A stretch of DNA of 64,000 nt, taken from a virus. The stretch is taken from the IMG/VR virus record IMGVR_UViG_3300031695_000001. One strand, written 5' to 3'. The stretch's first letter is position 1, and each line of letters opens with the position of its first letter. Of this stretch, positions 1 through 64,000 are shown piece by piece. Position numbers and translations under genes: made by a program. The notes beneath the pieces were generated by a model. That model made no database searches. It was not told the origin of the DNA and saw only the letters and a list, made by a program, of their open reading frames with translations.

Positions 1-432
1 ACCTGTGCCGGAGTTAATAAGATATAAATCTCCTCCGCCTGTTGATACACTATTAATACGCAAGCCTTGTAGTGTACCTGACGCATTAACTAATGTAAAG
101 CCGCCAGTTATAGTTGTAGCACTAATTGGATCAGCCCAAGTAATAGTTTCATCAAACACAATCTTTGCATCAGAGTAACTACCCCTGTCTATCTGTATTC
201 CTGATTGATTAAGTGTAATACCTGTACCTGATTCACCATCATTAAGTGTAATAATATTATCTTTTAAGTTCAGATCACTTGAACTAACTTGTGTGGTTCC
301 TCCTAAGACTACTAAGTTTCCTGTGACAGTTGTAATACCAGAGTTTAAGCCAGTGTCTAGTGTAATGTTACCACCAGATTGTACTTTAACTTTATAGTCA
401 CTATTTGGAAGAGCTAAAATTTTAGAAGACAT
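1..432 (-). CDS. Virion structural protein, partial (runs off the window start; not in the ORF track)
   Basis: ATG at 432 preceded by AGGA; open frame MSSKILALPNSDYKVKVQSGGNITLDTG...GNLVVLGGTTQVSSSDLNLKDNIITLN...DRG, a Gly/Thr-rich beta-structure typical of phage fibre/neck proteins. Confidence 0.7.
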   Translation of the reverse strand, partial: MSSKILALPNSDYKVKVQSGGNITLDTGLNSGITTVTGNLVVLGGTTQVSSSDLNLKDNIITLNDGESGTGITLNQSGIQIDRGSYSDAKIVFDETITWADPISATTITGGFTLVNASGTLQGLRINSVSTGGGDLYLINSGTG

Positions 433-454
433 ATATAATTCCTATTGCAGATAT

Positions 455-476
455 ATGGGGGAAGTTACTCCCCCAT
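455..476 (-). terminator. Stem-loop after the 484..888 gene (weak terminator or mRNA-stabilising hairpin)
   Basis: Perfect 8-bp inverted repeat ATGGGGGA-agttac-TCCCCCAT; no U-tract on the minus strand. Confidence 0.45.
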
Positions 477-483
477 TTTACTT

Positions 484-888
484 TTACGATGTTATCGGTG
501 TAACTCTCATAACTGATGTAGTTGAGTCGTTTTCAATAACCCAAGTATGTCGGTTGTTTGAATAGTCTCTAACTGATCTGTTGTAAAGTTTAGCAATTCT
601 AATTGTACCGCCTGCCGCATCTTGTGAGTTGATTGACATTTCATTAGCGCCTAAAGCACCGTCTACTTTGTCAACTAGTGTACAAATGCCTACATTACCT
701 GTACCTGTGCCTCCGACTGAAGTTTTAGTACCGGTTTTTAAATCGTTAACTAAAAACTTGTTTACTGATCGTTGTGCAATAATAAATCCTACTGCTGATT
801 CTCCATTACCAGCTACTTGACAGTTAATAGTAATGTTTGTACCATCGGCTAAAGCGCCAAAGTATCTTTTGTTTAGTGGACGTCCCAT
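484..888 (-). CDS. Hypothetical late (probably virion) protein
   Basis: 134-aa ORF, AGGAG RBS, late promoter upstream, adjacent to the capsid gene. Confidence 0.75.
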   Translation of the reverse strand: MGRPLNKRYFGALADGTNITINCQVAGNGESAVGFIIAQRSVNKFLVNDLKTGTKTSVGGTGTGNVGICTLVDKVDGALGANEMSINSQDAAGGTIRIAKLYNRSVRDYSNNRHTWVIENDSTTSVMRVTPITS

Positions 889-977
889 TTTTTTCTCCTA
901 ATAAGTTACGTTCTAAGTAATACGCAGTGGGTCAGTTCTGCATAAGTCTATATAGTATAGCACGATTTGTGACACAA

Positions 978-986
978 GTATTTATC
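978..986 (-). promoter_or_regulatory. T4-type late promoter
   Basis: gaTAAATAc on the minus strand, just downstream of the capsid terminator. Confidence 0.65.
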
Positions 987-1016
987 ATTAAAAGAAGCTA
1001 ACGGAAATTAAGTCAT

Positions 1017-1046
1017 AAAAAAACAGAGCCCGTAGGCCCTGTTTTT
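1017..1046 (-). terminator. Rho-independent terminator of the major capsid gene
   Basis: CAGGGCC-UACG-GGCUCUG stem with a cUACGg tetraloop followed by U7. Confidence 0.9.
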
Positions 1047-1062
1047 ATTTTTAAAGCAAAGT

Positions 1063-2235
1063 TTAGCTAAAGCTAACGTTTGCAGATGTTATAGCAACAT
1101 TCGCTAAGTAATCAGCGGCATTACCCAATGAAGATGCTGTGTTTGATAACTCAACATATCCATAACGAGTCATAAAGCTCACTACTGGTTCGAATGTAGA
1201 TGGATCCATTACAACACCACTTGACATCAACGGGATGTATGGGCAGTAAAATGCTGGAGCATCTGATTCACTATTACCTTTGTAACCAACAAGCGCCATA
1301 GCGTTATCGGCTGCGTAAGTATCTACATATACACGCATTGCATTGTTCAATGTACCAACAAACTTAGTGTTTGTAGGTGCTTCAAACGTGCCTTCCGTAG
1401 TACGTGCAAAAGCACTTGTAGTAGCAGACTGTAGGATTGTTAGTGCAAAAGGACTAACAACACAATAGTTACCTGCGCCACGACGTGTACGCTGAGCAAT
1501 CAAGTTAGCCGCTCTGTTGATCTGAACTGCCAATGCGGCATGCTCGTCACCAACGAAAGTTGCTGTACCTGAAACGGCTTGTTGGTTGTACGTTTGTACA
1601 GCCGTGCCACTCAATGAACGCAATGAAGCAATAACTTCCTGGTCAATCTCAGCAGTAATCTCTTGTGCAAGAGCTGCCATGATTTCAGCTTCGACATCAA
1701 TGCCGTGCTGTGCTTGTGCATCCTGAGCTGATTCAAAAGTCCAACGAGCACTTAACTTACGTGTTTTCGCTTCAACTGTTTGCTTCAAGATCTGAATGCT
1801 AAGTTTGTTACCAGCAGTACCTTCTGCTAAACTTGTTCCTTTTGCTTTACCAGCATCGGAACCAGCTTCGTCACCTGAATAACCAACAGCAATTTTGAAT
1901 GGGCTTAAAGCCTCTTCGCCACTTGTTGCATCATCAGCTGTATCACTGTAACGTACTCTTAATGTGTGGATTTGTCCCACAGGACCGGTCATCGGTTGTA
2001 CACCAACTAGCTCATTTGCTATTACTGTTGGCATAACACGTCTGATAACTGGTAAAATAACTCTGTTAAGAGTTGCGACATTACCGGCAGTAGTCGAACC
2101 AGCGGCTGATGTTTCAGACAAATACTTGCGAGTATTTTCTAAAGTTGCTGACATTACAGATTTTTTAGTTCCTGAAAGGCCTTCCATCAATGCTGTTTTC
2201 GTCTCTTGCCAGCGACTTTCTAGTAATTCTGACAT
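1063..2235 (-). CDS. gp23: Major capsid protein, T4 gp23-like
   Basis: RRVMPTVIANELVGVQPMTGPVGQI, KQTVEAKTRKLSARW, EITAEIDQE, FYCPYIPL and FMTRYG motifs. Confidence 0.97.
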   Translation of the reverse strand: MSELLESRWQETKTALMEGLSGTKKSVMSATLENTRKYLSETSAAGSTTAGNVATLNRVILPVIRRVMPTVIANELVGVQPMTGPVGQIHTLRVRYSDTADDATSGEEALSPFKIAVGYSGDEAGSDAGKAKGTSLAEGTAGNKLSIQILKQTVEAKTRKLSARWTFESAQDAQAQHGIDVEAEIMAALAQEITAEIDQEVIASLRSLSGTAVQTYNQQAVSGTATFVGDEHAALAVQINRAANLIAQRTRRGAGNYCVVSPFALTILQSATTSAFARTTEGTFEAPTNTKFVGTLNNAMRVYVDTYAADNAMALVGYKGNSESDAPAFYCPYIPLMSSGVVMDPSTFEPVVSFMTRYGYVELSNTASSLGNAADYLANVAITSANVSFS

Positions 2236-2247
2236 AATTATATCTCC

Positions 2248-3360
2248 TTAATTTAATCCAGCTAAACGACGAATATCGATGACATTCTCGTCTTGCTTTT
2301 GTCTACTAACGTTAGTTTCTTGTTTGTTGCCTGTTATTGCTTTGCCTTCTGTTAGGTTCGCCTTCTTCTTCGCTGGACTATTACCCTCAATAACTGTTGG
2401 TAAATACTTGTTAAACGCTGACTTTAATTTCAGTGTTTGAACAGATTCCAGTAAGTCTGTCATTATTTCACGCTGTGCTACACTTAACGGTGCAACCAAT
2501 TCGTTCATAACTTTTGCTCGTTGTACTGACTCATTAATCATTTTAATTTCAACAGTCTTTGCTTCTGCAAGTACTGTAGTCTTATCAACGATAGTCTTCG
2601 CTTCTGATAGTTGACGATTTTTAGTATCGATAACTTTCATTAACTTTGCTGTTTCACTCTTCTCATTCAAGTAGCTTCCTGCATACTCGGATGCGAATGA
2701 TTCAAACAGCTTACGACCGAAGTCATTCTGTCTTGCAATTTCAATATCTTCTTTAAGTGTAGTAATTTCTTTATTCAAGTTCTTACTTACTGTTTCAGAT
2801 ACTAATTTTGCACTCTTTTCAATAAAGTTAGCTTTAACTTTCTTGAAGTGTGTCTTAGCTTCACGTACTAAACGTACTTTCGTTTCAGCTAGGTCTTGTT
2901 TATCCTCGTAAAATTCGTGGATTTCTTTAGCAAGAGCGTCTACAATAAAACTTTCTAACTGTCCAAACTTGTTAGACATAGTTTTTTGTTCTTCGTGTAG
3001 TTCAGATACTTCTTTTCCTAACTGTTGCACTACAAAACCTTTTAATAGGTCTGCGTTTTCACGCATTGCTACACCGTATTTTGCTTTAGCTTCAGCTAGT
3101 TGTTTGCGGTCATCTGCAAACTCAGAAATTTCTGCTTGAAGTCGCTCACTAAGCATCGAATCAATGGACTCAACCATTTGACCCTTGTCATGCTCATATT
3201 TTTTAGCAAATTCTTCACGAAGTTCAGCAGTTACCTGCATCTTGTTCGCTTTAATTTTGCCTTCCCAAGCTTCTTCAATTTGCGCTCTGATATCTTCAGA
3301 AACGACATCGTTTTCAAAGAGTGTTTTCAGTGCATCTATCATACTATTCTCCTGTTTCAT
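2248..3360 (-). CDS. Prohead core/scaffold protein, gp22-like
   Basis: Coiled-coil, Glu/Lys-rich 370 aa; lies between protease and capsid genes as in T4. Confidence 0.8.
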   Translation of the reverse strand: MKQENSMIDALKTLFENDVVSEDIRAQIEEAWEGKIKANKMQVTAELREEFAKKYEHDKGQMVESIDSMLSERLQAEISEFADDRKQLAEAKAKYGVAMRENADLLKGFVVQQLGKEVSELHEEQKTMSNKFGQLESFIVDALAKEIHEFYEDKQDLAETKVRLVREAKTHFKKVKANFIEKSAKLVSETVSKNLNKEITTLKEDIEIARQNDFGRKLFESFASEYAGSYLNEKSETAKLMKVIDTKNRQLSEAKTIVDKTTVLAEAKTVEIKMINESVQRAKVMNELVAPLSVAQREIMTDLLESVQTLKLKSAFNKYLPTVIEGNSPAKKKANLTEGKAITGNKQETNVSRQKQDENVIDIRRLAGLN

Positions 3361-3974
3361 TGGAGTTTGCTAATAATATTTATTAGCGATTCCTTAAGAT
3401 ACTTTTGTGCCTTTGGGTCGTGTCTTGTTGCCTGTGCCAATTCATATGCCTGGTGCCCGCCTCGAGCATTCATTAAGTGTTCGTAAATTGCTGTCGGATA
3501 TGCTCCTGGCGCACTTGGCTGTGCCACAACGTCCACTGTAATAATTTCAAAGTCCGATACATCACCGGAATCTGTAACTTCACCAGAGCCCCTAGATGAA
3601 ACACCTAGTTTAACACCTGCTTCTAACATAGTTTTAACTAAAGTGCCCATCGGGGTTGGTAATATCTTCAATTTACCATAACCGTTATTATCTTCCATCC
3701 ACATTTCTGTGATCATGTGCGATACACGGTCAAGGTTTATATTAAGGCCTTCTGGATGATCAACTTCGCCGAGAACACTATATCCCCCAGTAACTTGATC
3801 GTTAAGAGTTTTGACAGCCCTACCAATTTCATTAACGGGGTACACACGCTGGTTAGCGTTACGTACTCCGCCCTGTATGCAAATACCTTTCATAAAAAGA
3901 TCTTTGCCTTCGTTAGCAGATTCTACGACGATGTTCGCCTGTTGGAATGTCAAGTTCTCACTAAGTAGTTTCAT
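3357..3974 (-). CDS. gp21: Prohead protease, T4 gp21-like
   Basis: NANQRVYP, LGEVDHP, LGVSSRGSG and DVVAQPSAPGAYP motifs. Confidence 0.95.
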   Translation of the reverse strand: MKLLSENLTFQQANIVVESANEGKDLFMKGICIQGGVRNANQRVYPVNEIGRAVKTLNDQVTGGYSVLGEVDHPEGLNINLDRVSHMITEMWMEDNNGYGKLKILPTPMGTLVKTMLEAGVKLGVSSRGSGEVTDSGDVSDFEIITVDVVAQPSAPGAYPTAIYEHLMNARGGHQAYELAQATRHDPKAQKYLKESLINIISKLQ

Positions 3975-3984
3975 TCAAACTTCC

Positions 3985-4929
3985 TTATTTGCCAATGATC
4001 GATTTTTTATCACTAGCTGTTTCGCCTGCGCCTTTTTTCTCAGCACCGTGGCCTTTTGACATAGCTTTCATACCTGTTTTTCCGACTTTAGCACCCGGAA
4101 CGTTTATGTTGCCCATGTTGTCCTCTTTAGGAGTTGGGTCAGCTAAGCCGCCTTTAGTTCCTTCAGAATTGGATTCGCCACCTTGGTTTAAATTACCTGA
4201 TGTGCCGTCGCCCATTTTGTTAGCACTTGCTGTTGGGGATTTAGTGTTTGCACCGTTGTCGCCCATTGTAGCATTTACTTTTTCAACATATTCACGCATG
4301 GTTTCTGCTTCTGATTTATCAGCTTCTTCGACTTCTTCATCAGTTGCTTCGTCTACGTCAAGATCAAAACTCTCTTCTTCAGGAGCTTCTTCTTCGTCAC
4401 CGTCGTCACCTTCGGCATCGTCTTCTTCGCCTTCTTCGTCATCATCGGAATCCATATCGGAACCCATTTCTGCATCAAAAGCCGCTTTTAACTTTTCAAT
4501 TTCGTCTTGCAAGTCTGCAATGTCGTCTGCCATGTCGCCTTCTTCAGCATCATCAGCATCCATATCAGCATCAGCATCAGGCATTTCTAAGTCGCGCATC
4601 ATGTCTGCTGATTGATCCATATCCATTGGATCTGCTTCTACTTCAAATTCATCTAGATCAAAGTTTTCTTCTAACTCTTCATCTGACTCTTCTACTTCTT
4701 CATCTGACTCTTCTACTTCTTCGTCACTAGATTCATCAACTTCTTCATCAGTTGCTTCATCTACTTCTTCGTCGGTTGTTTCGTCAACTTCAAGATCATC
4801 TTCTAAAAGATTCTCATAAATACTTCTGGATTTTTCTACAACTATTTCGTGAAATAGTGCTTCCGCTCCAGCGCGGTCTTCGTTAACTAATTTTTCGAGC
4901 ATTTCCTCGAATTTATTACGTTCGCTCAT
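3985..4929 (-). CDS. Highly acidic prohead core/scaffold-type protein
   Basis: Asp/Glu-rich with repeated DEEV(D/E)E units; located in the head cluster; late promoter upstream. Confidence 0.7.
   Translation of the reverse strand: MSERNKFEEMLEKLVNEDRAGAEALFHEIVVEKSRSIYENLLEDDLEVDETTDEEVDEATDEEVDESSDEEVEESDEEVEESDEELEENFDLDEFEVEADPMDMDQSADMMRDLEMPDADADMDADDAEEGDMADDIADLQDEIEKLKAAFDAEMGSDMDSDDDEEGEEDDAEGDDGDEEEAPEEESFDLDVDEATDEEVEEADKSEAETMREYVEKVNATMGDNGANTKSPTASANKMGDGTSGNLNQGGESNSEGTKGGLADPTPKEDNMGNINVPGAKVGKTGMKAMSKGHGAEKKGAGETASDKKSIIGK
4660..4790 (-). repeat. Degenerate in-frame tandem repeats encoding (T/S)DEEV(D/E)E
   Basis: Repeated 21-24-nt units such as cttcatctgactcttcta. Confidence 0.75.
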
Positions 4930-4980
4930 TTTGTTCTCTCCTAAATGAAATATGTTTTACCTACGGTGAGGCTGTCTAAT

Positions 4981-4988
4981 GTATTTAC
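4981..4988 (-). promoter_or_regulatory. T4-type late promoter
   Basis: gTAAATAc about 50 nt upstream of the 4929 start. Confidence 0.6.
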
Positions 4989-5029
4989 TCATTGTGTTAA
5001 ATATGGGTGTATTATAGGCTCAAAATGGT

Positions 5030-5638
5030 TCATTTTGAAATACACGTAGATATGTTAAACGATTTTGCAAATTCTTCTACAGTAATGTGTGTCAAGTTAC
5101 TAAAATTCTCAAATGGTTCTGGAATAAATGAATCCTTTTCTTCTAACACTCTTATATATCTCTTTTCCGGAGATTTCTGCATTACATTGCACGTTTGACG
5201 TAACCAATTGCCAAAATACGTTGCACCGTCCTCTGATCTTTTATAATTTTGTGTACTCGAGTATATGTTATTAACTCTTTTCTCTTCAGGACCAATACCT
5301 TTATAGTCAAAACCCAAAATATATATAGTTTCATGTGCATGCGATGCGGCTAAATGCATCGCAGTTGGTCCACTACTCCAACCTAAACTAGGTTCAAAGT
5401 AATTAAACCCTGTATACTGTTCAAATGACTTATTGTAATTTGTCCATACCTGGTGTTCATTTTGATATCTTGACATGTTTATTTCATTAACCATTTTAAT
5501 GTCAACTGCAACAAGGTAGTCAGGTTGAAACTCTCTATACACTGCATTGCATGCATATATAGTTCCGTATTTTTTTAAAGGTTCTAAAGGTATAGTAGAT
5601 CGGCTTGTGCCATTACCTAATACAAACGCTACGCTCAA
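5030..5638 (-). CDS. Maf/DUF115 (MptE-like, CstII-like fold) putative glycosyltransferase
   Basis: AFVLGNGTS, IYACNAVY, PDYLVAVD, SSGPTAMHLA and IYILGFDY match the GNGxS...N...D...SG...IYxxGFD pattern; TTG start. Confidence 0.55.
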   Translation of the reverse strand: MSVAFVLGNGTSRSTIPLEPLKKYGTIYACNAVYREFQPDYLVAVDIKMVNEINMSRYQNEHQVWTNYNKSFEQYTGFNYFEPSLGWSSGPTAMHLAASHAHETIYILGFDYKGIGPEEKRVNNIYSSTQNYKRSEDGATYFGNWLRQTCNVMQKSPEKRYIRVLEEKDSFIPEPFENFSNLTHITVEEFAKSFNISTCISK

Positions 5639-5641
5639 TTA

Positions 5642-5887
5642 TCATACTCCGCCCTCTGCATTCGAGGCTAGTCCATACATTTGTCTTACAAACAATAATT
5701 CTTTTGCTTGCTCTTCAGTATGTAGCTCTGCGGCTTTTCTTACACGGTTAATCTGGCGTAGTGTCAATTTAGTTTTACGTGTATCGTCTAAATCTACAGG
5801 AGAGTCATCAAGGTCAGCTTCGTAACGCTTGTCTTCGACTGGGTCAACAGTCTCTTTGTCAAAATAAAATAATTCACGTAGTATCAT
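5642..5887 (-). CDS. Small head-cluster protein
   Basis: 81-aa ORF directly after the portal gene, with its own TATAAATA. Confidence 0.75.
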   Translation of the reverse strand: MILRELFYFDKETVDPVEDKRYEADLDDSPVDLDDTRKTKLTLRQINRVRKAAELHTEEQAKELLFVRQMYGLASNAEGGV

Positions 5888-5892
5888 AATAG

Positions 5893-5900
5893 TATTTATA
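5893..5900 (-). promoter_or_regulatory. T4 late promoter (consensus)
   Basis: Exact TATAAATA overlapping the portal stop, 5 nt before the ATG at 5887. Confidence 0.8.
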
Positions 5901-7635
5901 CAGTTACGCCAGTATTACCTGCGTCCCCTGCATCTCCTCCTGCTGTTGGATCAGCACCTGTATCCATAGCACCTTCAATTGGTGCTCCTTCTTCTGGTGC
6001 TTGGTCTTCCATACTGCCCATGTCGCCTGCTATTCCTGCGCCACTAATACCGGCAGTTCTCATTTCACCTTCGGCATCCGACGGAGCTGGATCTAAGTTC
6101 TCGTCATTTTCTTCTTTCCACATACGTTCATTCTCTGCTACTTCTTCAGCACTAAGTCCTAAGAAGCGTTGAAGCGCAAAACGATTAGAAATATAAGGTA
6201 TAGCACTCATTTGTGTGTATGTTGGTACACGAGCATTATCAATTTCACTTTGTCTATAGCTTGCAAAGTTTTGTGGAGGTTGGAAACGTAAATCAAACAT
6301 TGCAGTGTCTACGTTTACGCCTTTTTCAAGTATATAACGTTTGAACTCTTGATTAAGTTCTTCAACTACTAAGTTTTGTAATCGTTCGCAGTATGTGTTG
6401 AAACGAAGTTCTTGAATGTATGCCGTGCCCACTCTGCCGTCATTATACTGTGCCGCACTATCGTCTGCTCCCGTTGGTAAGTAGCTACTAGGGATTCGTA
6501 AACCACGTACGAGCTTATTAGTAAAATATCTAAGGTCATCAATTTCTCCAAGGTTAGTACCGCCAGGCAATGTTTCAACTTTTGATCCACGTCCTTCAGC
6601 AGTTTGTGGGAAGAAATAATCTTCGTTAATTGATAACGGATTATAACTACTATCAATTACATTAGTGCCGCCGCCAGTTGCACTAGGAATACGTCTCTGA
6701 TGTATTTCTGTTTTTACTCGCTCAACAAATTGCATTGCTAAGTGACTTGGCATATTACCTACGTCAACATAAAATACTCTTCTTTCCGGAGCACGTTGTA
6801 CACGATAGATAATAATTGCATCTTCAAGTAATTCTTTTTGCTTGTATACTTTAAAAACTGTTTCTAACAAACTATTACCAAACGGATAGTTTTGATCTAG
6901 TCCTTCACTTAAACTTAAATGTATAACGTTTTCAGCGTTAACTGATAGTTCTCCATCTTCTGTAGTGTAACGGTTACCAGCACCTTGTGGTGCATTACCT
7001 ACCATGCCGCGCACTTGGCCGCCTTGTGTACCACCACCGCCATTAACATTTCCGCTTGTAACATGCGGAGTAGTTGCAACCATATCTCTAAAGTTTAAGT
7101 TAAAGTTTTTAATAACATATTGCTCAGGTGTTTTGCCTTCGCTTTCGTTAACAATGATACGTGTTACGTTTGCACTGTCTACGTGGAATAATTTTTTAGT
7201 TTCTGGATCTCTTACAAAAAACTGATCTCCATACTTAAACACATTGCGCAATATTCTAAACATACGTGTTTCAAATTTGTTTAACTTACACCATTGCTGT
7301 AAGTACTGCGCTATAATAGTAGTTTCAGTGTTTGTAGATTTCTTTTTAAAGTCTATTGTAAAAGGAGTTCTGTTATTAGTATTTTGTTGCGAACAAAACT
7401 CTGCTAGAATATCAAGTGCCGCATTAACTTCTGAATCCATATCCATAGTGTTATACTGGCCGTAACGTTCAACTCTGTTAGGACTTCCTACATATACATC
7501 CGGTAAGTAAGAACTGTAATTAGTTCTTGCAGGCCCAGGAGTTCCGCCGTTATACTTTCCACCGCCTAACGGTGAATAGCTTCCTCCCATATTGTCGCCT
7601 GTTTGTACAGGTGTAAAATGCTTCTTCCAACTCAT
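5896..7635 (-). CDS. gp20: Portal protein, T4 gp20-like
   Basis: LLEDAIIIYRVQRAPERRVFYVDVGNMP, EDYFFP, GRGSKVETLPGG and DDLRYF motifs. Confidence 0.97.
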   Translation of the reverse strand: MSWKKHFTPVQTGDNMGGSYSPLGGGKYNGGTPGPARTNYSSYLPDVYVGSPNRVERYGQYNTMDMDSEVNAALDILAEFCSQQNTNNRTPFTIDFKKKSTNTETTIIAQYLQQWCKLNKFETRMFRILRNVFKYGDQFFVRDPETKKLFHVDSANVTRIIVNESEGKTPEQYVIKNFNLNFRDMVATTPHVTSGNVNGGGGTQGGQVRGMVGNAPQGAGNRYTTEDGELSVNAENVIHLSLSEGLDQNYPFGNSLLETVFKVYKQKELLEDAIIIYRVQRAPERRVFYVDVGNMPSHLAMQFVERVKTEIHQRRIPSATGGGTNVIDSSYNPLSINEDYFFPQTAEGRGSKVETLPGGTNLGEIDDLRYFTNKLVRGLRIPSSYLPTGADDSAAQYNDGRVGTAYIQELRFNTYCERLQNLVVEELNQEFKRYILEKGVNVDTAMFDLRFQPPQNFASYRQSEIDNARVPTYTQMSAIPYISNRFALQRFLGLSAEEVAENERMWKEENDENLDPAPSDAEGEMRTAGISGAGIAGDMGSMEDQAPEEGAPIEGAMDTGADPTAGGDAGDAGNTGVTV

Positions 7636-7652
7636 GTTGTTTCCTAATTAAT

Positions 7653-16607: not shown

Positions 16608-17455
16608 TCGCTTTTGGTTTTAGTACCTGGATTAGCCATATCGTGCTCACGCTTTTGTTGTGCTTCCCATTCACCGGAATGTTGTCTAGTAAAACTAGGA
16701 TTCATGTTATTCATTTCAAGAATATCGTCACGTATGTTCTGCGCACGTTTTTCGATGTTGATAACACGTACAAAACTGTTAGTAACAGCGGCAGTATAAT
16801 ATGCAAACGGATTTTGTGACTTAGATTCGTCAAATTGTAGCCCAATTTGTGCAAGTTGTAGTATTGCTTGACCGCGCATTTCGTCATTGTAAGTGTATCC
16901 ACGTACATTACCACGTGTTGCATAACGATCACATAACTTCATCCACATCATAGCAAGCGTATTAGTTGCTTTACCATGAGTTTTATTAAAGTTACCATTT
17001 TCCATACCACCTTGCCAATGACTTTTTCCAACTAATATAAGCTCACCTTCGTCATTGTACTTGTAATGATGATATGGCGGAAAGTTTAATTTAGTTTTTG
17101 TATCAGCAACGGTCTTTGGGTTCTTTTTACGACCTGGCTCTTCGGGTATATGGTCAAATGACATCACACGGAAGATTATTTCTTCTTTAGTAATTTTCTT
17201 ATAGTCATGTTCGCACTCTGCTTGCTTAACTTTTTCTCCTGCTAGTTTTCTACGATCGTATTCAGCAACACTTAACTTCTTTGCTTTGTTTCGTTTTGCT
17301 TCAGCAGTAGTTCTTATGTTTATTTTATCAATATCAAGTAAGATAATGTCAAAATCGGCATACGAGTCTTCAGTATAGCTACAAAAGGTAGCCTTTGATT
17401 TATGAATTTCTTTTAATATGTCTTTGTTGTTTAGGTAATTTACACGTCTAGCCAT
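16604..17455 (-). CDS. gp55: Late-transcription sigma factor, T4 gp55-like (start moved from 17503 to 17455)
   Basis: NYLNNKD, N.RGYTYNDEM, FDESKSQNPFAYYT and EKR motifs; GGAG RBS before the ATG at 17455, while the track's longer start overlaps the promoter. Confidence 0.85.
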   Translation of the reverse strand: MARRVNYLNNKDILKEIHKSKATFCSYTEDSYADFDIILLDIDKINIRTTAEAKRNKAKKLSVAEYDRRKLAGEKVKQAECEHDYKKITKEEIIFRVMSFDHIPEEPGRKKNPKTVADTKTKLNFPPYHHYKYNDEGELILVGKSHWQGGMENGNFNKTHGKATNTLAMMWMKLCDRYATRGNVRGYTYNDEMRGQAILQLAQIGLQFDESKSQNPFAYYTAAVTNSFVRVINIEKRAQNIRDDILEMNNMNPSFTRQHSGEWEAQQKREHDMANPGTKTKSD

Positions 17456-17485
17456 TATTTCTCCAAGTTCTAAGATGTTACATAC

Positions 17486-17514
17486 ATTATAATATACATA
17501 CATTAAAAAGTCAA
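17486..17514 (-). promoter_or_regulatory. Sigma70-type promoter for the gp55-like gene
   Basis: TTGACT-17 nt-TATAAT. Confidence 0.8.
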
Positions 17515-17522
17515 CTAAATAA
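17515..17522 (+). promoter_or_regulatory. Late promoter for the baseplate operon
   Basis: cTAAATAa followed by AAGGAG RBS and ATG at 17542. Confidence 0.6.
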
Positions 17523-17541
17523 CACTATAGAAGGAGCAATT

Positions 17542-18390
17542 ATGTCATTTGATAAATTTAGTAGCGTAGTAGAACAGGTCGGTGATGTTGTAAGACAAAC
17601 TTCAGCCAAAGCAGTTAAAGCGATTAATCAAGCTACGTCTTTTGTAGACAATCCAATGGGTTTAATGAAAGGTATACGTAGTGCAAACTTACCAACTGAC
17701 GCTATGCCAGTATTTAAATCACATACCGGCGCTACTGTTAAAATTCCTAAGGGCGATAATGACTGGCGAGTTAGTTTAAGTATTCCGCCTATTATGCAAA
17801 ACATGCCAATGGACCTATTAGGGCCCCTTGCTAAAACAGATGGTAAAATGGTATTTCCCTTCACGCCTTCTATAATATTTTCTCACTCCGCAAGCTACAA
17901 TGCAATGCAACCTACACATACTAATTATCCGTTTTTTAACTATCAGAGCTCAGCTGTGGACGCTATAACTATTGCAGGAGACTTTTTTGCTGAAAATGCA
18001 GAAGATGCAGAATATTGGGTAGCGGCTGTAACGTATTTGCGTACTGTAACTAAAATGTTTTACGGCAATAGCGAAAATGCAGGTAATCCACCGCCCATTG
18101 TTAAACTTAATGGGTATGGAGAATTTGTGTTTAATGATGTGCCTTGTGTAGTGACAGCATTTAACATTGATTTACCTCAAGACGTTGATTATATTAAAAC
18201 ATCAAATGTAACAACTACTCCGGCAAGACTTGGAAATGAGCCAACATCACAATCTGGACCAGGAACTTGGGTACCAGCACAAAGTTTAATCTCAGTAACA
18301 GTACAACCAATATACAGTAGAGCAAAACAAGCAGAATTTAATTTAAATAATTTTGTTAGCGGCGACTTAATAACTAAAGGAATGATTTAA
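17542..18390 (+). CDS. Baseplate/tail-tube initiator-like protein (gp48/gp54-like)
   Basis: FPFTPSI, PTHTNY, GNPPPIVKLNGYG.F.F.DVPCVV; first gene of the baseplate cluster. Confidence 0.6.
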   Translation: MSFDKFSSVVEQVGDVVRQTSAKAVKAINQATSFVDNPMGLMKGIRSANLPTDAMPVFKSHTGATVKIPKGDNDWRVSLSIPPIMQNMPMDLLGPLAKTDGKMVFPFTPSIIFSHSASYNAMQPTHTNYPFFNYQSSAVDAITIAGDFFAENAEDAEYWVAAVTYLRTVTKMFYGNSENAGNPPPIVKLNGYGEFVFNDVPCVVTAFNIDLPQDVDYIKTSNVTTTPARLGNEPTSQSGPGTWVPAQSLISVTVQPIYSRAKQAEFNLNNFVSGDLITKGMI

Positions 18391-18692
18391 TGGCAACTTA
18401 CGGAAATAGCAGTCCTTGGCAAAATACTAAAGTTGTAGATAATCAGTATCTTGGACATTTTGAAATTAGACCTGTGCCCGGTGAAGCTGATGACATCCTT
18501 TATGAGATTGAAACACAATACACTCATAGACCAGACTTATTAGCGTATGACTTATACGGTACTACAAAATTATGGTGGGTATTTGCACAAAGAAATATGG
18601 ATACAATAAAAGATCCAGTATATGACATTGAAGCAGGCGTTGGTATTTTTCTACCAAAAGGTCCTTCATTAAAACGATTGCTAGGAATGTAA
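18390..18692 (+). CDS. Baseplate wedge protein, gp53/LysM-like
   Basis: RPDLLAYDLYG...LWWVFA.RN motif. Confidence 0.8.
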   Translation: MATYGNSSPWQNTKVVDNQYLGHFEIRPVPGEADDILYEIETQYTHRPDLLAYDLYGTTKLWWVFAQRNMDTIKDPVYDIEAGVGIFLPKGPSLKRLLGM

Positions 18693-18695
18693 ATT

Positions 18696-21347
18696 ATGAG
18701 CGGACATCATAGTTTTACCGGAATAAAAAATAATATAACAAAAAAACTGAATGTTATTAGCAATCATCATCCGGAATTAACACAACCTATAAACAATGTA
18801 GCCGCTGTCACCAGCGCAATCCATGTTGGCACAACTACAGAATTTAATGCTAGACGGGGAGGCGCTGTTGTTGATGCCGCCAAAGAAAAAGCAATGGACT
18901 TTTCAGCATCTCCGGGATCTGTAGGAAAAACATCTACACCGGGCGAACTTGAACCAGGAATTACTCCAGCACCGTGGGCTAATGAACTTGAAGGTTTTGC
19001 AAGTATGAACTGTATAGTAACACTTTCTGTATTAAGTGTTGACGAAGTTAACGATCCTGATGGCACTTATAGATCTAGCGGATTGCGAAATGATTCAATA
19101 ATTGCTAGAAGTGGCGGTAGCGGTAAGTTTAAAGTTAAAACAGCATATGAAAAAGTTCTAGGCAAATCCTTAGAGTTTTTTATAGATGATTTAGAGTTTA
19201 TAGCAGTATGTTCTCCAGATATTAATTCTAGAAATGCTAACGTAACAACACTAGAATTTAAAATTCAAGAACCATATAGTATGGGATTATTTTTAAATGC
19301 CCTTAAAGCGGCAGCAACTATAGGCGGTCATCCAAACTATGTAGCGGCAACTTATATGTTAACTCTTGAATTTGTCGGAACTGACGAAGAAGGTAATGTA
19401 GGACAAGCACCTCATTCAAGAAGATTTCTTCCAATTAAATTTAAAAACGTTGAGTTTCAAGTCACTGGCGCTGGCTCAGAATATAATTGTTCAGCATATC
19501 TATCCAACGAACAAGCATTAACTGACAGAGTGACTCAAATAAAAACTGATGTTTCAATAACTGGATCAACAGTTAGAGAACTGTTACAAACAGGCGGACA
19601 AAGTTTAACAACTGTTATCAATTCTAGATTGCTTGACAAAGAAGAAAATGATGAACTTGACACAGCTGATCAATATGTTATTATATTTCCTAGCTCGGGA
19701 GAGTATAATAGTAACAATAGAAACAGCTCTCAAGTTGCTTCAACCCAAAATCGTGCAATGCAAACAGCAGACGGGCCACCTGGCTCTACCGCAGTAGACT
19801 TTACATTATCAAAAGCTGAATTACAAAAACAGTATAGTTCTATAACTGGCAATACTGATGATGTTCCTTTAAACTACGAAGAGTACATAAGTCAAATTAC
19901 TGGTATTGTTAAATCTTCGTCACAATTTGGAAAAGCATTTAAAGATTATGCAAACAGCGATTATGCAAAAAATGAAGTAGGCGAAAGTGACATCATTGCT
20001 AACCCAGGCGAAACAGGACAATCGCCAATGGGCCAGATGAAGTATGCAGAAGAGTTAGTTGATAATATTCCTATTTTTTCTAGAGGATCTGCGCAACTAC
20101 AAACTAGTTCTACTAATAGAATGTTTAAGTTTCTAAAAGGAACAAGAATACAAGATATTATTGAAGAAGTATTATTAATAAGCACATACGGACAAAATCT
20201 TGCAACACAACTTTCTGACATTACTGACCCGATGGGAATGATTACTTGGTATAGAATAGAAACTGATGTTTATATAGTGCCCGGCTCGAAAGAAGTTTTA
20301 CGATCAGGCAATACTCCAAATATATATGTTTATAGAGTTGTTCCGTACAAAGTACATTCTAGTATATTTAATAACCCAACAGCACCGGCTATTGGAATAA
20401 GCGAGTTAAAATCAGTTGCCGCTAAAGAATACAATTATATATACACAGGACTTAACAAAGATATTTTAGATGTAGATATAAAATATAAATTTGCATTCCA
20501 ATCAGGAGCCATTGCTGATTCAGGTGCGCTAACAGCCAGTCAACGAAAAGGTACTGCTAATAAATCTTCAGCTGACCAAACAGACAATGATTATAAACTA
20601 AGTCAAGGTGGCACTGGTAATGCTCCAACTGAAGGAATTGGCGGAACATACGAAACTATTAACAATACTGCAATGGCTAATGGCGGCTCGGAGATAAGCA
20701 ATGCAGATATCAATATTGCAAGAGGATTTAATCAACGCCTAGTAAATAGTCATGCAGACTTGCTTATGATGACTATGACAATTATGGGCGATCCGTTTTA
20801 TATAAGCGACAACGGCGCTGGCAATTATCATGTTGGCGGAGATAACTCGTATACTAACATGACAAAAGATGGAACAGCAAATTATTCCAATGGACAACTT
20901 CATATTAACTTATTATTTAGAACACCAGTTGACATTAATGAAGATACAGGCGGATATATTTACCCTGAAGATTTGCTATTAGTTGAATCATTTAGTGGAA
21001 TATATTCAGTTATTAGAGTTGAGAGCTCTATTTCAGGAAATAAATTTACGCAAGTACTAACTATGAATAGAGTAATTAACCAACAAGAAACTGAAACAAC
21101 AGCAGGCGCTGCCAAATTTGAAGAAAGTTTCGGGAGCGAATCTCCTGATTGGCGGGACCGTATGAATAGGCTGGGCGGCGATACAGGCGGCCCTCATGGA
21201 GGCATTACTTCAAACATAGCTGGCTCTGGACCAGCTGGGCAATATGTTCCAATTGTTACTCCAGAGGCTCTCAAGGAAGTAGCCGACATAAGAAAACAAG
21301 TTGCATTAGACCGCAAATTTACAACACCAACCGGCGGCGCCCGATGA
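18696..21347 (+). CDS. Baseplate hub protein (gp27-like)
   Basis: 883 aa between the gp53-like gene and gp5; C-terminal I.GDP and FSGIYSVIRVES.ISG.KFTQ.L motifs. Confidence 0.6.
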   Translation: MSGHHSFTGIKNNITKKLNVISNHHPELTQPINNVAAVTSAIHVGTTTEFNARRGGAVVDAAKEKAMDFSASPGSVGKTSTPGELEPGITPAPWANELEGFASMNCIVTLSVLSVDEVNDPDGTYRSSGLRNDSIIARSGGSGKFKVKTAYEKVLGKSLEFFIDDLEFIAVCSPDINSRNANVTTLEFKIQEPYSMGLFLNALKAAATIGGHPNYVAATYMLTLEFVGTDEEGNVGQAPHSRRFLPIKFKNVEFQVTGAGSEYNCSAYLSNEQALTDRVTQIKTDVSITGSTVRELLQTGGQSLTTVINSRLLDKEENDELDTADQYVIIFPSSGEYNSNNRNSSQVASTQNRAMQTADGPPGSTAVDFTLSKAELQKQYSSITGNTDDVPLNYEEYISQITGIVKSSSQFGKAFKDYANSDYAKNEVGESDIIANPGETGQSPMGQMKYAEELVDNIPIFSRGSAQLQTSSTNRMFKFLKGTRIQDIIEEVLLISTYGQNLATQLSDITDPMGMITWYRIETDVYIVPGSKEVLRSGNTPNIYVYRVVPYKVHSSIFNNPTAPAIGISELKSVAAKEYNYIYTGLNKDILDVDIKYKFAFQSGAIADSGALTASQRKGTANKSSADQTDNDYKLSQGGTGNAPTEGIGGTYETINNTAMANGGSEISNADINIARGFNQRLVNSHADLLMMTMTIMGDPFYISDNGAGNYHVGGDNSYTNMTKDGTANYSNGQLHINLLFRTPVDINEDTGGYIYPEDLLLVESFSGIYSVIRVESSISGNKFTQVLTMNRVINQQETETTAGAAKFEESFGSESPDWRDRMNRLGGDTGGPHGGITSNIAGSGPAGQYVPIVTPEALKEVADIRKQVALDRKFTTPTGGAR

Positions 21348-21366
21348 TTAGTGAGAAATAATAACA

Positions 21367-24081
21367 ATGTCAGAAAATCCAAATATACTAAGAGCCAACA
21401 AATACGTTAACTCCAGTTCGACGGGTCCGTTTGAAGCAATTGTAGTAAACCATTTAGATCCGCATTATATGGGAACATTGCAAGTTGAATTATTAAAGCA
21501 AACTGGCTCAGGTAATCAACCTGAAACTACAGGACAAATGGTTGAAGCTAGATATTTAAGTCCGTTTTATGGCGTAACACCTTTATCACAAAATTCCAAC
21601 AATGCAGGTTACAAAAATACACAAAAGTCATATGGCTTTTGGGGAGTTCCGCCAGATATTGGTACTACTGTTTTAGTAATACTTGTAGAAGGAAATATAT
21701 CCAAAGCATATTGGATTGGATGTGTACAAGAAGAAAACATGAACTTTATGGTTCCTGGATATGCTGGTACAGATAACTTAGATGGCCAGCCTGCAGGTAT
21801 TAGGGCACCTGCCGCAGAATATAATAAAAAAATACAGTCAGCAAAACTTACAGATGCAACACGGTATAAAAAGCCTGCACATGATGATATGGCAATAAGT
21901 TTAATCCAACAAGGATTGCTAGAAGACGACACTCGAGGAATAACAACATCAAGTGCAAGGCGAGAAGTTCCTAGTGCAGTATTTGGTATTAGTACAGGAG
22001 GGCCTCTAGACAAGCGACCTGGTGCTCCTAAGGCAGAACAAGGACCAGTTGGCCTAAAAGCTAACTTACATACCCATAGACTTGGCGGATCATCATTTGT
22101 TATGGACGATGGTGACGACAAGTTTATAAGAAAAGGTAAAGCAGAAAGCACTCCGATGGAGTACGTAAGTTTAGAAGCAGGCGAAGCAGGCGGAGATCCT
22201 ACATTGCCTGCTAATGAATTATTTAGGATGCGAACACGCACAGGTCATCAGATATTAATGCATAATACTGAAGACTTAATTTATATTGGTAATGCCAAAG
22301 GCACTGCTTGGATTGAACTTACGTCTAACGGAAAAATTGATATTTTTGCCGCAGATAGTATAAGCATTCATACACAGGAAGATATAAACTTTACAGCAGA
22401 CAGAGATATAAACTTTACAGCTGGTCAAAATTTAAACATGGTAGTAGGTAAAGATCTTAAAGCTACTACTGGATCTAACACAAACTTTGTTGTAGGAACA
22501 AACGCTCTTTGGAATGTAGGCGATAGTTATGAAGTAGCCGCAGGATCTAACATAACACAATCTGCTGAAGAAAACGCAACATATTCGTCTACTGGTAATG
22601 CTAACTTTTTATCTGCCGCAGAAGTGTTTCTTGGTTCATCTGGCGGAAATGTTAATATTGATGCATTTAATAATTTAATTGTTAATGCTGATAAAGAAGG
22701 CCATATACATATTGGAACTGATTTACATATCACTTCTAAAGGTGAAACAGATATTAAGTCAACTGGCGAAATGGCAGTGCAAAGTACTGCGGCTATGAGG
22801 ATTCACAGCGAAGCTACACTAGATATTCTTGGAGCAACTACTACAAAAATTACTTCAACAGGCACATTAGACATTAACGGCGGAACTGCAATTAAAGTAA
22901 CTGGTGGACAAATAGATTTAAACTCTGCAGACGCTATTGCATCTATAGCAGTAGCTGGCGCCGCAGAAACTGCATTAGTACCGGCAGCTCCGACGCCTAC
23001 TGCTCCTGAGCCGGCAGCACTAGCTGGGCAAGCGGCAAGAGTACCACAGCACGAGCCATGGTACGAACACGAAAACTTAAATCCGTTAGCATACACACCA
23101 GAAAAAACTAGAGCAAATACGGAACAAACTCAAACTTTTGTTCCGCGTACTCCAGACACGTTTGCTAAATCAATTGGAGTTCCTAAGAAAGGTGCTCCGC
23201 CTACTAAGTCAACTAGACAGAATAATACAGGCGATGTAGGTGTAACAACTAGTGGCACTTATACTACACCTGCAGGAAATCCAGCTAGGGCTACATCAAC
23301 AAATGCACAAGGTGCACCTGTCTCTAATGATGTTAGGGAACGTGCTAGAATATTAGCACAAAGTATGCGAGCAGTTGGGTTTACTGACAACGAAACATTA
23401 CTTTCTATTATTGCAGTATGTCATACAGAAAGTAGATTACTACCTGCAGAAGAACTTAGTTATGGAAATAATACAAACGCTTATATTCGTAGTATATTTA
23501 AAACTGCAACTAGAGGTGTTAGTGAAGCTGAATTAACTGCGGCTAAAGCAACAAAGGCAACTTTCTTTGAACTAGTGTATGGTAACAACAATAAAAAAGG
23601 ACTTGAATTAGGTAATGAGTTTGACGGCGACGGCGGAGCATTTATAGGAAGGGGCGTTATACAAATAACTGGTAGAGCTAACTATGAAACATTTGGAAAA
23701 GCCGCTGGATTAATAGATGAAACATTAATTGACGGTCCTGTTAGTGATGTTGATCCGGAAGGCACTAATACAAACCCATTTGGTGTTAAAATACTATTTG
23801 ATCCAAAATTGTTAGCTACTGACTTTGTAACAAGTTGTGACGTTGCGGCACAATATCTTAAAGCAAGATATAGACCAAACCGAGGTAAGGGTATTTTGGG
23901 TGATTTACGAATAGCAATTAACCCAGGTGGATACGATCATGCATATCCTAAGGATTTAGCATTTTACAAAGGATTAGATACTACTTGGTTAGAAGCACCT
24001 AAGCCTGAATCAACAGCAGGCATTAATGATAATGTTGCAAGTGCAGGCGGCACACAAGAAGTAAATAAAGGACCACAATAA
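21367..24081 (+). CDS. gp5: Baseplate central spike, gp5-like, with C-terminal GH19 lysozyme/chitinase-like domain
   Basis: OB-fold (PPDIGTTVLV...YWIGC), RTRTGHQILM, beta-helix repeats, then HTES and FIGRGVIQITGRANY. Confidence 0.85.
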   Translation: MSENPNILRANKYVNSSSTGPFEAIVVNHLDPHYMGTLQVELLKQTGSGNQPETTGQMVEARYLSPFYGVTPLSQNSNNAGYKNTQKSYGFWGVPPDIGTTVLVILVEGNISKAYWIGCVQEENMNFMVPGYAGTDNLDGQPAGIRAPAAEYNKKIQSAKLTDATRYKKPAHDDMAISLIQQGLLEDDTRGITTSSARREVPSAVFGISTGGPLDKRPGAPKAEQGPVGLKANLHTHRLGGSSFVMDDGDDKFIRKGKAESTPMEYVSLEAGEAGGDPTLPANELFRMRTRTGHQILMHNTEDLIYIGNAKGTAWIELTSNGKIDIFAADSISIHTQEDINFTADRDINFTAGQNLNMVVGKDLKATTGSNTNFVVGTNALWNVGDSYEVAAGSNITQSAEENATYSSTGNANFLSAAEVFLGSSGGNVNIDAFNNLIVNADKEGHIHIGTDLHITSKGETDIKSTGEMAVQSTAAMRIHSEATLDILGATTTKITSTGTLDINGGTAIKVTGGQIDLNSADAIASIAVAGAAETALVPAAPTPTAPEPAALAGQAARVPQHEPWYEHENLNPLAYTPEKTRANTEQTQTFVPRTPDTFAKSIGVPKKGAPPTKSTRQNNTGDVGVTTSGTYTTPAGNPARATSTNAQGAPVSNDVRERARILAQSMRAVGFTDNETLLSIIAVCHTESRLLPAEELSYGNNTNAYIRSIFKTATRGVSEAELTAAKATKATFFELVYGNNNKKGLELGNEFDGDGGAFIGRGVIQITGRANYETFGKAAGLIDETLIDGPVSDVDPEGTNTNPFGVKILFDPKLLATDFVTSCDVAAQYLKARYRPNRGKGILGDLRIAINPGGYDHAYPKDLAFYKGLDTTWLEAPKPESTAGINDNVASAGGTQEVNKGPQ

Positions 24082-24848
24082 TGTGTAATGTTTTTATACC
24101 AGAAGTTAAAGTAACACGCCCTGGCATGGTACAAGATTTATCATCACAGTCTGCAGGACTAAATGAACAACGGTTTAATTATACCGGAGCTGAATCAAAC
24201 CTTGAAGGTGATTATCCTCAAAGCACCGGCGGTTTAAATTCACAAAGTGGATCACCAATTGTCTATGCAGATCCCGGACCAATTCCTTCAGGGCCTGGAT
24301 ACTTAAAATTAAAAGCTATACTTGATAACGTCATAACAGGTGATTGGAAGGAAAGAGGAAAAGTTGGAAATCCAAATATATTAGCATGTTACAGTGTATG
24401 TGGACATTCTTATTCGCAAGATAGCGGATCAATGGCATATGCATGGTGCGCGGCATTTATAAGTTATGCACTAAAAACAGCCGGTATTGATAGCTTACGT
24501 TCTATGAGCAGTCAAGCATATAAAAATTATGGAAATGAAGTTGATTGGCGCACACTAGACAAAATAAGATACTTAGATATTTGTGTCTTTAAGTCAAGAA
24601 CACGATCCGGCGGCCATATAGGATTTATTGTAGGTGTAGACAACAAGACAGGCAAACTTAAAATACTCGGAGGCAACCAAGGCGATAATGCTAAAGTATC
24701 AACTTACAGTGTTTCAAGTAACAGCCAGTATGTATTAAACATTAAACGTAACTGGGATATTCCAGCAGAGTACAATAAGCCGTTGTTTGGCAATAATAAA
24801 TTAGATATTAATGCTGTATCAACTGGCACAAATAGTACAACAATTTAA
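24081..24848 (+). CDS. TIGR02594-like CHAP/NlpC-type peptidoglycan hydrolase
   Basis: AWCAAF, GHIGF and LGGNQ (Cys-His pair). Confidence 0.8.
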   Translation: MCNVFIPEVKVTRPGMVQDLSSQSAGLNEQRFNYTGAESNLEGDYPQSTGGLNSQSGSPIVYADPGPIPSGPGYLKLKAILDNVITGDWKERGKVGNPNILACYSVCGHSYSQDSGSMAYAWCAAFISYALKTAGIDSLRSMSSQAYKNYGNEVDWRTLDKIRYLDICVFKSRTRSGGHIGFIVGVDNKTGKLKILGGNQGDNAKVSTYSVSSNSQYVLNIKRNWDIPAEYNKPLFGNNKLDINAVSTGTNSTTI

Positions 24849-24863
24849 GTAGGTAAATACAGT

Positions 24864-25313
24864 ATGAGCACATTAGAAAAAAGTATATATGAAAGAATTA
24901 CAGTAGCTGGCGATAAGAAAGCGCCTAATAAGCCTCCGGCGTCTAGAGCTTATAGAGGACTTAGTACAGTAAACCCAAATAATACGTCAACTACGTTATA
25001 TGACCTTTCGTTAATTAAACAAGATTTAATAAATCATTTTCATATTAGACAAGGTGAAAAATTAGAAAATCCTGAGTTTGGAACAATCATTTGGGAAGTT
25101 TTATTTGAACCAATGACAGCGGCATTAAAAAACGCCGTTGCAAAGAATGTTACTGATATTGTAAATTACGATCCGCGTACACAAGTAAATTCAGTAATAG
25201 TTGACTCGTTTGAAACTGGAATTCAGATTGAATTGGATCTTACATATCTTCCGTACAATATATCTGAATCAATGCGCTTAACTTTTGATGAAAACAATGG
25301 TTTAATTTCGTAA
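24864..25313 (+). CDS. gp25: Baseplate wedge subunit, gp25-like
   Basis: LIKQDLINHF, GEKLENPEFGT.IW..LFEP and DPR motifs; TAAATA at 24854-24859. Confidence 0.9.
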   Translation: MSTLEKSIYERITVAGDKKAPNKPPASRAYRGLSTVNPNNTSTTLYDLSLIKQDLINHFHIRQGEKLENPEFGTIIWEVLFEPMTAALKNAVAKNVTDIVNYDPRTQVNSVIVDSFETGIQIELDLTYLPYNISESMRLTFDENNGLIS

Positions 25314-25370
25314 CTTATATACGCACTTATCCGAAACCAATAAATACATGTAAGTGAAGGAAGCAATAAT

Positions 25371-28300
25371 ATGTCAACAACCGATAGACAAAATAGGTTA
25401 TTAGTAGCAGAGAATTGGAAACGTATATACCAAAGTTTCCGTAATGCTGACTTTCAAAGTTATGACTTTGATAATTTAAGAAGAACAATGATATCTTACC
25501 TTAGGACTAATTATCCTGAGGACTTTAACGACTACATTGAGTCGAGTGAATACCTTGCACTGATTGATTTGATTGCATTTTTAGGTCAAAACATATCCTT
25601 CCGCATGGATCTAAATGCAAGAGAAAACTTTTTAGAATTAGCAGAACGTAGAGAATCAGTTCTCCGTTTAGCACGGATGCTTTCTTATAATCCAAAGCGC
25701 AACCAAGCCGCAACAGGTATGTTAAAAGTAACTAGTGTTTCTACTACAGAAGAAGTAATAGATACTAACAACTTTAATTTAGCAAACCAATCCATTCAAT
25801 GGAATGACCCAACTAATACAGATTGGTATGAGCAGTTTATTAAAGTAATGAATTCTGCACTACCTGCAAATGGTACATTTGGTCGCCCAATTAAAAAAGA
25901 AAAAGTAGACGGTGTTCCGCATCAGCAGTATAGATTTAATGCTGTTAACACAGATATTCCAACATACGGATTTAATAAATCTGTCCAAGGAAAAAATGTA
26001 TCATTTGAAGTTGTGTCCTCAGACATAAACTCTGCTACAAAGAATGTTGAAGAAGAAATTCCATTAACTGCAAATAGCTTTGCATACCTTTATAAAGACG
26101 ACAGCCGCGGACCTGCAAGTAGTAACACTGGTTTCTTTTGCATGTTTAAACAAGGTACATTAGACAGTGGCCAATTTATAGTTAACAATCCTACAACTAA
26201 TCAAGTAATTGATATAGACGCAACAAACATTAACAACAGCGATGTTTGGCTTTATAAGCTAGACGAAAACGGACAAGAGTCTGAAATTTGGACAAAGGTT
26301 GATGCAATAGAAGGCAACAACGTTATCTATAATAGTGTTAGTAAAAAGATTAGATCAGTTTATAGTGTACTTACAAGAGTAAGTGACAGAATTAGTTTAG
26401 TGTTTTCAGATGGAACTTTTGGCGAATTGCCTAAAGGTGTATTTAAAGTTTTTTATAGAACTAGTAACAACCAAAGTTATGTTATTAAGCCAAATGATAT
26501 GACTGGAATACAAGTTAGAGTTCCTTATTTAAGTAGAAGTAATACTGTTGAAACAATTACGCTTAATTTGGAATTAAAATACACAGTAGCAAATAGTGCG
26601 CCAAGTGAGTCAACAGAAAGTATTAAACAAAATGCTCCGTCGACTTATTATACACAAAACAGAATGGTAACTGCTGAAGATTATAATGTTGCACCATTGG
26701 GCATTAGTCAAGATATTATTAAAGTAAAATCAGTTAATAGATTTGCAAGCGGAATTAGTAGGTACTATGATTTATTAGATGCTACTGGAAAATATAGTAG
26801 CACAAATTTATACGCAAATGACGGTATTGTTTATAAAGAAGATTTAGTTAATAAAGATAGTTTTGCATATGTAACACAGACTGATATTGAAAGTGCTATT
26901 ACAAATAAAATAGAACCAATATTAAAAGATAGAAGAGTGTTAAACTATTATCTAACAAACTTTACAAAGATTATTACTTCTGATTTAAAAGCAGAATGGG
27001 TACAAGTAACTACAGATACTAATAGAGGCACTGGTAACTTAATTGACGAAAGTAGTGCGTCTTATAAAGTAGGAACTTACACAGCAAATAATTTACGTTT
27101 ACTTGAAGCAGGCTCACTTCTTAAATTTGAAGCACCTACAGGCTATCATTTTATGGTAGGCGATAAAACTACACTAATGGCAGGATCTGCAACTCATGCA
27201 GGATCGTTATCTTATAAGTGGGTAAAAGTAATTAGTGTTAACGGTGACGGTACGAAAACTACTACAGCTGGTTTAGGTGCTATTACACTTAATGATAGTA
27301 TTCCGACAACAGCACTATTGACTGAAATTAGACCTAAACTTACTACAGTTATTACTCCAGCAGTTAAAACACAAATCATTGATCAAGCATTTGCAAATAA
27401 TACATTTGGATTGCGATACGATGTTGCTACTAGACAATGGCGTATTATTACAGAAGTAAATCTAAATACTAATAGTGCATTTAGCACAGGTAAAACTGGT
27501 GATGTTAGTAGTCAAAATTTAGATGCTAGTTGGTTGTTATGGTTTAAAACAGATGGCGAAAAATATAACATTACATACAGAGCTATGCGCTATGTATACG
27601 AAAGCGACGAAGAGATCAAGTTCTACTACGACAGTAGTGATAAAATTTACGATAATAAAACAGGCAAAATTATTAAAGATAAAATTGAAGTATTAAGCAT
27701 TAATACACAGCCTGACTTAACATTACCATTTACATCAGATTATAATTTTGAAATTACAAAAGAATATAGAGATGCTGAAGGATATGTTGATTCAAAGAAA
27801 ATAGAAGTATCTTTCTTTGATGCAGACGACGACGGCGTAGTTGACAACCCAGGATCATTCCTTGATATTGTTAACGAGACAGTTGCTCCTACTACAAAAT
27901 ATATATTCCAAAAGAAGTACACTACATCTGACGGTGTTGAAGACTTTAAATACGTAACTGCTACATCACAAAACATAACAGTGCTTACTTCAGAATCAGC
28001 TATAGGAGCATATAGCTCTTATGATGCATCAACTGTATTTTTTGCAGTTGACACTGGATTATTTAAGAAGTTATCAACTGATAAACTTTCAATATCACAA
28101 GTATCAAACTTTAAAGCATTCATTGGTAGAGCAAGTCTAAAATTTAGATATGTACACGCTGCCGATAATAATAAAAGAATTGATCCTAGTAGCACAAACT
28201 TAATAGACACATTCTTGTTAACACGTTTGTATGACACTACTTATAGGCAGTGGTTAAATGGCGATGTTATAGCACAACCATTACCGCCAAGTAGTGATCA

Positions 28301-28928
28301 GTTGTATAGAAGTTATGGCGCAGAACTAGATAAAATTAAATCAATTAGTGACGAAGTTATATATCATCCAGTAAAGTATAAAATACTATTTGGATCATCA
28401 GCGGAGACTGGGTTGCAAGCAACATTTAAAATTGTAAAGAATATTGAAACTGTTACTAATGATAATGAAATAAAATCAAACGTAGTTAGTGCAATAAATG
28501 AATATTTTAGTTTAGACAATTGGGAGTTTGGAGAGTCGTTTTACTTCTCGGAACTTTCAACATACGTAATGAATCAACTTGCACCAACTATTAGTTCTAT
28601 AGTAATTGTACCAGATGAAGATTCACAAGCATTTGGATCATTGTTTGAGATTAAATCAGAATCAGATGAAATTTTTATAAGCGGCGCAACAGTAGCAAAC
28701 ATAGAAATAATAGATAGCATTACAGCAACTAGATTAAAAGCATCCGGCACTGTTATTACAGCAAGTGTTGAAGTTGCAAATACTGGAATACAAAGTTCTA
28801 GTACAGCATATACATCGACAATAAACACCGGAACAGCAAGTTCTAGTTCAAGTTCGTCGAGTTCAAGTTCATCAAGTTCTAGTTCATCAAGTTCTAGTTC
28901 AAGCTCAAGTGGAGGCTACGGCTACTAA
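25371..28928 (+). CDS. gp6: Baseplate wedge subunit, gp6-like
   Basis: DF.SYDFD.LR, FNDYIESSE, ARENFL..A.RRESV..LA..L.Y, F.DG.FG and QNRMVTAEDY motifs; TAAATA at 25341-25346. Confidence 0.88.
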   Translation: MSTTDRQNRLLVAENWKRIYQSFRNADFQSYDFDNLRRTMISYLRTNYPEDFNDYIESSEYLALIDLIAFLGQNISFRMDLNARENFLELAERRESVLRLARMLSYNPKRNQAATGMLKVTSVSTTEEVIDTNNFNLANQSIQWNDPTNTDWYEQFIKVMNSALPANGTFGRPIKKEKVDGVPHQQYRFNAVNTDIPTYGFNKSVQGKNVSFEVVSSDINSATKNVEEEIPLTANSFAYLYKDDSRGPASSNTGFFCMFKQGTLDSGQFIVNNPTTNQVIDIDATNINNSDVWLYKLDENGQESEIWTKVDAIEGNNVIYNSVSKKIRSVYSVLTRVSDRISLVFSDGTFGELPKGVFKVFYRTSNNQSYVIKPNDMTGIQVRVPYLSRSNTVETITLNLELKYTVANSAPSESTESIKQNAPSTYYTQNRMVTAEDYNVAPLGISQDIIKVKSVNRFASGISRYYDLLDATGKYSSTNLYANDGIVYKEDLVNKDSFAYVTQTDIESAITNKIEPILKDRRVLNYYLTNFTKIITSDLKAEWVQVTTDTNRGTGNLIDESSASYKVGTYTANNLRLLEAGSLLKFEAPTGYHFMVGDKTTLMAGSATHAGSLSYKWVKVISVNGDGTKTTTAGLGAITLNDSIPTTALLTEIRPKLTTVITPAVKTQIIDQAFANNTFGLRYDVATRQWRIITEVNLNTNSAFSTGKTGDVSSQNLDASWLLWFKTDGEKYNITYRAMRYVYESDEEIKFYYDSSDKIYDNKTGKIIKDKIEVLSINTQPDLTLPFTSDYNFEITKEYRDAEGYVDSKKIEVSFFDADDDGVVDNPGSFLDIVNETVAPTTKYIFQKKYTTSDGVEDFKYVTATSQNITVLTSESAIGAYSSYDASTVFFAVDTGLFKKLSTDKLSISQVSNFKAFIGRASLKFRYVHAADNNKRIDPSSTNLIDTFLLTRLYDTTYRQWLNGDVIAQPLPPSSDQLYRSYGAELDKIKSISDEVIYHPVKYKILFGSSAETGLQATFKIVKNIETVTNDNEIKSNVVSAINEYFSLDNWEFGESFYFSELSTYVMNQLAPTISSIVIVPDEDSQAFGSLFEIKSESDEIFISGATVANIEIIDSITATRLKASGTVITASVEVANTGIQSSSTAYTSTINTGTASSSSSSSSSSSSSSSSSSSSSSSSGGYGY
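28838..28911 (+). repeat. Poly-serine coding tract at the gp6 C-terminus
   Basis: About 24 consecutive Ser codons mixing AGT/TCN, then GGYGY. Confidence 0.9.
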
Positions 28929-31900
28929 TGGCATATAATAACGACCAAAATGAATATCCACTTCCAGTTAATGGCAAATCTAACAGGAAGTCTGCAGAGT
29001 TACTACCAAGGTATTTTCGAACTGAAGCTAACACTAAGTTTTTAAATGCTACATTAGATCAACTTACAAAGCCCGGTACTGCAAAAAAATTAAATGGATA
29101 TTTTGGAAGAAAAACAGCTAATGCTTATACTCCAAATGACTTGTACATTGGTGATATTTCTTCTCAAAGAGAAACACATCAATTAGAACCTGCACTTGTA
29201 TCTAAAGATATTCTTAATAATGTTTTATTTTATAAAGACTATAATGATTTTAGAAATCAATTAGATATATTAGGCGCAACAGTTTCAAACGAAAGTTTAC
29301 TAAACAGCCAAGAGTATTATGCATGGAACCCAAATTTAGATTGGGATAAACTTACTAACTTTAGAGAGTATTATTGGTTACCATCTGGTCCTGCACCTAT
29401 TAGTATATTTGGTCAAAATGATGATGTAACAAGTACTTACACAGTAACAAGTGTAGACAATGCAGGAAACAAAGGATATGTGTTTAACGGAAATCTAACA
29501 CAAAATCCTACATTAGAATTATACAGAGGCCAAACATACATGTTTGATGTTTCTGCTCCAGGACTGCCATTTACTATTAGAACTTCACGACAAATTGAAA
29601 GTGACAATGAGTATGCAATTGGTATTACAAATTCAGGAACAGATTTAGGAACAGTTGAATTTACTGTACCTCTAAATGCGCCTGAGAGATTGTACTATGT
29701 ATCAGAAACTGATGTTAACACAGGCGGGACACTTAGAATTGCAGACATTGAGTCTAACACATCGATAGATGTTGTTAGCGACATACTAGGCAAAAAAACA
29801 TACACTACAGCAAATGGATTTTCGTTAATGAACGGAATGAAATTAAAGTTTGAAGGAACTGTTATTCCGAAAAAGTATGCAACTAATACATGGTATGTTG
29901 AAGGTGTTGGTGATAAGATTGTATTAATAAAAGATAGTGATCTTGTAATTTCACAAGCGTACTCAGCAGACGTAGAAGTATTGTTTGATGCAAATGACTT
30001 TGACAATTTACCGTATAGTACTGCAAGTTCTTATGCGGCAACTAAAGATTATATTGTAATTAATAGAGCTTCTTCAGATAAAAATGCTTGGTCGAGAAAT
30101 AACAGATGGTTCCATAAATCAGTACTTGAAAAAACTGCTGAATTAAACGGCGAAGTATTTGATATTGATCAAAGTGCAAGAGCAAAACGACCTGTTATTG
30201 AATTTATTGCAGGGTTAAAATTGTTTGAGTTTGGTACTGAAGCAAAAACTGAAAATGTAAACTTAGTTGACACGTTTACAAAAGATGCATTTTCAACAAT
30301 TAGCGGAGCAGACGGTTATAGCATTGACGGTGTTGATGTTACCGACGGTATGCGTATTTTGTTCACAGCAGATACTGATCTACTTGTAAACAATAACATT
30401 TATAAAGTAAAGTTTATTAAACATAACTCTACAGTTGCTCAAATTGCACTAGTTGACGAAACAGATACTACACCAATTAATAATCAAGTAGTGTTAATTA
30501 CACAAGGTACTAATGCAGGTAAACAGTATTACTATAATGGAACTTCTTGGAAGTTAGCACAGTACAAGTCAAGTACAAACCAACAACCGTTGTTTGAATT
30601 GTTTGACGATTATGGTATTAGTTACAGCAATGCTACAACTTATCCGGTAAGTAATTTTGCTGGTAATAAGATTTTTAGTTATAAGGTTGGCACAGGGAAA
30701 AATGATGTTGAATTAGGCTTTCCTATAACATACAGAGCACTTGAAAATGTTGGCGATATTACGTTTGACTTTAACCTAGCATCGGAAAAGTTTAGTTATC
30801 AACTTGATAATGTTCCTTATAATAAAACTACTGAAATTGGATTCTGTAAAACATATACTGATATTGATAGCTTTACATACTGCAACGGCTGGACAAAGGC
30901 CAAAACTAATACAGTGCAAAAAGTTATTAGACAGTACGATGTTACTACTGTAACAACAGACTTTGCTATTGATACTTATAATAATAGTGGATCATTAACT
31001 GATTTAACTTGCGCAGTACAAGTAAATAGTGCTTGGAGATTTGATTATACATTAGTTGATGTTAACGGAGTTATGACTGTTAGATTTACAACAGCAATTC
31101 CTGCAAAAAGCAGTGTAATAATTAAAACTAATAGTGACACAATTAAAAATGCAAATGGATATTACGAATTTCCACATGCAATGGAAAAGAATCCACAAAA
31201 CGACAAACTTACTTCGTTTACATTAGGCGAAGTTAACGATCATGTATTTTCGATGATTGAAGACATGCCTGGCTTTACAGGTATATTTCCTGGACCAAGC
31301 AATCTTAGTAACTTAGGAAATGTAAATTCTTATGGTAAGAAGTTTTTACAATATGCAGGCTCGTCGAATATTAGTACATACCATGTAACAGATAGAGATG
31401 CAAATATAATTAAGGCTATTGATCATTCTAGACGCGAATATAGAAAGTTTAAAAGATCATTTATGCAAGCGGCTGACACGTTAGGGTATGATGGCCCGAC
31501 TAAGCAACACGTTGACTTAGTATTAAAGAGTGTTAATAAAGATAAAACTAATACTCACCCTTATCACTTTAGTGACATGATTCCGTTTGAAGGATCTAAG
31601 CGTTTAGAATTTACAGTGTACGATATAGAAAATACTTTCTTCTCGCTGAGCGAAACGTTTAGTTTAGCAACACTTTCATCTAAGGCAGTATTAGTATATC
31701 AAAATGGTATTCAGCTAATACACAATAAAGATTATACATTTAATACAGATGGATTTGTTGTTATATCTGCAACTAAAGTCAAAGATGATTTAATTGAAAT
31801 ATACGAATTTGGAAATACTGATGGGAGTTATGTACCACCAACTCCTAGTAAGTTAGGATTGTATCCAGTATTTTATCCTGCAATAATTAACGATAATACC

Positions 31901-34900
31901 TACTTAACAACTACTAAAGTAATCCAAGGACACGACGGTAGCAAGACTGTAGCATACGATGATTATAGAGATGAGTTATTATTAGAACTTGAAAAGCGAA
32001 TTTATAATAACATTAAAGTAAAATATGATACTACTAGATTAGATGTAAACGATTTTATTCCAGGAATAGATAGAGATACAAAGTTTACTAAAACACAAGT
32101 TGATGCAGGAATGATGCGCGACTTTGTACAGTGGACTGAAAGTTTAGGTGATGTTAATTATACTGATAGCAGTAGTTTTTACACTAGAGATAATAGCTTT
32201 ACTTGGAACTACTCTAACATGGCATCGTGGGACGGAAAAGCGATTACTGGTTTTTGGAGATCCGTTTATAAACAAGCATTTGATACAGATCGTCCACATA
32301 CCCATCCTTGGGAAATGTTAGGCTTTACAATAATGCCTACATGGTGGGAAACAACATATGGTCCTGCACCATATACAAGCGACAACTTAGTATTATGGGA
32401 AGATTTACAAGAAGGTAGAGTTAAAGCTACAGGTGTTCCTATAGAAATCATTACCAAATATAAAAGATCTAAATTATTAACACACATTCCGGTAGATGAG
32501 TTTGGCGATCTATTAAGTCCTCAATCAGCAGGATTTACTTCAGGATTTGTTTCTGAAAATATAGACGCATCATTTAAATTCGGTGACGAAGCTCCGGCTG
32601 AAACAGCATGGAGACGAAGTGGTGAATATCCATTTAGTTTAATTAAGTCATGGATATTAAATCAGCCTAATAAAGTAATTGGGTTAGGCTTTGACACATC
32701 AAGAATGAAAAAGTCGTTGTCTGGACAATGGATTTACACAGCATCAAACAAAGCAATAACTCCTACAGATATAGTTTATCCGAATATAATAACCGATCCA
32801 GCAGAAGTATTAACAAGTGGATTAATTAACTATGTTATTGAATACTTAACTTCAGAAGCAACAACTGATGTTGCAAGTTATAAAGAACAATTTAAATTAG
32901 TAAAAAATCAATTAGGAATTAAATTAGGTTCTTTTACTGATAAAGAAAAATTAAAATTTATTTTAGATAGCAGAACTCCGTTTAATAAAGGTAACGTATT
33001 TCTTCCTAAGGAGAATTACAATATATTCCTTAACACAAGTTCTCCATTAACTGTTGCTTCTTACAGCGGCGTAATGATTGAGTTAGCACCGTCTGGGTAT
33101 ATTGTCCGAGGTTACAACAGTACTAATCCTGTATTTACATATCTTGATCCTAGGTCAACTAGTACAGATCCAAATATTAATGTTGGAGGAGTATCAGAAA
33201 CATACCTTGAATGGACTGGAGGACAACGCTACGTAGTTGGAAGCAATGTACAGTATAATAATGTATTCTTTAGAGTAAAAACAAATCATACAAGTACTGA
33301 ATCTTTTGAATCTGCAAACTTCCAAAAACTTGCTGAACTACCAATGGTGGGAGGAGCAACTGCAACGTATAGAAAAGCATTTACAACTGACAAAATTGAT
33401 GTTCCTTACGGTACATTATTTAAAACAGTTCAAGAGGTAGTAGACTTTATATTAGGTTACGGTGCTTACTTAGAATCACAAGGATTTACATTTAATTATT
33501 ATAATCCAGAATCACAAGTTGTTGAAGATTGGAAATTAAGTACTAAAGAGTTTTTATATTTTACTACACAAAATTGGACAGCTGGCACAGTATTGTCAGT
33601 AAGTCCGTCAGCAACTAAGTTAGAATTTAAAGCATCGTATACTACCACTGACGACTTATATAATAGCTTTTATAATTACAGCATTTTAAATGCTAATGGC
33701 GAGAAAATATCTGAAAACCTTACTAGACTGAATAGAGAAGACAGTGTTTTCCAAATGCAGTTAAAAGATTCATCAGAAGGAATATACCATGTTATATTAC
33801 CTCAAGTACAAGTTGAGCACGTTGCTGTATTAGATAATATTTCAGATTTTAAAGATGTAATATATAGTCCTGCCACTGGTTACCGACAAGAACGTATTAA
33901 AGTATTAGGATATGTAGCCGCAGGTTGGGACGGAAGTTTAAACATTCCAGGATTTGTGTTTGACCAAGCTGAAGTTACAGAATGGGCATCTTGGAAAGAT
34001 TATGCAATTGGCGATGTTGTAAAGTATAAAGAATTTTACTATAGCGCATTAATTGAAGCAGTTGGTACTGAAACTTTTGTTGCACTTAGTTGGGCAAGAC
34101 TAGAAAGCAAGCCTACTCCGAAGTTAATGCCAAACCTTGATTATAGAGTTAATCAGTTTGCTGATTTTTATGACCTTGATTCGGACAATTTTGATGCTGA
34201 ACAGCAGAAGATGGCACAGCATTTAACAGGTTATCAAAAGCGTCAATACTTAGAAAATATTATTAATGACGATGTTAGTCAGTATAAGTTCTATCAAGGT
34301 ATGATAGCTGACAAAGGTACACGTAATGCTATTGACAAGTTATTTGATAGTTTAGCAAGTGCTGACAAAGATAGCATAGACTTTTACGAAGAATGGGCAA
34401 TTAAATCAGCACAGTACGGCGCTAGTACAGGCTTTGAAGAAATTGAATATCAGTTAGATGAATCTAAGTTTAGATTAGAACCACAGCCTATTGAGTTAGT
34501 TAACGTTGTTCCAACAGCAACAACTGATTTAGTTTATAGAGTACCGCATCATGATGTATTCTTAAAGCCAGCAAACTATGAAACTACTAGGCTTCCTACA
34601 AAATATTTAAATAAAGAATATATAAAAACAGTTGGATATGTTACAAGCGATGATGTTGATAGAGCAGTAACAACTAAAGCCGGAATATTAAACTTTGCTA
34701 CAACAGACATAGACAAAGGTGCGTATGTTTGGGTATCAACTGATAACCAGTCATGGGACGTATTGAAGCATTTTAATAGTAACCTTGTAGTAAACACAAT
34801 TACACAAGAAGCAACTACTATAACGTTAAATTGTGACAAAACTGTTGACGTAGCTATTGGTGATATTATTGGATTATATAATGTAGATCAAATTGTTGGA

Positions 34901-37900
34901 ACTGATACCGTAGCAACAGCAGTTGAAGCATTTTATACAGTAACAGATGTTTACAATAATAAAATCGAATTTGTTTCTGACAATAATGATTGGGAAAAGA
35001 TTGGAACGTTAACTAATGTAAATGGAATAATTACAAAGTTTACTTCACAAAGAGTTGCTACTTTAGCAACAGCAAATGATTTAAGTACTAAGAACTTACA
35101 GTCATTAGAAATTATTTGGGTAGACGATGACGACAGCGGTAAGTGGAGAGTAATTAAGAACACTCCAGTTTATTCTCAAGCACAAACTATTAAGAGTTCA
35201 CTATCGTTAGATAGTACGCAACATAACTTCGGACATAGTATTGCTGTAAACGACTCTAATACACTTTTAGCAGTTGGTATTCCTAACAAAGGAAACGGCG
35301 AAGTACATATATTCAAGCGTAGCAGTGATGCAAACAATCTTGTATTTGATCAAACAATTAGTGCTCCTATAACTTATGTAGATGTAGGCACATCACAGCA
35401 ATTTGGCGAAAGCGTTTCGTTTAGTCCAGACGGCAAGTATTTAATTATTGGATCACCGTATGCAAGTAACGTAAAGACTGCATATAAAGGAACATATGTT
35501 CCTGGTAATAACTATAATAAAAATGACATTATTAAATCAGGTCCAAACTTATTTAAAGCAGTATCGGTTATTGACGGAGCAGTTGATGCAATACCGTATA
35601 CTACTTTTAATTCGTATCCTGACTTAGTTTCCGAAACAGATAGCACATTACTTAATTTACTACAAACAGGCAACTATAAACTTAATAGTAAAACTAATAC
35701 CACACACTTGCTAGTTAGAGGCCCTAAAGAAGCATACGAAGGGTCGAAAGTAGGCGACAGCATTGTGCTAAAATGGAATAGCAACAGTAACATAAACACA
35801 CAAGGTTATGATGTTGCTGTTGAGCCATTTGACGGTCAATTTACTCCAATAACTGGTGCATTCTTAACAGATACACATGCTATTACAGCTAAGGTTGAAA
35901 ACGTATTGCATATTGCAAACTTCCAAAACTTACCTGGCGTTGGACAAACAGTAAACAGTGCAGTAGCAAGTGGTATAGTTGCTTATGTAGGCGACAGTGA
36001 CGGAGCCGCAATAGTTTATGTGTCGAATGTTAACGGATCGTTTGCTTCAACAGGACAGTTGTCAATTGGTTCTATTGCAGTTGGTGATTATACTGAAGAT
36101 TATGTAGACCCTACAGCAGAAGTAGGTGGTTATTGGATGATAACTACTCCTGCATACGAAACAGCGGCAGATAGTTCAAACATATTTACTGATCCAGGAA
36201 ACGGGTTAGTGTATCAAGACATTATTAAAGAAGGCTCAGGAAGATCACCTAACTATTATTACAATATTCAAGATAACATAACAGCTATTGGTGTAAAAGC
36301 ATCGTTAAACGACCAAGTGTCGTTTATTGAGAGCTTTACTTATGAAGGCGATCCAAATGAAGTATTTGCTGTACAGAATTCTACTAAGTGGGCAATAAGA
36401 GTTCCTAAAGTATTATCGGATACATTGTCAAATACTGATCAGTTCTATCTTTTCTTAGATAACCACAGCGGAGTAGTTGATCTTACAAACACTGCATTTA
36501 CCTTTGGTATTACAAACAAGCAACATACAATTTATGATATGTGGGATGGATATATTGACTTTGTGTTTGATAACTTTAGTACAATAAACCAATTACCGTT
36601 TGAGCCAGCAGTAGGCGACACTGTACGTGATGCATCAAGTGGAGCAACAGCAGAAGTTGTATTTTATAAAAGAGAATTTAATGACATAAGAATTTATGTT
36701 AAAAATGTTACAGGTACATGGAGCCTTGGAGATAATTGGGGTCAAACTGCTGATATCATTAGATCAGGATCGCCAGACAGAACAATGGGCGAAATTAAAG
36801 CAACTTCGTTAGGTTCGGCAGTAGTTGGTAAGATACTAGTTATTAACGAATCAACTAACTTTGCTAATGTTGCAACTACTGAATTGCTTGACAAAGAGTA
36901 TTGGATTTACGATGAAATTACTCTACAAGGTATTGCAAGAGGCGCAAACGTACCTTCGAGTAATAACAATGATTGGACACAAGTTAATAATATTGTTGCA
37001 AGTAATGCTACAAATGCATCTGTAAGTGGACTGACAGAAGAAGGTATGATTTCTGTTTATGCACTCAACGAAGTTAACCAGTTTGACATTAACAGTTCTT
37101 ATGTAATGCCTGAAAGAGAAAACCATAAACACTTTGGCGATGAAATACAAATAACTCAAGTTGATAAATTGTATAAAGTTGCAGTTGCATCCGGCGGAAA
37201 TGACACACAGTCTAATCCAGGTAGTATACACTTTATTAAGCACGGTTCTTTTAACACAGTTGGAAGTACAGTTGAAACGTATAACTGGCAACTAGACGTT
37301 AATCCGTTATTTAGGGGAGTGTTTAATTCAACTACATTCTATAAAGTAGGCGAAATTGTTAATTATCTTGGTACAATGTATAGTGCAAACATAAACATTG
37401 CTAGTGGACTAGCATTTGTAGCAAGTAACTGGACCGCATTAACAGCAACAACGTCACACGTTGGTTACATTCCTAGTACACCGGAACAATTAGTAATTGG
37501 TGAAGGTATTTATACCCCAGAGGGCGGCATAAGAGACTTTGCTAGACGATTTGACCAAGATAAACTTGGACAAGTATTAATTACTAGTACAAAAATACAA
37601 GGTAATGATAGTACAGGATCAAGAGCAGTTAATGTATACAGACAAGTTAACGGACAGTTTACTTTATCTCAAACAATTGAAGCTCCGTACTTAGATGTAA
37701 GCACAGACACACTTACTGGGTATGCTGACACAATATCAATTAGTGCAGACGGCACTATGATTGCTATAGGCGAACCTTATAACAACTCTGTTGCAACTGC
37801 CCAAGGTAAAGTGTATCTTTATAAGTTAACAGGCGGAACATTTGTACTATCACAAACATTGTACAGCCATAACAACGAAGTAGCAGAACAATTTGGTAGT

Positions 37901-40900
37901 GCAGTTAGCTTTGACGGCAATCAACTAGCAGTAACGTCATTGCAAGGCGACATTGATACGCTAACAACATATGATACTGATACAACTTACTTTGATAATA
38001 AGTTTACTAACTTTAAAAATTCAATGATGGATAGTGGTGTTGTTTACGTTTATGAAAGAATTAATGAAACATTAGTATACGCTGAAGAGTTTATATTCGA
38101 TGATTATTCGTCGATGGCATTTGGTAAAAACTTATTAGTAAGTAACAACCACGTGTATGCAAGCATGCCTAGAATGACAGACTACAATACCTATCAAGGT
38201 ATGGTTGTTGATTATAGAAAAGTAATTGGTACAACTGCTTGGGTGACTCACAGAAGTCCATTAGATCAAGTTGATTTGTCTAATATAAAAAGTGCATTTT
38301 TGTATAACACTAAAACTAATACATTAATAGCAGACATTGATGTTATTGATCCTGTTCAGGGAAGAATTCCAGGTATAGCAGAACAAGAGTTAAGTTTTAA
38401 AACATATTATGATCCAGCATCTTTTAATATTGGTAATGATAGCGTAGTAGTTGACGCACTAGCAGGCTGGACAAAGCAAGCAGTGGGCAAACTGTGGTGG
38501 GATTTAAGTGCAGTTAAGTATTATAACTATTATCAAAATGATATTACTTACCAAACAAACTTTTGGGGAGAATTATTCCCAGGTACTTCTATAGACGTTT
38601 ACGAATGGGTAGAAACAGAATTTCTTCCAAGTGAATGGGATACAATTGCTGATACAGAAGAAGGAATTGCAACTGGAATAAGCGGATTAAGTAAATATGG
38701 CGACACTGCATACAGTGAAGCACTAGTATGGGACGAAGTATCAGCAACGTCTAGAAAAACATATTACTACTGGGTGTTAAATAAGAAGACAACTCCAAAT
38801 GTAGAGTCTAGGACAATGAGCGCACAGGCTGTACAAACACTTATTAAAGATCCAGCAGGATCAGGACACAAGTTTGTTGCACTGATGTCTAAAGATAGGT
38901 TTGCATTGTTTAATGTAGCCAACTCTATGATAGACACGGATGTTGCACTTAACATTCGTTATTGGACTACAGCTAATAAGAATCAAAACATACACAACGA
39001 ATATCAAATGATATCGCAAGGTGTTGCAAGTAGTAAGCCTAACAAAGATATTGAACGCAAATGGTTTGATAGTTTAATTGGTTACGATTCTAAAGACAGA
39101 ATTATACCTGATCCGGCATTAAGTGTAAAAACAAAATATGGAATTCAAGACAGACCAAGACAGGGTATGTTTGTAAACCGGGCTGAAGCATTAAAGCAAT
39201 TAATTGAAAGAACTAATGATATATTAGCAAAAACTATTATTGTTGATGAGTTTAATATTACTGATCTAGTAAAAAATGACCCAGTACCAAGTGCTAGTAC
39301 ACAACTTTATGATGCAGTAATTGATACTTATGAAGATATAGCATTTTTAGGAATTGCAAATAAAACAGTTCCGACACTTACGCCTACAGTAGTTGATGGA
39401 AAACTTACACAAATTTTAATTACTGCATCTGGTAGGGGATATATTGATTCTACTTATGTTAGCGGAACTAGAAAAGGTCCAAAGATTACTGTTACTGGTA
39501 TAGGTACTGGAGCAGAAGTTGAATGTACTTTAAATGAATTAGGACAAATTTCAACAGTTACTATTGTTAACGCAGGTAAAGGTTATGATAATTCTACAGT
39601 ACTTACAGTTAGAAACTTTACAGTACTAGTTAAGTCTGATATTAATGTTTCAAACAAATGGAGCATGTATCAGTTAGTTGCTGGTAAGTGGATAAGAAAT
39701 ATTAGTCAACGATTTGATACAAACTTATACTGGAACTACAAAGACTGGTACGCTACTGGATACAACTCCTTTACTTCTGTAGTTGATTTAATTACTGCAA
39801 GCTATCAGTTAGATGGAATAGTTAACGACATTGGCGATACTGTAAAAATTGAAAATGTTGGATCGGGTGGATGGTTATTACTAGAAAAAATTAAAAATGA
39901 AGTTGATGTTGATTATACTGTAAATTATAAAACAGTAGGAAAGCAAAATGCAACTATTGCGTTTACTGAGTCATTGTACAATGTAAACACAAGTAAAATT
40001 GGATTTGATAGCAACAACTATGATACAGTATTTTTTGATGCACAACCTGTTACTGAAACTAGAATAATACTTGAAACAATAAGAGATCATCTTTTTGTTG
40101 ACAACTTAGAAGTAGAATATAATAACTTATTCTTAGCTAGTGTTAGGTATGCATTTAGTGAACAGCCAAATATTGACTGGGCATTTAAATCAAGTTTTGT
40201 AAAAGCACAACACAATTTGGGTAAACTAGCACAAAGAGTTACATTTAAAAATGACAATTTAGAAAGTTACCAAACTTATATAAACGAAGTTAAGCCCTAC
40301 AAAACTAAAGTTAGAGAGTATGTAAGTTCTTATAATAATACAGACCTTACACAATCAATAATATCAGACTTTGATTTACCGCCGAAGTATAGTATTGCAG
40401 ACGGAAAAATTAAAGCTTCTAGCGCCAAGGCTTCAGACATTGCAGTGTACGGTGAAAGAGCTGTATCTTCATATCCGGACAAGCACTGGTTTGATAATGT
40501 TGGATATCAAATTACAAGTGTTGAAATTGGTAATAAAGGGTCTGCATATAACTTACCTCCAGTAATTAGATTTGAAGGAGGCGGTGGCACAGGTGCTACA
40601 GCAAAGGCATTCTTAAACAACGGCAAATTAAGCAAAATACAAGTATTAACTCCTGGTAGCGGGTACATTAGCGCACCAACTATTATAGTTGACGGCGGAT
40701 TAAGCAACACTGGAACAATTGGCAATGCAACTGCAATTTTAGGTAATGGTGTAGTTAGAGGTACTAAAGTTTCGTTTAAATTCGATAGGGTAAGCGGACT
40801 ACCTTACATTACTACATTAGCTACAACAGAAACATTTGTTGGAACTGGCAGTAAATTTAACTTTGATCTAAAATGGCCAATGGATAGAAAAACAACAAGC

Positions 40901-43696
40901 ACAAGTGTTGTTGTTACTGGTGTTGAGCTATTAAGAAGTGAGTATGCATTTACTAATGTTAACGATGTTACTAAAGGATACACTAGAAGTGTTGGAAGAA
41001 TAGCATTTACTACTCCGCCTAAATTAGGCTCAGCAATAACTGTTACATATAACAAAGATATAAATTTGTTAGATGCACAAGATAGAATTAGTTTACTTTA
41101 CAATCCTACTACAGGAATGGTAGGCAAAGACATTGCACAGTTAATGGATGGTATTGATTACGGCGGCGTTGAGATTAAGAGTTTTGGATTTGAAGGAAGT
41201 TCCGGTTTTGATACTGAGCCTTTCTTTACAGAAACGTTTGATACTTATGATAACACATACGAGGATTTAGTATTCCAGCTAGACGGATCAACTGCTACAT
41301 TAACTTGGGACACTCCGTTGTTAAGCGGAGTTACTTATAACGTATATAAAAATAATGTGCGAATTGATGACGCTTATTACAACGATTCATCAATAGCAAC
41401 TAATCCAAATGCTAAAATGCTTAGTATTACTGGAGATGGCGTACTAACTTCGTTAAATTTACAAGACAACGGTGTATCATCAGTAAGTGACGATACGTTT
41501 ATTATTAGAAAAACTACAAGTGACGGTAGCTTTAAGCCAGACACAACATCATACGACACACTGCTTGATGGCGGAACAACATTGTATGATACTGCTAAAG
41601 GTATTGATGCTTCGGAAATAGTTGTTGACGGCGACGGGTTTGTAACTCAGGCTAATAGCAAAGGTCCTGAGGAGTTAGTTCCTGGACAAATATTAGATAC
41701 TTTAGACTTAAAAGTCGTCCATCGTCCAGTTGAAGGCGGCAGTACAATTTACAGTGATGTTCATTGGACAGACGGCACAACGGCTATATTCAAATTAGGC
41801 GGCCATCCAAACTCTGCAGATGCAGTATTTGTAAGACTTGACAATGTTAAAGTTGCACCAAGTTTATATACAGTTGATTATGCAACTAACACAATTACAT
41901 TTGCAACGGCTCCGACTACTAGACAACTGCTAAACACTATTGTTATGGGAGAAGCTGGTCAGAAGATATTAGACATTAACACGTTTAACGGTGACGGCAG
42001 CACAATAGAATTTGTTACTAAAGTAGAATGGCAATCAGACATGACACACTTTGTTAATATTAACGGAGTACTACAAACGGTTACTATTTTCTCAGCAGGC
42101 GATGCCTATGGTGTAGATAAAGGATATACTGGAATTAGATTTAGTACTGCTCCTGCACTAGATGCAGTAATTGATTTTGGATTGTTCTATGCTACTGGTA
42201 CAAACTTTAGCCAAGTTGCAAGTCAATCGTTTGTAGCAGACGGAAGTACTACACAGTATACACTAGCAACTACTCCAATAGGAAGCAATCCTGTTGCAAA
42301 CCAGACTATAGTTAAAGTTAACGGTAGTATTTTAAATGCAGGATACAGTGACAGACATGTTATTAGTGCTAACGTACTACAATACCAATTACAAAATTGG
42401 CAGTTAGGATTAAACACAATCCGCGGCGAGGATATTGAAGTTTATTTAGACGGTATTAAATTAGTTAGAAATATACAATACAAATGGGATTCGGCTAGTA
42501 ACATAGTTAATGTAACAGCTAACGTAGCTACTACTGGACAAATACTTGATGTATTTTTAGTAGCAGATGGTGCATATGCATTTGGTTATGTTGGAGTTGA
42601 TCCAGATGATAGTTCAACTAAGTTTATAGCAACACCGGGCGTAATATATTTTGACACTGCTCCTGCACTTGATGTAACTGTTGAAGTAACAACATTTAGT
42701 AACCATGACATATTAGACATTGAAAGAATCAAATATAATGTTATTAGTCGTACTTCGATAGCAGAAGGAAATGTAGACTTCCAAGAGTATACTTTGTTAA
42801 CTAATGGCTTTGTAAAATTACGCAAGGAAGTAAACGATGCAAGATATGTTTGGGTAATATTAAACGGAACACAGTTAACACCGGCAGTAGATTATTATGT
42901 AACTGAAGATAAGATGCATATTAAGATAGTAAGCACTATTAGTGCAAGTGATATTGTTGAGTTAATACACTTTACTGCTCCGCCGACTAGCCAAAAGTTT
43001 GGATTTAGGCAATTTAAGGATATGCTAAACCGTGTTCACTATAAGCGCATGGACGAAACGAATAAGTATATGTTGAGTCAACCACTTAATTGGTTTGATT
43101 TAAGAATTGAACTTTTGGATGCAAGTGGGTTACCGACACCTAACAAGACTTCAAAAATACCAGGAGTGGTATTTATTAATGGTGAGAGAATTGAGTATTT
43201 TGTGAAACAAGGCAACACTTTGAGACAGTTACGCAGAGGAACGCTAGGAACAGGTGTTAACACCATCTATCCAGCTGGAACTTTAGCTATGGAGCAAAGC
43301 ATTGGCCAAACAATTCCTTACAAAGACGAAACACTTACTCAAATACTTACAGCAGACGGTACGTCTACTGCATATGAGTTAGATTTTATACCTAACAATA
43401 TAAATGAATTTGAAGTATTTGTAGCAGGAAAGCGTTTAAGGAAGAACGCAATAACAATCTTTAACCCAACAGTTGACTTAGATAGTCCAGAGGGTGATGA
43501 AACTTCCGTAGCAGAGTTTAGTGTAGACGGTACTACTAGTACATTAACGCTTACAACTGCTCCTTTAGAGAATCAAAAGATTATTATAATAAGAAAACTA
43601 GGTAAACTTTGGACAGACGTCGGAACTAGCCTTGCTAACCAAGAAAATGACATTGCACGGTTCCTTCGAGCGAAAGTTACGGAGCTAGTCAAATAA
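28928..43696 (+). CDS. Giant (4922 aa) baseplate wedge/adhesin protein at the gp7 position
   Basis: Single uninterrupted ORF after gp6; FG-GAP-like propeller repeats, CBM5/12-like Y..GD.V.Y motifs, GxGY-type beta repeats, C-terminal GERIEY...LRRG.LGT. Confidence 0.75.
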   Translation: MAYNNDQNEYPLPVNGKSNRKSAELLPRYFRTEANTKFLNATLDQLTKPGTAKKLNGYFGRKTANAYTPNDLYIGDISSQRETHQLEPALVSKDILNNVLFYKDYNDFRNQLDILGATVSNESLLNSQEYYAWNPNLDWDKLTNFREYYWLPSGPAPISIFGQNDDVTSTYTVTSVDNAGNKGYVFNGNLTQNPTLELYRGQTYMFDVSAPGLPFTIRTSRQIESDNEYAIGITNSGTDLGTVEFTVPLNAPERLYYVSETDVNTGGTLRIADIESNTSIDVVSDILGKKTYTTANGFSLMNGMKLKFEGTVIPKKYATNTWYVEGVGDKIVLIKDSDLVISQAYSADVEVLFDANDFDNLPYSTASSYAATKDYIVINRASSDKNAWSRNNRWFHKSVLEKTAELNGEVFDIDQSARAKRPVIEFIAGLKLFEFGTEAKTENVNLVDTFTKDAFSTISGADGYSIDGVDVTDGMRILFTADTDLLVNNNIYKVKFIKHNSTVAQIALVDETDTTPINNQVVLITQGTNAGKQYYYNGTSWKLAQYKSSTNQQPLFELFDDYGISYSNATTYPVSNFAGNKIFSYKVGTGKNDVELGFPITYRALENVGDITFDFNLASEKFSYQLDNVPYNKTTEIGFCKTYTDIDSFTYCNGWTKAKTNTVQKVIRQYDVTTVTTDFAIDTYNNSGSLTDLTCAVQVNSAWRFDYTLVDVNGVMTVRFTTAIPAKSSVIIKTNSDTIKNANGYYEFPHAMEKNPQNDKLTSFTLGEVNDHVFSMIEDMPGFTGIFPGPSNLSNLGNVNSYGKKFLQYAGSSNISTYHVTDRDANIIKAIDHSRREYRKFKRSFMQAADTLGYDGPTKQHVDLVLKSVNKDKTNTHPYHFSDMIPFEGSKRLEFTVYDIENTFFSLSETFSLATLSSKAVLVYQNGIQLIHNKDYTFNTDGFVVISATKVKDDLIEIYEFGNTDGSYVPPTPSKLGLYPVFYPAIINDNTYLTTTKVIQGHDGSKTVAYDDYRDELLLELEKRIYNNIKVKYDTTRLDVNDFIPGIDRDTKFTKTQVDAGMMRDFVQWTESLGDVNYTDSSSFYTRDNSFTWNYSNMASWDGKAITGFWRSVYKQAFDTDRPHTHPWEMLGFTIMPTWWETTYGPAPYTSDNLVLWEDLQEGRVKATGVPIEIITKYKRSKLLTHIPVDEFGDLLSPQSAGFTSGFVSENIDASFKFGDEAPAETAWRRSGEYPFSLIKSWILNQPNKVIGLGFDTSRMKKSLSGQWIYTASNKAITPTDIVYPNIITDPAEVLTSGLINYVIEYLTSEATTDVASYKEQFKLVKNQLGIKLGSFTDKEKLKFILDSRTPFNKGNVFLPKENYNIFLNTSSPLTVASYSGVMIELAPSGYIVRGYNSTNPVFTYLDPRSTSTDPNINVGGVSETYLEWTGGQRYVVGSNVQYNNVFFRVKTNHTSTESFESANFQKLAELPMVGGATATYRKAFTTDKIDVPYGTLFKTVQEVVDFILGYGAYLESQGFTFNYYNPESQVVEDWKLSTKEFLYFTTQNWTAGTVLSVSPSATKLEFKASYTTTDDLYNSFYNYSILNANGEKISENLTRLNREDSVFQMQLKDSSEGIYHVILPQVQVEHVAVLDNISDFKDVIYSPATGYRQERIKVLGYVAAGWDGSLNIPGFVFDQAEVTEWASWKDYAIGDVVKYKEFYYSALIEAVGTETFVALSWARLESKPTPKLMPNLDYRVNQFADFYDLDSDNFDAEQQKMAQHLTGYQKRQYLENIINDDVSQYKFYQGMIADKGTRNAIDKLFDSLASADKDSIDFYEEWAIKSAQYGASTGFEEIEYQLDESKFRLEPQPIELVNVVPTATTDLVYRVPHHDVFLKPANYETTRLPTKYLNKEYIKTVGYVTSDDVDRAVTTKAGILNFATTDIDKGAYVWVSTDNQSWDVLKHFNSNLVVNTITQEATTITLNCDKTVDVAIGDIIGLYNVDQIVGTDTVATAVEAFYTVTDVYNNKIEFVSDNNDWEKIGTLTNVNGIITKFTSQRVATLATANDLSTKNLQSLEIIWVDDDDSGKWRVIKNTPVYSQAQTIKSSLSLDSTQHNFGHSIAVNDSNTLLAVGIPNKGNGEVHIFKRSSDANNLVFDQTISAPITYVDVGTSQQFGESVSFSPDGKYLIIGSPYASNVKTAYKGTYVPGNNYNKNDIIKSGPNLFKAVSVIDGAVDAIPYTTFNSYPDLVSETDSTLLNLLQTGNYKLNSKTNTTHLLVRGPKEAYEGSKVGDSIVLKWNSNSNINTQGYDVAVEPFDGQFTPITGAFLTDTHAITAKVENVLHIANFQNLPGVGQTVNSAVASGIVAYVGDSDGAAIVYVSNVNGSFASTGQLSIGSIAVGDYTEDYVDPTAEVGGYWMITTPAYETAADSSNIFTDPGNGLVYQDIIKEGSGRSPNYYYNIQDNITAIGVKASLNDQVSFIESFTYEGDPNEVFAVQNSTKWAIRVPKVLSDTLSNTDQFYLFLDNHSGVVDLTNTAFTFGITNKQHTIYDMWDGYIDFVFDNFSTINQLPFEPAVGDTVRDASSGATAEVVFYKREFNDIRIYVKNVTGTWSLGDNWGQTADIIRSGSPDRTMGEIKATSLGSAVVGKILVINESTNFANVATTELLDKEYWIYDEITLQGIARGANVPSSNNNDWTQVNNIVASNATNASVSGLTEEGMISVYALNEVNQFDINSSYVMPERENHKHFGDEIQITQVDKLYKVAVASGGNDTQSNPGSIHFIKHGSFNTVGSTVETYNWQLDVNPLFRGVFNSTTFYKVGEIVNYLGTMYSANINIASGLAFVASNWTALTATTSHVGYIPSTPEQLVIGEGIYTPEGGIRDFARRFDQDKLGQVLITSTKIQGNDSTGSRAVNVYRQVNGQFTLSQTIEAPYLDVSTDTLTGYADTISISADGTMIAIGEPYNNSVATAQGKVYLYKLTGGTFVLSQTLYSHNNEVAEQFGSAVSFDGNQLAVTSLQGDIDTLTTYDTDTTYFDNKFTNFKNSMMDSGVVYVYERINETLVYAEEFIFDDYSSMAFGKNLLVSNNHVYASMPRMTDYNTYQGMVVDYRKVIGTTAWVTHRSPLDQVDLSNIKSAFLYNTKTNTLIADIDVIDPVQGRIPGIAEQELSFKTYYDPASFNIGNDSVVVDALAGWTKQAVGKLWWDLSAVKYYNYYQNDITYQTNFWGELFPGTSIDVYEWVETEFLPSEWDTIADTEEGIATGISGLSKYGDTAYSEALVWDEVSATSRKTYYYWVLNKKTTPNVESRTMSAQAVQTLIKDPAGSGHKFVALMSKDRFALFNVANSMIDTDVALNIRYWTTANKNQNIHNEYQMISQGVASSKPNKDIERKWFDSLIGYDSKDRIIPDPALSVKTKYGIQDRPRQGMFVNRAEALKQLIERTNDILAKTIIVDEFNITDLVKNDPVPSASTQLYDAVIDTYEDIAFLGIANKTVPTLTPTVVDGKLTQILITASGRGYIDSTYVSGTRKGPKITVTGIGTGAEVECTLNELGQISTVTIVNAGKGYDNSTVLTVRNFTVLVKSDINVSNKWSMYQLVAGKWIRNISQRFDTNLYWNYKDWYATGYNSFTSVVDLITASYQLDGIVNDIGDTVKIENVGSGGWLLLEKIKNEVDVDYTVNYKTVGKQNATIAFTESLYNVNTSKIGFDSNNYDTVFFDAQPVTETRIILETIRDHLFVDNLEVEYNNLFLASVRYAFSEQPNIDWAFKSSFVKAQHNLGKLAQRVTFKNDNLESYQTYINEVKPYKTKVREYVSSYNNTDLTQSIISDFDLPPKYSIADGKIKASSAKASDIAVYGERAVSSYPDKHWFDNVGYQITSVEIGNKGSAYNLPPVIRFEGGGGTGATAKAFLNNGKLSKIQVLTPGSGYISAPTIIVDGGLSNTGTIGNATAILGNGVVRGTKVSFKFDRVSGLPYITTLATTETFVGTGSKFNFDLKWPMDRKTTSTSVVVTGVELLRSEYAFTNVNDVTKGYTRSVGRIAFTTPPKLGSAITVTYNKDINLLDAQDRISLLYNPTTGMVGKDIAQLMDGIDYGGVEIKSFGFEGSSGFDTEPFFTETFDTYDNTYEDLVFQLDGSTATLTWDTPLLSGVTYNVYKNNVRIDDAYYNDSSIATNPNAKMLSITGDGVLTSLNLQDNGVSSVSDDTFIIRKTTSDGSFKPDTTSYDTLLDGGTTLYDTAKGIDASEIVVDGDGFVTQANSKGPEELVPGQILDTLDLKVVHRPVEGGSTIYSDVHWTDGTTAIFKLGGHPNSADAVFVRLDNVKVAPSLYTVDYATNTITFATAPTTRQLLNTIVMGEAGQKILDINTFNGDGSTIEFVTKVEWQSDMTHFVNINGVLQTVTIFSAGDAYGVDKGYTGIRFSTAPALDAVIDFGLFYATGTNFSQVASQSFVADGSTTQYTLATTPIGSNPVANQTIVKVNGSILNAGYSDRHVISANVLQYQLQNWQLGLNTIRGEDIEVYLDGIKLVRNIQYKWDSASNIVNVTANVATTGQILDVFLVADGAYAFGYVGVDPDDSSTKFIATPGVIYFDTAPALDVTVEVTTFSNHDILDIERIKYNVISRTSIAEGNVDFQEYTLLTNGFVKLRKEVNDARYVWVILNGTQLTPAVDYYVTEDKMHIKIVSTISASDIVELIHFTAPPTSQKFGFRQFKDMLNRVHYKRMDETNKYMLSQPLNWFDLRIELLDASGLPTPNKTSKIPGVVFINGERIEYFVKQGNTLRQLRRGTLGTGVNTIYPAGTLAMEQSIGQTIPYKDETLTQILTADGTSTAYELDFIPNNINEFEVFVAGKRLRKNAITIFNPTVDLDSPEGDETSVAEFSVDGTTSTLTLTTAPLENQKIIIIRKLGKLWTDVGTSLANQENDIARFLRAKVTELVK

Positions 43697-43721
43697 ATAC
43701 ACATAGCAGTGAGAGAACAAA

Positions 43722-44327
43722 ATGACAGACAAATTAAATGACACATCAGGAATAAAGGTACAGGGACACATTAAGATTAGTGACCCTGCTACTGGCGAAG
43801 TATATGTTGACAAGCGTAACGCAATTCATTATGAAAACATGAGTCTTGCACTTGCGGAAAGTTTAGCAAATGCTGGCAAAGGAGCCATTTATGAAATGAG
43901 CTTTGGCAACGGAGGAACAAGTGTCGATCCAACAGGGATTATTACTTACTTAACTCCTAACTCAACAGGTACAAATGCTAGTTTGTATAATCAAACATTT
44001 ACTAAAGTTGTAGATGATTTGAGTACAAACAACACAGATCCTGTTAGAAATAAATTAGAAACTAGACACGTAAGTGGTACTAACTACACAGACATAATTG
44101 TAACGTGTTTACTTGATTACGGCGAACCCTCCGGACAAGATGCATTTGATACTGCTACAGATGCAACTAGTACATATGTGTTTGACGAGTTAGGGTTAAA
44201 GAGCTACGATCCTAGTACAACAGGTAAGTTAATTACACATGTAATTTTCCACCCAGTACAAAAATCATTAAACAGACTTATACAAATTGATTATACTGTA
44301 AGAGTCCAAAGTTTGTCAGGAGCATAA
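43722..44327 (+). CDS. Baseplate/tail-fibre attachment protein
   Basis: 201 aa; FDELGL and THVIFHPVQKS motifs; TAAATA at 43694-43699. Confidence 0.6.
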   Translation: MTDKLNDTSGIKVQGHIKISDPATGEVYVDKRNAIHYENMSLALAESLANAGKGAIYEMSFGNGGTSVDPTGIITYLTPNSTGTNASLYNQTFTKVVDDLSTNNTDPVRNKLETRHVSGTNYTDIIVTCLLDYGEPSGQDAFDTATDATSTYVFDELGLKSYDPSTTGKLITHVIFHPVQKSLNRLIQIDYTVRVQSLSGA

Positions 44328-44331
44328 TTAG

Positions 44332-46356
44332 ATGGCATATACTATTAACTTTACAGATTTTACAAACAAAGGTAGCATTACTGTTGAAGATAGCACTTTA
44401 AACGTACAAACTAGTTTAAAGTTTCCAGGCAGAAGTACTACAGCATACGGTACTGCTATTAATGAAAATTTCTTGCACTTACTAGAAAACTTTTCAAATA
44501 CATCAGCACCTAGCAATCCTGTTGAAGGACAAATTTGGTATGATAATACACCAGGCAGTGAACAGTTAAAAGTATATGATGCAACGCAATGGGTAGCATC
44601 TGGTGGATTAAAGAAAGCACTAACAGCACCAGAAGCGGCAAATAGCGTAGTTGGTGATTTGTGGGTCGATACAGACAATCAACAGTTATACTTATTTACA
44701 GGTTCAGGTTGGGTATTAGTAGGGCCAGAATTTAGTGGTGGTCTTAACACTGGCGCACAACCAGTTGAAATAATTGGCCAAGACAATGTTGTTTACAATG
44801 CAGTACAAGTAGAAGTTGCGGCAAAGCCAGTTGCAATAATTTCAGCAGATGCGTTTACTCCTAAAGCAGTAATTAGTGGATTTACTACAATTAGTCCGGG
44901 CATTAACTTAACTACTACAAATATTACAGGTGACGGCGCTCCAAAGTTTGTTGGACCAGCTGATGTTGCAGAAAACTTATTAGTAGGAACTACTAAAGTA
45001 CCTGCGGCAAACTTTTTAAGAAGTGATGCAGTAAGTACAACAAATTATCAAATTAAAATTAAAAATGATTCAGGATTATTATTAGGTAGCGGTAACCAGC
45101 TTGCACTAGAAGTTGAAGGCGAAGCTGGAGTTATTACACATAACACTAGTGGTAGTAATATTGACATCAGAGTTAATAATTCAGGAACAACACAAACAGC
45201 AATCAGAATTGACTCAACTACAAACGTTGGTATTAATAATACTGCTCCGTCAGAAAGTTTAGATGTAACAGGAAATGTTAAATTAAGCGGAAACTTATTA
45301 GTAGACGGAACTACGTCTAGCACAAACTTTGGTAATGGTGCATTAATAGTAGCAGGAGGCGCTGGTATTGCTGGTAATTTAAACGTTGGCGGAACTTTTG
45401 AAGTCGACGGCATTTTAACTACACAAAACCAAGCACCTGATTCTCCTAACGTAAGAAACATCGGTAACTCGGCTAACAAATACTTAGGAATATATGCAAC
45501 TACATTTAACGGAAACTTACTTGGTAACGTAACAGGTACAGTTAGTGGCAGAGCAGGAAGTGCAGATAAACTAGCTAGTAGTACAAACTTCCAAATGACT
45601 GGAGAAGTAATTGCTAACCAGTTAATATTCGATGGACAAACAGGCGGTAGTACAAAAGTATTTACAACTTCAGTTTCAAATGCATTTATTAGTAATAAAA
45701 CAAGCACCAATAACACTGTATCAGATGATGAATTCTTATTAAACAGAACAACAGGAACAACAGGGCTTTATAGAGTTAGCAGAGATACTTTATTAGCTAG
45801 TGTTCCAACTAACCCAACAGGCGTACTAATGCCGTATGCTGGTAGAGTAGCACCTGCACATTGGTTATTATGTGACGGTAGTGAAGTATTACAAGCAGAT
45901 TATCCGTTTTTATACACATTAATTGGGTTTGATTATAAGCAAGCAGACCAACTTAGTGATAGCGGTGTGTTAAAATTTGCATTACCTGATTTAAGAGGTC
46001 GCGGAGCAGTTGGTCTAGATAACATGGGCGGATCGGCAGCAGGCAGAGTAACAGGACTAAGAGGTTCTGAGATTGGTAACAGTGCTGGTACACAAGATGT
46101 TACTATTGGACTTACTAACTTACCAGAACATGAACATGATTTAGTTGTTGAAGGAACACAATTTTACGCAATATTAGATGCGGCAAAGGGTGCAGAAAGT
46201 CCTACTTCATCTATTACATACGATGCTCCAACAGGAAGCGGCCAGGGGCAGGCTGTTTCAACAAGTGGCGGAGTAGCAGGCAGTACGGGCACAGCAATAG
46301 ATACTATGAATCCGTTTATGTCGATGAACTATATTATCTACACTGGAAACATATAA
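44332..46356 (+). CDS. Tail fibre with tail-collar domain
   Basis: PTG.LMPYAG...WLLCDG...F.LPDLRGR collar motif, HEH, NPFMSMNYIIY. Confidence 0.85.
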   Translation: MAYTINFTDFTNKGSITVEDSTLNVQTSLKFPGRSTTAYGTAINENFLHLLENFSNTSAPSNPVEGQIWYDNTPGSEQLKVYDATQWVASGGLKKALTAPEAANSVVGDLWVDTDNQQLYLFTGSGWVLVGPEFSGGLNTGAQPVEIIGQDNVVYNAVQVEVAAKPVAIISADAFTPKAVISGFTTISPGINLTTTNITGDGAPKFVGPADVAENLLVGTTKVPAANFLRSDAVSTTNYQIKIKNDSGLLLGSGNQLALEVEGEAGVITHNTSGSNIDIRVNNSGTTQTAIRIDSTTNVGINNTAPSESLDVTGNVKLSGNLLVDGTTSSTNFGNGALIVAGGAGIAGNLNVGGTFEVDGILTTQNQAPDSPNVRNIGNSANKYLGIYATTFNGNLLGNVTGTVSGRAGSADKLASSTNFQMTGEVIANQLIFDGQTGGSTKVFTTSVSNAFISNKTSTNNTVSDDEFLLNRTTGTTGLYRVSRDTLLASVPTNPTGVLMPYAGRVAPAHWLLCDGSEVLQADYPFLYTLIGFDYKQADQLSDSGVLKFALPDLRGRGAVGLDNMGGSAAGRVTGLRGSEIGNSAGTQDVTIGLTNLPEHEHDLVVEGTQFYAILDAAKGAESPTSSITYDAPTGSGQGQAVSTSGGVAGSTGTAIDTMNPFMSMNYIIYTGNI

Positions 46357-46357
46357 A

Positions 46358-48172
46358 ATGAGCTATAAATTAAACAAAACAGACGGAACATTACTAGTAG
46401 ATTTAATAGATGGGTCGATAGATACAGCTAGTACGTCACTTACTCTAGTAGGTAAAAACTATTCAGGATTTGGTGAAGTTTTAAATGAAAACTACATTAA
46501 ATTATTAGAAAGTTTTTCAAACTCAACTAGTCCACTTAATCCAATTGCTGGACAATGTTGGTGGGATACTTCAGAGGCAAGATTAAAAGTATTTAACGGC
46601 ACACAGTTTAATGCAGTAGGCGGACCGTTTGTAACGGCAGCACAACCTGCAATGGTTGCTGGTGATTTATGGATTAATAACAACGCTGATCAAATGTACT
46701 TTTATGACGGTGCAGGTGATCCTACACTAGCAGGACCAGCATATTCATCACAGCAAGGTAAGTCGGGCTTTATAATAGTATCAAGACTTGATACACAGAG
46801 CAGAAATAGAACATGTGCTGACTTATATGTTGGCGGAACGTTAATGGCTGTAATGAGTGCCATTGAGTTTACTCCTGCAACAGCAATTACTGGTATAACT
46901 GGCAATGTTAAAAAAGGTATTAATGTTATTGATACTAATTCTTCAACAGGATTTACGTATCAAGGAGTTGCAGACAAAGCACTAAACTTAATCAAGGCAG
47001 ATGGTACTTCTGTTAGTGCAGACAGTTTCCTTTCAGCAATAACAGACGGTAGTACAACTGGATCATTGCAAGTATTAAACTCCAACGGTATTACAGTAGG
47101 ACCAAATGCTAACCAGATTATGAAAATAGTCGGTAATAGCTTTGTTACAGAAAATGCTAGAATTGATGATGACTACATTATTAAGGTTACAAGTTCTGCG
47201 GCTGGATCACAAGTTATTGATGCATTACATATTGATGCATCACTAAAGCGCATTGGTATATTCCAAGCTACACCGTTACATACGTTAGACGTTACTGGCG
47301 ATATGCGTGTAACTGGCAATTTAATTGTTGAAGGAGCAAGCGCAAGTATTGATGTATCTACATTAAGAGTTGAAGATAAGCAAATAGAGCTTGCTATTAC
47401 AAGTGATAGTACATTACTAAATGATGCAGGCGTTGATGATGCAGGTATACTAGTTAGAGTAACTGGTGATGATAAGAGTTTTACTTGGAAAAATGCAACT
47501 AAGGCGTGGACTTCATCAGAGCACATGGACATTGTAACAGGCAAGTCATATAAAATTGGCGGAACTGATGTATTATCAGCAACAACACTAGCTAGTTCAG
47601 TAACAAGTGCAACAGGGTTAACAACAATTGGTACACTAGGTGCATTAAGTGTTGATAACATGAATTTAAATGCCGCAACAATTACAACAACGGCACTTGG
47701 ATTAACAATTACTAGTGCTGATACAATTACTATTAGTAATAGTAAAAAAATTACAGGTGTAGGTGCTCCTACAGCTGGAGCAGATGTTGCAAACAAGACT
47801 TATGTAGATCAACAAATTGCTGGATCAAGTATTTCCTTTAGTATGGATATTACTAGTCTTAACGACACGCAAATTGCGTTAGTTATTAATGACCTAGTAC
47901 CAGCAAGTGGGGTATCTAACGGTACAACAGCTAGAATACATGGTACATCACTTACAGGTGCGGCGGTTTCAGGCATTGATGTTAGTGCTGTTCTTACTAA
48001 ATCGTTTGTTACAGTTGATAAAAATGGTACAGAAAACCAGGCAGTCTTACAAGATGTTGGATTTACTAATGCAACAGGTACAGTAACAGTAACAGTTGCT
48101 CGAAGTTTGAAACAGTTTATTACCTCAGGTGGTAATTGGACGTTTGATCAAAACTTGTCTAGTAGCGTTTAA
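46358..48172 (+). CDS. Tail fibre protein
   Basis: Shares the N-terminal NEN..KLLE.F...P..GQ.W.D module with its neighbours; DVANKTYVD. Confidence 0.8.
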   Translation: MSYKLNKTDGTLLVDLIDGSIDTASTSLTLVGKNYSGFGEVLNENYIKLLESFSNSTSPLNPIAGQCWWDTSEARLKVFNGTQFNAVGGPFVTAAQPAMVAGDLWINNNADQMYFYDGAGDPTLAGPAYSSQQGKSGFIIVSRLDTQSRNRTCADLYVGGTLMAVMSAIEFTPATAITGITGNVKKGINVIDTNSSTGFTYQGVADKALNLIKADGTSVSADSFLSAITDGSTTGSLQVLNSNGITVGPNANQIMKIVGNSFVTENARIDDDYIIKVTSSAAGSQVIDALHIDASLKRIGIFQATPLHTLDVTGDMRVTGNLIVEGASASIDVSTLRVEDKQIELAITSDSTLLNDAGVDDAGILVRVTGDDKSFTWKNATKAWTSSEHMDIVTGKSYKIGGTDVLSATTLASSVTSATGLTTIGTLGALSVDNMNLNAATITTTALGLTITSADTITISNSKKITGVGAPTAGADVANKTYVDQQIAGSSISFSMDITSLNDTQIALVINDLVPASGVSNGTTARIHGTSLTGAAVSGIDVSAVLTKSFVTVDKNGTENQAVLQDVGFTNATGTVTVTVARSLKQFITSGGNWTFDQNLSSSV

Positions 48173-48205
48173 CGATAAATATATTATACAAAGGGTTATA
48201 TACAT

Positions 48206-49672
48206 ATGGCATATACAATTAATAGATACAGTGGCACTACTTTAGCAACAGTGCAAGATGGTACAGTTGATGCAACTTCCGATTTACGGTTTGTTGGTAA
48301 AAACTATGCTGGATATGGTGAGATACAGAACGAAAACTTCTTATTCTTGCTTGAAAGTTTTAGTGGAGCATCGCAACCGCCTAAAGCTATTACTGGTCAA
48401 GTGTGGTATGACACAGCAGTACAAAAATTAAAATTTTACAACGGTACTAAGTTTAAGAATACAGGCGGAGCAGAAGTTTCTGCAACACAGCCTACAGGAT
48501 TAACAGCAGGCGACTTTTGGTGGGATAGCGGAAACAATCAGTTATACGCATTTGATGGAACATCATATATCCTTATAGGACCACAAAGTACCGGCAGTGG
48601 CGTTACGCAAATGACAAGTAAAACTGTTAAAGACACTACTGCAACTAACAGAAGTGTTATTGTTGCAACAATTAACGATGAAGTAGTTTACATAATTAGT
48701 AGCCTTGAATTTACTATGGATGTTAGTGATTCATCTGCAATTACAGGATTTGACGTAGTTAAAAAGGGCTTGACAATGGTCAACACCCAAGCATCAACCA
48801 ATGGTGTTACAACTACTGATCATGTGTATCACGGAACTGCATCTAATGCATTAAGACTAGGCGGAAATTTAGCAAGCGATTTTGTACTAAGTGCAACAGG
48901 ATCTTTTAATAGTGTTATACGTTTTGCAGACGCTGGATTAACAGTAGGCGATAGTAATGATTTACTAATTACTATTGAAAATGGTAATGACGGATCTATT
49001 GCTAACCAAGTTGGTACTAACAGTATTATTAAACTTAAAGCTAACAACGCCGCAGGAGCACTAACACACTCAGCAACGTTCACAGCATTAGGCATGGCGC
49101 CTGCAACTACTAACGCATTTGATTTAGGTGCATCTGGTAATGTATGGGCAAACGTTTATGCAACAAATTTACAAGGCAATGCAACAACAGCAAGTGCATT
49201 AAAGCTATCTGGATCAGTTTACTTACCAGATGCAAGTGCTACAGCAAACACAGCGGCACTAAGAGACGCAAGCGGAAACTTAACAGCAACCTTATTTCAA
49301 GGTGTTGCTACACAAGCACGGTATGCTGACTTAGCAGAAGTATATGCCACTGATGAAATATATCCAGTTGGTACAATTATGGCAGTTGGCGGTGAAGCAG
49401 AAGCTACAGCGGCAGCGGCAAGTCATTATTGTATTGGTGTTATATCAGACAAACCAGCATACTTAATGAACTCAGAAGCTGAAGGTCAAGCAATTGGTCT
49501 TAAAGGAAGAGTTCCAGTAAGAGTTACTGGACCAGTTAAGAAAGGCCAGCCAATTTATGCTTGGGCAGACGGAGTAGGATCAACACTTGCAACTACTGGC
49601 ATGGTAGGTATTGCACTAGAGTCAGATGACTTTACTGAAGAAAAATTAATTGAGTGTGTACTAAAAGTATAA
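48206..49672 (+). CDS. Tail fibre with C-terminal intramolecular-chaperone (peptidase G2/S74-like) domain
   Basis: Same N-terminal module; ARYADLAE...GVIS..PAYLMN...GRVPVRV; TAAATA at 48176-48181. Confidence 0.8.
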   Translation: MAYTINRYSGTTLATVQDGTVDATSDLRFVGKNYAGYGEIQNENFLFLLESFSGASQPPKAITGQVWYDTAVQKLKFYNGTKFKNTGGAEVSATQPTGLTAGDFWWDSGNNQLYAFDGTSYILIGPQSTGSGVTQMTSKTVKDTTATNRSVIVATINDEVVYIISSLEFTMDVSDSSAITGFDVVKKGLTMVNTQASTNGVTTTDHVYHGTASNALRLGGNLASDFVLSATGSFNSVIRFADAGLTVGDSNDLLITIENGNDGSIANQVGTNSIIKLKANNAAGALTHSATFTALGMAPATTNAFDLGASGNVWANVYATNLQGNATTASALKLSGSVYLPDASATANTAALRDASGNLTATLFQGVATQARYADLAEVYATDEIYPVGTIMAVGGEAEATAAAASHYCIGVISDKPAYLMNSEAEGQAIGLKGRVPVRVTGPVKKGQPIYAWADGVGSTLATTGMVGIALESDDFTEEKLIECVLKV

Positions 49673-49703
49673 ATACTTAATATACGTAGTTTGAGGAAAT
49701 AAC

Positions 49704-50600
49704 ATGGCAGTAGGCGATTTAATCACAGCGGCACGATACAATAACGCACAAGCAAGAGTGGCTGCGATTATGGGAGTCGGCTCGACCACAGAAGGTTATG
49801 GACAAACTTTAAATAGTTCGCAGGTTAGTACAGCACTTACAGTTACAGCGGCACAAGTTAATGCATTATATGCTGACCTTGTAGCTGGAAGAATACACCA
49901 AACTGGGGCAACTCCTACTACTATTGTAGAAATAGTAATTGGTAATTCTATTGCTGACGCAACAAGTGACAATCCTAATGGTACAAAGAAAGGCTTCCTG
50001 GACTACGAAGCCTTAATTACAACATTTGAAGCAGATCCAGCTAGATTTGCTGTGGCAGCGTCACAGACTACTAACGGTACTGGTGTTACTAGCACAAGAA
50101 CTGCCGCCTGGAACACTGATATTGCACACGTAGTAAGAGTTGATTTTGCTACAGCTAACGCACGTAGAAATTATTTCAATGCCGGCGGCACTATTAAGTT
50201 TGAAGCTACTTTGGCAAGCGCCGGAGATGCAAAGTCGAATGATTGGGCCAGTATGTTAACTAATATGGGCACAATCGCAATGGGATACACTGCAACAACT
50301 GCAACTGGTACAGGAACAGTTACTTCAATTGGTAACTTTGATTTAACTTCATCTAATCAAATAATATTTCGCAAGCCTGGAACCGGTGTTTACTCTGCAA
50401 ACGATTATTATGTTTATGCAAAGGCAAACTCTGCAACACAGCTAGAGTTTACACTGCAATTCCAAGAAGAAGCCGCAGGCAATCCAAACTTTGACGAGCA
50501 AGTAAATGGCACACTAGTAAACTCTGTTAAGTTTAAACGCCCAAGCGGATCATATGTAACATTACCAGCACCGAGTTTTGTTACCGTAACTTCACTTTAA
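49704..50600 (+). CDS. Virion structural (tail-associated) protein
   Basis: 298 aa, Thr/Ala/Gly-rich, ARRNYFNAGG; TATAAATA at 49668-49675. Confidence 0.65.
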   Translation: MAVGDLITAARYNNAQARVAAIMGVGSTTEGYGQTLNSSQVSTALTVTAAQVNALYADLVAGRIHQTGATPTTIVEIVIGNSIADATSDNPNGTKKGFLDYEALITTFEADPARFAVAASQTTNGTGVTSTRTAAWNTDIAHVVRVDFATANARRNYFNAGGTIKFEATLASAGDAKSNDWASMLTNMGTIAMGYTATTATGTGTVTSIGNFDLTSSNQIIFRKPGTGVYSANDYYVYAKANSATQLEFTLQFQEEAAGNPNFDEQVNGTLVNSVKFKRPSGSYVTLPAPSFVTVTSL

Positions 50601-50603
50601 CCA

Positions 50604-50632
50604 TTGACAACACCCGCTTATTAGTATATACT
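50604..50632 (+). promoter_or_regulatory. Sigma70-type promoter for the glycosyltransferase/radical SAM operon
   Basis: TTGACA-17 nt-TATACT, followed by AAGGAG RBS. Confidence 0.85.
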
Positions 50633-50658
50633 ATATAGTATACATTTAAGGAGCAACT

Positions 50659-50994
50659 ATGGACGAACGACTAGAAGAAGCATTAGCCGTTAGTAAAGCG
50701 TTAGAAACACATCAAAATCAAAAGAATATTCTACATAAGCAATACAAAGATAATCTAATCTATTACTTTGATGGACAAAAAATTAGTGTAGATCTTTCAT
50801 TAATTGCGTATTGTACAACAAAAACAATGCCAATAGTTATTATTGATGATAATAAGACTCCAGTGCTTATTGATGACATAGAAGAATTTACTAAAAAAAT
50901 AACAGCAATGTATGAAACTGCTTCTCGTAAGTACTTTATGGAGTTTAAAAAGATTAAGTCAAAAAGATCAGTAAAGGAACTTATTGACTTATGA
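50659..50994 (+). CDS. Hypothetical protein
   Basis: 111 aa, strong RBS, first gene of the operon. Confidence 0.8.
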   Translation: MDERLEEALAVSKALETHQNQKNILHKQYKDNLIYYFDGQKISVDLSLIAYCTTKTMPIVIIDDNKTPVLIDDIEEFTKKITAMYETASRKYFMEFKKIKSKRSVKELIDL

Positions 50995-51839
50995 CGCAAG
51001 GTGTACTGTTATTTGCGTATAATTCTAAAAACATGGATTATACAAAGCAAGCTATATATTGTGCTAAACTTATTAAGCAACACCTTGGCAAAGAGGTTGC
51101 ACTAGTAACTGATGACGAATCATACCTTAACCGACAATATCCCTTTTACAAAAAATATATAGACCATGTTATTATTACAGGTCATGAAGATGCTGTACAA
51201 GAGCGAGTGTATAACGATGGGTTGTATCACAGTGATAAACAACGTTGGTACAATACTAATAGAAGTTCGTGTTTTGAATTATCTCCGTTTGATGAAACAA
51301 TTGTAATAGATACTGATGTTTTAATTTTTAATGACGAGTTAAACAAATGCTTTGGATCTTCTGAAGATTTCCTAATATCAAAAGACTACAATTTTGTAGA
51401 CATGAAACGAGACTATTCTGAGTTTGACAAAGTATCTGAAACAACATGCGATATGTTTTGGGCAACTGCATTTTATTTTAAGAAAACAGATTTCACAACT
51501 GTATTTTTTAACCTTATAGAACACATTAAAGAAAACTGGCATTTTTATAGATTAGTTTATGAAATTGCAGAAATTAAGTTTAGAAATGATTATGCATTTA
51601 GTATTGCTATACATACGTTACGCGGAATGAAAGATGCTACATGGCCGTTGCGTGTTCCTGCAAGTATATGGATCACAGTAGATAAAGATATCTTATATTC
51701 AATTGACGATACTAAGTTAACAGTGTTATTACACAAAGATTATGATTATCAATTAAGTGCAATTAGTGATGCTACTGTACACGTAATGAATAAGTTTTCA
51801 TTAGAGCGGTGCATTGATAAGGTGTTTGAAAATGAGTAA
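50991..51839 (+). CDS. GT-A fold glycosyltransferase-like protein
   Basis: SPFDETIVIDTD (DxD) and FRNDYAFSIA. Confidence 0.65.
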   Translation: MTQGVLLFAYNSKNMDYTKQAIYCAKLIKQHLGKEVALVTDDESYLNRQYPFYKKYIDHVIITGHEDAVQERVYNDGLYHSDKQRWYNTNRSSCFELSPFDETIVIDTDVLIFNDELNKCFGSSEDFLISKDYNFVDMKRDYSEFDKVSETTCDMFWATAFYFKKTDFTTVFFNLIEHIKENWHFYRLVYEIAEIKFRNDYAFSIAIHTLRGMKDATWPLRVPASIWITVDKDILYSIDDTKLTVLLHKDYDYQLSAISDATVHVMNKFSLERCIDKVFENE

Positions 51840-52674
51840 CGGTGTTTGTTTACTAGCGCAAAATAATATCAAGACTAATTATGTCCGGCAAGCATACGCA
51901 CTTGCATTAAGTATTGTTGCAAAGTCTCCTAATCAAAAAGTAAGTCTTATTACTAATGATCCTGTAAGTGACAAGTATAAAAAGGTATTTGATCAAATTA
52001 TTCCTATTCCGTGGTCAGACGATTGTTCCGACGACAGTGACTGGAAAATTGAAAATAGGTGGAAAGTTTATCACGCAACTCCTTACCGTAACACAATGGT
52101 ATTTGATGTTGATATGTTAGTACTTGAAGACTTAGATATTTACTGGAAACAGCTACAAAAAAATAACGTTGATCACGACATATTATTTACAACACAGGTA
52201 GTTAATTATCGAAACGAAGTTGTTACTAATAGATATTATAGAAGAACCTTTGATGCAAATGATTTACCTAATTTATATTCAGGAATGTATTATTTTAAAA
52301 AAGCAGAAACAACAAAACAATTTTTTGGGTTGTTAAAAACTGTTATGTGGAACTGGGGCGACTTTTATAAAATTAGTTTAAGTAAGATACCACAAGAATG
52401 GTGTAGCTTTGATGTGTGTACTGCAATAACTGCAAAGCTATTAGATAGAATGTACACAGTGGGTGATAAGAATAACATACTAGAGTTTACACATATGAAA
52501 ACTCGTTTACAAAATGTACCATTAGGTGAAAAATGGACAGACACCTTGTTTGTTGATTTTAATAGCGATCTTGAATTAATAGTTGGCGGATTAAAACAGT
52601 CGGGTGTATTTCATTATGTTGAGGACGAGTTTTTAACAGACAGAATAATAGATATTTTAGAGGATGCAGTATGA
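51832..52674 (+). CDS. GT-A fold glycosyltransferase-like protein (paralog of the preceding gene)
   Basis: TPYRNTMVFDVDML (DxD), NLYSG.YYFKK, FTHMK; likely start is the ATG at 51832 overlapping the upstream gene end. Confidence 0.65.
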   Translation: MSNGVCLLAQNNIKTNYVRQAYALALSIVAKSPNQKVSLITNDPVSDKYKKVFDQIIPIPWSDDCSDDSDWKIENRWKVYHATPYRNTMVFDVDMLVLEDLDIYWKQLQKNNVDHDILFTTQVVNYRNEVVTNRYYRRTFDANDLPNLYSGMYYFKKAETTKQFFGLLKTVMWNWGDFYKISLSKIPQEWCSFDVCTAITAKLLDRMYTVGDKNNILEFTHMKTRLQNVPLGEKWTDTLFVDFNSDLELIVGGLKQSGVFHYVEDEFLTDRIIDILEDAV

Positions 52675-53291
52675 GTTATTATGCATATTACAATGAAAAG
52701 TTTGAAGTAACAATAATTAGTAATGAGCTTGATAATACTACACATGATATGTTTATTATTATTGACGAAGTTATGTTTTTAGCATTTGCAGAAGAAAAGA
52801 TTAACTATTCTAATTATGCAGTAATCGGCGGGAAGCTAACATTAAAAGCAGAGCTTGAATTAGAAAAATATACAGACTCTAGAATTCCAGTAACACTTAC
52901 TGACGAAGTATTTGAAAACTGCTTAATGGTAACACAAGATAAAAAAAATAAACATTGGTTTGCACAGTGTTATGTTAGTACAGAAGTTATTGAGAATTTT
53001 GTATTACTACCTAAAGAGCATATTGAAAAAAAGATATTTACATTCTACGTAGTATCAAAGGATAACAGATTTATTTTACTAGACACTATCAAAGTGCCTG
53101 CTAAAAATATTCTAACTAAAAAAGAAAGCTGGCGGCAACATGGATTGCGTGACAACGAAGATGTTGAAGTATTTACATCACCGGCATACACTATTGCAGA
53201 TTTTGATACATCAGTAGTAACACAGGATGTTAGATTACTGTGTCGTAGAGATTTCTTAACGTATCATCATAAAGTAGGAGAGTTGGCATGA
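52671..53291 (+). CDS. Hypothetical protein
   Basis: 206 aa, ATGA-coupled at both ends. Confidence 0.75.
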   Translation: MSYYAYYNEKFEVTIISNELDNTTHDMFIIIDEVMFLAFAEEKINYSNYAVIGGKLTLKAELELEKYTDSRIPVTLTDEVFENCLMVTQDKKNKHWFAQCYVSTEVIENFVLLPKEHIEKKIFTFYVVSKDNRFILLDTIKVPAKNILTKKESWRQHGLRDNEDVEVFTSPAYTIADFDTSVVTQDVRLLCRRDFLTYHHKVGELA

Positions 53292-54208
53292 AAATTATAG
53301 ATTATGATATCATTTATTTGAGTTATGATGAACCAAATGCAGAAAAAAATTATGCAGACTTATTAAGCAAAGTGCCTTGGGCAAAGCGTGTACATGGTGT
53401 AGAAGGCAGTGATGCCGCACACAAAGCATGTGCTAAACTAAGTGAAACAGATCGCTTTATTACAGTAGATGGCGACAACATTATTAATGCAGAGTTTTTA
53501 GGACAAGAACTTGACTTTGATGATCATGCAGACTTAGAACATAGTGTAATTAGTTGGTGCGGCAGGAACATAATTAACGGATTAATGTACGGCAATGGTG
53601 GATTAAAATGTTGGCCAAAGCAGTATGTGTTAGATATGAAAACACATGAAAATGCAGAAGCAGACAATCCGCATGCACAAGTTGACTTTTGCTGGGATCT
53701 AAAATACATACAGCAAAACAGTTGGTATAGCGATGTGCATAATAATGAAACTGCACTACAAGCATGGAGGGCAGGTTTCCGTGAAGGTGTTAAGATGTCA
53801 TTAGATCAAGGAGTGCGACCAACTAAAGAAGCGTTCTTACAAGGCCATTGGAAAAACTTACATAGATTGTGGGTGTGGTTAATGGCAGGCGCTGATGTGG
53901 AAAATGGACTATGGGCTATTTATGGTGCTCGAGAAGGATTGTACATGACAATGTGTACAGATTGGGATTATGTACAAGTTAGAGATTTTGAATATTTAAA
54001 CGAGTACTGGAATAAAACAGTTAGTGTATATATAAATGACGACAACTTGCTGGAATCAATTCAACGGTTAGGCAACAGTCTTATTGATGAATTAGAAATA
54101 CCCATTGCTAAAAATCCTTTAGATGCACAACAAAGTAAGTTCTTTAAAGAAGTTTACCAGAATCCAAGTAGAAACAGCAGAAAACAGTTTGTGATTGATC
54201 CTGAATGA
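53288..54208 (+). CDS. GT-A fold glycosyltransferase-like protein
   Basis: DIIYLSYDEP, RVHGV.G...AH, FITVDGD (DxD), AWRAGFREG. Confidence 0.6.
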   Translation: MKIIDYDIIYLSYDEPNAEKNYADLLSKVPWAKRVHGVEGSDAAHKACAKLSETDRFITVDGDNIINAEFLGQELDFDDHADLEHSVISWCGRNIINGLMYGNGGLKCWPKQYVLDMKTHENAEADNPHAQVDFCWDLKYIQQNSWYSDVHNNETALQAWRAGFREGVKMSLDQGVRPTKEAFLQGHWKNLHRLWVWLMAGADVENGLWAIYGAREGLYMTMCTDWDYVQVRDFEYLNEYWNKTVSVYINDDNLLESIQRLGNSLIDELEIPIAKNPLDAQQSKFFKEVYQNPSRNSRKQFVIDPE

Positions 54209-55575
54209 GCAACGAACAACGCATAACAGAATTAAAACTAAAAAAAGATCTAATAAATTCTGTTAGTTGTAGTTTCTGTACGGCTAAGTGGTTACAAACA
54301 ACCCTTATGTTACAAAATGGATATAATCATAGTTGCCACCACCCGGCACCGCATAAAATTCCATTAGAAGAAATAGAAGCAGACCCTGCGGCATTGCACA
54401 ATAGTAAGTTTAAAAAAGAACAACGTGCTATGATGTTAAAAGGCGACCGCCCTTTAGAATGTGATTACTGTTGGAAGATTGAAGATTTAGATAAAGAGTA
54501 TTTTTCAGACAGACACTATAAAACAGCAGATACTTGGGCATGGGATAGGTTTGAAGATATTGCTAAAAGTGATCCACAAGACAATGTGTATCCTAGTTAC
54601 TTAGAAGTTAGTTTTAGTAATGCTTGCAACTTTGCGTGTGCTTACTGCTCGCCTGAAATTAGCAGTAAGTGGATGGAGGATATAAAACAAAATGGTGAGT
54701 ATCCAGACGGTGCTCATAATTTAGATTACTTAAAGAAAACAGGTAAATTTCCATATGCAAACAACGAAGACAATCCGTATGTAACAGCATTTTGGAAATG
54801 GTTTCCTGATGCACTTCCGCATTTAAAAGTTCTACGTATTACAGGCGGCGAACCTACAATGAGTAAAGATACTTGGAAGTTATTAGATTACATAATTAAT
54901 AATCCACAACCTCAATTAGAAATTGCAGTTAATACAAATTTAAATGTTCCAGCAAAGCTAATAGATAAATTAATATACTATAGCGGCGAGCTTGAAGGTA
55001 AACTTAAAAAGTTTGACATATACACAAGTGCTGAAGCAGTTGGTGATCAAAATGATTATGTAAGAGATGGAATGAATTACAAAGTTTGGATGACTAATGT
55101 ACATCGTATGTTGTATGAAACTAATAGTACTGTAGCAATAATGACAACTATTAATATTTTAAGTTTGCCTAGCTTTGCTAAATTTATACAAGACGTTATG
55201 GAACTTAGAAAAGATTACAATTTAAATTTTGAACACAATAGAATTCCGTTAAGCATTAACTATCTTAGATGGCCTTTGCATTTACAAACTATACTATTAG
55301 ATAAAGAACAACGTGTAAAGTACGCTAATGAAATTGAAAGTACTTCAGAAGCATGGCTCAAGTATTACAGTAAAGAAAAATATGCTAGAATTTACTTAGA
55401 AGAATTTGATCAAATAAAACGGTTGTGTAACTATCTTAGAAACACAGAACCAGCTATTCAATATCGTGGTAACTTTTGCAGATATATACATGCATACGAT
55501 AAGCGTCGAAACAAAAACTTTAAGAATACTTTTCCAGAGTACTCAACATTATTAGAGGATTGGCATGCCAGCTAA
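54205..55575 (+). CDS. Radical SAM enzyme 1 with N-terminal Cys (SPASM/twitch-like) domain
   Basis: CNFACAYC, TGGEP; N-terminal FC..KW, SCHH, CDYC. Confidence 0.9.
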   Translation: MSNEQRITELKLKKDLINSVSCSFCTAKWLQTTLMLQNGYNHSCHHPAPHKIPLEEIEADPAALHNSKFKKEQRAMMLKGDRPLECDYCWKIEDLDKEYFSDRHYKTADTWAWDRFEDIAKSDPQDNVYPSYLEVSFSNACNFACAYCSPEISSKWMEDIKQNGEYPDGAHNLDYLKKTGKFPYANNEDNPYVTAFWKWFPDALPHLKVLRITGGEPTMSKDTWKLLDYIINNPQPQLEIAVNTNLNVPAKLIDKLIYYSGELEGKLKKFDIYTSAEAVGDQNDYVRDGMNYKVWMTNVHRMLYETNSTVAIMTTINILSLPSFAKFIQDVMELRKDYNLNFEHNRIPLSINYLRWPLHLQTILLDKEQRVKYANEIESTSEAWLKYYSKEKYARIYLEEFDQIKRLCNYLRNTEPAIQYRGNFCRYIHAYDKRRNKNFKNTFPEYSTLLEDWHAS

Positions 55576-57010
55576 ACAAGATGAAACATTGCTACAGTAC
55601 AGGCAACGTATAATAGATCCAAAGAGTACTAGCTTCTGTGGTGCAAAATGGTTTAATGCAACTACTTGGTTAGGTAGTGGTACAACTGCTAGTTGTCACC
55701 ACCCGCCGGCACATCAGATTCCATTAGAAGAAGTAGAAGAAAACTACACAGCAATTCATAACACTAAACATAAGAAAGAAATGCGCAGGCAAATGCAAAA
55801 GGGCGAACGCCCTGCAGAGTGTGAGTATTGCTGGAAGATGGAAGATATGAAAAAAAATGCAGTTAGTGATCGCACCTTTAAAACTATTATCTATACAGAC
55901 GAAGAACTACAGGCTGCATATGATGCAGACTGGAATGAAAATGCTAATCTTAAAACATTTGAAATAGCATTTGATCGAGTTTGCAACCTAGCATGTAGTT
56001 ACTGCAATGCTAGTTTTAGTACTACATGGGCAAAAGATATTAATAAGAATGGTCCTTATGAAAACTTAGTCAGTGATGGCGCAGGTGCGTTTAAACACAA
56101 TGGTGATTGGGCCGCTCCGTACAATGATGATGCAGACAATCCTTATATACAAGCATTTTGGAAATGGTGGGATAACGGTCTTGCAGATAGTTTAGATGAA
56201 CTACGCATTACAGGCGGCGAACCATTAATGAGCGGCAACACTTGGAAACTATTTGATTGGTATTCTAAACAGAAATCAGATATGCGATTTGCTATTAACT
56301 CGAACTTAATTGCAAAAGAAAGCATTATTAATAAGTTAATTGAGAAAGCCCAAGGAATTAAAAAGTTCCACATTTATACTAGCTGTGAAGCAGTTGGTGA
56401 ACAAGCTGAATACATCCGAGACGGGCTAGTTTACGATCAATGGGTAAACAACGTAACACGTATTTTAGATGAAACTGACGTAGAGCTACATTGCATGATG
56501 ACTATTAATAGCTTATGCTTGTTTAGTATTACAGAATTTCTTGATCAAATATATACGCTAAAAGAACGTACAGGAACAAAAACGCCGACAGTAAGTTTAA
56601 ACTTATTACGTTTTCCAAGTTTCCAAAGTCCTTTAGCATTGCCAGTACATCTTAAAGATTATTGCTACAATAAACTAAATGATTGGTATAACGCAAACAA
56701 GCACAAAGCGTTATGGCACGAGCATGAAAAAGCAAGCATTGAACGCTTAATAGATTATCTAGTTACTGTAGATGCTCCGCATAGACGCACAAGCAATCCT
56801 GTAACACTATGGCGTGACTTCAAAACATTTTATGCACAATACGATGTAAGACGAAATAAAAACATAAACGTGTTTCCTAAAATCCTAACAGATTGGATAG
56901 AAAGTATTCCTGATACAGATTCAAGTATTATGGAACTTGCAGAAAAAGAAGGTTGGATATTAAATCCTGACAATAAGAATATTGCCAAGGAACTAGCTAC
57001 GTATGAGTGA
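55565..57010 (+). CDS. Radical SAM enzyme 2
   Basis: CNLACSYC, TGGEP; FC..KW, SCHH, CEYC. Confidence 0.9.
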   Translation: MPAKQDETLLQYRQRIIDPKSTSFCGAKWFNATTWLGSGTTASCHHPPAHQIPLEEVEENYTAIHNTKHKKEMRRQMQKGERPAECEYCWKMEDMKKNAVSDRTFKTIIYTDEELQAAYDADWNENANLKTFEIAFDRVCNLACSYCNASFSTTWAKDINKNGPYENLVSDGAGAFKHNGDWAAPYNDDADNPYIQAFWKWWDNGLADSLDELRITGGEPLMSGNTWKLFDWYSKQKSDMRFAINSNLIAKESIINKLIEKAQGIKKFHIYTSCEAVGEQAEYIRDGLVYDQWVNNVTRILDETDVELHCMMTINSLCLFSITEFLDQIYTLKERTGTKTPTVSLNLLRFPSFQSPLALPVHLKDYCYNKLNDWYNANKHKALWHEHEKASIERLIDYLVTVDAPHRRTSNPVTLWRDFKTFYAQYDVRRNKNINVFPKILTDWIESIPDTDSSIMELAEKEGWILNPDNKNIAKELATYE

Positions 57011-58298
57011 GTATTTCTGTGTAGCACCGTGGACACATACATACGTTAGCCCTCAAGGTGAACGTAGACTTTGTTGTGCAAGCAGAGAAGAACCTCAGTT
57101 CCAAAAGCAATATATTGATAGCGGCGACAATAACAATACAGAGTTTAATCCGTCTACATTAAAAGAGCATTGGAATAGTGCATACATGAAAGATATACGG
57201 AAACGTATGTTAGCTGGTGAAAAATTAAGTCAGTGTGATGTGTGTAATAATCAAATACTAAACTTACACACTTATAAAAGCTATTTTAATAATACATTGT
57301 TTCCAAACAAGATACAGGATATTATTGATAACACTGCGGAAGACGGGCACACTACGTTAACTCCAGTTAGCTATGATTATAGAATTTCAAATTTATGTAA
57401 TTTCAAATGCCGTATGTGCGGAGAACAACTAAGTTCAAGTTGGGAAACAGAAAAAATAATACATGATAGAGTTAACTATGATGATGCTAAATGGATGGTA
57501 CCCGACACTCGTAAAAAGATTTCAAGATTTCAAAAAGACGTATTAGAAGTAGAATTACAAGAAGCAGTCGACAACGGAACTGTTGAAGAAATATACTGGG
57601 TAGGCGGCGAGCCTCTAATGTATGACATACATTGGAGAATAATGCAACAGCTAGTAGATAGCGGTAAAAGTAAAGATGTAGTTATTCGTTATAATACAAA
57701 CCTAAGCAGAGTTATATATAAAAATTATAGTTTATATGATTTGCTTCCTCATTTTAAAAAAGTAAATGTATGTGCAAGTATTGATGGTGTTGGTACTGTA
57801 GGAGAGTATATACGCACAGGATTAAAATGGAACCAGTGGATTGATAATTTTAAGCAGGGGCATTTTTTAATTGACCAATACGGTGACGATGCATTAGTAT
57901 TTGACGTTACACTTACGACTCCAGGGTTGTTTGATTTAAAAAATATGTTTGATTGTGTTACTGAGCTAGGAGTAAAAAGCTATTTTAAAATAACCTTTGC
58001 TTTTGATCCTTCGGTAGTAATGAGTCCGTTGTGTTTGCCTAAAGATATACTAGAAGAAACAGTTAACGAATTATTAGAATATATGGAGCCTCGTGTTACT
58101 CCAAAAACACAAGTTTATATAGATACACTTAAAAACTTATTAACTCGCCCAACGTTTTATGAATCATATTCAGATGCAGAGAAAGGTATTAAACAGGGAA
58201 AAAGGAATATAGAATTTTTAGAAAGTATTAGAGACTGTGACGTAACTTTTAGAAGTATACTTAATGATCGTGCTAAAGAATGGTGGGACAAAATATGA
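57003..58298 (+). CDS. Radical SAM enzyme 3
   Basis: CNFKCRMC, GGEP; FCVAPW, LCC, CDVC. Confidence 0.9.
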   Translation: MSEYFCVAPWTHTYVSPQGERRLCCASREEPQFQKQYIDSGDNNNTEFNPSTLKEHWNSAYMKDIRKRMLAGEKLSQCDVCNNQILNLHTYKSYFNNTLFPNKIQDIIDNTAEDGHTTLTPVSYDYRISNLCNFKCRMCGEQLSSSWETEKIIHDRVNYDDAKWMVPDTRKKISRFQKDVLEVELQEAVDNGTVEEIYWVGGEPLMYDIHWRIMQQLVDSGKSKDVVIRYNTNLSRVIYKNYSLYDLLPHFKKVNVCASIDGVGTVGEYIRTGLKWNQWIDNFKQGHFLIDQYGDDALVFDVTLTTPGLFDLKNMFDCVTELGVKSYFKITFAFDPSVVMSPLCLPKDILEETVNELLEYMEPRVTPKTQVYIDTLKNLLTRPTFYESYSDAEKGIKQGKRNIEFLESIRDCDVTFRSILNDRAKEWWDKI

Positions 58299-59509
58299 GT
58301 AAAACATTTTGTCCTTTACCGTGGACTCACTTAGCTACACACCCGCACGGCGCTGTTACACTTTGTTGCGAAAGTAACATGACAAATCGTGCAAGTGATT
58401 CACAAAATGCAAATGGTGATTTTCAAACTTTTCAAACTACAGAGTATGATTTGAATAAGATTATGAATAGTGATCTATTTAGAGAAGTACGTATGCAAAT
58501 GCTTAACGGAAAAGAGCCTAGTGTTTGTTCAACGTGTTACAAATACGAAAGTATGGGAAATGAAAGTAAGCGGACAATAGAATTAGAGCGACTTGATTAT
58601 AGTTTAGAAGATGCTATATTAGATACTAACTTTGATGGATATATTGATCACACAAATTTTGAATTTATTGAATTAAGACTTGGTAACCATTGTAACTTAG
58701 CTTGTAGATCCTGCAACCCGTTTAGTAGTACAAAATGGATTAAAGATTGGGAAAAATTACATGGTGAAACTCCAGTTCAACAAAATCTATTTAATTGGCC
58801 CTTGGATGAAAAGTTTTGGGATAGTCTTAAGAAACATTGTAAAAAAATAAAACATTTATATATTAATGGAGGGGAACCTTTACTAATTGACAAGCACAAG
58901 CACTTCTTACAGTTTTTAGTTGATGCTGGTTATGCTAAAAATATAGAATTAACATACAGTACTAATAGTACTATTATTGACGAAGGTTATGTAGACATTT
59001 GGAGACAGTTTAAGTACGTTAACTTTTGGCTTAGTATTGATGACATTCAAGAAAGAAATGAATATCTAAGATACCCATCTAATTGGACTAAAACAATTGA
59101 AGCGTTAACTTGGTTTAGTTCTTTATACAATTACGAAGACCGAGGCGAGCATAGGTTACGTCCTAGGGTAATGCAAACAGTAAGTATAATGAATATCTAT
59201 TATGTAAAAGAGGCGCACGACTTTTTTGAAAAACTTAATCTAACTGTGGATCATAATTTTGTTAATGATCCTAGTTATTATAATGCTGTAAATTTACCAC
59301 CGTATGCAAAACAAAAAGCATTAGACAGGTTAAAAGGCATACCGCCACATATACATAGCAAGTTCCGAAACTTTTTAAATATCGATAATAATACTGATCA
59401 CTTTGCAAAGTTTTTTGTGGTTAATAATAAACTAGACGAAATAAGAAAAGAATCATTTAAAGATATATTCGGAGAATGGTACGAAATATTAAGGAGATCA
59501 AATGGATAA
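58295..59509 (+). CDS. Radical SAM enzyme 4
   Basis: CNLACRSC, GGEP; FCPLPW, LCC, CSTC; likely start is the ATGA overlap at 58295. Confidence 0.9.
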   Translation: MSKTFCPLPWTHLATHPHGAVTLCCESNMTNRASDSQNANGDFQTFQTTEYDLNKIMNSDLFREVRMQMLNGKEPSVCSTCYKYESMGNESKRTIELERLDYSLEDAILDTNFDGYIDHTNFEFIELRLGNHCNLACRSCNPFSSTKWIKDWEKLHGETPVQQNLFNWPLDEKFWDSLKKHCKKIKHLYINGGEPLLIDKHKHFLQFLVDAGYAKNIELTYSTNSTIIDEGYVDIWRQFKYVNFWLSIDDIQERNEYLRYPSNWTKTIEALTWFSSLYNYEDRGEHRLRPRVMQTVSIMNIYYVKEAHDFFEKLNLTVDHNFVNDPSYYNAVNLPPYAKQKALDRLKGIPPHIHSKFRNFLNIDNNTDHFAKFFVVNNKLDEIRKESFKDIFGEWYEILRRSNG

Positions 59510-60689
59510 ATTTTTCTGTGTTGCGCCATTCGTTCATATGTATGCACACCCTGACGGGGCTGTTAAGACTTGTTGTGCAGGTATCGATAACTTTGGTAAC
59601 CTAAAAACTAATTCACTTGAAGAGATTTGGGATAATGATAAGTTTACCCAACTGCGAAAAGATTTTATTGCAGGCGATGTCACTGATCTTGTAAAGAGTA
59701 ATTGTGCAACTTGTGTTAATTTTGAAAAGAGTAAAATACATTCTTTGCGTGAAGGCTTAAATGCAGAGTTTACAGAACATGCTATAATAGAGGAGAAGCC
59801 TGACTTAAATCTCCTCTACATAGATTTCCGATTTAATAACTTTTGTAACTTCAAGTGCAGGGGTTGCTATCATGAGTACAGTAGTTCTATTGCTAATGAA
59901 GATGCTGGCAAATCCGTGCCTATTATCTATGCTGGAAAGACTCTTGAGGATTTATACAACCAAACATTACCGCACTTGAAATACACTAAGAAGATTTATT
60001 TTGCTGGAGGAGAGCCTTTAATACAATGGGAACATTGGAAAATATTAGATAAGTTGTTAGAACAAAACAACACTGATATCTCACTAGTGTACAACACAAA
60101 TTTTAGTACTATGAAATATAAAAATAAAAACGTGATAGATTACTGGAAACAATTCAAAAATATAAAACTACTTCTTAGCATTGACGGGATGGAAAAGGGC
60201 GGTGACTGGTGGAGGCATGGTAACAGCTGGAAAAAGCTACAGAATAACATTGAAACTGTTAAGACTGAATGCCCGCACATTTCTCTAGGAGTTACTTGTA
60301 CTGTAGGCTGGGCTAATCTATACACTGCAATGGATTTAATTGACTATTGCTCGGATACTCATTTAATAAATCCAGAAGACATTAATATAAACGTTTTACA
60401 ATACCCAGTACACTTCTGTGTGCAGACCGTGCCTGACTGGAAGAAACAAGAACTAGAAATACGCATTAAAAAAACCTTTAGTAAATACATTAGTATGGGA
60501 TTTGAAGATGACTCCCTACTAGCCAGAAATTTGATTGCATTAATTGATTTTATGTGGGCAAAAAAAGGGGACACTAAAAAAGTTAAAGGTGGGTGGTCCC
60601 AGATGGTAACAAAAAAAGATATGCTTAGAGGTGAAAATTTCTTTGAAGCATTTCCAGAACATATAAACATGAGAGAGTTAGTTGAATGA
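59502..60689 (+). CDS. Radical SAM enzyme 5
   Basis: CNFKCRGC, GGEP; FCVAPF, TCC, CATC. Confidence 0.9.
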   Translation: MDKFFCVAPFVHMYAHPDGAVKTCCAGIDNFGNLKTNSLEEIWDNDKFTQLRKDFIAGDVTDLVKSNCATCVNFEKSKIHSLREGLNAEFTEHAIIEEKPDLNLLYIDFRFNNFCNFKCRGCYHEYSSSIANEDAGKSVPIIYAGKTLEDLYNQTLPHLKYTKKIYFAGGEPLIQWEHWKILDKLLEQNNTDISLVYNTNFSTMKYKNKNVIDYWKQFKNIKLLLSIDGMEKGGDWWRHGNSWKKLQNNIETVKTECPHISLGVTCTVGWANLYTAMDLIDYCSDTHLINPEDININVLQYPVHFCVQTVPDWKKQELEIRIKKTFSKYISMGFEDDSLLARNLIALIDFMWAKKGDTKKVKGGWSQMVTKKDMLRGENFFEAFPEHINMRELVE

Positions 60690-61969
60690 TTAGTGATAAT
60701 ATTTTTCCAATAAAGACTGCCACTGCCTGTCAATTCAAATGGTCATGGAGTACAATTTTCCTATCGAAGGGTACAACTACAAGTTGTCACCGTTGCAACC
60801 ATTGGGAATTTGATTTAGATACCCTCAAAGACTTCCACAATCTTCCTGGAAAGATCGCTGATAGAGAAAAGATGCTTGACGGTTTGTGGCCAGGGAATGG
60901 ATGTGAGTACTGTAAGAAGATTGAAGATGCTGGTGGTTCCAGTGAACGTACTGCTTGGATCAACAAAAAAGATTTGATACCGCCTGAGATTCTTGCTGGT
61001 GATATGAAAGCAACAAAGGTAACTCCTAGATTGCTAGAAGTTTACTTCACTAACGTATGTAACCAAGCATGTGTCTATTGTACTCCGCAATTCAGTTCTC
61101 AGATTGAAGCAGAATTGAGAAAGCATGGAAAAATACCAGCTAACCCTAGCTACATGAATCATCCTAGTATTGGCGACAACTACCCTCTGTATCTACAGAA
61201 ATTTTGGGAGTGGATGGAAGAACACGGATCAGAACTATATGAGTTCCAGATTCTTGGCGGCGAACCACTGTACCAAAAAGAGTTTGAGCAATGTCTTAAT
61301 TTCTTTGATAAACATCCAAATCCAAATCTCATTATGAGAATCTTTAGTAATCTAAAGCATGATGAAGAGAAGTTTAAAAAGAAGATTCAAAAAGTTAATG
61401 ATCTTATTGCAAACAAAAAGATACGGGAGCTTCATATTGTTGCAAGCCAAGATTGTTGGGGACCTCAAGCAGAATACGCTAGGTACGGAATGAATCTAAA
61501 GAACTGGGAAGCTAATATCAGATATTGCCTGTCACAAGGCATTCCAGTTAATATCCATATGACAATCAGTGCATTGACTATTCCTACCCTAGGAGATTTC
61601 ATAGATAAGATTTACAGTTTACGCAAAGAATACAAAGCAGGATTATGGATTAGTTCAAACACCATTGTTAACCCTGAATGTTTAGACCCGTATATCTTTG
61701 GTGACAAAATTGCATTCTACTTAGAAGATGTTCTTACTAAGCTAACTGACCCAAATGACAAACAGCAGAAAGAATGTTTAGAAGGCATTCTTGCAGGAAT
61801 GAAGTCTAGTAAGGTAAACACAAAACAAGTAAATGACTTTAAAAATTATTTAGATGAGATTGACAAGAGGCGAAAAACCAATTGGCGAATCCTTTATCCT
61901 GTTATTAGTGATATAGCTGAGACAATAACCTTGCCAGTTGAAGAATCAATTCAATGCGTTAATCTTTGA
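60686..61969 (+). CDS. Radical SAM enzyme 6
   Basis: CNQACVYC, GGEP; CQFKW, SCHRC, CEYC. Confidence 0.9.
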   Translation: MISDNIFPIKTATACQFKWSWSTIFLSKGTTTSCHRCNHWEFDLDTLKDFHNLPGKIADREKMLDGLWPGNGCEYCKKIEDAGGSSERTAWINKKDLIPPEILAGDMKATKVTPRLLEVYFTNVCNQACVYCTPQFSSQIEAELRKHGKIPANPSYMNHPSIGDNYPLYLQKFWEWMEEHGSELYEFQILGGEPLYQKEFEQCLNFFDKHPNPNLIMRIFSNLKHDEEKFKKKIQKVNDLIANKKIRELHIVASQDCWGPQAEYARYGMNLKNWEANIRYCLSQGIPVNIHMTISALTIPTLGDFIDKIYSLRKEYKAGLWISSNTIVNPECLDPYIFGDKIAFYLEDVLTKLTDPNDKQQKECLEGILAGMKSSKVNTKQVNDFKNYLDEIDKRRKTNWRILYPVISDIAETITLPVEESIQCVNL

Positions 61970-61987
61970 CAAGAGGAGTAAAACAAC

Positions 61988-63331
61988 TTGTTTAATATTT
62001 TAATTTACAAAAAAGCCCAAGGCGACTTTTCTATTGGCATTCCTTGTCTTAATGACACTAATCAGCCCATCCCCAGGTGGAACGAATACTTAGATAAGTA
62101 TGATCTTTTTAACTTTGTTGCGTTGAAAAAGAAAGTTGGGACAAGAAAGAAAATACCAAATACAAAATATATTGTATTCATTTCATATTATGGCCATTTT
62201 ATAAGTAATACAGACTTTAAACCATTATATGATTGTCAACTTGGCGAATACATTGGTACTACTGATTCTAGACGCAGTGAGTTTTATATGCCTGATCGTG
62301 TTCGCACAGATAGTGAAAACGGTCTAGTTCATTGGGTCATTGATTATAATACAGAATGTAGTCAATTAGACCAAACAGACAACTTCAATCAAATTGATTT
62401 TAATAGAGTGTGCCAACTGCTACATACAGTACCTAATAACATTACACTTATTACAGGTGGCGAAACTGTATCAGAATTAGGTACTGCAACGCTTACATCG
62501 CCAGATAACTTGGGATACAATTGCATTACTGGACACGAATTATATAATTTTATTAATATACGAAAAGGTAACGACAATGACGAAGCACATAATACATATA
62601 GTAGTCAAAAAATAAGAAATATAATAAATGGAGAAAATTTAAAATATAAATCTTTATGTTATAATAGATTACCTAGACCCCATAGAACTATAATAGTGGC
62701 ACACATTATAAAAAATAATTATCATGATGATTGTTTGTATAGTTTGGGTTTATCCCCTAATATGCCCAGATGGTTCACTGACGCTCCGTTTCCGCCTATT
62801 TCAAAGTTTCCAGAACTTTCAAATGAAATGAATCAGCTCCGGACTGGACCTGAAATATATCCGCATATAAGGGAAGGGGATGTAAGCCTAACAGTAAATC
62901 TTGCAGATACAATAGGCTGGGAACACGGATTAACTTCATACTTTCAGCTTGTTACAGAAACTACGCCTACTGCTAATAACATTCCATTTATTACAGAAAA
63001 GTCCATGAAGCCGTTTGCTATGCTACAACCGTTTGTGCAATACGGACCAAAAGACAATATAAAAGTTTTAAGGATGTACGGATATCAAATGTTTGATGAT
63101 TGGATAGATCATAGTTATGATGATGAAGAAGACAACAGTAAACGGCTTCGTATGGTATTAACTGAATTTGACAGACTACAAAAAATACCAAAAGACATAT
63201 GGTCAAAAATGTTACAAGAAATGTTAAGTCAGTTATTACATAATAATAAATTAGTAAAACGACCGCCAATATATGATTTTACTTCTCAGTTAATACCAAT
63301 ACTATCAAAGTTCATAAAGGCACCACAATGA
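61988..63331 (+). CDS. Hypothetical protein with GT-B/GT10-like C-terminus
   Basis: CYNR.PR.HR, LVTET, FITEKS.KP...QPF, GY..F...IDHSYD; TTG start after GAGGAG. Confidence 0.5.
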   Translation: MFNILIYKKAQGDFSIGIPCLNDTNQPIPRWNEYLDKYDLFNFVALKKKVGTRKKIPNTKYIVFISYYGHFISNTDFKPLYDCQLGEYIGTTDSRRSEFYMPDRVRTDSENGLVHWVIDYNTECSQLDQTDNFNQIDFNRVCQLLHTVPNNITLITGGETVSELGTATLTSPDNLGYNCITGHELYNFINIRKGNDNDEAHNTYSSQKIRNIINGENLKYKSLCYNRLPRPHRTIIVAHIIKNNYHDDCLYSLGLSPNMPRWFTDAPFPPISKFPELSNEMNQLRTGPEIYPHIREGDVSLTVNLADTIGWEHGLTSYFQLVTETTPTANNIPFITEKSMKPFAMLQPFVQYGPKDNIKVLRMYGYQMFDDWIDHSYDDEEDNSKRLRMVLTEFDRLQKIPKDIWSKMLQEMLSQLLHNNKLVKRPPIYDFTSQLIPILSKFIKAPQ

Positions 63332-63996
63332 AAAAATTAGTAGTAGCAGGATGTTCAGTTAGTGATTGGACACAGGTTGATAAAGCGTGGGGCGAATATG
63401 TTGCAAAACATCTAGGATTAGAATACATGCACTTAGCGGCAGGATGTGGCTCTAATTATAGAATGTGGCGCCTCTTAACAACACATATACGCAATGGCAC
63501 TATTACTTCTGACGATACTGTATTAGTACAATATACTACATTAGAACGTACTGAATTTTGGTCAGCTCTTATTGATCGCCATTGGCATATACCCAATGTG
63601 CATTTGCGTGATTCTTACACTGAAGGTAGCATAATTAAATTTAAGACAGGCTCGCACGAATGGCATAGTGGCATTGAACGCAAGTTCATGAAAATGTACG
63701 AACGGTTTATCGGTATCGAGTTCGAACATGAAAAGTTTATTAATAATCACATTGCGTTTCAGTGTTTGGCAAAAGAATATAACATACATAATTTATACTT
63801 TGTAAAAGTAGGTAAGTATGGCTATAATGGAGAAGATGTTCATCCAACGATATCTAAATATAAAGATAATTTCTTAAATTACAACGATATATTTGATAAT
63901 AAAAAATGGCATTTAAAAGGTGACCCTTTTCATTTAAGTGCTACGGGTCACACTATATTAGCAGATAGAGTTATTAAAGTAATAGAATCAAAATGA
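63328..63996 (+). CDS. SGNH/GDSL hydrolase-like (possible acyl-esterase/acyltransferase)
   Basis: N-terminal VAGCS, G.GSN, C-terminal D.FHLS..GH. Confidence 0.65.
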   Translation: MKKLVVAGCSVSDWTQVDKAWGEYVAKHLGLEYMHLAAGCGSNYRMWRLLTTHIRNGTITSDDTVLVQYTTLERTEFWSALIDRHWHIPNVHLRDSYTEGSIIKFKTGSHEWHSGIERKFMKMYERFIGIEFEHEKFINNHIAFQCLAKEYNIHNLYFVKVGKYGYNGEDVHPTISKYKDNFLNYNDIFDNKKWHLKGDPFHLSATGHTILADRVIKVIESK

Positions 63997-64000
63997 AAAT

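Follow-up and report, generated by a model that had tools for sequence, protein, structure and literature searches.

Why would a giant phage carry six consecutive radical SAM genes, and on what do their products act? The genes lie in a 64,000-nucleotide stretch of viral DNA (IMG/VR record IMGVR_UViG_3300031695_000001), which we here call the window. An earlier note, made from this sequence alone, had described six consecutive, overlapping radical SAM genes with an N-terminal auxiliary Fe-S domain. We confirmed the gene calls: the six genes (rS1 to rS6, 54205-61969, plus strand) are translationally coupled and adjacent ORFs overlap by 4-19 nt (Table 1). For rS4, the internal ATG at 58295 given in the earlier note is more likely the true start, because homologues open with MSKTFCPLPW and a 4-nt ATGA overlap results. 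A search of the 122-kb record, which is 35% complete according to CheckV, recovered the same six places and no additional paralogue. All six genes are under purifying selection (dN/dS of 0.03-0.10 against the nearest orthologues; rS1 0.07-0.08, rS2 0.03-0.10). The source is an uncultured marine giant phage outside the pelagimyophages. In its capsid protein it shares 67-69% identity with jumbo phages of roughly 350-470 kb (CBB, BF, Phosso and Vibrio 2.275.O), and no near-identical DNA was found among GenBank phages.

Table 1. Features of the operon in the window
Feature	Position	Strand	Basis or remark
Predicted sigma-70-type promoter, TTGACA-17 nt-TATACT	50604..50632	+	Only intergenic gap, head of operon
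111-aa protein, first gene of conserved core	50659..50994	+	Same-position homologues in 40 loci
GT8-like GT-A glycosyltransferase, first of paralogous pair	50991..51839	+	Glycogenin-1 profile match; syntenic in 43 loci
GT8-like GT-A glycosyltransferase, second of pair	51814..52674	+	Glycogenin-1/2 profile match; syntenic in 45 loci
206-aa protein, poorly conserved core slot	52671..53291	+	Detectable homologue in only 8 loci
w53288, GT-A-fold glycosyltransferase-like, fixed upstream partner of rS1	53288..54208	+	AlphaFold pLDDT 82
rS1, N-twitch radical SAM, clade A (SCH), core member	54205..55575	+	NF033640, 322 bits
rS2, N-twitch radical SAM, clade A, core member paired with rS1	55565..57010	+	NF033640, 304.5 bits
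rS3, N-twitch radical SAM, clade B (CC), accessory cassette	57003..58298	+	NF033640, 329 bits; N-terminal Pfam SPASM match
rS4, N-twitch radical SAM, clade B, accessory cassette	58280..59509 (probable start 58295)	+	NF033640, 362 bits
rS5, N-twitch radical SAM, clade B, rare accessory cassette	59502..60689	+	NF033640, 305 bits; Pfam SPASM E=1.3e-9, residues 6-71
rS6, N-twitch radical SAM, clade A, rare accessory cassette	60686..61969	+	NF033640, 228 bits
w61988, 447-aa protein, phage-only family	61988..63331	+	Relatives in 20 loci, variable part of islands
SGNH/GDSL-like protein, continues past window end	63328..63996	+	Pfam DUF6071 E=1.5e-4, weak, below cut-off

Family membership and domain architecture

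All six proteins belong to the NCBIfam family NF033640 (N_Twi_rSAM), which they match end to end (model positions 1-3 to 385-397 of 398) with 228-362 bits against a curated cut-off of 170. The permuted architecture that the earlier note had described therefore stands, whereas its novelty does not, as the family is already catalogued. It comprises about 6,300 clusters at 50% identity, and both ocean phages and Bdellovibrionota genomes are rich in it. Neither a paper citing the accession nor an assayed member came to light; literature searches also returned no paper on an N-terminal twitch domain in radical SAM enzymes, and none joining jumbo phage, radical SAM, marine and glycosyltransferase. 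The six do not cluster with one characterised housekeeping family, the outcome that the earlier note had named as speaking against it, and no characterised relative was found. PF04055 scores range from 22.8 to 37.3 bits compared to a cut-off of 29.5, with four of the six proteins just under the Pfam threshold. The CxxxCxxC and GGE motifs of the radical SAM superfamily are invariant in the six proteins and in the aligned family. In PHROGs, rS1 and rS3 fall into generic 'radical SAM' families and the neighbouring genes are without a match.

Pairwise identity among the six is 19-43%, and the motif set listed in the earlier note is invariant in their alignment (rS1 numbering): the cysteines of CxxxCxxC (C141, C145 and C148), followed by S153, G214-G215-E216-P217, R287 in the (Y/W)xR motif and R435 in the acidic-x-x-R motif. 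Also invariant is the N-terminal set C25, C44, C86 and C89. These four cysteines are kept in 352-354 of the 354 members of a family alignment that covers 80 viral and 12 cellular loci and was pre-selected by length and CxxxCxxC only; GGE, N245, S275 and R287 occur in 354/354. Next to the four is a fifth Cys or a His, according to clade. The two subtypes that had been proposed are real, as the tree places rS1, rS2 and rS6 (SCH) in one clade and rS3, rS4 and rS5 (CC) in another. Together, the NF033640 scores and the four invariant cysteines support the assignment as radical SAM enzymes that carry an auxiliary Fe-S domain of the twitch type at the N-terminus. Pfam SPASM matches at residues 6-87 of rS3-rS5. 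We rejected a full SPASM domain, which has two auxiliary clusters and a seven-Cys motif, as only four N-terminal cysteines are conserved family-wide; judged by its sequence, the domain is a twitch.

Structure comparison adds little on function. The core of the rS4 AlphaFold model (pLDDT 90; residues 126-370) reaches Z 11.7-12.2 against anSME, BlsE, viperin and SkfB. Fold searches recover just the shared SPASM/twitch core, with ties among peptide-, sugar- and nucleotide-acting enzymes; these matches are uninformative on function because anSME, SkfB and BlsE tie with viperin and MoaA. For the N-terminal 100 aa of rS5, the best solved-structure match by sequence is the twitch segment of BtrN, at a marginal E=0.12.

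Operon core and cassette mosaic

The operon extends from 50659 to beyond 63996. Its core has a fixed order (small protein, two GT8-like genes, the 52671 slot, the GT-A-like gene, rS1 and rS2), and its tail consists of rS3-rS6 and two further genes. Core synteny extends to the majority of 80 viral loci, to two complete phages of 424-524 kb and to the cultured Ralstonia phage RsoM2USA. This last phage has a minimal core, reported here for the first time, with one radical SAM copy, a 45% orthologue of rS1, and a 36% homologue of the 111-aa protein. No Pfam family was found for the 111-aa and the 206-aa protein; in most loci the slot of the latter is filled by a gene of about 185-305 aa. The predicted promoter is the best consensus match in 46-64 kb (11/12). 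The motif TTGAC[AT]-N16-18-TAnAnT lies upstream of the first-gene homologue in 30/40 related loci, and it was kept despite divergence of the spacer around it and of the protein product of that gene (33-49% identity).

Behind the core, gene content varies. We scanned genome contigs for array loci with rS4 orthologues as seeds. While rS1 is present in 80/80 related loci and rS2 adjoins it in every locus extending beyond rS1, copy number ranges from one in RsoM2USA, through seven in G006, a complete phage of 165 kb, to at least nine in related records. The cultured Vibrio phage K566 carries three copies. Such a range suits optional tailoring modules better than a linear pathway of fixed steps, the scheme of the earlier note in which each paralogue would carry out one step. 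The orthologue groups of rS1-rS4 include Bdellovibrionota chromosomes, at up to 57% identity; the highest value is that of rS3, whose group is well supported, to a chromosomal gene of one such genome (G045). The gene rS4 is shared with two loci (L003 and L067) at 79% DNA identity. Orthologues of rS5 occur only in L053, L054 and L059 (66%). The copy of rS6 in these same three loci is 84% identical and rS1 there just 62%, which points to lateral exchange of the rS6 cassette. Furthermore, close relatives have a core of 81-86% DNA identity and different downstream cassettes. The array was therefore assembled by cassette exchange and not by local duplication. An expansion of paralogues within the phage, as the earlier note had proposed, was not borne out, since each copy belongs to an old orthologue group that is spread across many phages. 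By sequence comparison, the six copies thus appear as old, intact members of the catalogued family, which belong either to the fixed core or to the mosaic of exchangeable cassettes that follows it.

Links to glycosyltransferases and the probable substrate

Pfam gave no match to the neighbour genes, and their glycosyltransferase assignment came from profiles and a fold. A profile of nine homologues of the 50991 gene matches glycogenin-1 over the nucleotide-binding/DxD half (E=0.004; D107 and D109 invariant), and one of ten homologues of the 51814 gene matches glycogenin-1/2 (E=7e-8). For w53288, in which D61 and D63 are invariant, the best structural matches are the PBCV-1 capsid glycosyltransferase A64R, SunS and WrtF (E about 3e-4); the Atlas cluster names are 'Glycosyltransferase 2-like'. 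Downstream, no Pfam or solved-structure relative was found for the w61988 family, and an Atlas lead to GT10 fucosyltransferases is weak (0.78-0.79). A gene of one other locus (L001) has an N-terminal motif similar to that of the 63328 gene, and GDSL-type genes also accompany the bacterial clusters.

Natural fusions, several of them independent, join the same partners. A w53288-family GT-A domain is fused to an rS1-type enzyme (P0288; HMM E=6e-60), so that the exact upstream neighbour of rS1 is part of the same protein. An rS2-type enzyme is fused to a C-terminal part resembling Pfam-GT2 proteins of another locus (P0271; L091), an N-twitch enzyme to a Pfam GT2 domain in a 673-aa Actinomycetota protein, and another to a methyltransferase and a WbsX glycosyltransferase (P0249). 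Adjacent paralogues are also fused, in the window's own order (rS1-like with rS2-like in P0250, rS4-like with rS5-like in P0241). Both kinds of fusion are newly described here. Bacterial clusters are accompanied by GT2, PMT_2 (GT-C), a sugar-type NTP-transferase, an APH-type kinase and GDSL proteins, and in G006 a UDP-glucose/GDP-mannose dehydrogenase lies immediately upstream of the array. From genomic context and these fusions we infer sugars as the substrate class, which makes the sugar-related role hinted at in the earlier note plausible. No sugar-nucleotide synthesis gene was found in the window's operon. We rejected a link to Kdo/heptose synthesis: KdsA was not found in the 122-kb record, and an HldE-like kinase, about 45 kb from the array, is below cut-off, as it is in 4/17 records. 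G006 has seven copies and no HldE-like gene; thus no single sugar pathway co-occurs with the arrays. A phage-encoded reductant (flavodoxin or 2Fe-2S ferredoxin) was absent from five records.

Our preferred explanation is that the six genes probably encode modular sugar-tailoring enzymes in a hypervariable host-recognition island, with a virion glycan somewhat favoured over the envelope as their target. The GT-A enzymes would put sugars onto an acceptor. Each N-twitch enzyme, docked on a transferase or on the adjacent paralogue, would cleave SAM at the CxxxCxxC cluster, and the SAM-derived radical would abstract a hydrogen at a specific carbon of the sugar. The twitch cluster, with Cys as its only ligands, may serve as the electron conduit that resolves the radical. 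The outcome would be a two-electron oxidation of BtrN/anSME type to a keto-sugar, or an ensuing epimerisation or rearrangement, and the end product a strain-specific, unusual glycan.

Where this glycan would sit is the main point of contention. The same enzymology might be directed at a host envelope glycan (O-chain or capsule), remodelled early, for instance to block the adsorption of competing phages. The operon head carries a conserved host-type sigma-70 promoter, which argues for early rather than late expression and weakens the virion-decoration version, whereas a T4-type TATAAATA late box is present at the adjacent upstream fibre gene. Enzymes that build surface glycans, PMT_2 (GT-C) and GT2, occur in the bacterial homologue clusters, and Zaragoza-Solas et al. 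(2020, PMC7029224) proposed this same envelope-remodelling role for GT8 genes in the host-recognition clusters of pelagimyophages. However, the operon, where several genes are unannotated, has no recognisable flippase, polymerase, lipid-carrier transferase or membrane protein. The structural matches of w53288 include the capsid- and peptide-glycosylating A64R and SunS beside WrtF and teichoic-acid transferases, and GT8 takes in the protein-glycosylating glycogenin. Moreover, the module is always glued to fibre genes; here fibre genes (44332-50600) are followed by the GT8-like genes and then the array. We consider the envelope target rather unlikely, and a glycan on the Ser/Thr-rich tail-fibre proteins encoded just upstream somewhat more likely.

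Other substrates fit less well. Enzymes resembling the SPASM/twitch maturases of RiPPs could introduce thioether, C-C or epimer modifications into tail-fibre or other virion proteins: the nearest solved cores include anSME, SkfB, CteB and SuiB, fibre genes adjoin the array, and the genome encodes three proteins of 317-319 aa with 10% Cys. Yet the array genes overlap or are 18 nt apart, which leaves no space between them for a small precursor gene, and no RRE-type family is among the Pfam/NCBIfam matches of the six proteins. Bacterial clusters lack fibre genes but have glycosyltransferases, and the recognised fusion partners other than radical SAM enzymes are glycosyltransferases and a methyltransferase rather than peptide-binding domains, with several extensions unidentified. 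Only this phage and its nearest relative have the Cys-rich proteins, which were not found in three complete array-bearing phages or in the three bacterial genomes searched; lacking co-occurrence with arrays, Cys-rich fibre proteins were ruled out as substrate. We therefore regard maturases as very unlikely. Most improbable is an action on nucleotides or DNA, either as base hypermodification or as viperin-like modified nucleotides. Viperin-family and QueE matches to the core are weak and span the shared part only (15-40 bits against cut-offs of 180 or more), although viperin is among the top structural matches and the closest relative's island has a QueC-like PP-loop gene. G006, with its seven copies, is without a ThyA-type pyrimidine hydroxymethylase, and context and fusions indicate GT-A, GT2, WbsX and GT-C enzymes, none of them DNA-acting.

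Beyond the preferred sugar-tailoring explanation, we tentatively put forward a bolder version, which is possible but doubtful: the arrays might form a combinatorial 'glycan-editing' toolkit in which each glycosyltransferase-docked cassette performs a different sugar C-H functionalisation new to glycobiology (oxidation, epimerisation, or C-C or ring rearrangement, one kind per cassette). Phages and predatory bacteria would shuffle these cassettes and thereby diversify the recognition glycan; the conserved 5' box encoding the first twitch Cys may be where the cassettes recombine. Radical SAM chemistry on sugars is, to our knowledge, known from just a handful of antibiotic pathways. If the enzymes edit glycans, they would thus reveal new carbohydrate chemistry and a new phage route to diversify the glycan at the phage-host interface. 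The one-enzyme core of RsoM2USA and the three copies of K566 offer cultured, tractable entry points, and the fusion proteins indicate partners for co-expression.

Comparison with known systems

Among solved enzymes, anSME, SkfB and BlsE are the best structural matches to the core (203-212 residues aligned, rmsd 3.4 A), but identity is just 14-18%, and their auxiliary domains are C-terminal, with two auxiliary clusters in anSME. The closest parallel for the N-terminal domain is BtrN, the 2-deoxy-scyllo-inosamine dehydrogenase and prototype twitch enzyme with a sugar-like substrate. Both have a SPASM/twitch-type core and a single auxiliary cluster domain, and the four invariant cysteines of the phage proteins follow the C-x18-C ... 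CxxC ligand spacing of the BtrN twitch. In BtrN, however, the twitch is C-terminal to the partial TIM barrel, whereas in all six phage proteins it precedes the core (residues 1-90). This order, a four-Cys twitch and then the CxxxCxxC core, is that of NF033640; the definition of this family is a naming model only, without phage context, arrays or glycosyltransferase fusions.

As in PBCV-1, whose A64R is the best structural match of w53288, and in phage virion glycosylation, soluble GT-A enzymes are encoded beside structural genes, a likeness that here is one of genes alone. We know of no radical SAM enzymes in virus-encoded virion glycosylation systems. The genomic setting resembles the host-recognition clusters of pelagimyophages, which hold GT8 genes, rfaE, a UDP-Glc dehydrogenase and radical SAM cassettes, the latter mentioned in passing and without analysis of the genes (Zaragoza-Solas et al. 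2020, PMC7029224). Likewise, the window contains a variable island beside tail-fibre genes with GT8 genes and radical SAM cassettes, and its cassette content differs from that of relatives with 81-86% identity. In contrast to the pelagimyophage and cyanomyophage clusters (PMC7029224), it belongs to a phage that is not a pelagimyophage and has a capsid like that of jumbo phages.

The array, its enzyme family and its phage

The six tandem radical SAM genes (rS1–rS6) encode proteins of 395–481 aa in consecutive open reading frames, with neighbours overlapping by 4–19 nt. They lie in a run of 13 coupled genes whose sole internal gap measures 18 nt. In the HMM searches, all six matched NCBIfam NF033640 (N_Twi_rSAM: twitch domain-containing radical SAM protein) over nearly the full model at 228–362 bits, where the cut-off is 170 bits. 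Pfam detected the radical SAM core only weakly; in rS3, rS4 and rS5 it also placed a SPASM-type domain right at the N-terminal end.

An earlier note on this DNA had listed a shared motif set and proposed a permuted radical SAM family. The motif set was borne out by the six-way alignment, where four N-terminal cysteines (C25, C44, C86 and C89 in rS1 numbering; spacing C-x18-C ... C-x2-C) are invariant together with the CxxxCxxC triad, S153, GGEP, R287 and R435. The four cysteines were also found in 352–354 of 354 family members from related loci. The permuted architecture is thus real, but it is not new, as the family was already catalogued in NF033640, which is prior knowledge. In the literature, we found neither a tested member nor a paper on this family. 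All six genes are under purifying selection (dN/dS 0.03–0.10).

Among solved structures, the top match by sequence to the N-terminal 100 residues of rS5 is the twitch segment of BtrN, with a marginal E=0.12. In the AlphaFold model of rS4 (pLDDT 90), the core (residues 126–370) has structural matches to anSME, BlsE, viperin and SkfB with Z scores of 11.7–12.2. These matches are tied; they indicate a radical SAM enzyme of the SPASM/twitch type and are uninformative about function.

Directly behind the second twitch cysteine, clade A proteins have His and clade B proteins have another Cys. Among the 354 members, 165 have His and 174 have Cys at this position; the residue may provide a fifth ligand or act as a proton relay.

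The phage encodes T4-like myovirus markers (capsid, portal, baseplate and late sigma factor genes). Its capsid protein is 67–69% identical to those of jumbo phages of 350–470 kb (Pectobacterium CBB, Serratia BF, Sinorhizobium Phosso and Vibrio 2.275.O), and its 122-kb record is rated 35% complete. We therefore conclude that it is an uncultured marine jumbo phage. The array may continue, as the window stops within the operon and the 122-kb record ends earlier still. The family is abundant: marine metagenomes contain thousands of rS1 homologues at >=70% identity, and a profile of the six genes retrieved 6,273 clusters at 50% identity with E <= 1e-30. In related records, between 2 and 9 members pass the cut-off, and the island that contains them also has radical SAM genes of other families.

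The only intergenic gap, which heads the operon, contains a near-perfect TTGACA-17-TATACT, the best sigma-70 match in the region. Of 40 related loci, 30 retain both boxes, although the spacer and the downstream protein have diverged. We read this as a real host-polymerase promoter, predicted from sequence; transcription would thus be early. A T4-type late box, TATAAATA, instead precedes, by 29 nt, the fibre-like gene adjoining the operon on its upstream side. Three of its other four copies in the window are at gene boundaries, and the total count is not above chance. No convincing terminator was found on the + strand inside the operon.

Coordinates of features in the window and in related records
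Feature	Position	Strand	Remark
Single 4,922-aa ORF	28928-43696		upstream of fibre genes
DNA collinear with L001, the closest relative	44221-57048		86% identity
T4-type late box	49668-49675		other copies at gene boundaries: 5893, 10176, 10208
Fibre-like gene	starts 49704
Intergenic gap heading operon	50601-50658
TTGACA-17-TATACT	50604-50632
Run of 13 coupled genes	50659 to window end
w53288	53288-54208		directly upstream of rS1
rS1–rS6	54205-61969	+
Clade A genes (SCH/SCHH)	54205-57010, 60686-61969
Clade B genes (CC)	57003-60689
First cassette break	57003-57048		L001: 12799-12847
rS3-rS4 DNA shared with L003	57015-59488		79%
rS4 start	longest ORF from 58280; internal ATG 58295 (MSKTFCPLPW)	+	homologues start at 58295 position; 4-nt ATGA overlap with rS3
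Gap inside the run	61969 to 61988
w61988	61988-63331
End of 122-kb record	63034
L001 island	G001:C1 about 120-145 kb
Cys-rich paralogues (122-kb record)	G000:C1:64436-65389, 87112-88068, 88077-89036		outside window
PfkB/HldE-like kinase (122-kb record)	G000:C1:106322-107086

A conserved core with exchangeable cassettes

In 80 IMG/VR loci, rS2 directly follows rS1 wherever the sequence extends beyond rS1, and 0–6 more family members come after it. Most loci with enough upstream sequence have the same gene order: fibre genes, a 111-aa protein, two paralogues of ~280 aa, a slot of ~200 aa, a gene of ~306 aa, rS1 and rS2. Among these loci are two complete phages, 424 and 524 kb in size, that have terminal repeats. 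In the family tree, clade A comprises rS1, rS2, rS6 and an extra upstream type, and clade B comprises rS3, rS4, rS5 and others. Each of rS1, rS2, rS3 and rS4 is placed inside its own well-supported orthologue group; the duplications are therefore old.

Behind the core, the genes differ between relatives. Homology with L001 ends ~45 nt into rS3. A second relative, L003, has the same core and an extra inserted gene followed by rS3-rS4, and its shared DNA ends at the rS4/rS5 boundary. Furthermore, one lineage in which rS1 shows only 62% identity has a copy that matches rS6 at 84%. The first break falls within a stretch of ~20 nt coding F-C-x-A-P-W, which includes the first twitch cysteine and is nearly identical between non-orthologous clade-B genes. 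This stretch could be a recombination box, or it could reflect plain protein constraint.

The radical SAM load of the L001 island is much larger than that of the window: besides five N-twitch genes, it contains at least seven from other radical SAM families, together with a QueC-like PP-loop protein and an SGNH-like protein. In published host-recognition clusters, a VrlC-like giant gene forms the boundary, and the giant ORF upstream of the fibre genes may be its counterpart.

Glycosyltransferases next to the array and fused with family members

The two core genes of ~280 aa are GT8-like, with profiles that match glycogenin (E=7e-8 and E=0.004). The gene w53288 has a GT-A fold in its model, which comes closest to the structures of A64R (the PBCV-1 capsid glycosyltransferase), SunS and WrtF; its DxD is invariant and its Atlas clusters are named 'GT2-like'. 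Phage G006, a complete genome of 165 kb, has a gene for a UDP-glucose/GDP-mannose dehydrogenase that overlaps the start of its array. The 122-kb record gave no match to Pfam DAHP_synth_1 (KdsA), and a PfkB/HldE-like kinase in it scored below the cut-off. In five records, we found no phage-encoded flavodoxin or 2Fe-2S ferredoxin, so that the host would have to supply reductant and cluster assembly.

The w61988 family, to which the 447-aa protein downstream of rS6 belongs, is phage-only and recurs, often in two copies, in the variable part of such islands. Its invariant residues include E324, T325, E337, K338, D374, Y377 and D378, and the sole hint at its role comes from the Atlas, where it weakly matches GT10 fucosyltransferases. 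Elsewhere in the 122-kb record, three paralogous proteins of 317–319 aa have 10% Cys and a Gly-rich motif; they are confined to this phage and its nearest relative, with no link to radical SAM arrays.

Natural fusions link family members to partners at the protein level. P0288 (681 aa) combines a GT-A domain of the w53288 family (HMM E=6e-60, residues 2–239) with an rS1-type part that is 41% identical, and is thus the w53288-rS1 gene pair of the window in a single chain. In P0271, the C-terminal part behind an rS2-type enzyme resembles Pfam-GT2 proteins of locus L091. A 673-aa protein on a 452-kb Actinomycetota contig combines N-twitch with Pfam GT2, and P0249 combines N-twitch with a methyltransferase and a WbsX glycosyltransferase. 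Tandem fusions of two or three family members are many, among them P0250 (rS1-like and rS2-like) and P0241 (rS4-like and rS5-like), both in window order. These fusions suggest that adjacent enzymes likely act as a complex, and they tie the family to glycosyltransfer.

Other rS1-type proteins have N-terminal extensions of 230–440 aa (P0289, P0294, P0362, P0370, P0379, P0321 and L100:6376-8526), which are of at least two unrelated kinds and distinct from the w53288 domain, and which would be additional fusion partners.

The family also occurs in cells: 26 of 121 sampled Bdellovibrionota genomes have 1–11 copies, often clustered. On a 2.66-Mb Bdellovibrionota contig (G045), a cluster adjoining bipA and dus contains orthologues of rS3 (57%), rS4 (41%) and rS2 (54% and 51%) and a 716-aa rS1-type fusion, whose N-terminal extension also falls in the 230–440-aa range, accompanied by an APH-type kinase, a sugar-type nucleotidyltransferase, three GDSL-like proteins and a GT2. 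In the cluster on a 2.9-Mb Bacteriovoracaceae chromosome, five more radical SAM genes are found together with one PMT_2 (GT-C) gene and two of the GT2 type. Two cultured phages are carriers: Ralstonia phage RsoM2USA has a minimal one-enzyme core (RsoM2USA_354-348), in which RsoM2USA_349 is orthologous to rS1 and RsoM2USA_350, 352 and 353 are homologues of the transferases, and Vibrio phage K566 has three copies, two of them above the cut-off.

Proposed role and relation to known work

Glycosyltransferases and sugar-activating enzymes are what phage islands, bacterial clusters and fusion proteins share. The four predicted twitch ligands are all Cys; as published for BtrN and anSME, an auxiliary cluster with full ligation transfers electrons and does not bind substrate. 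Given the sugar context and the all-Cys twitch, we therefore propose radical chemistry on a sugar carbon. We infer substrate, reaction and target of the array as follows. The enzymes would abstract hydrogen from a sugar carbon, and oxidation via the twitch cluster, or a rearrangement following from the abstraction, would complete the reaction. Each cassette would have its own site or its own sugar.

The sugar may be on the virion fibre, as the array adjoins fibre genes, the enzymes are soluble with no export genes recognised, and the transferases are A64R-, SunS- and glycogenin-like. It may also be on the host envelope, which is consistent with the early promoter, the GT-C in the bacterial context and a role that has been proposed for such islands (PMC7029224). 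Protein or peptide maturation, as well as nucleotide or DNA modification, are less likely than this sugar chemistry.

Radical SAM 'gene cassettes' have been described as distinguishing two similar host-recognition clusters of pelagimyophages (Zaragoza-Solas et al. 2020, PMC7029224); there, they are mentioned without analysis. New here are the fusions with glycosyltransferases and between paralogues, the cassette breakpoints and the promoter footprint over 40 loci, as well as the high-identity orthologues in Bdellovibrionota and the two cultured carriers.
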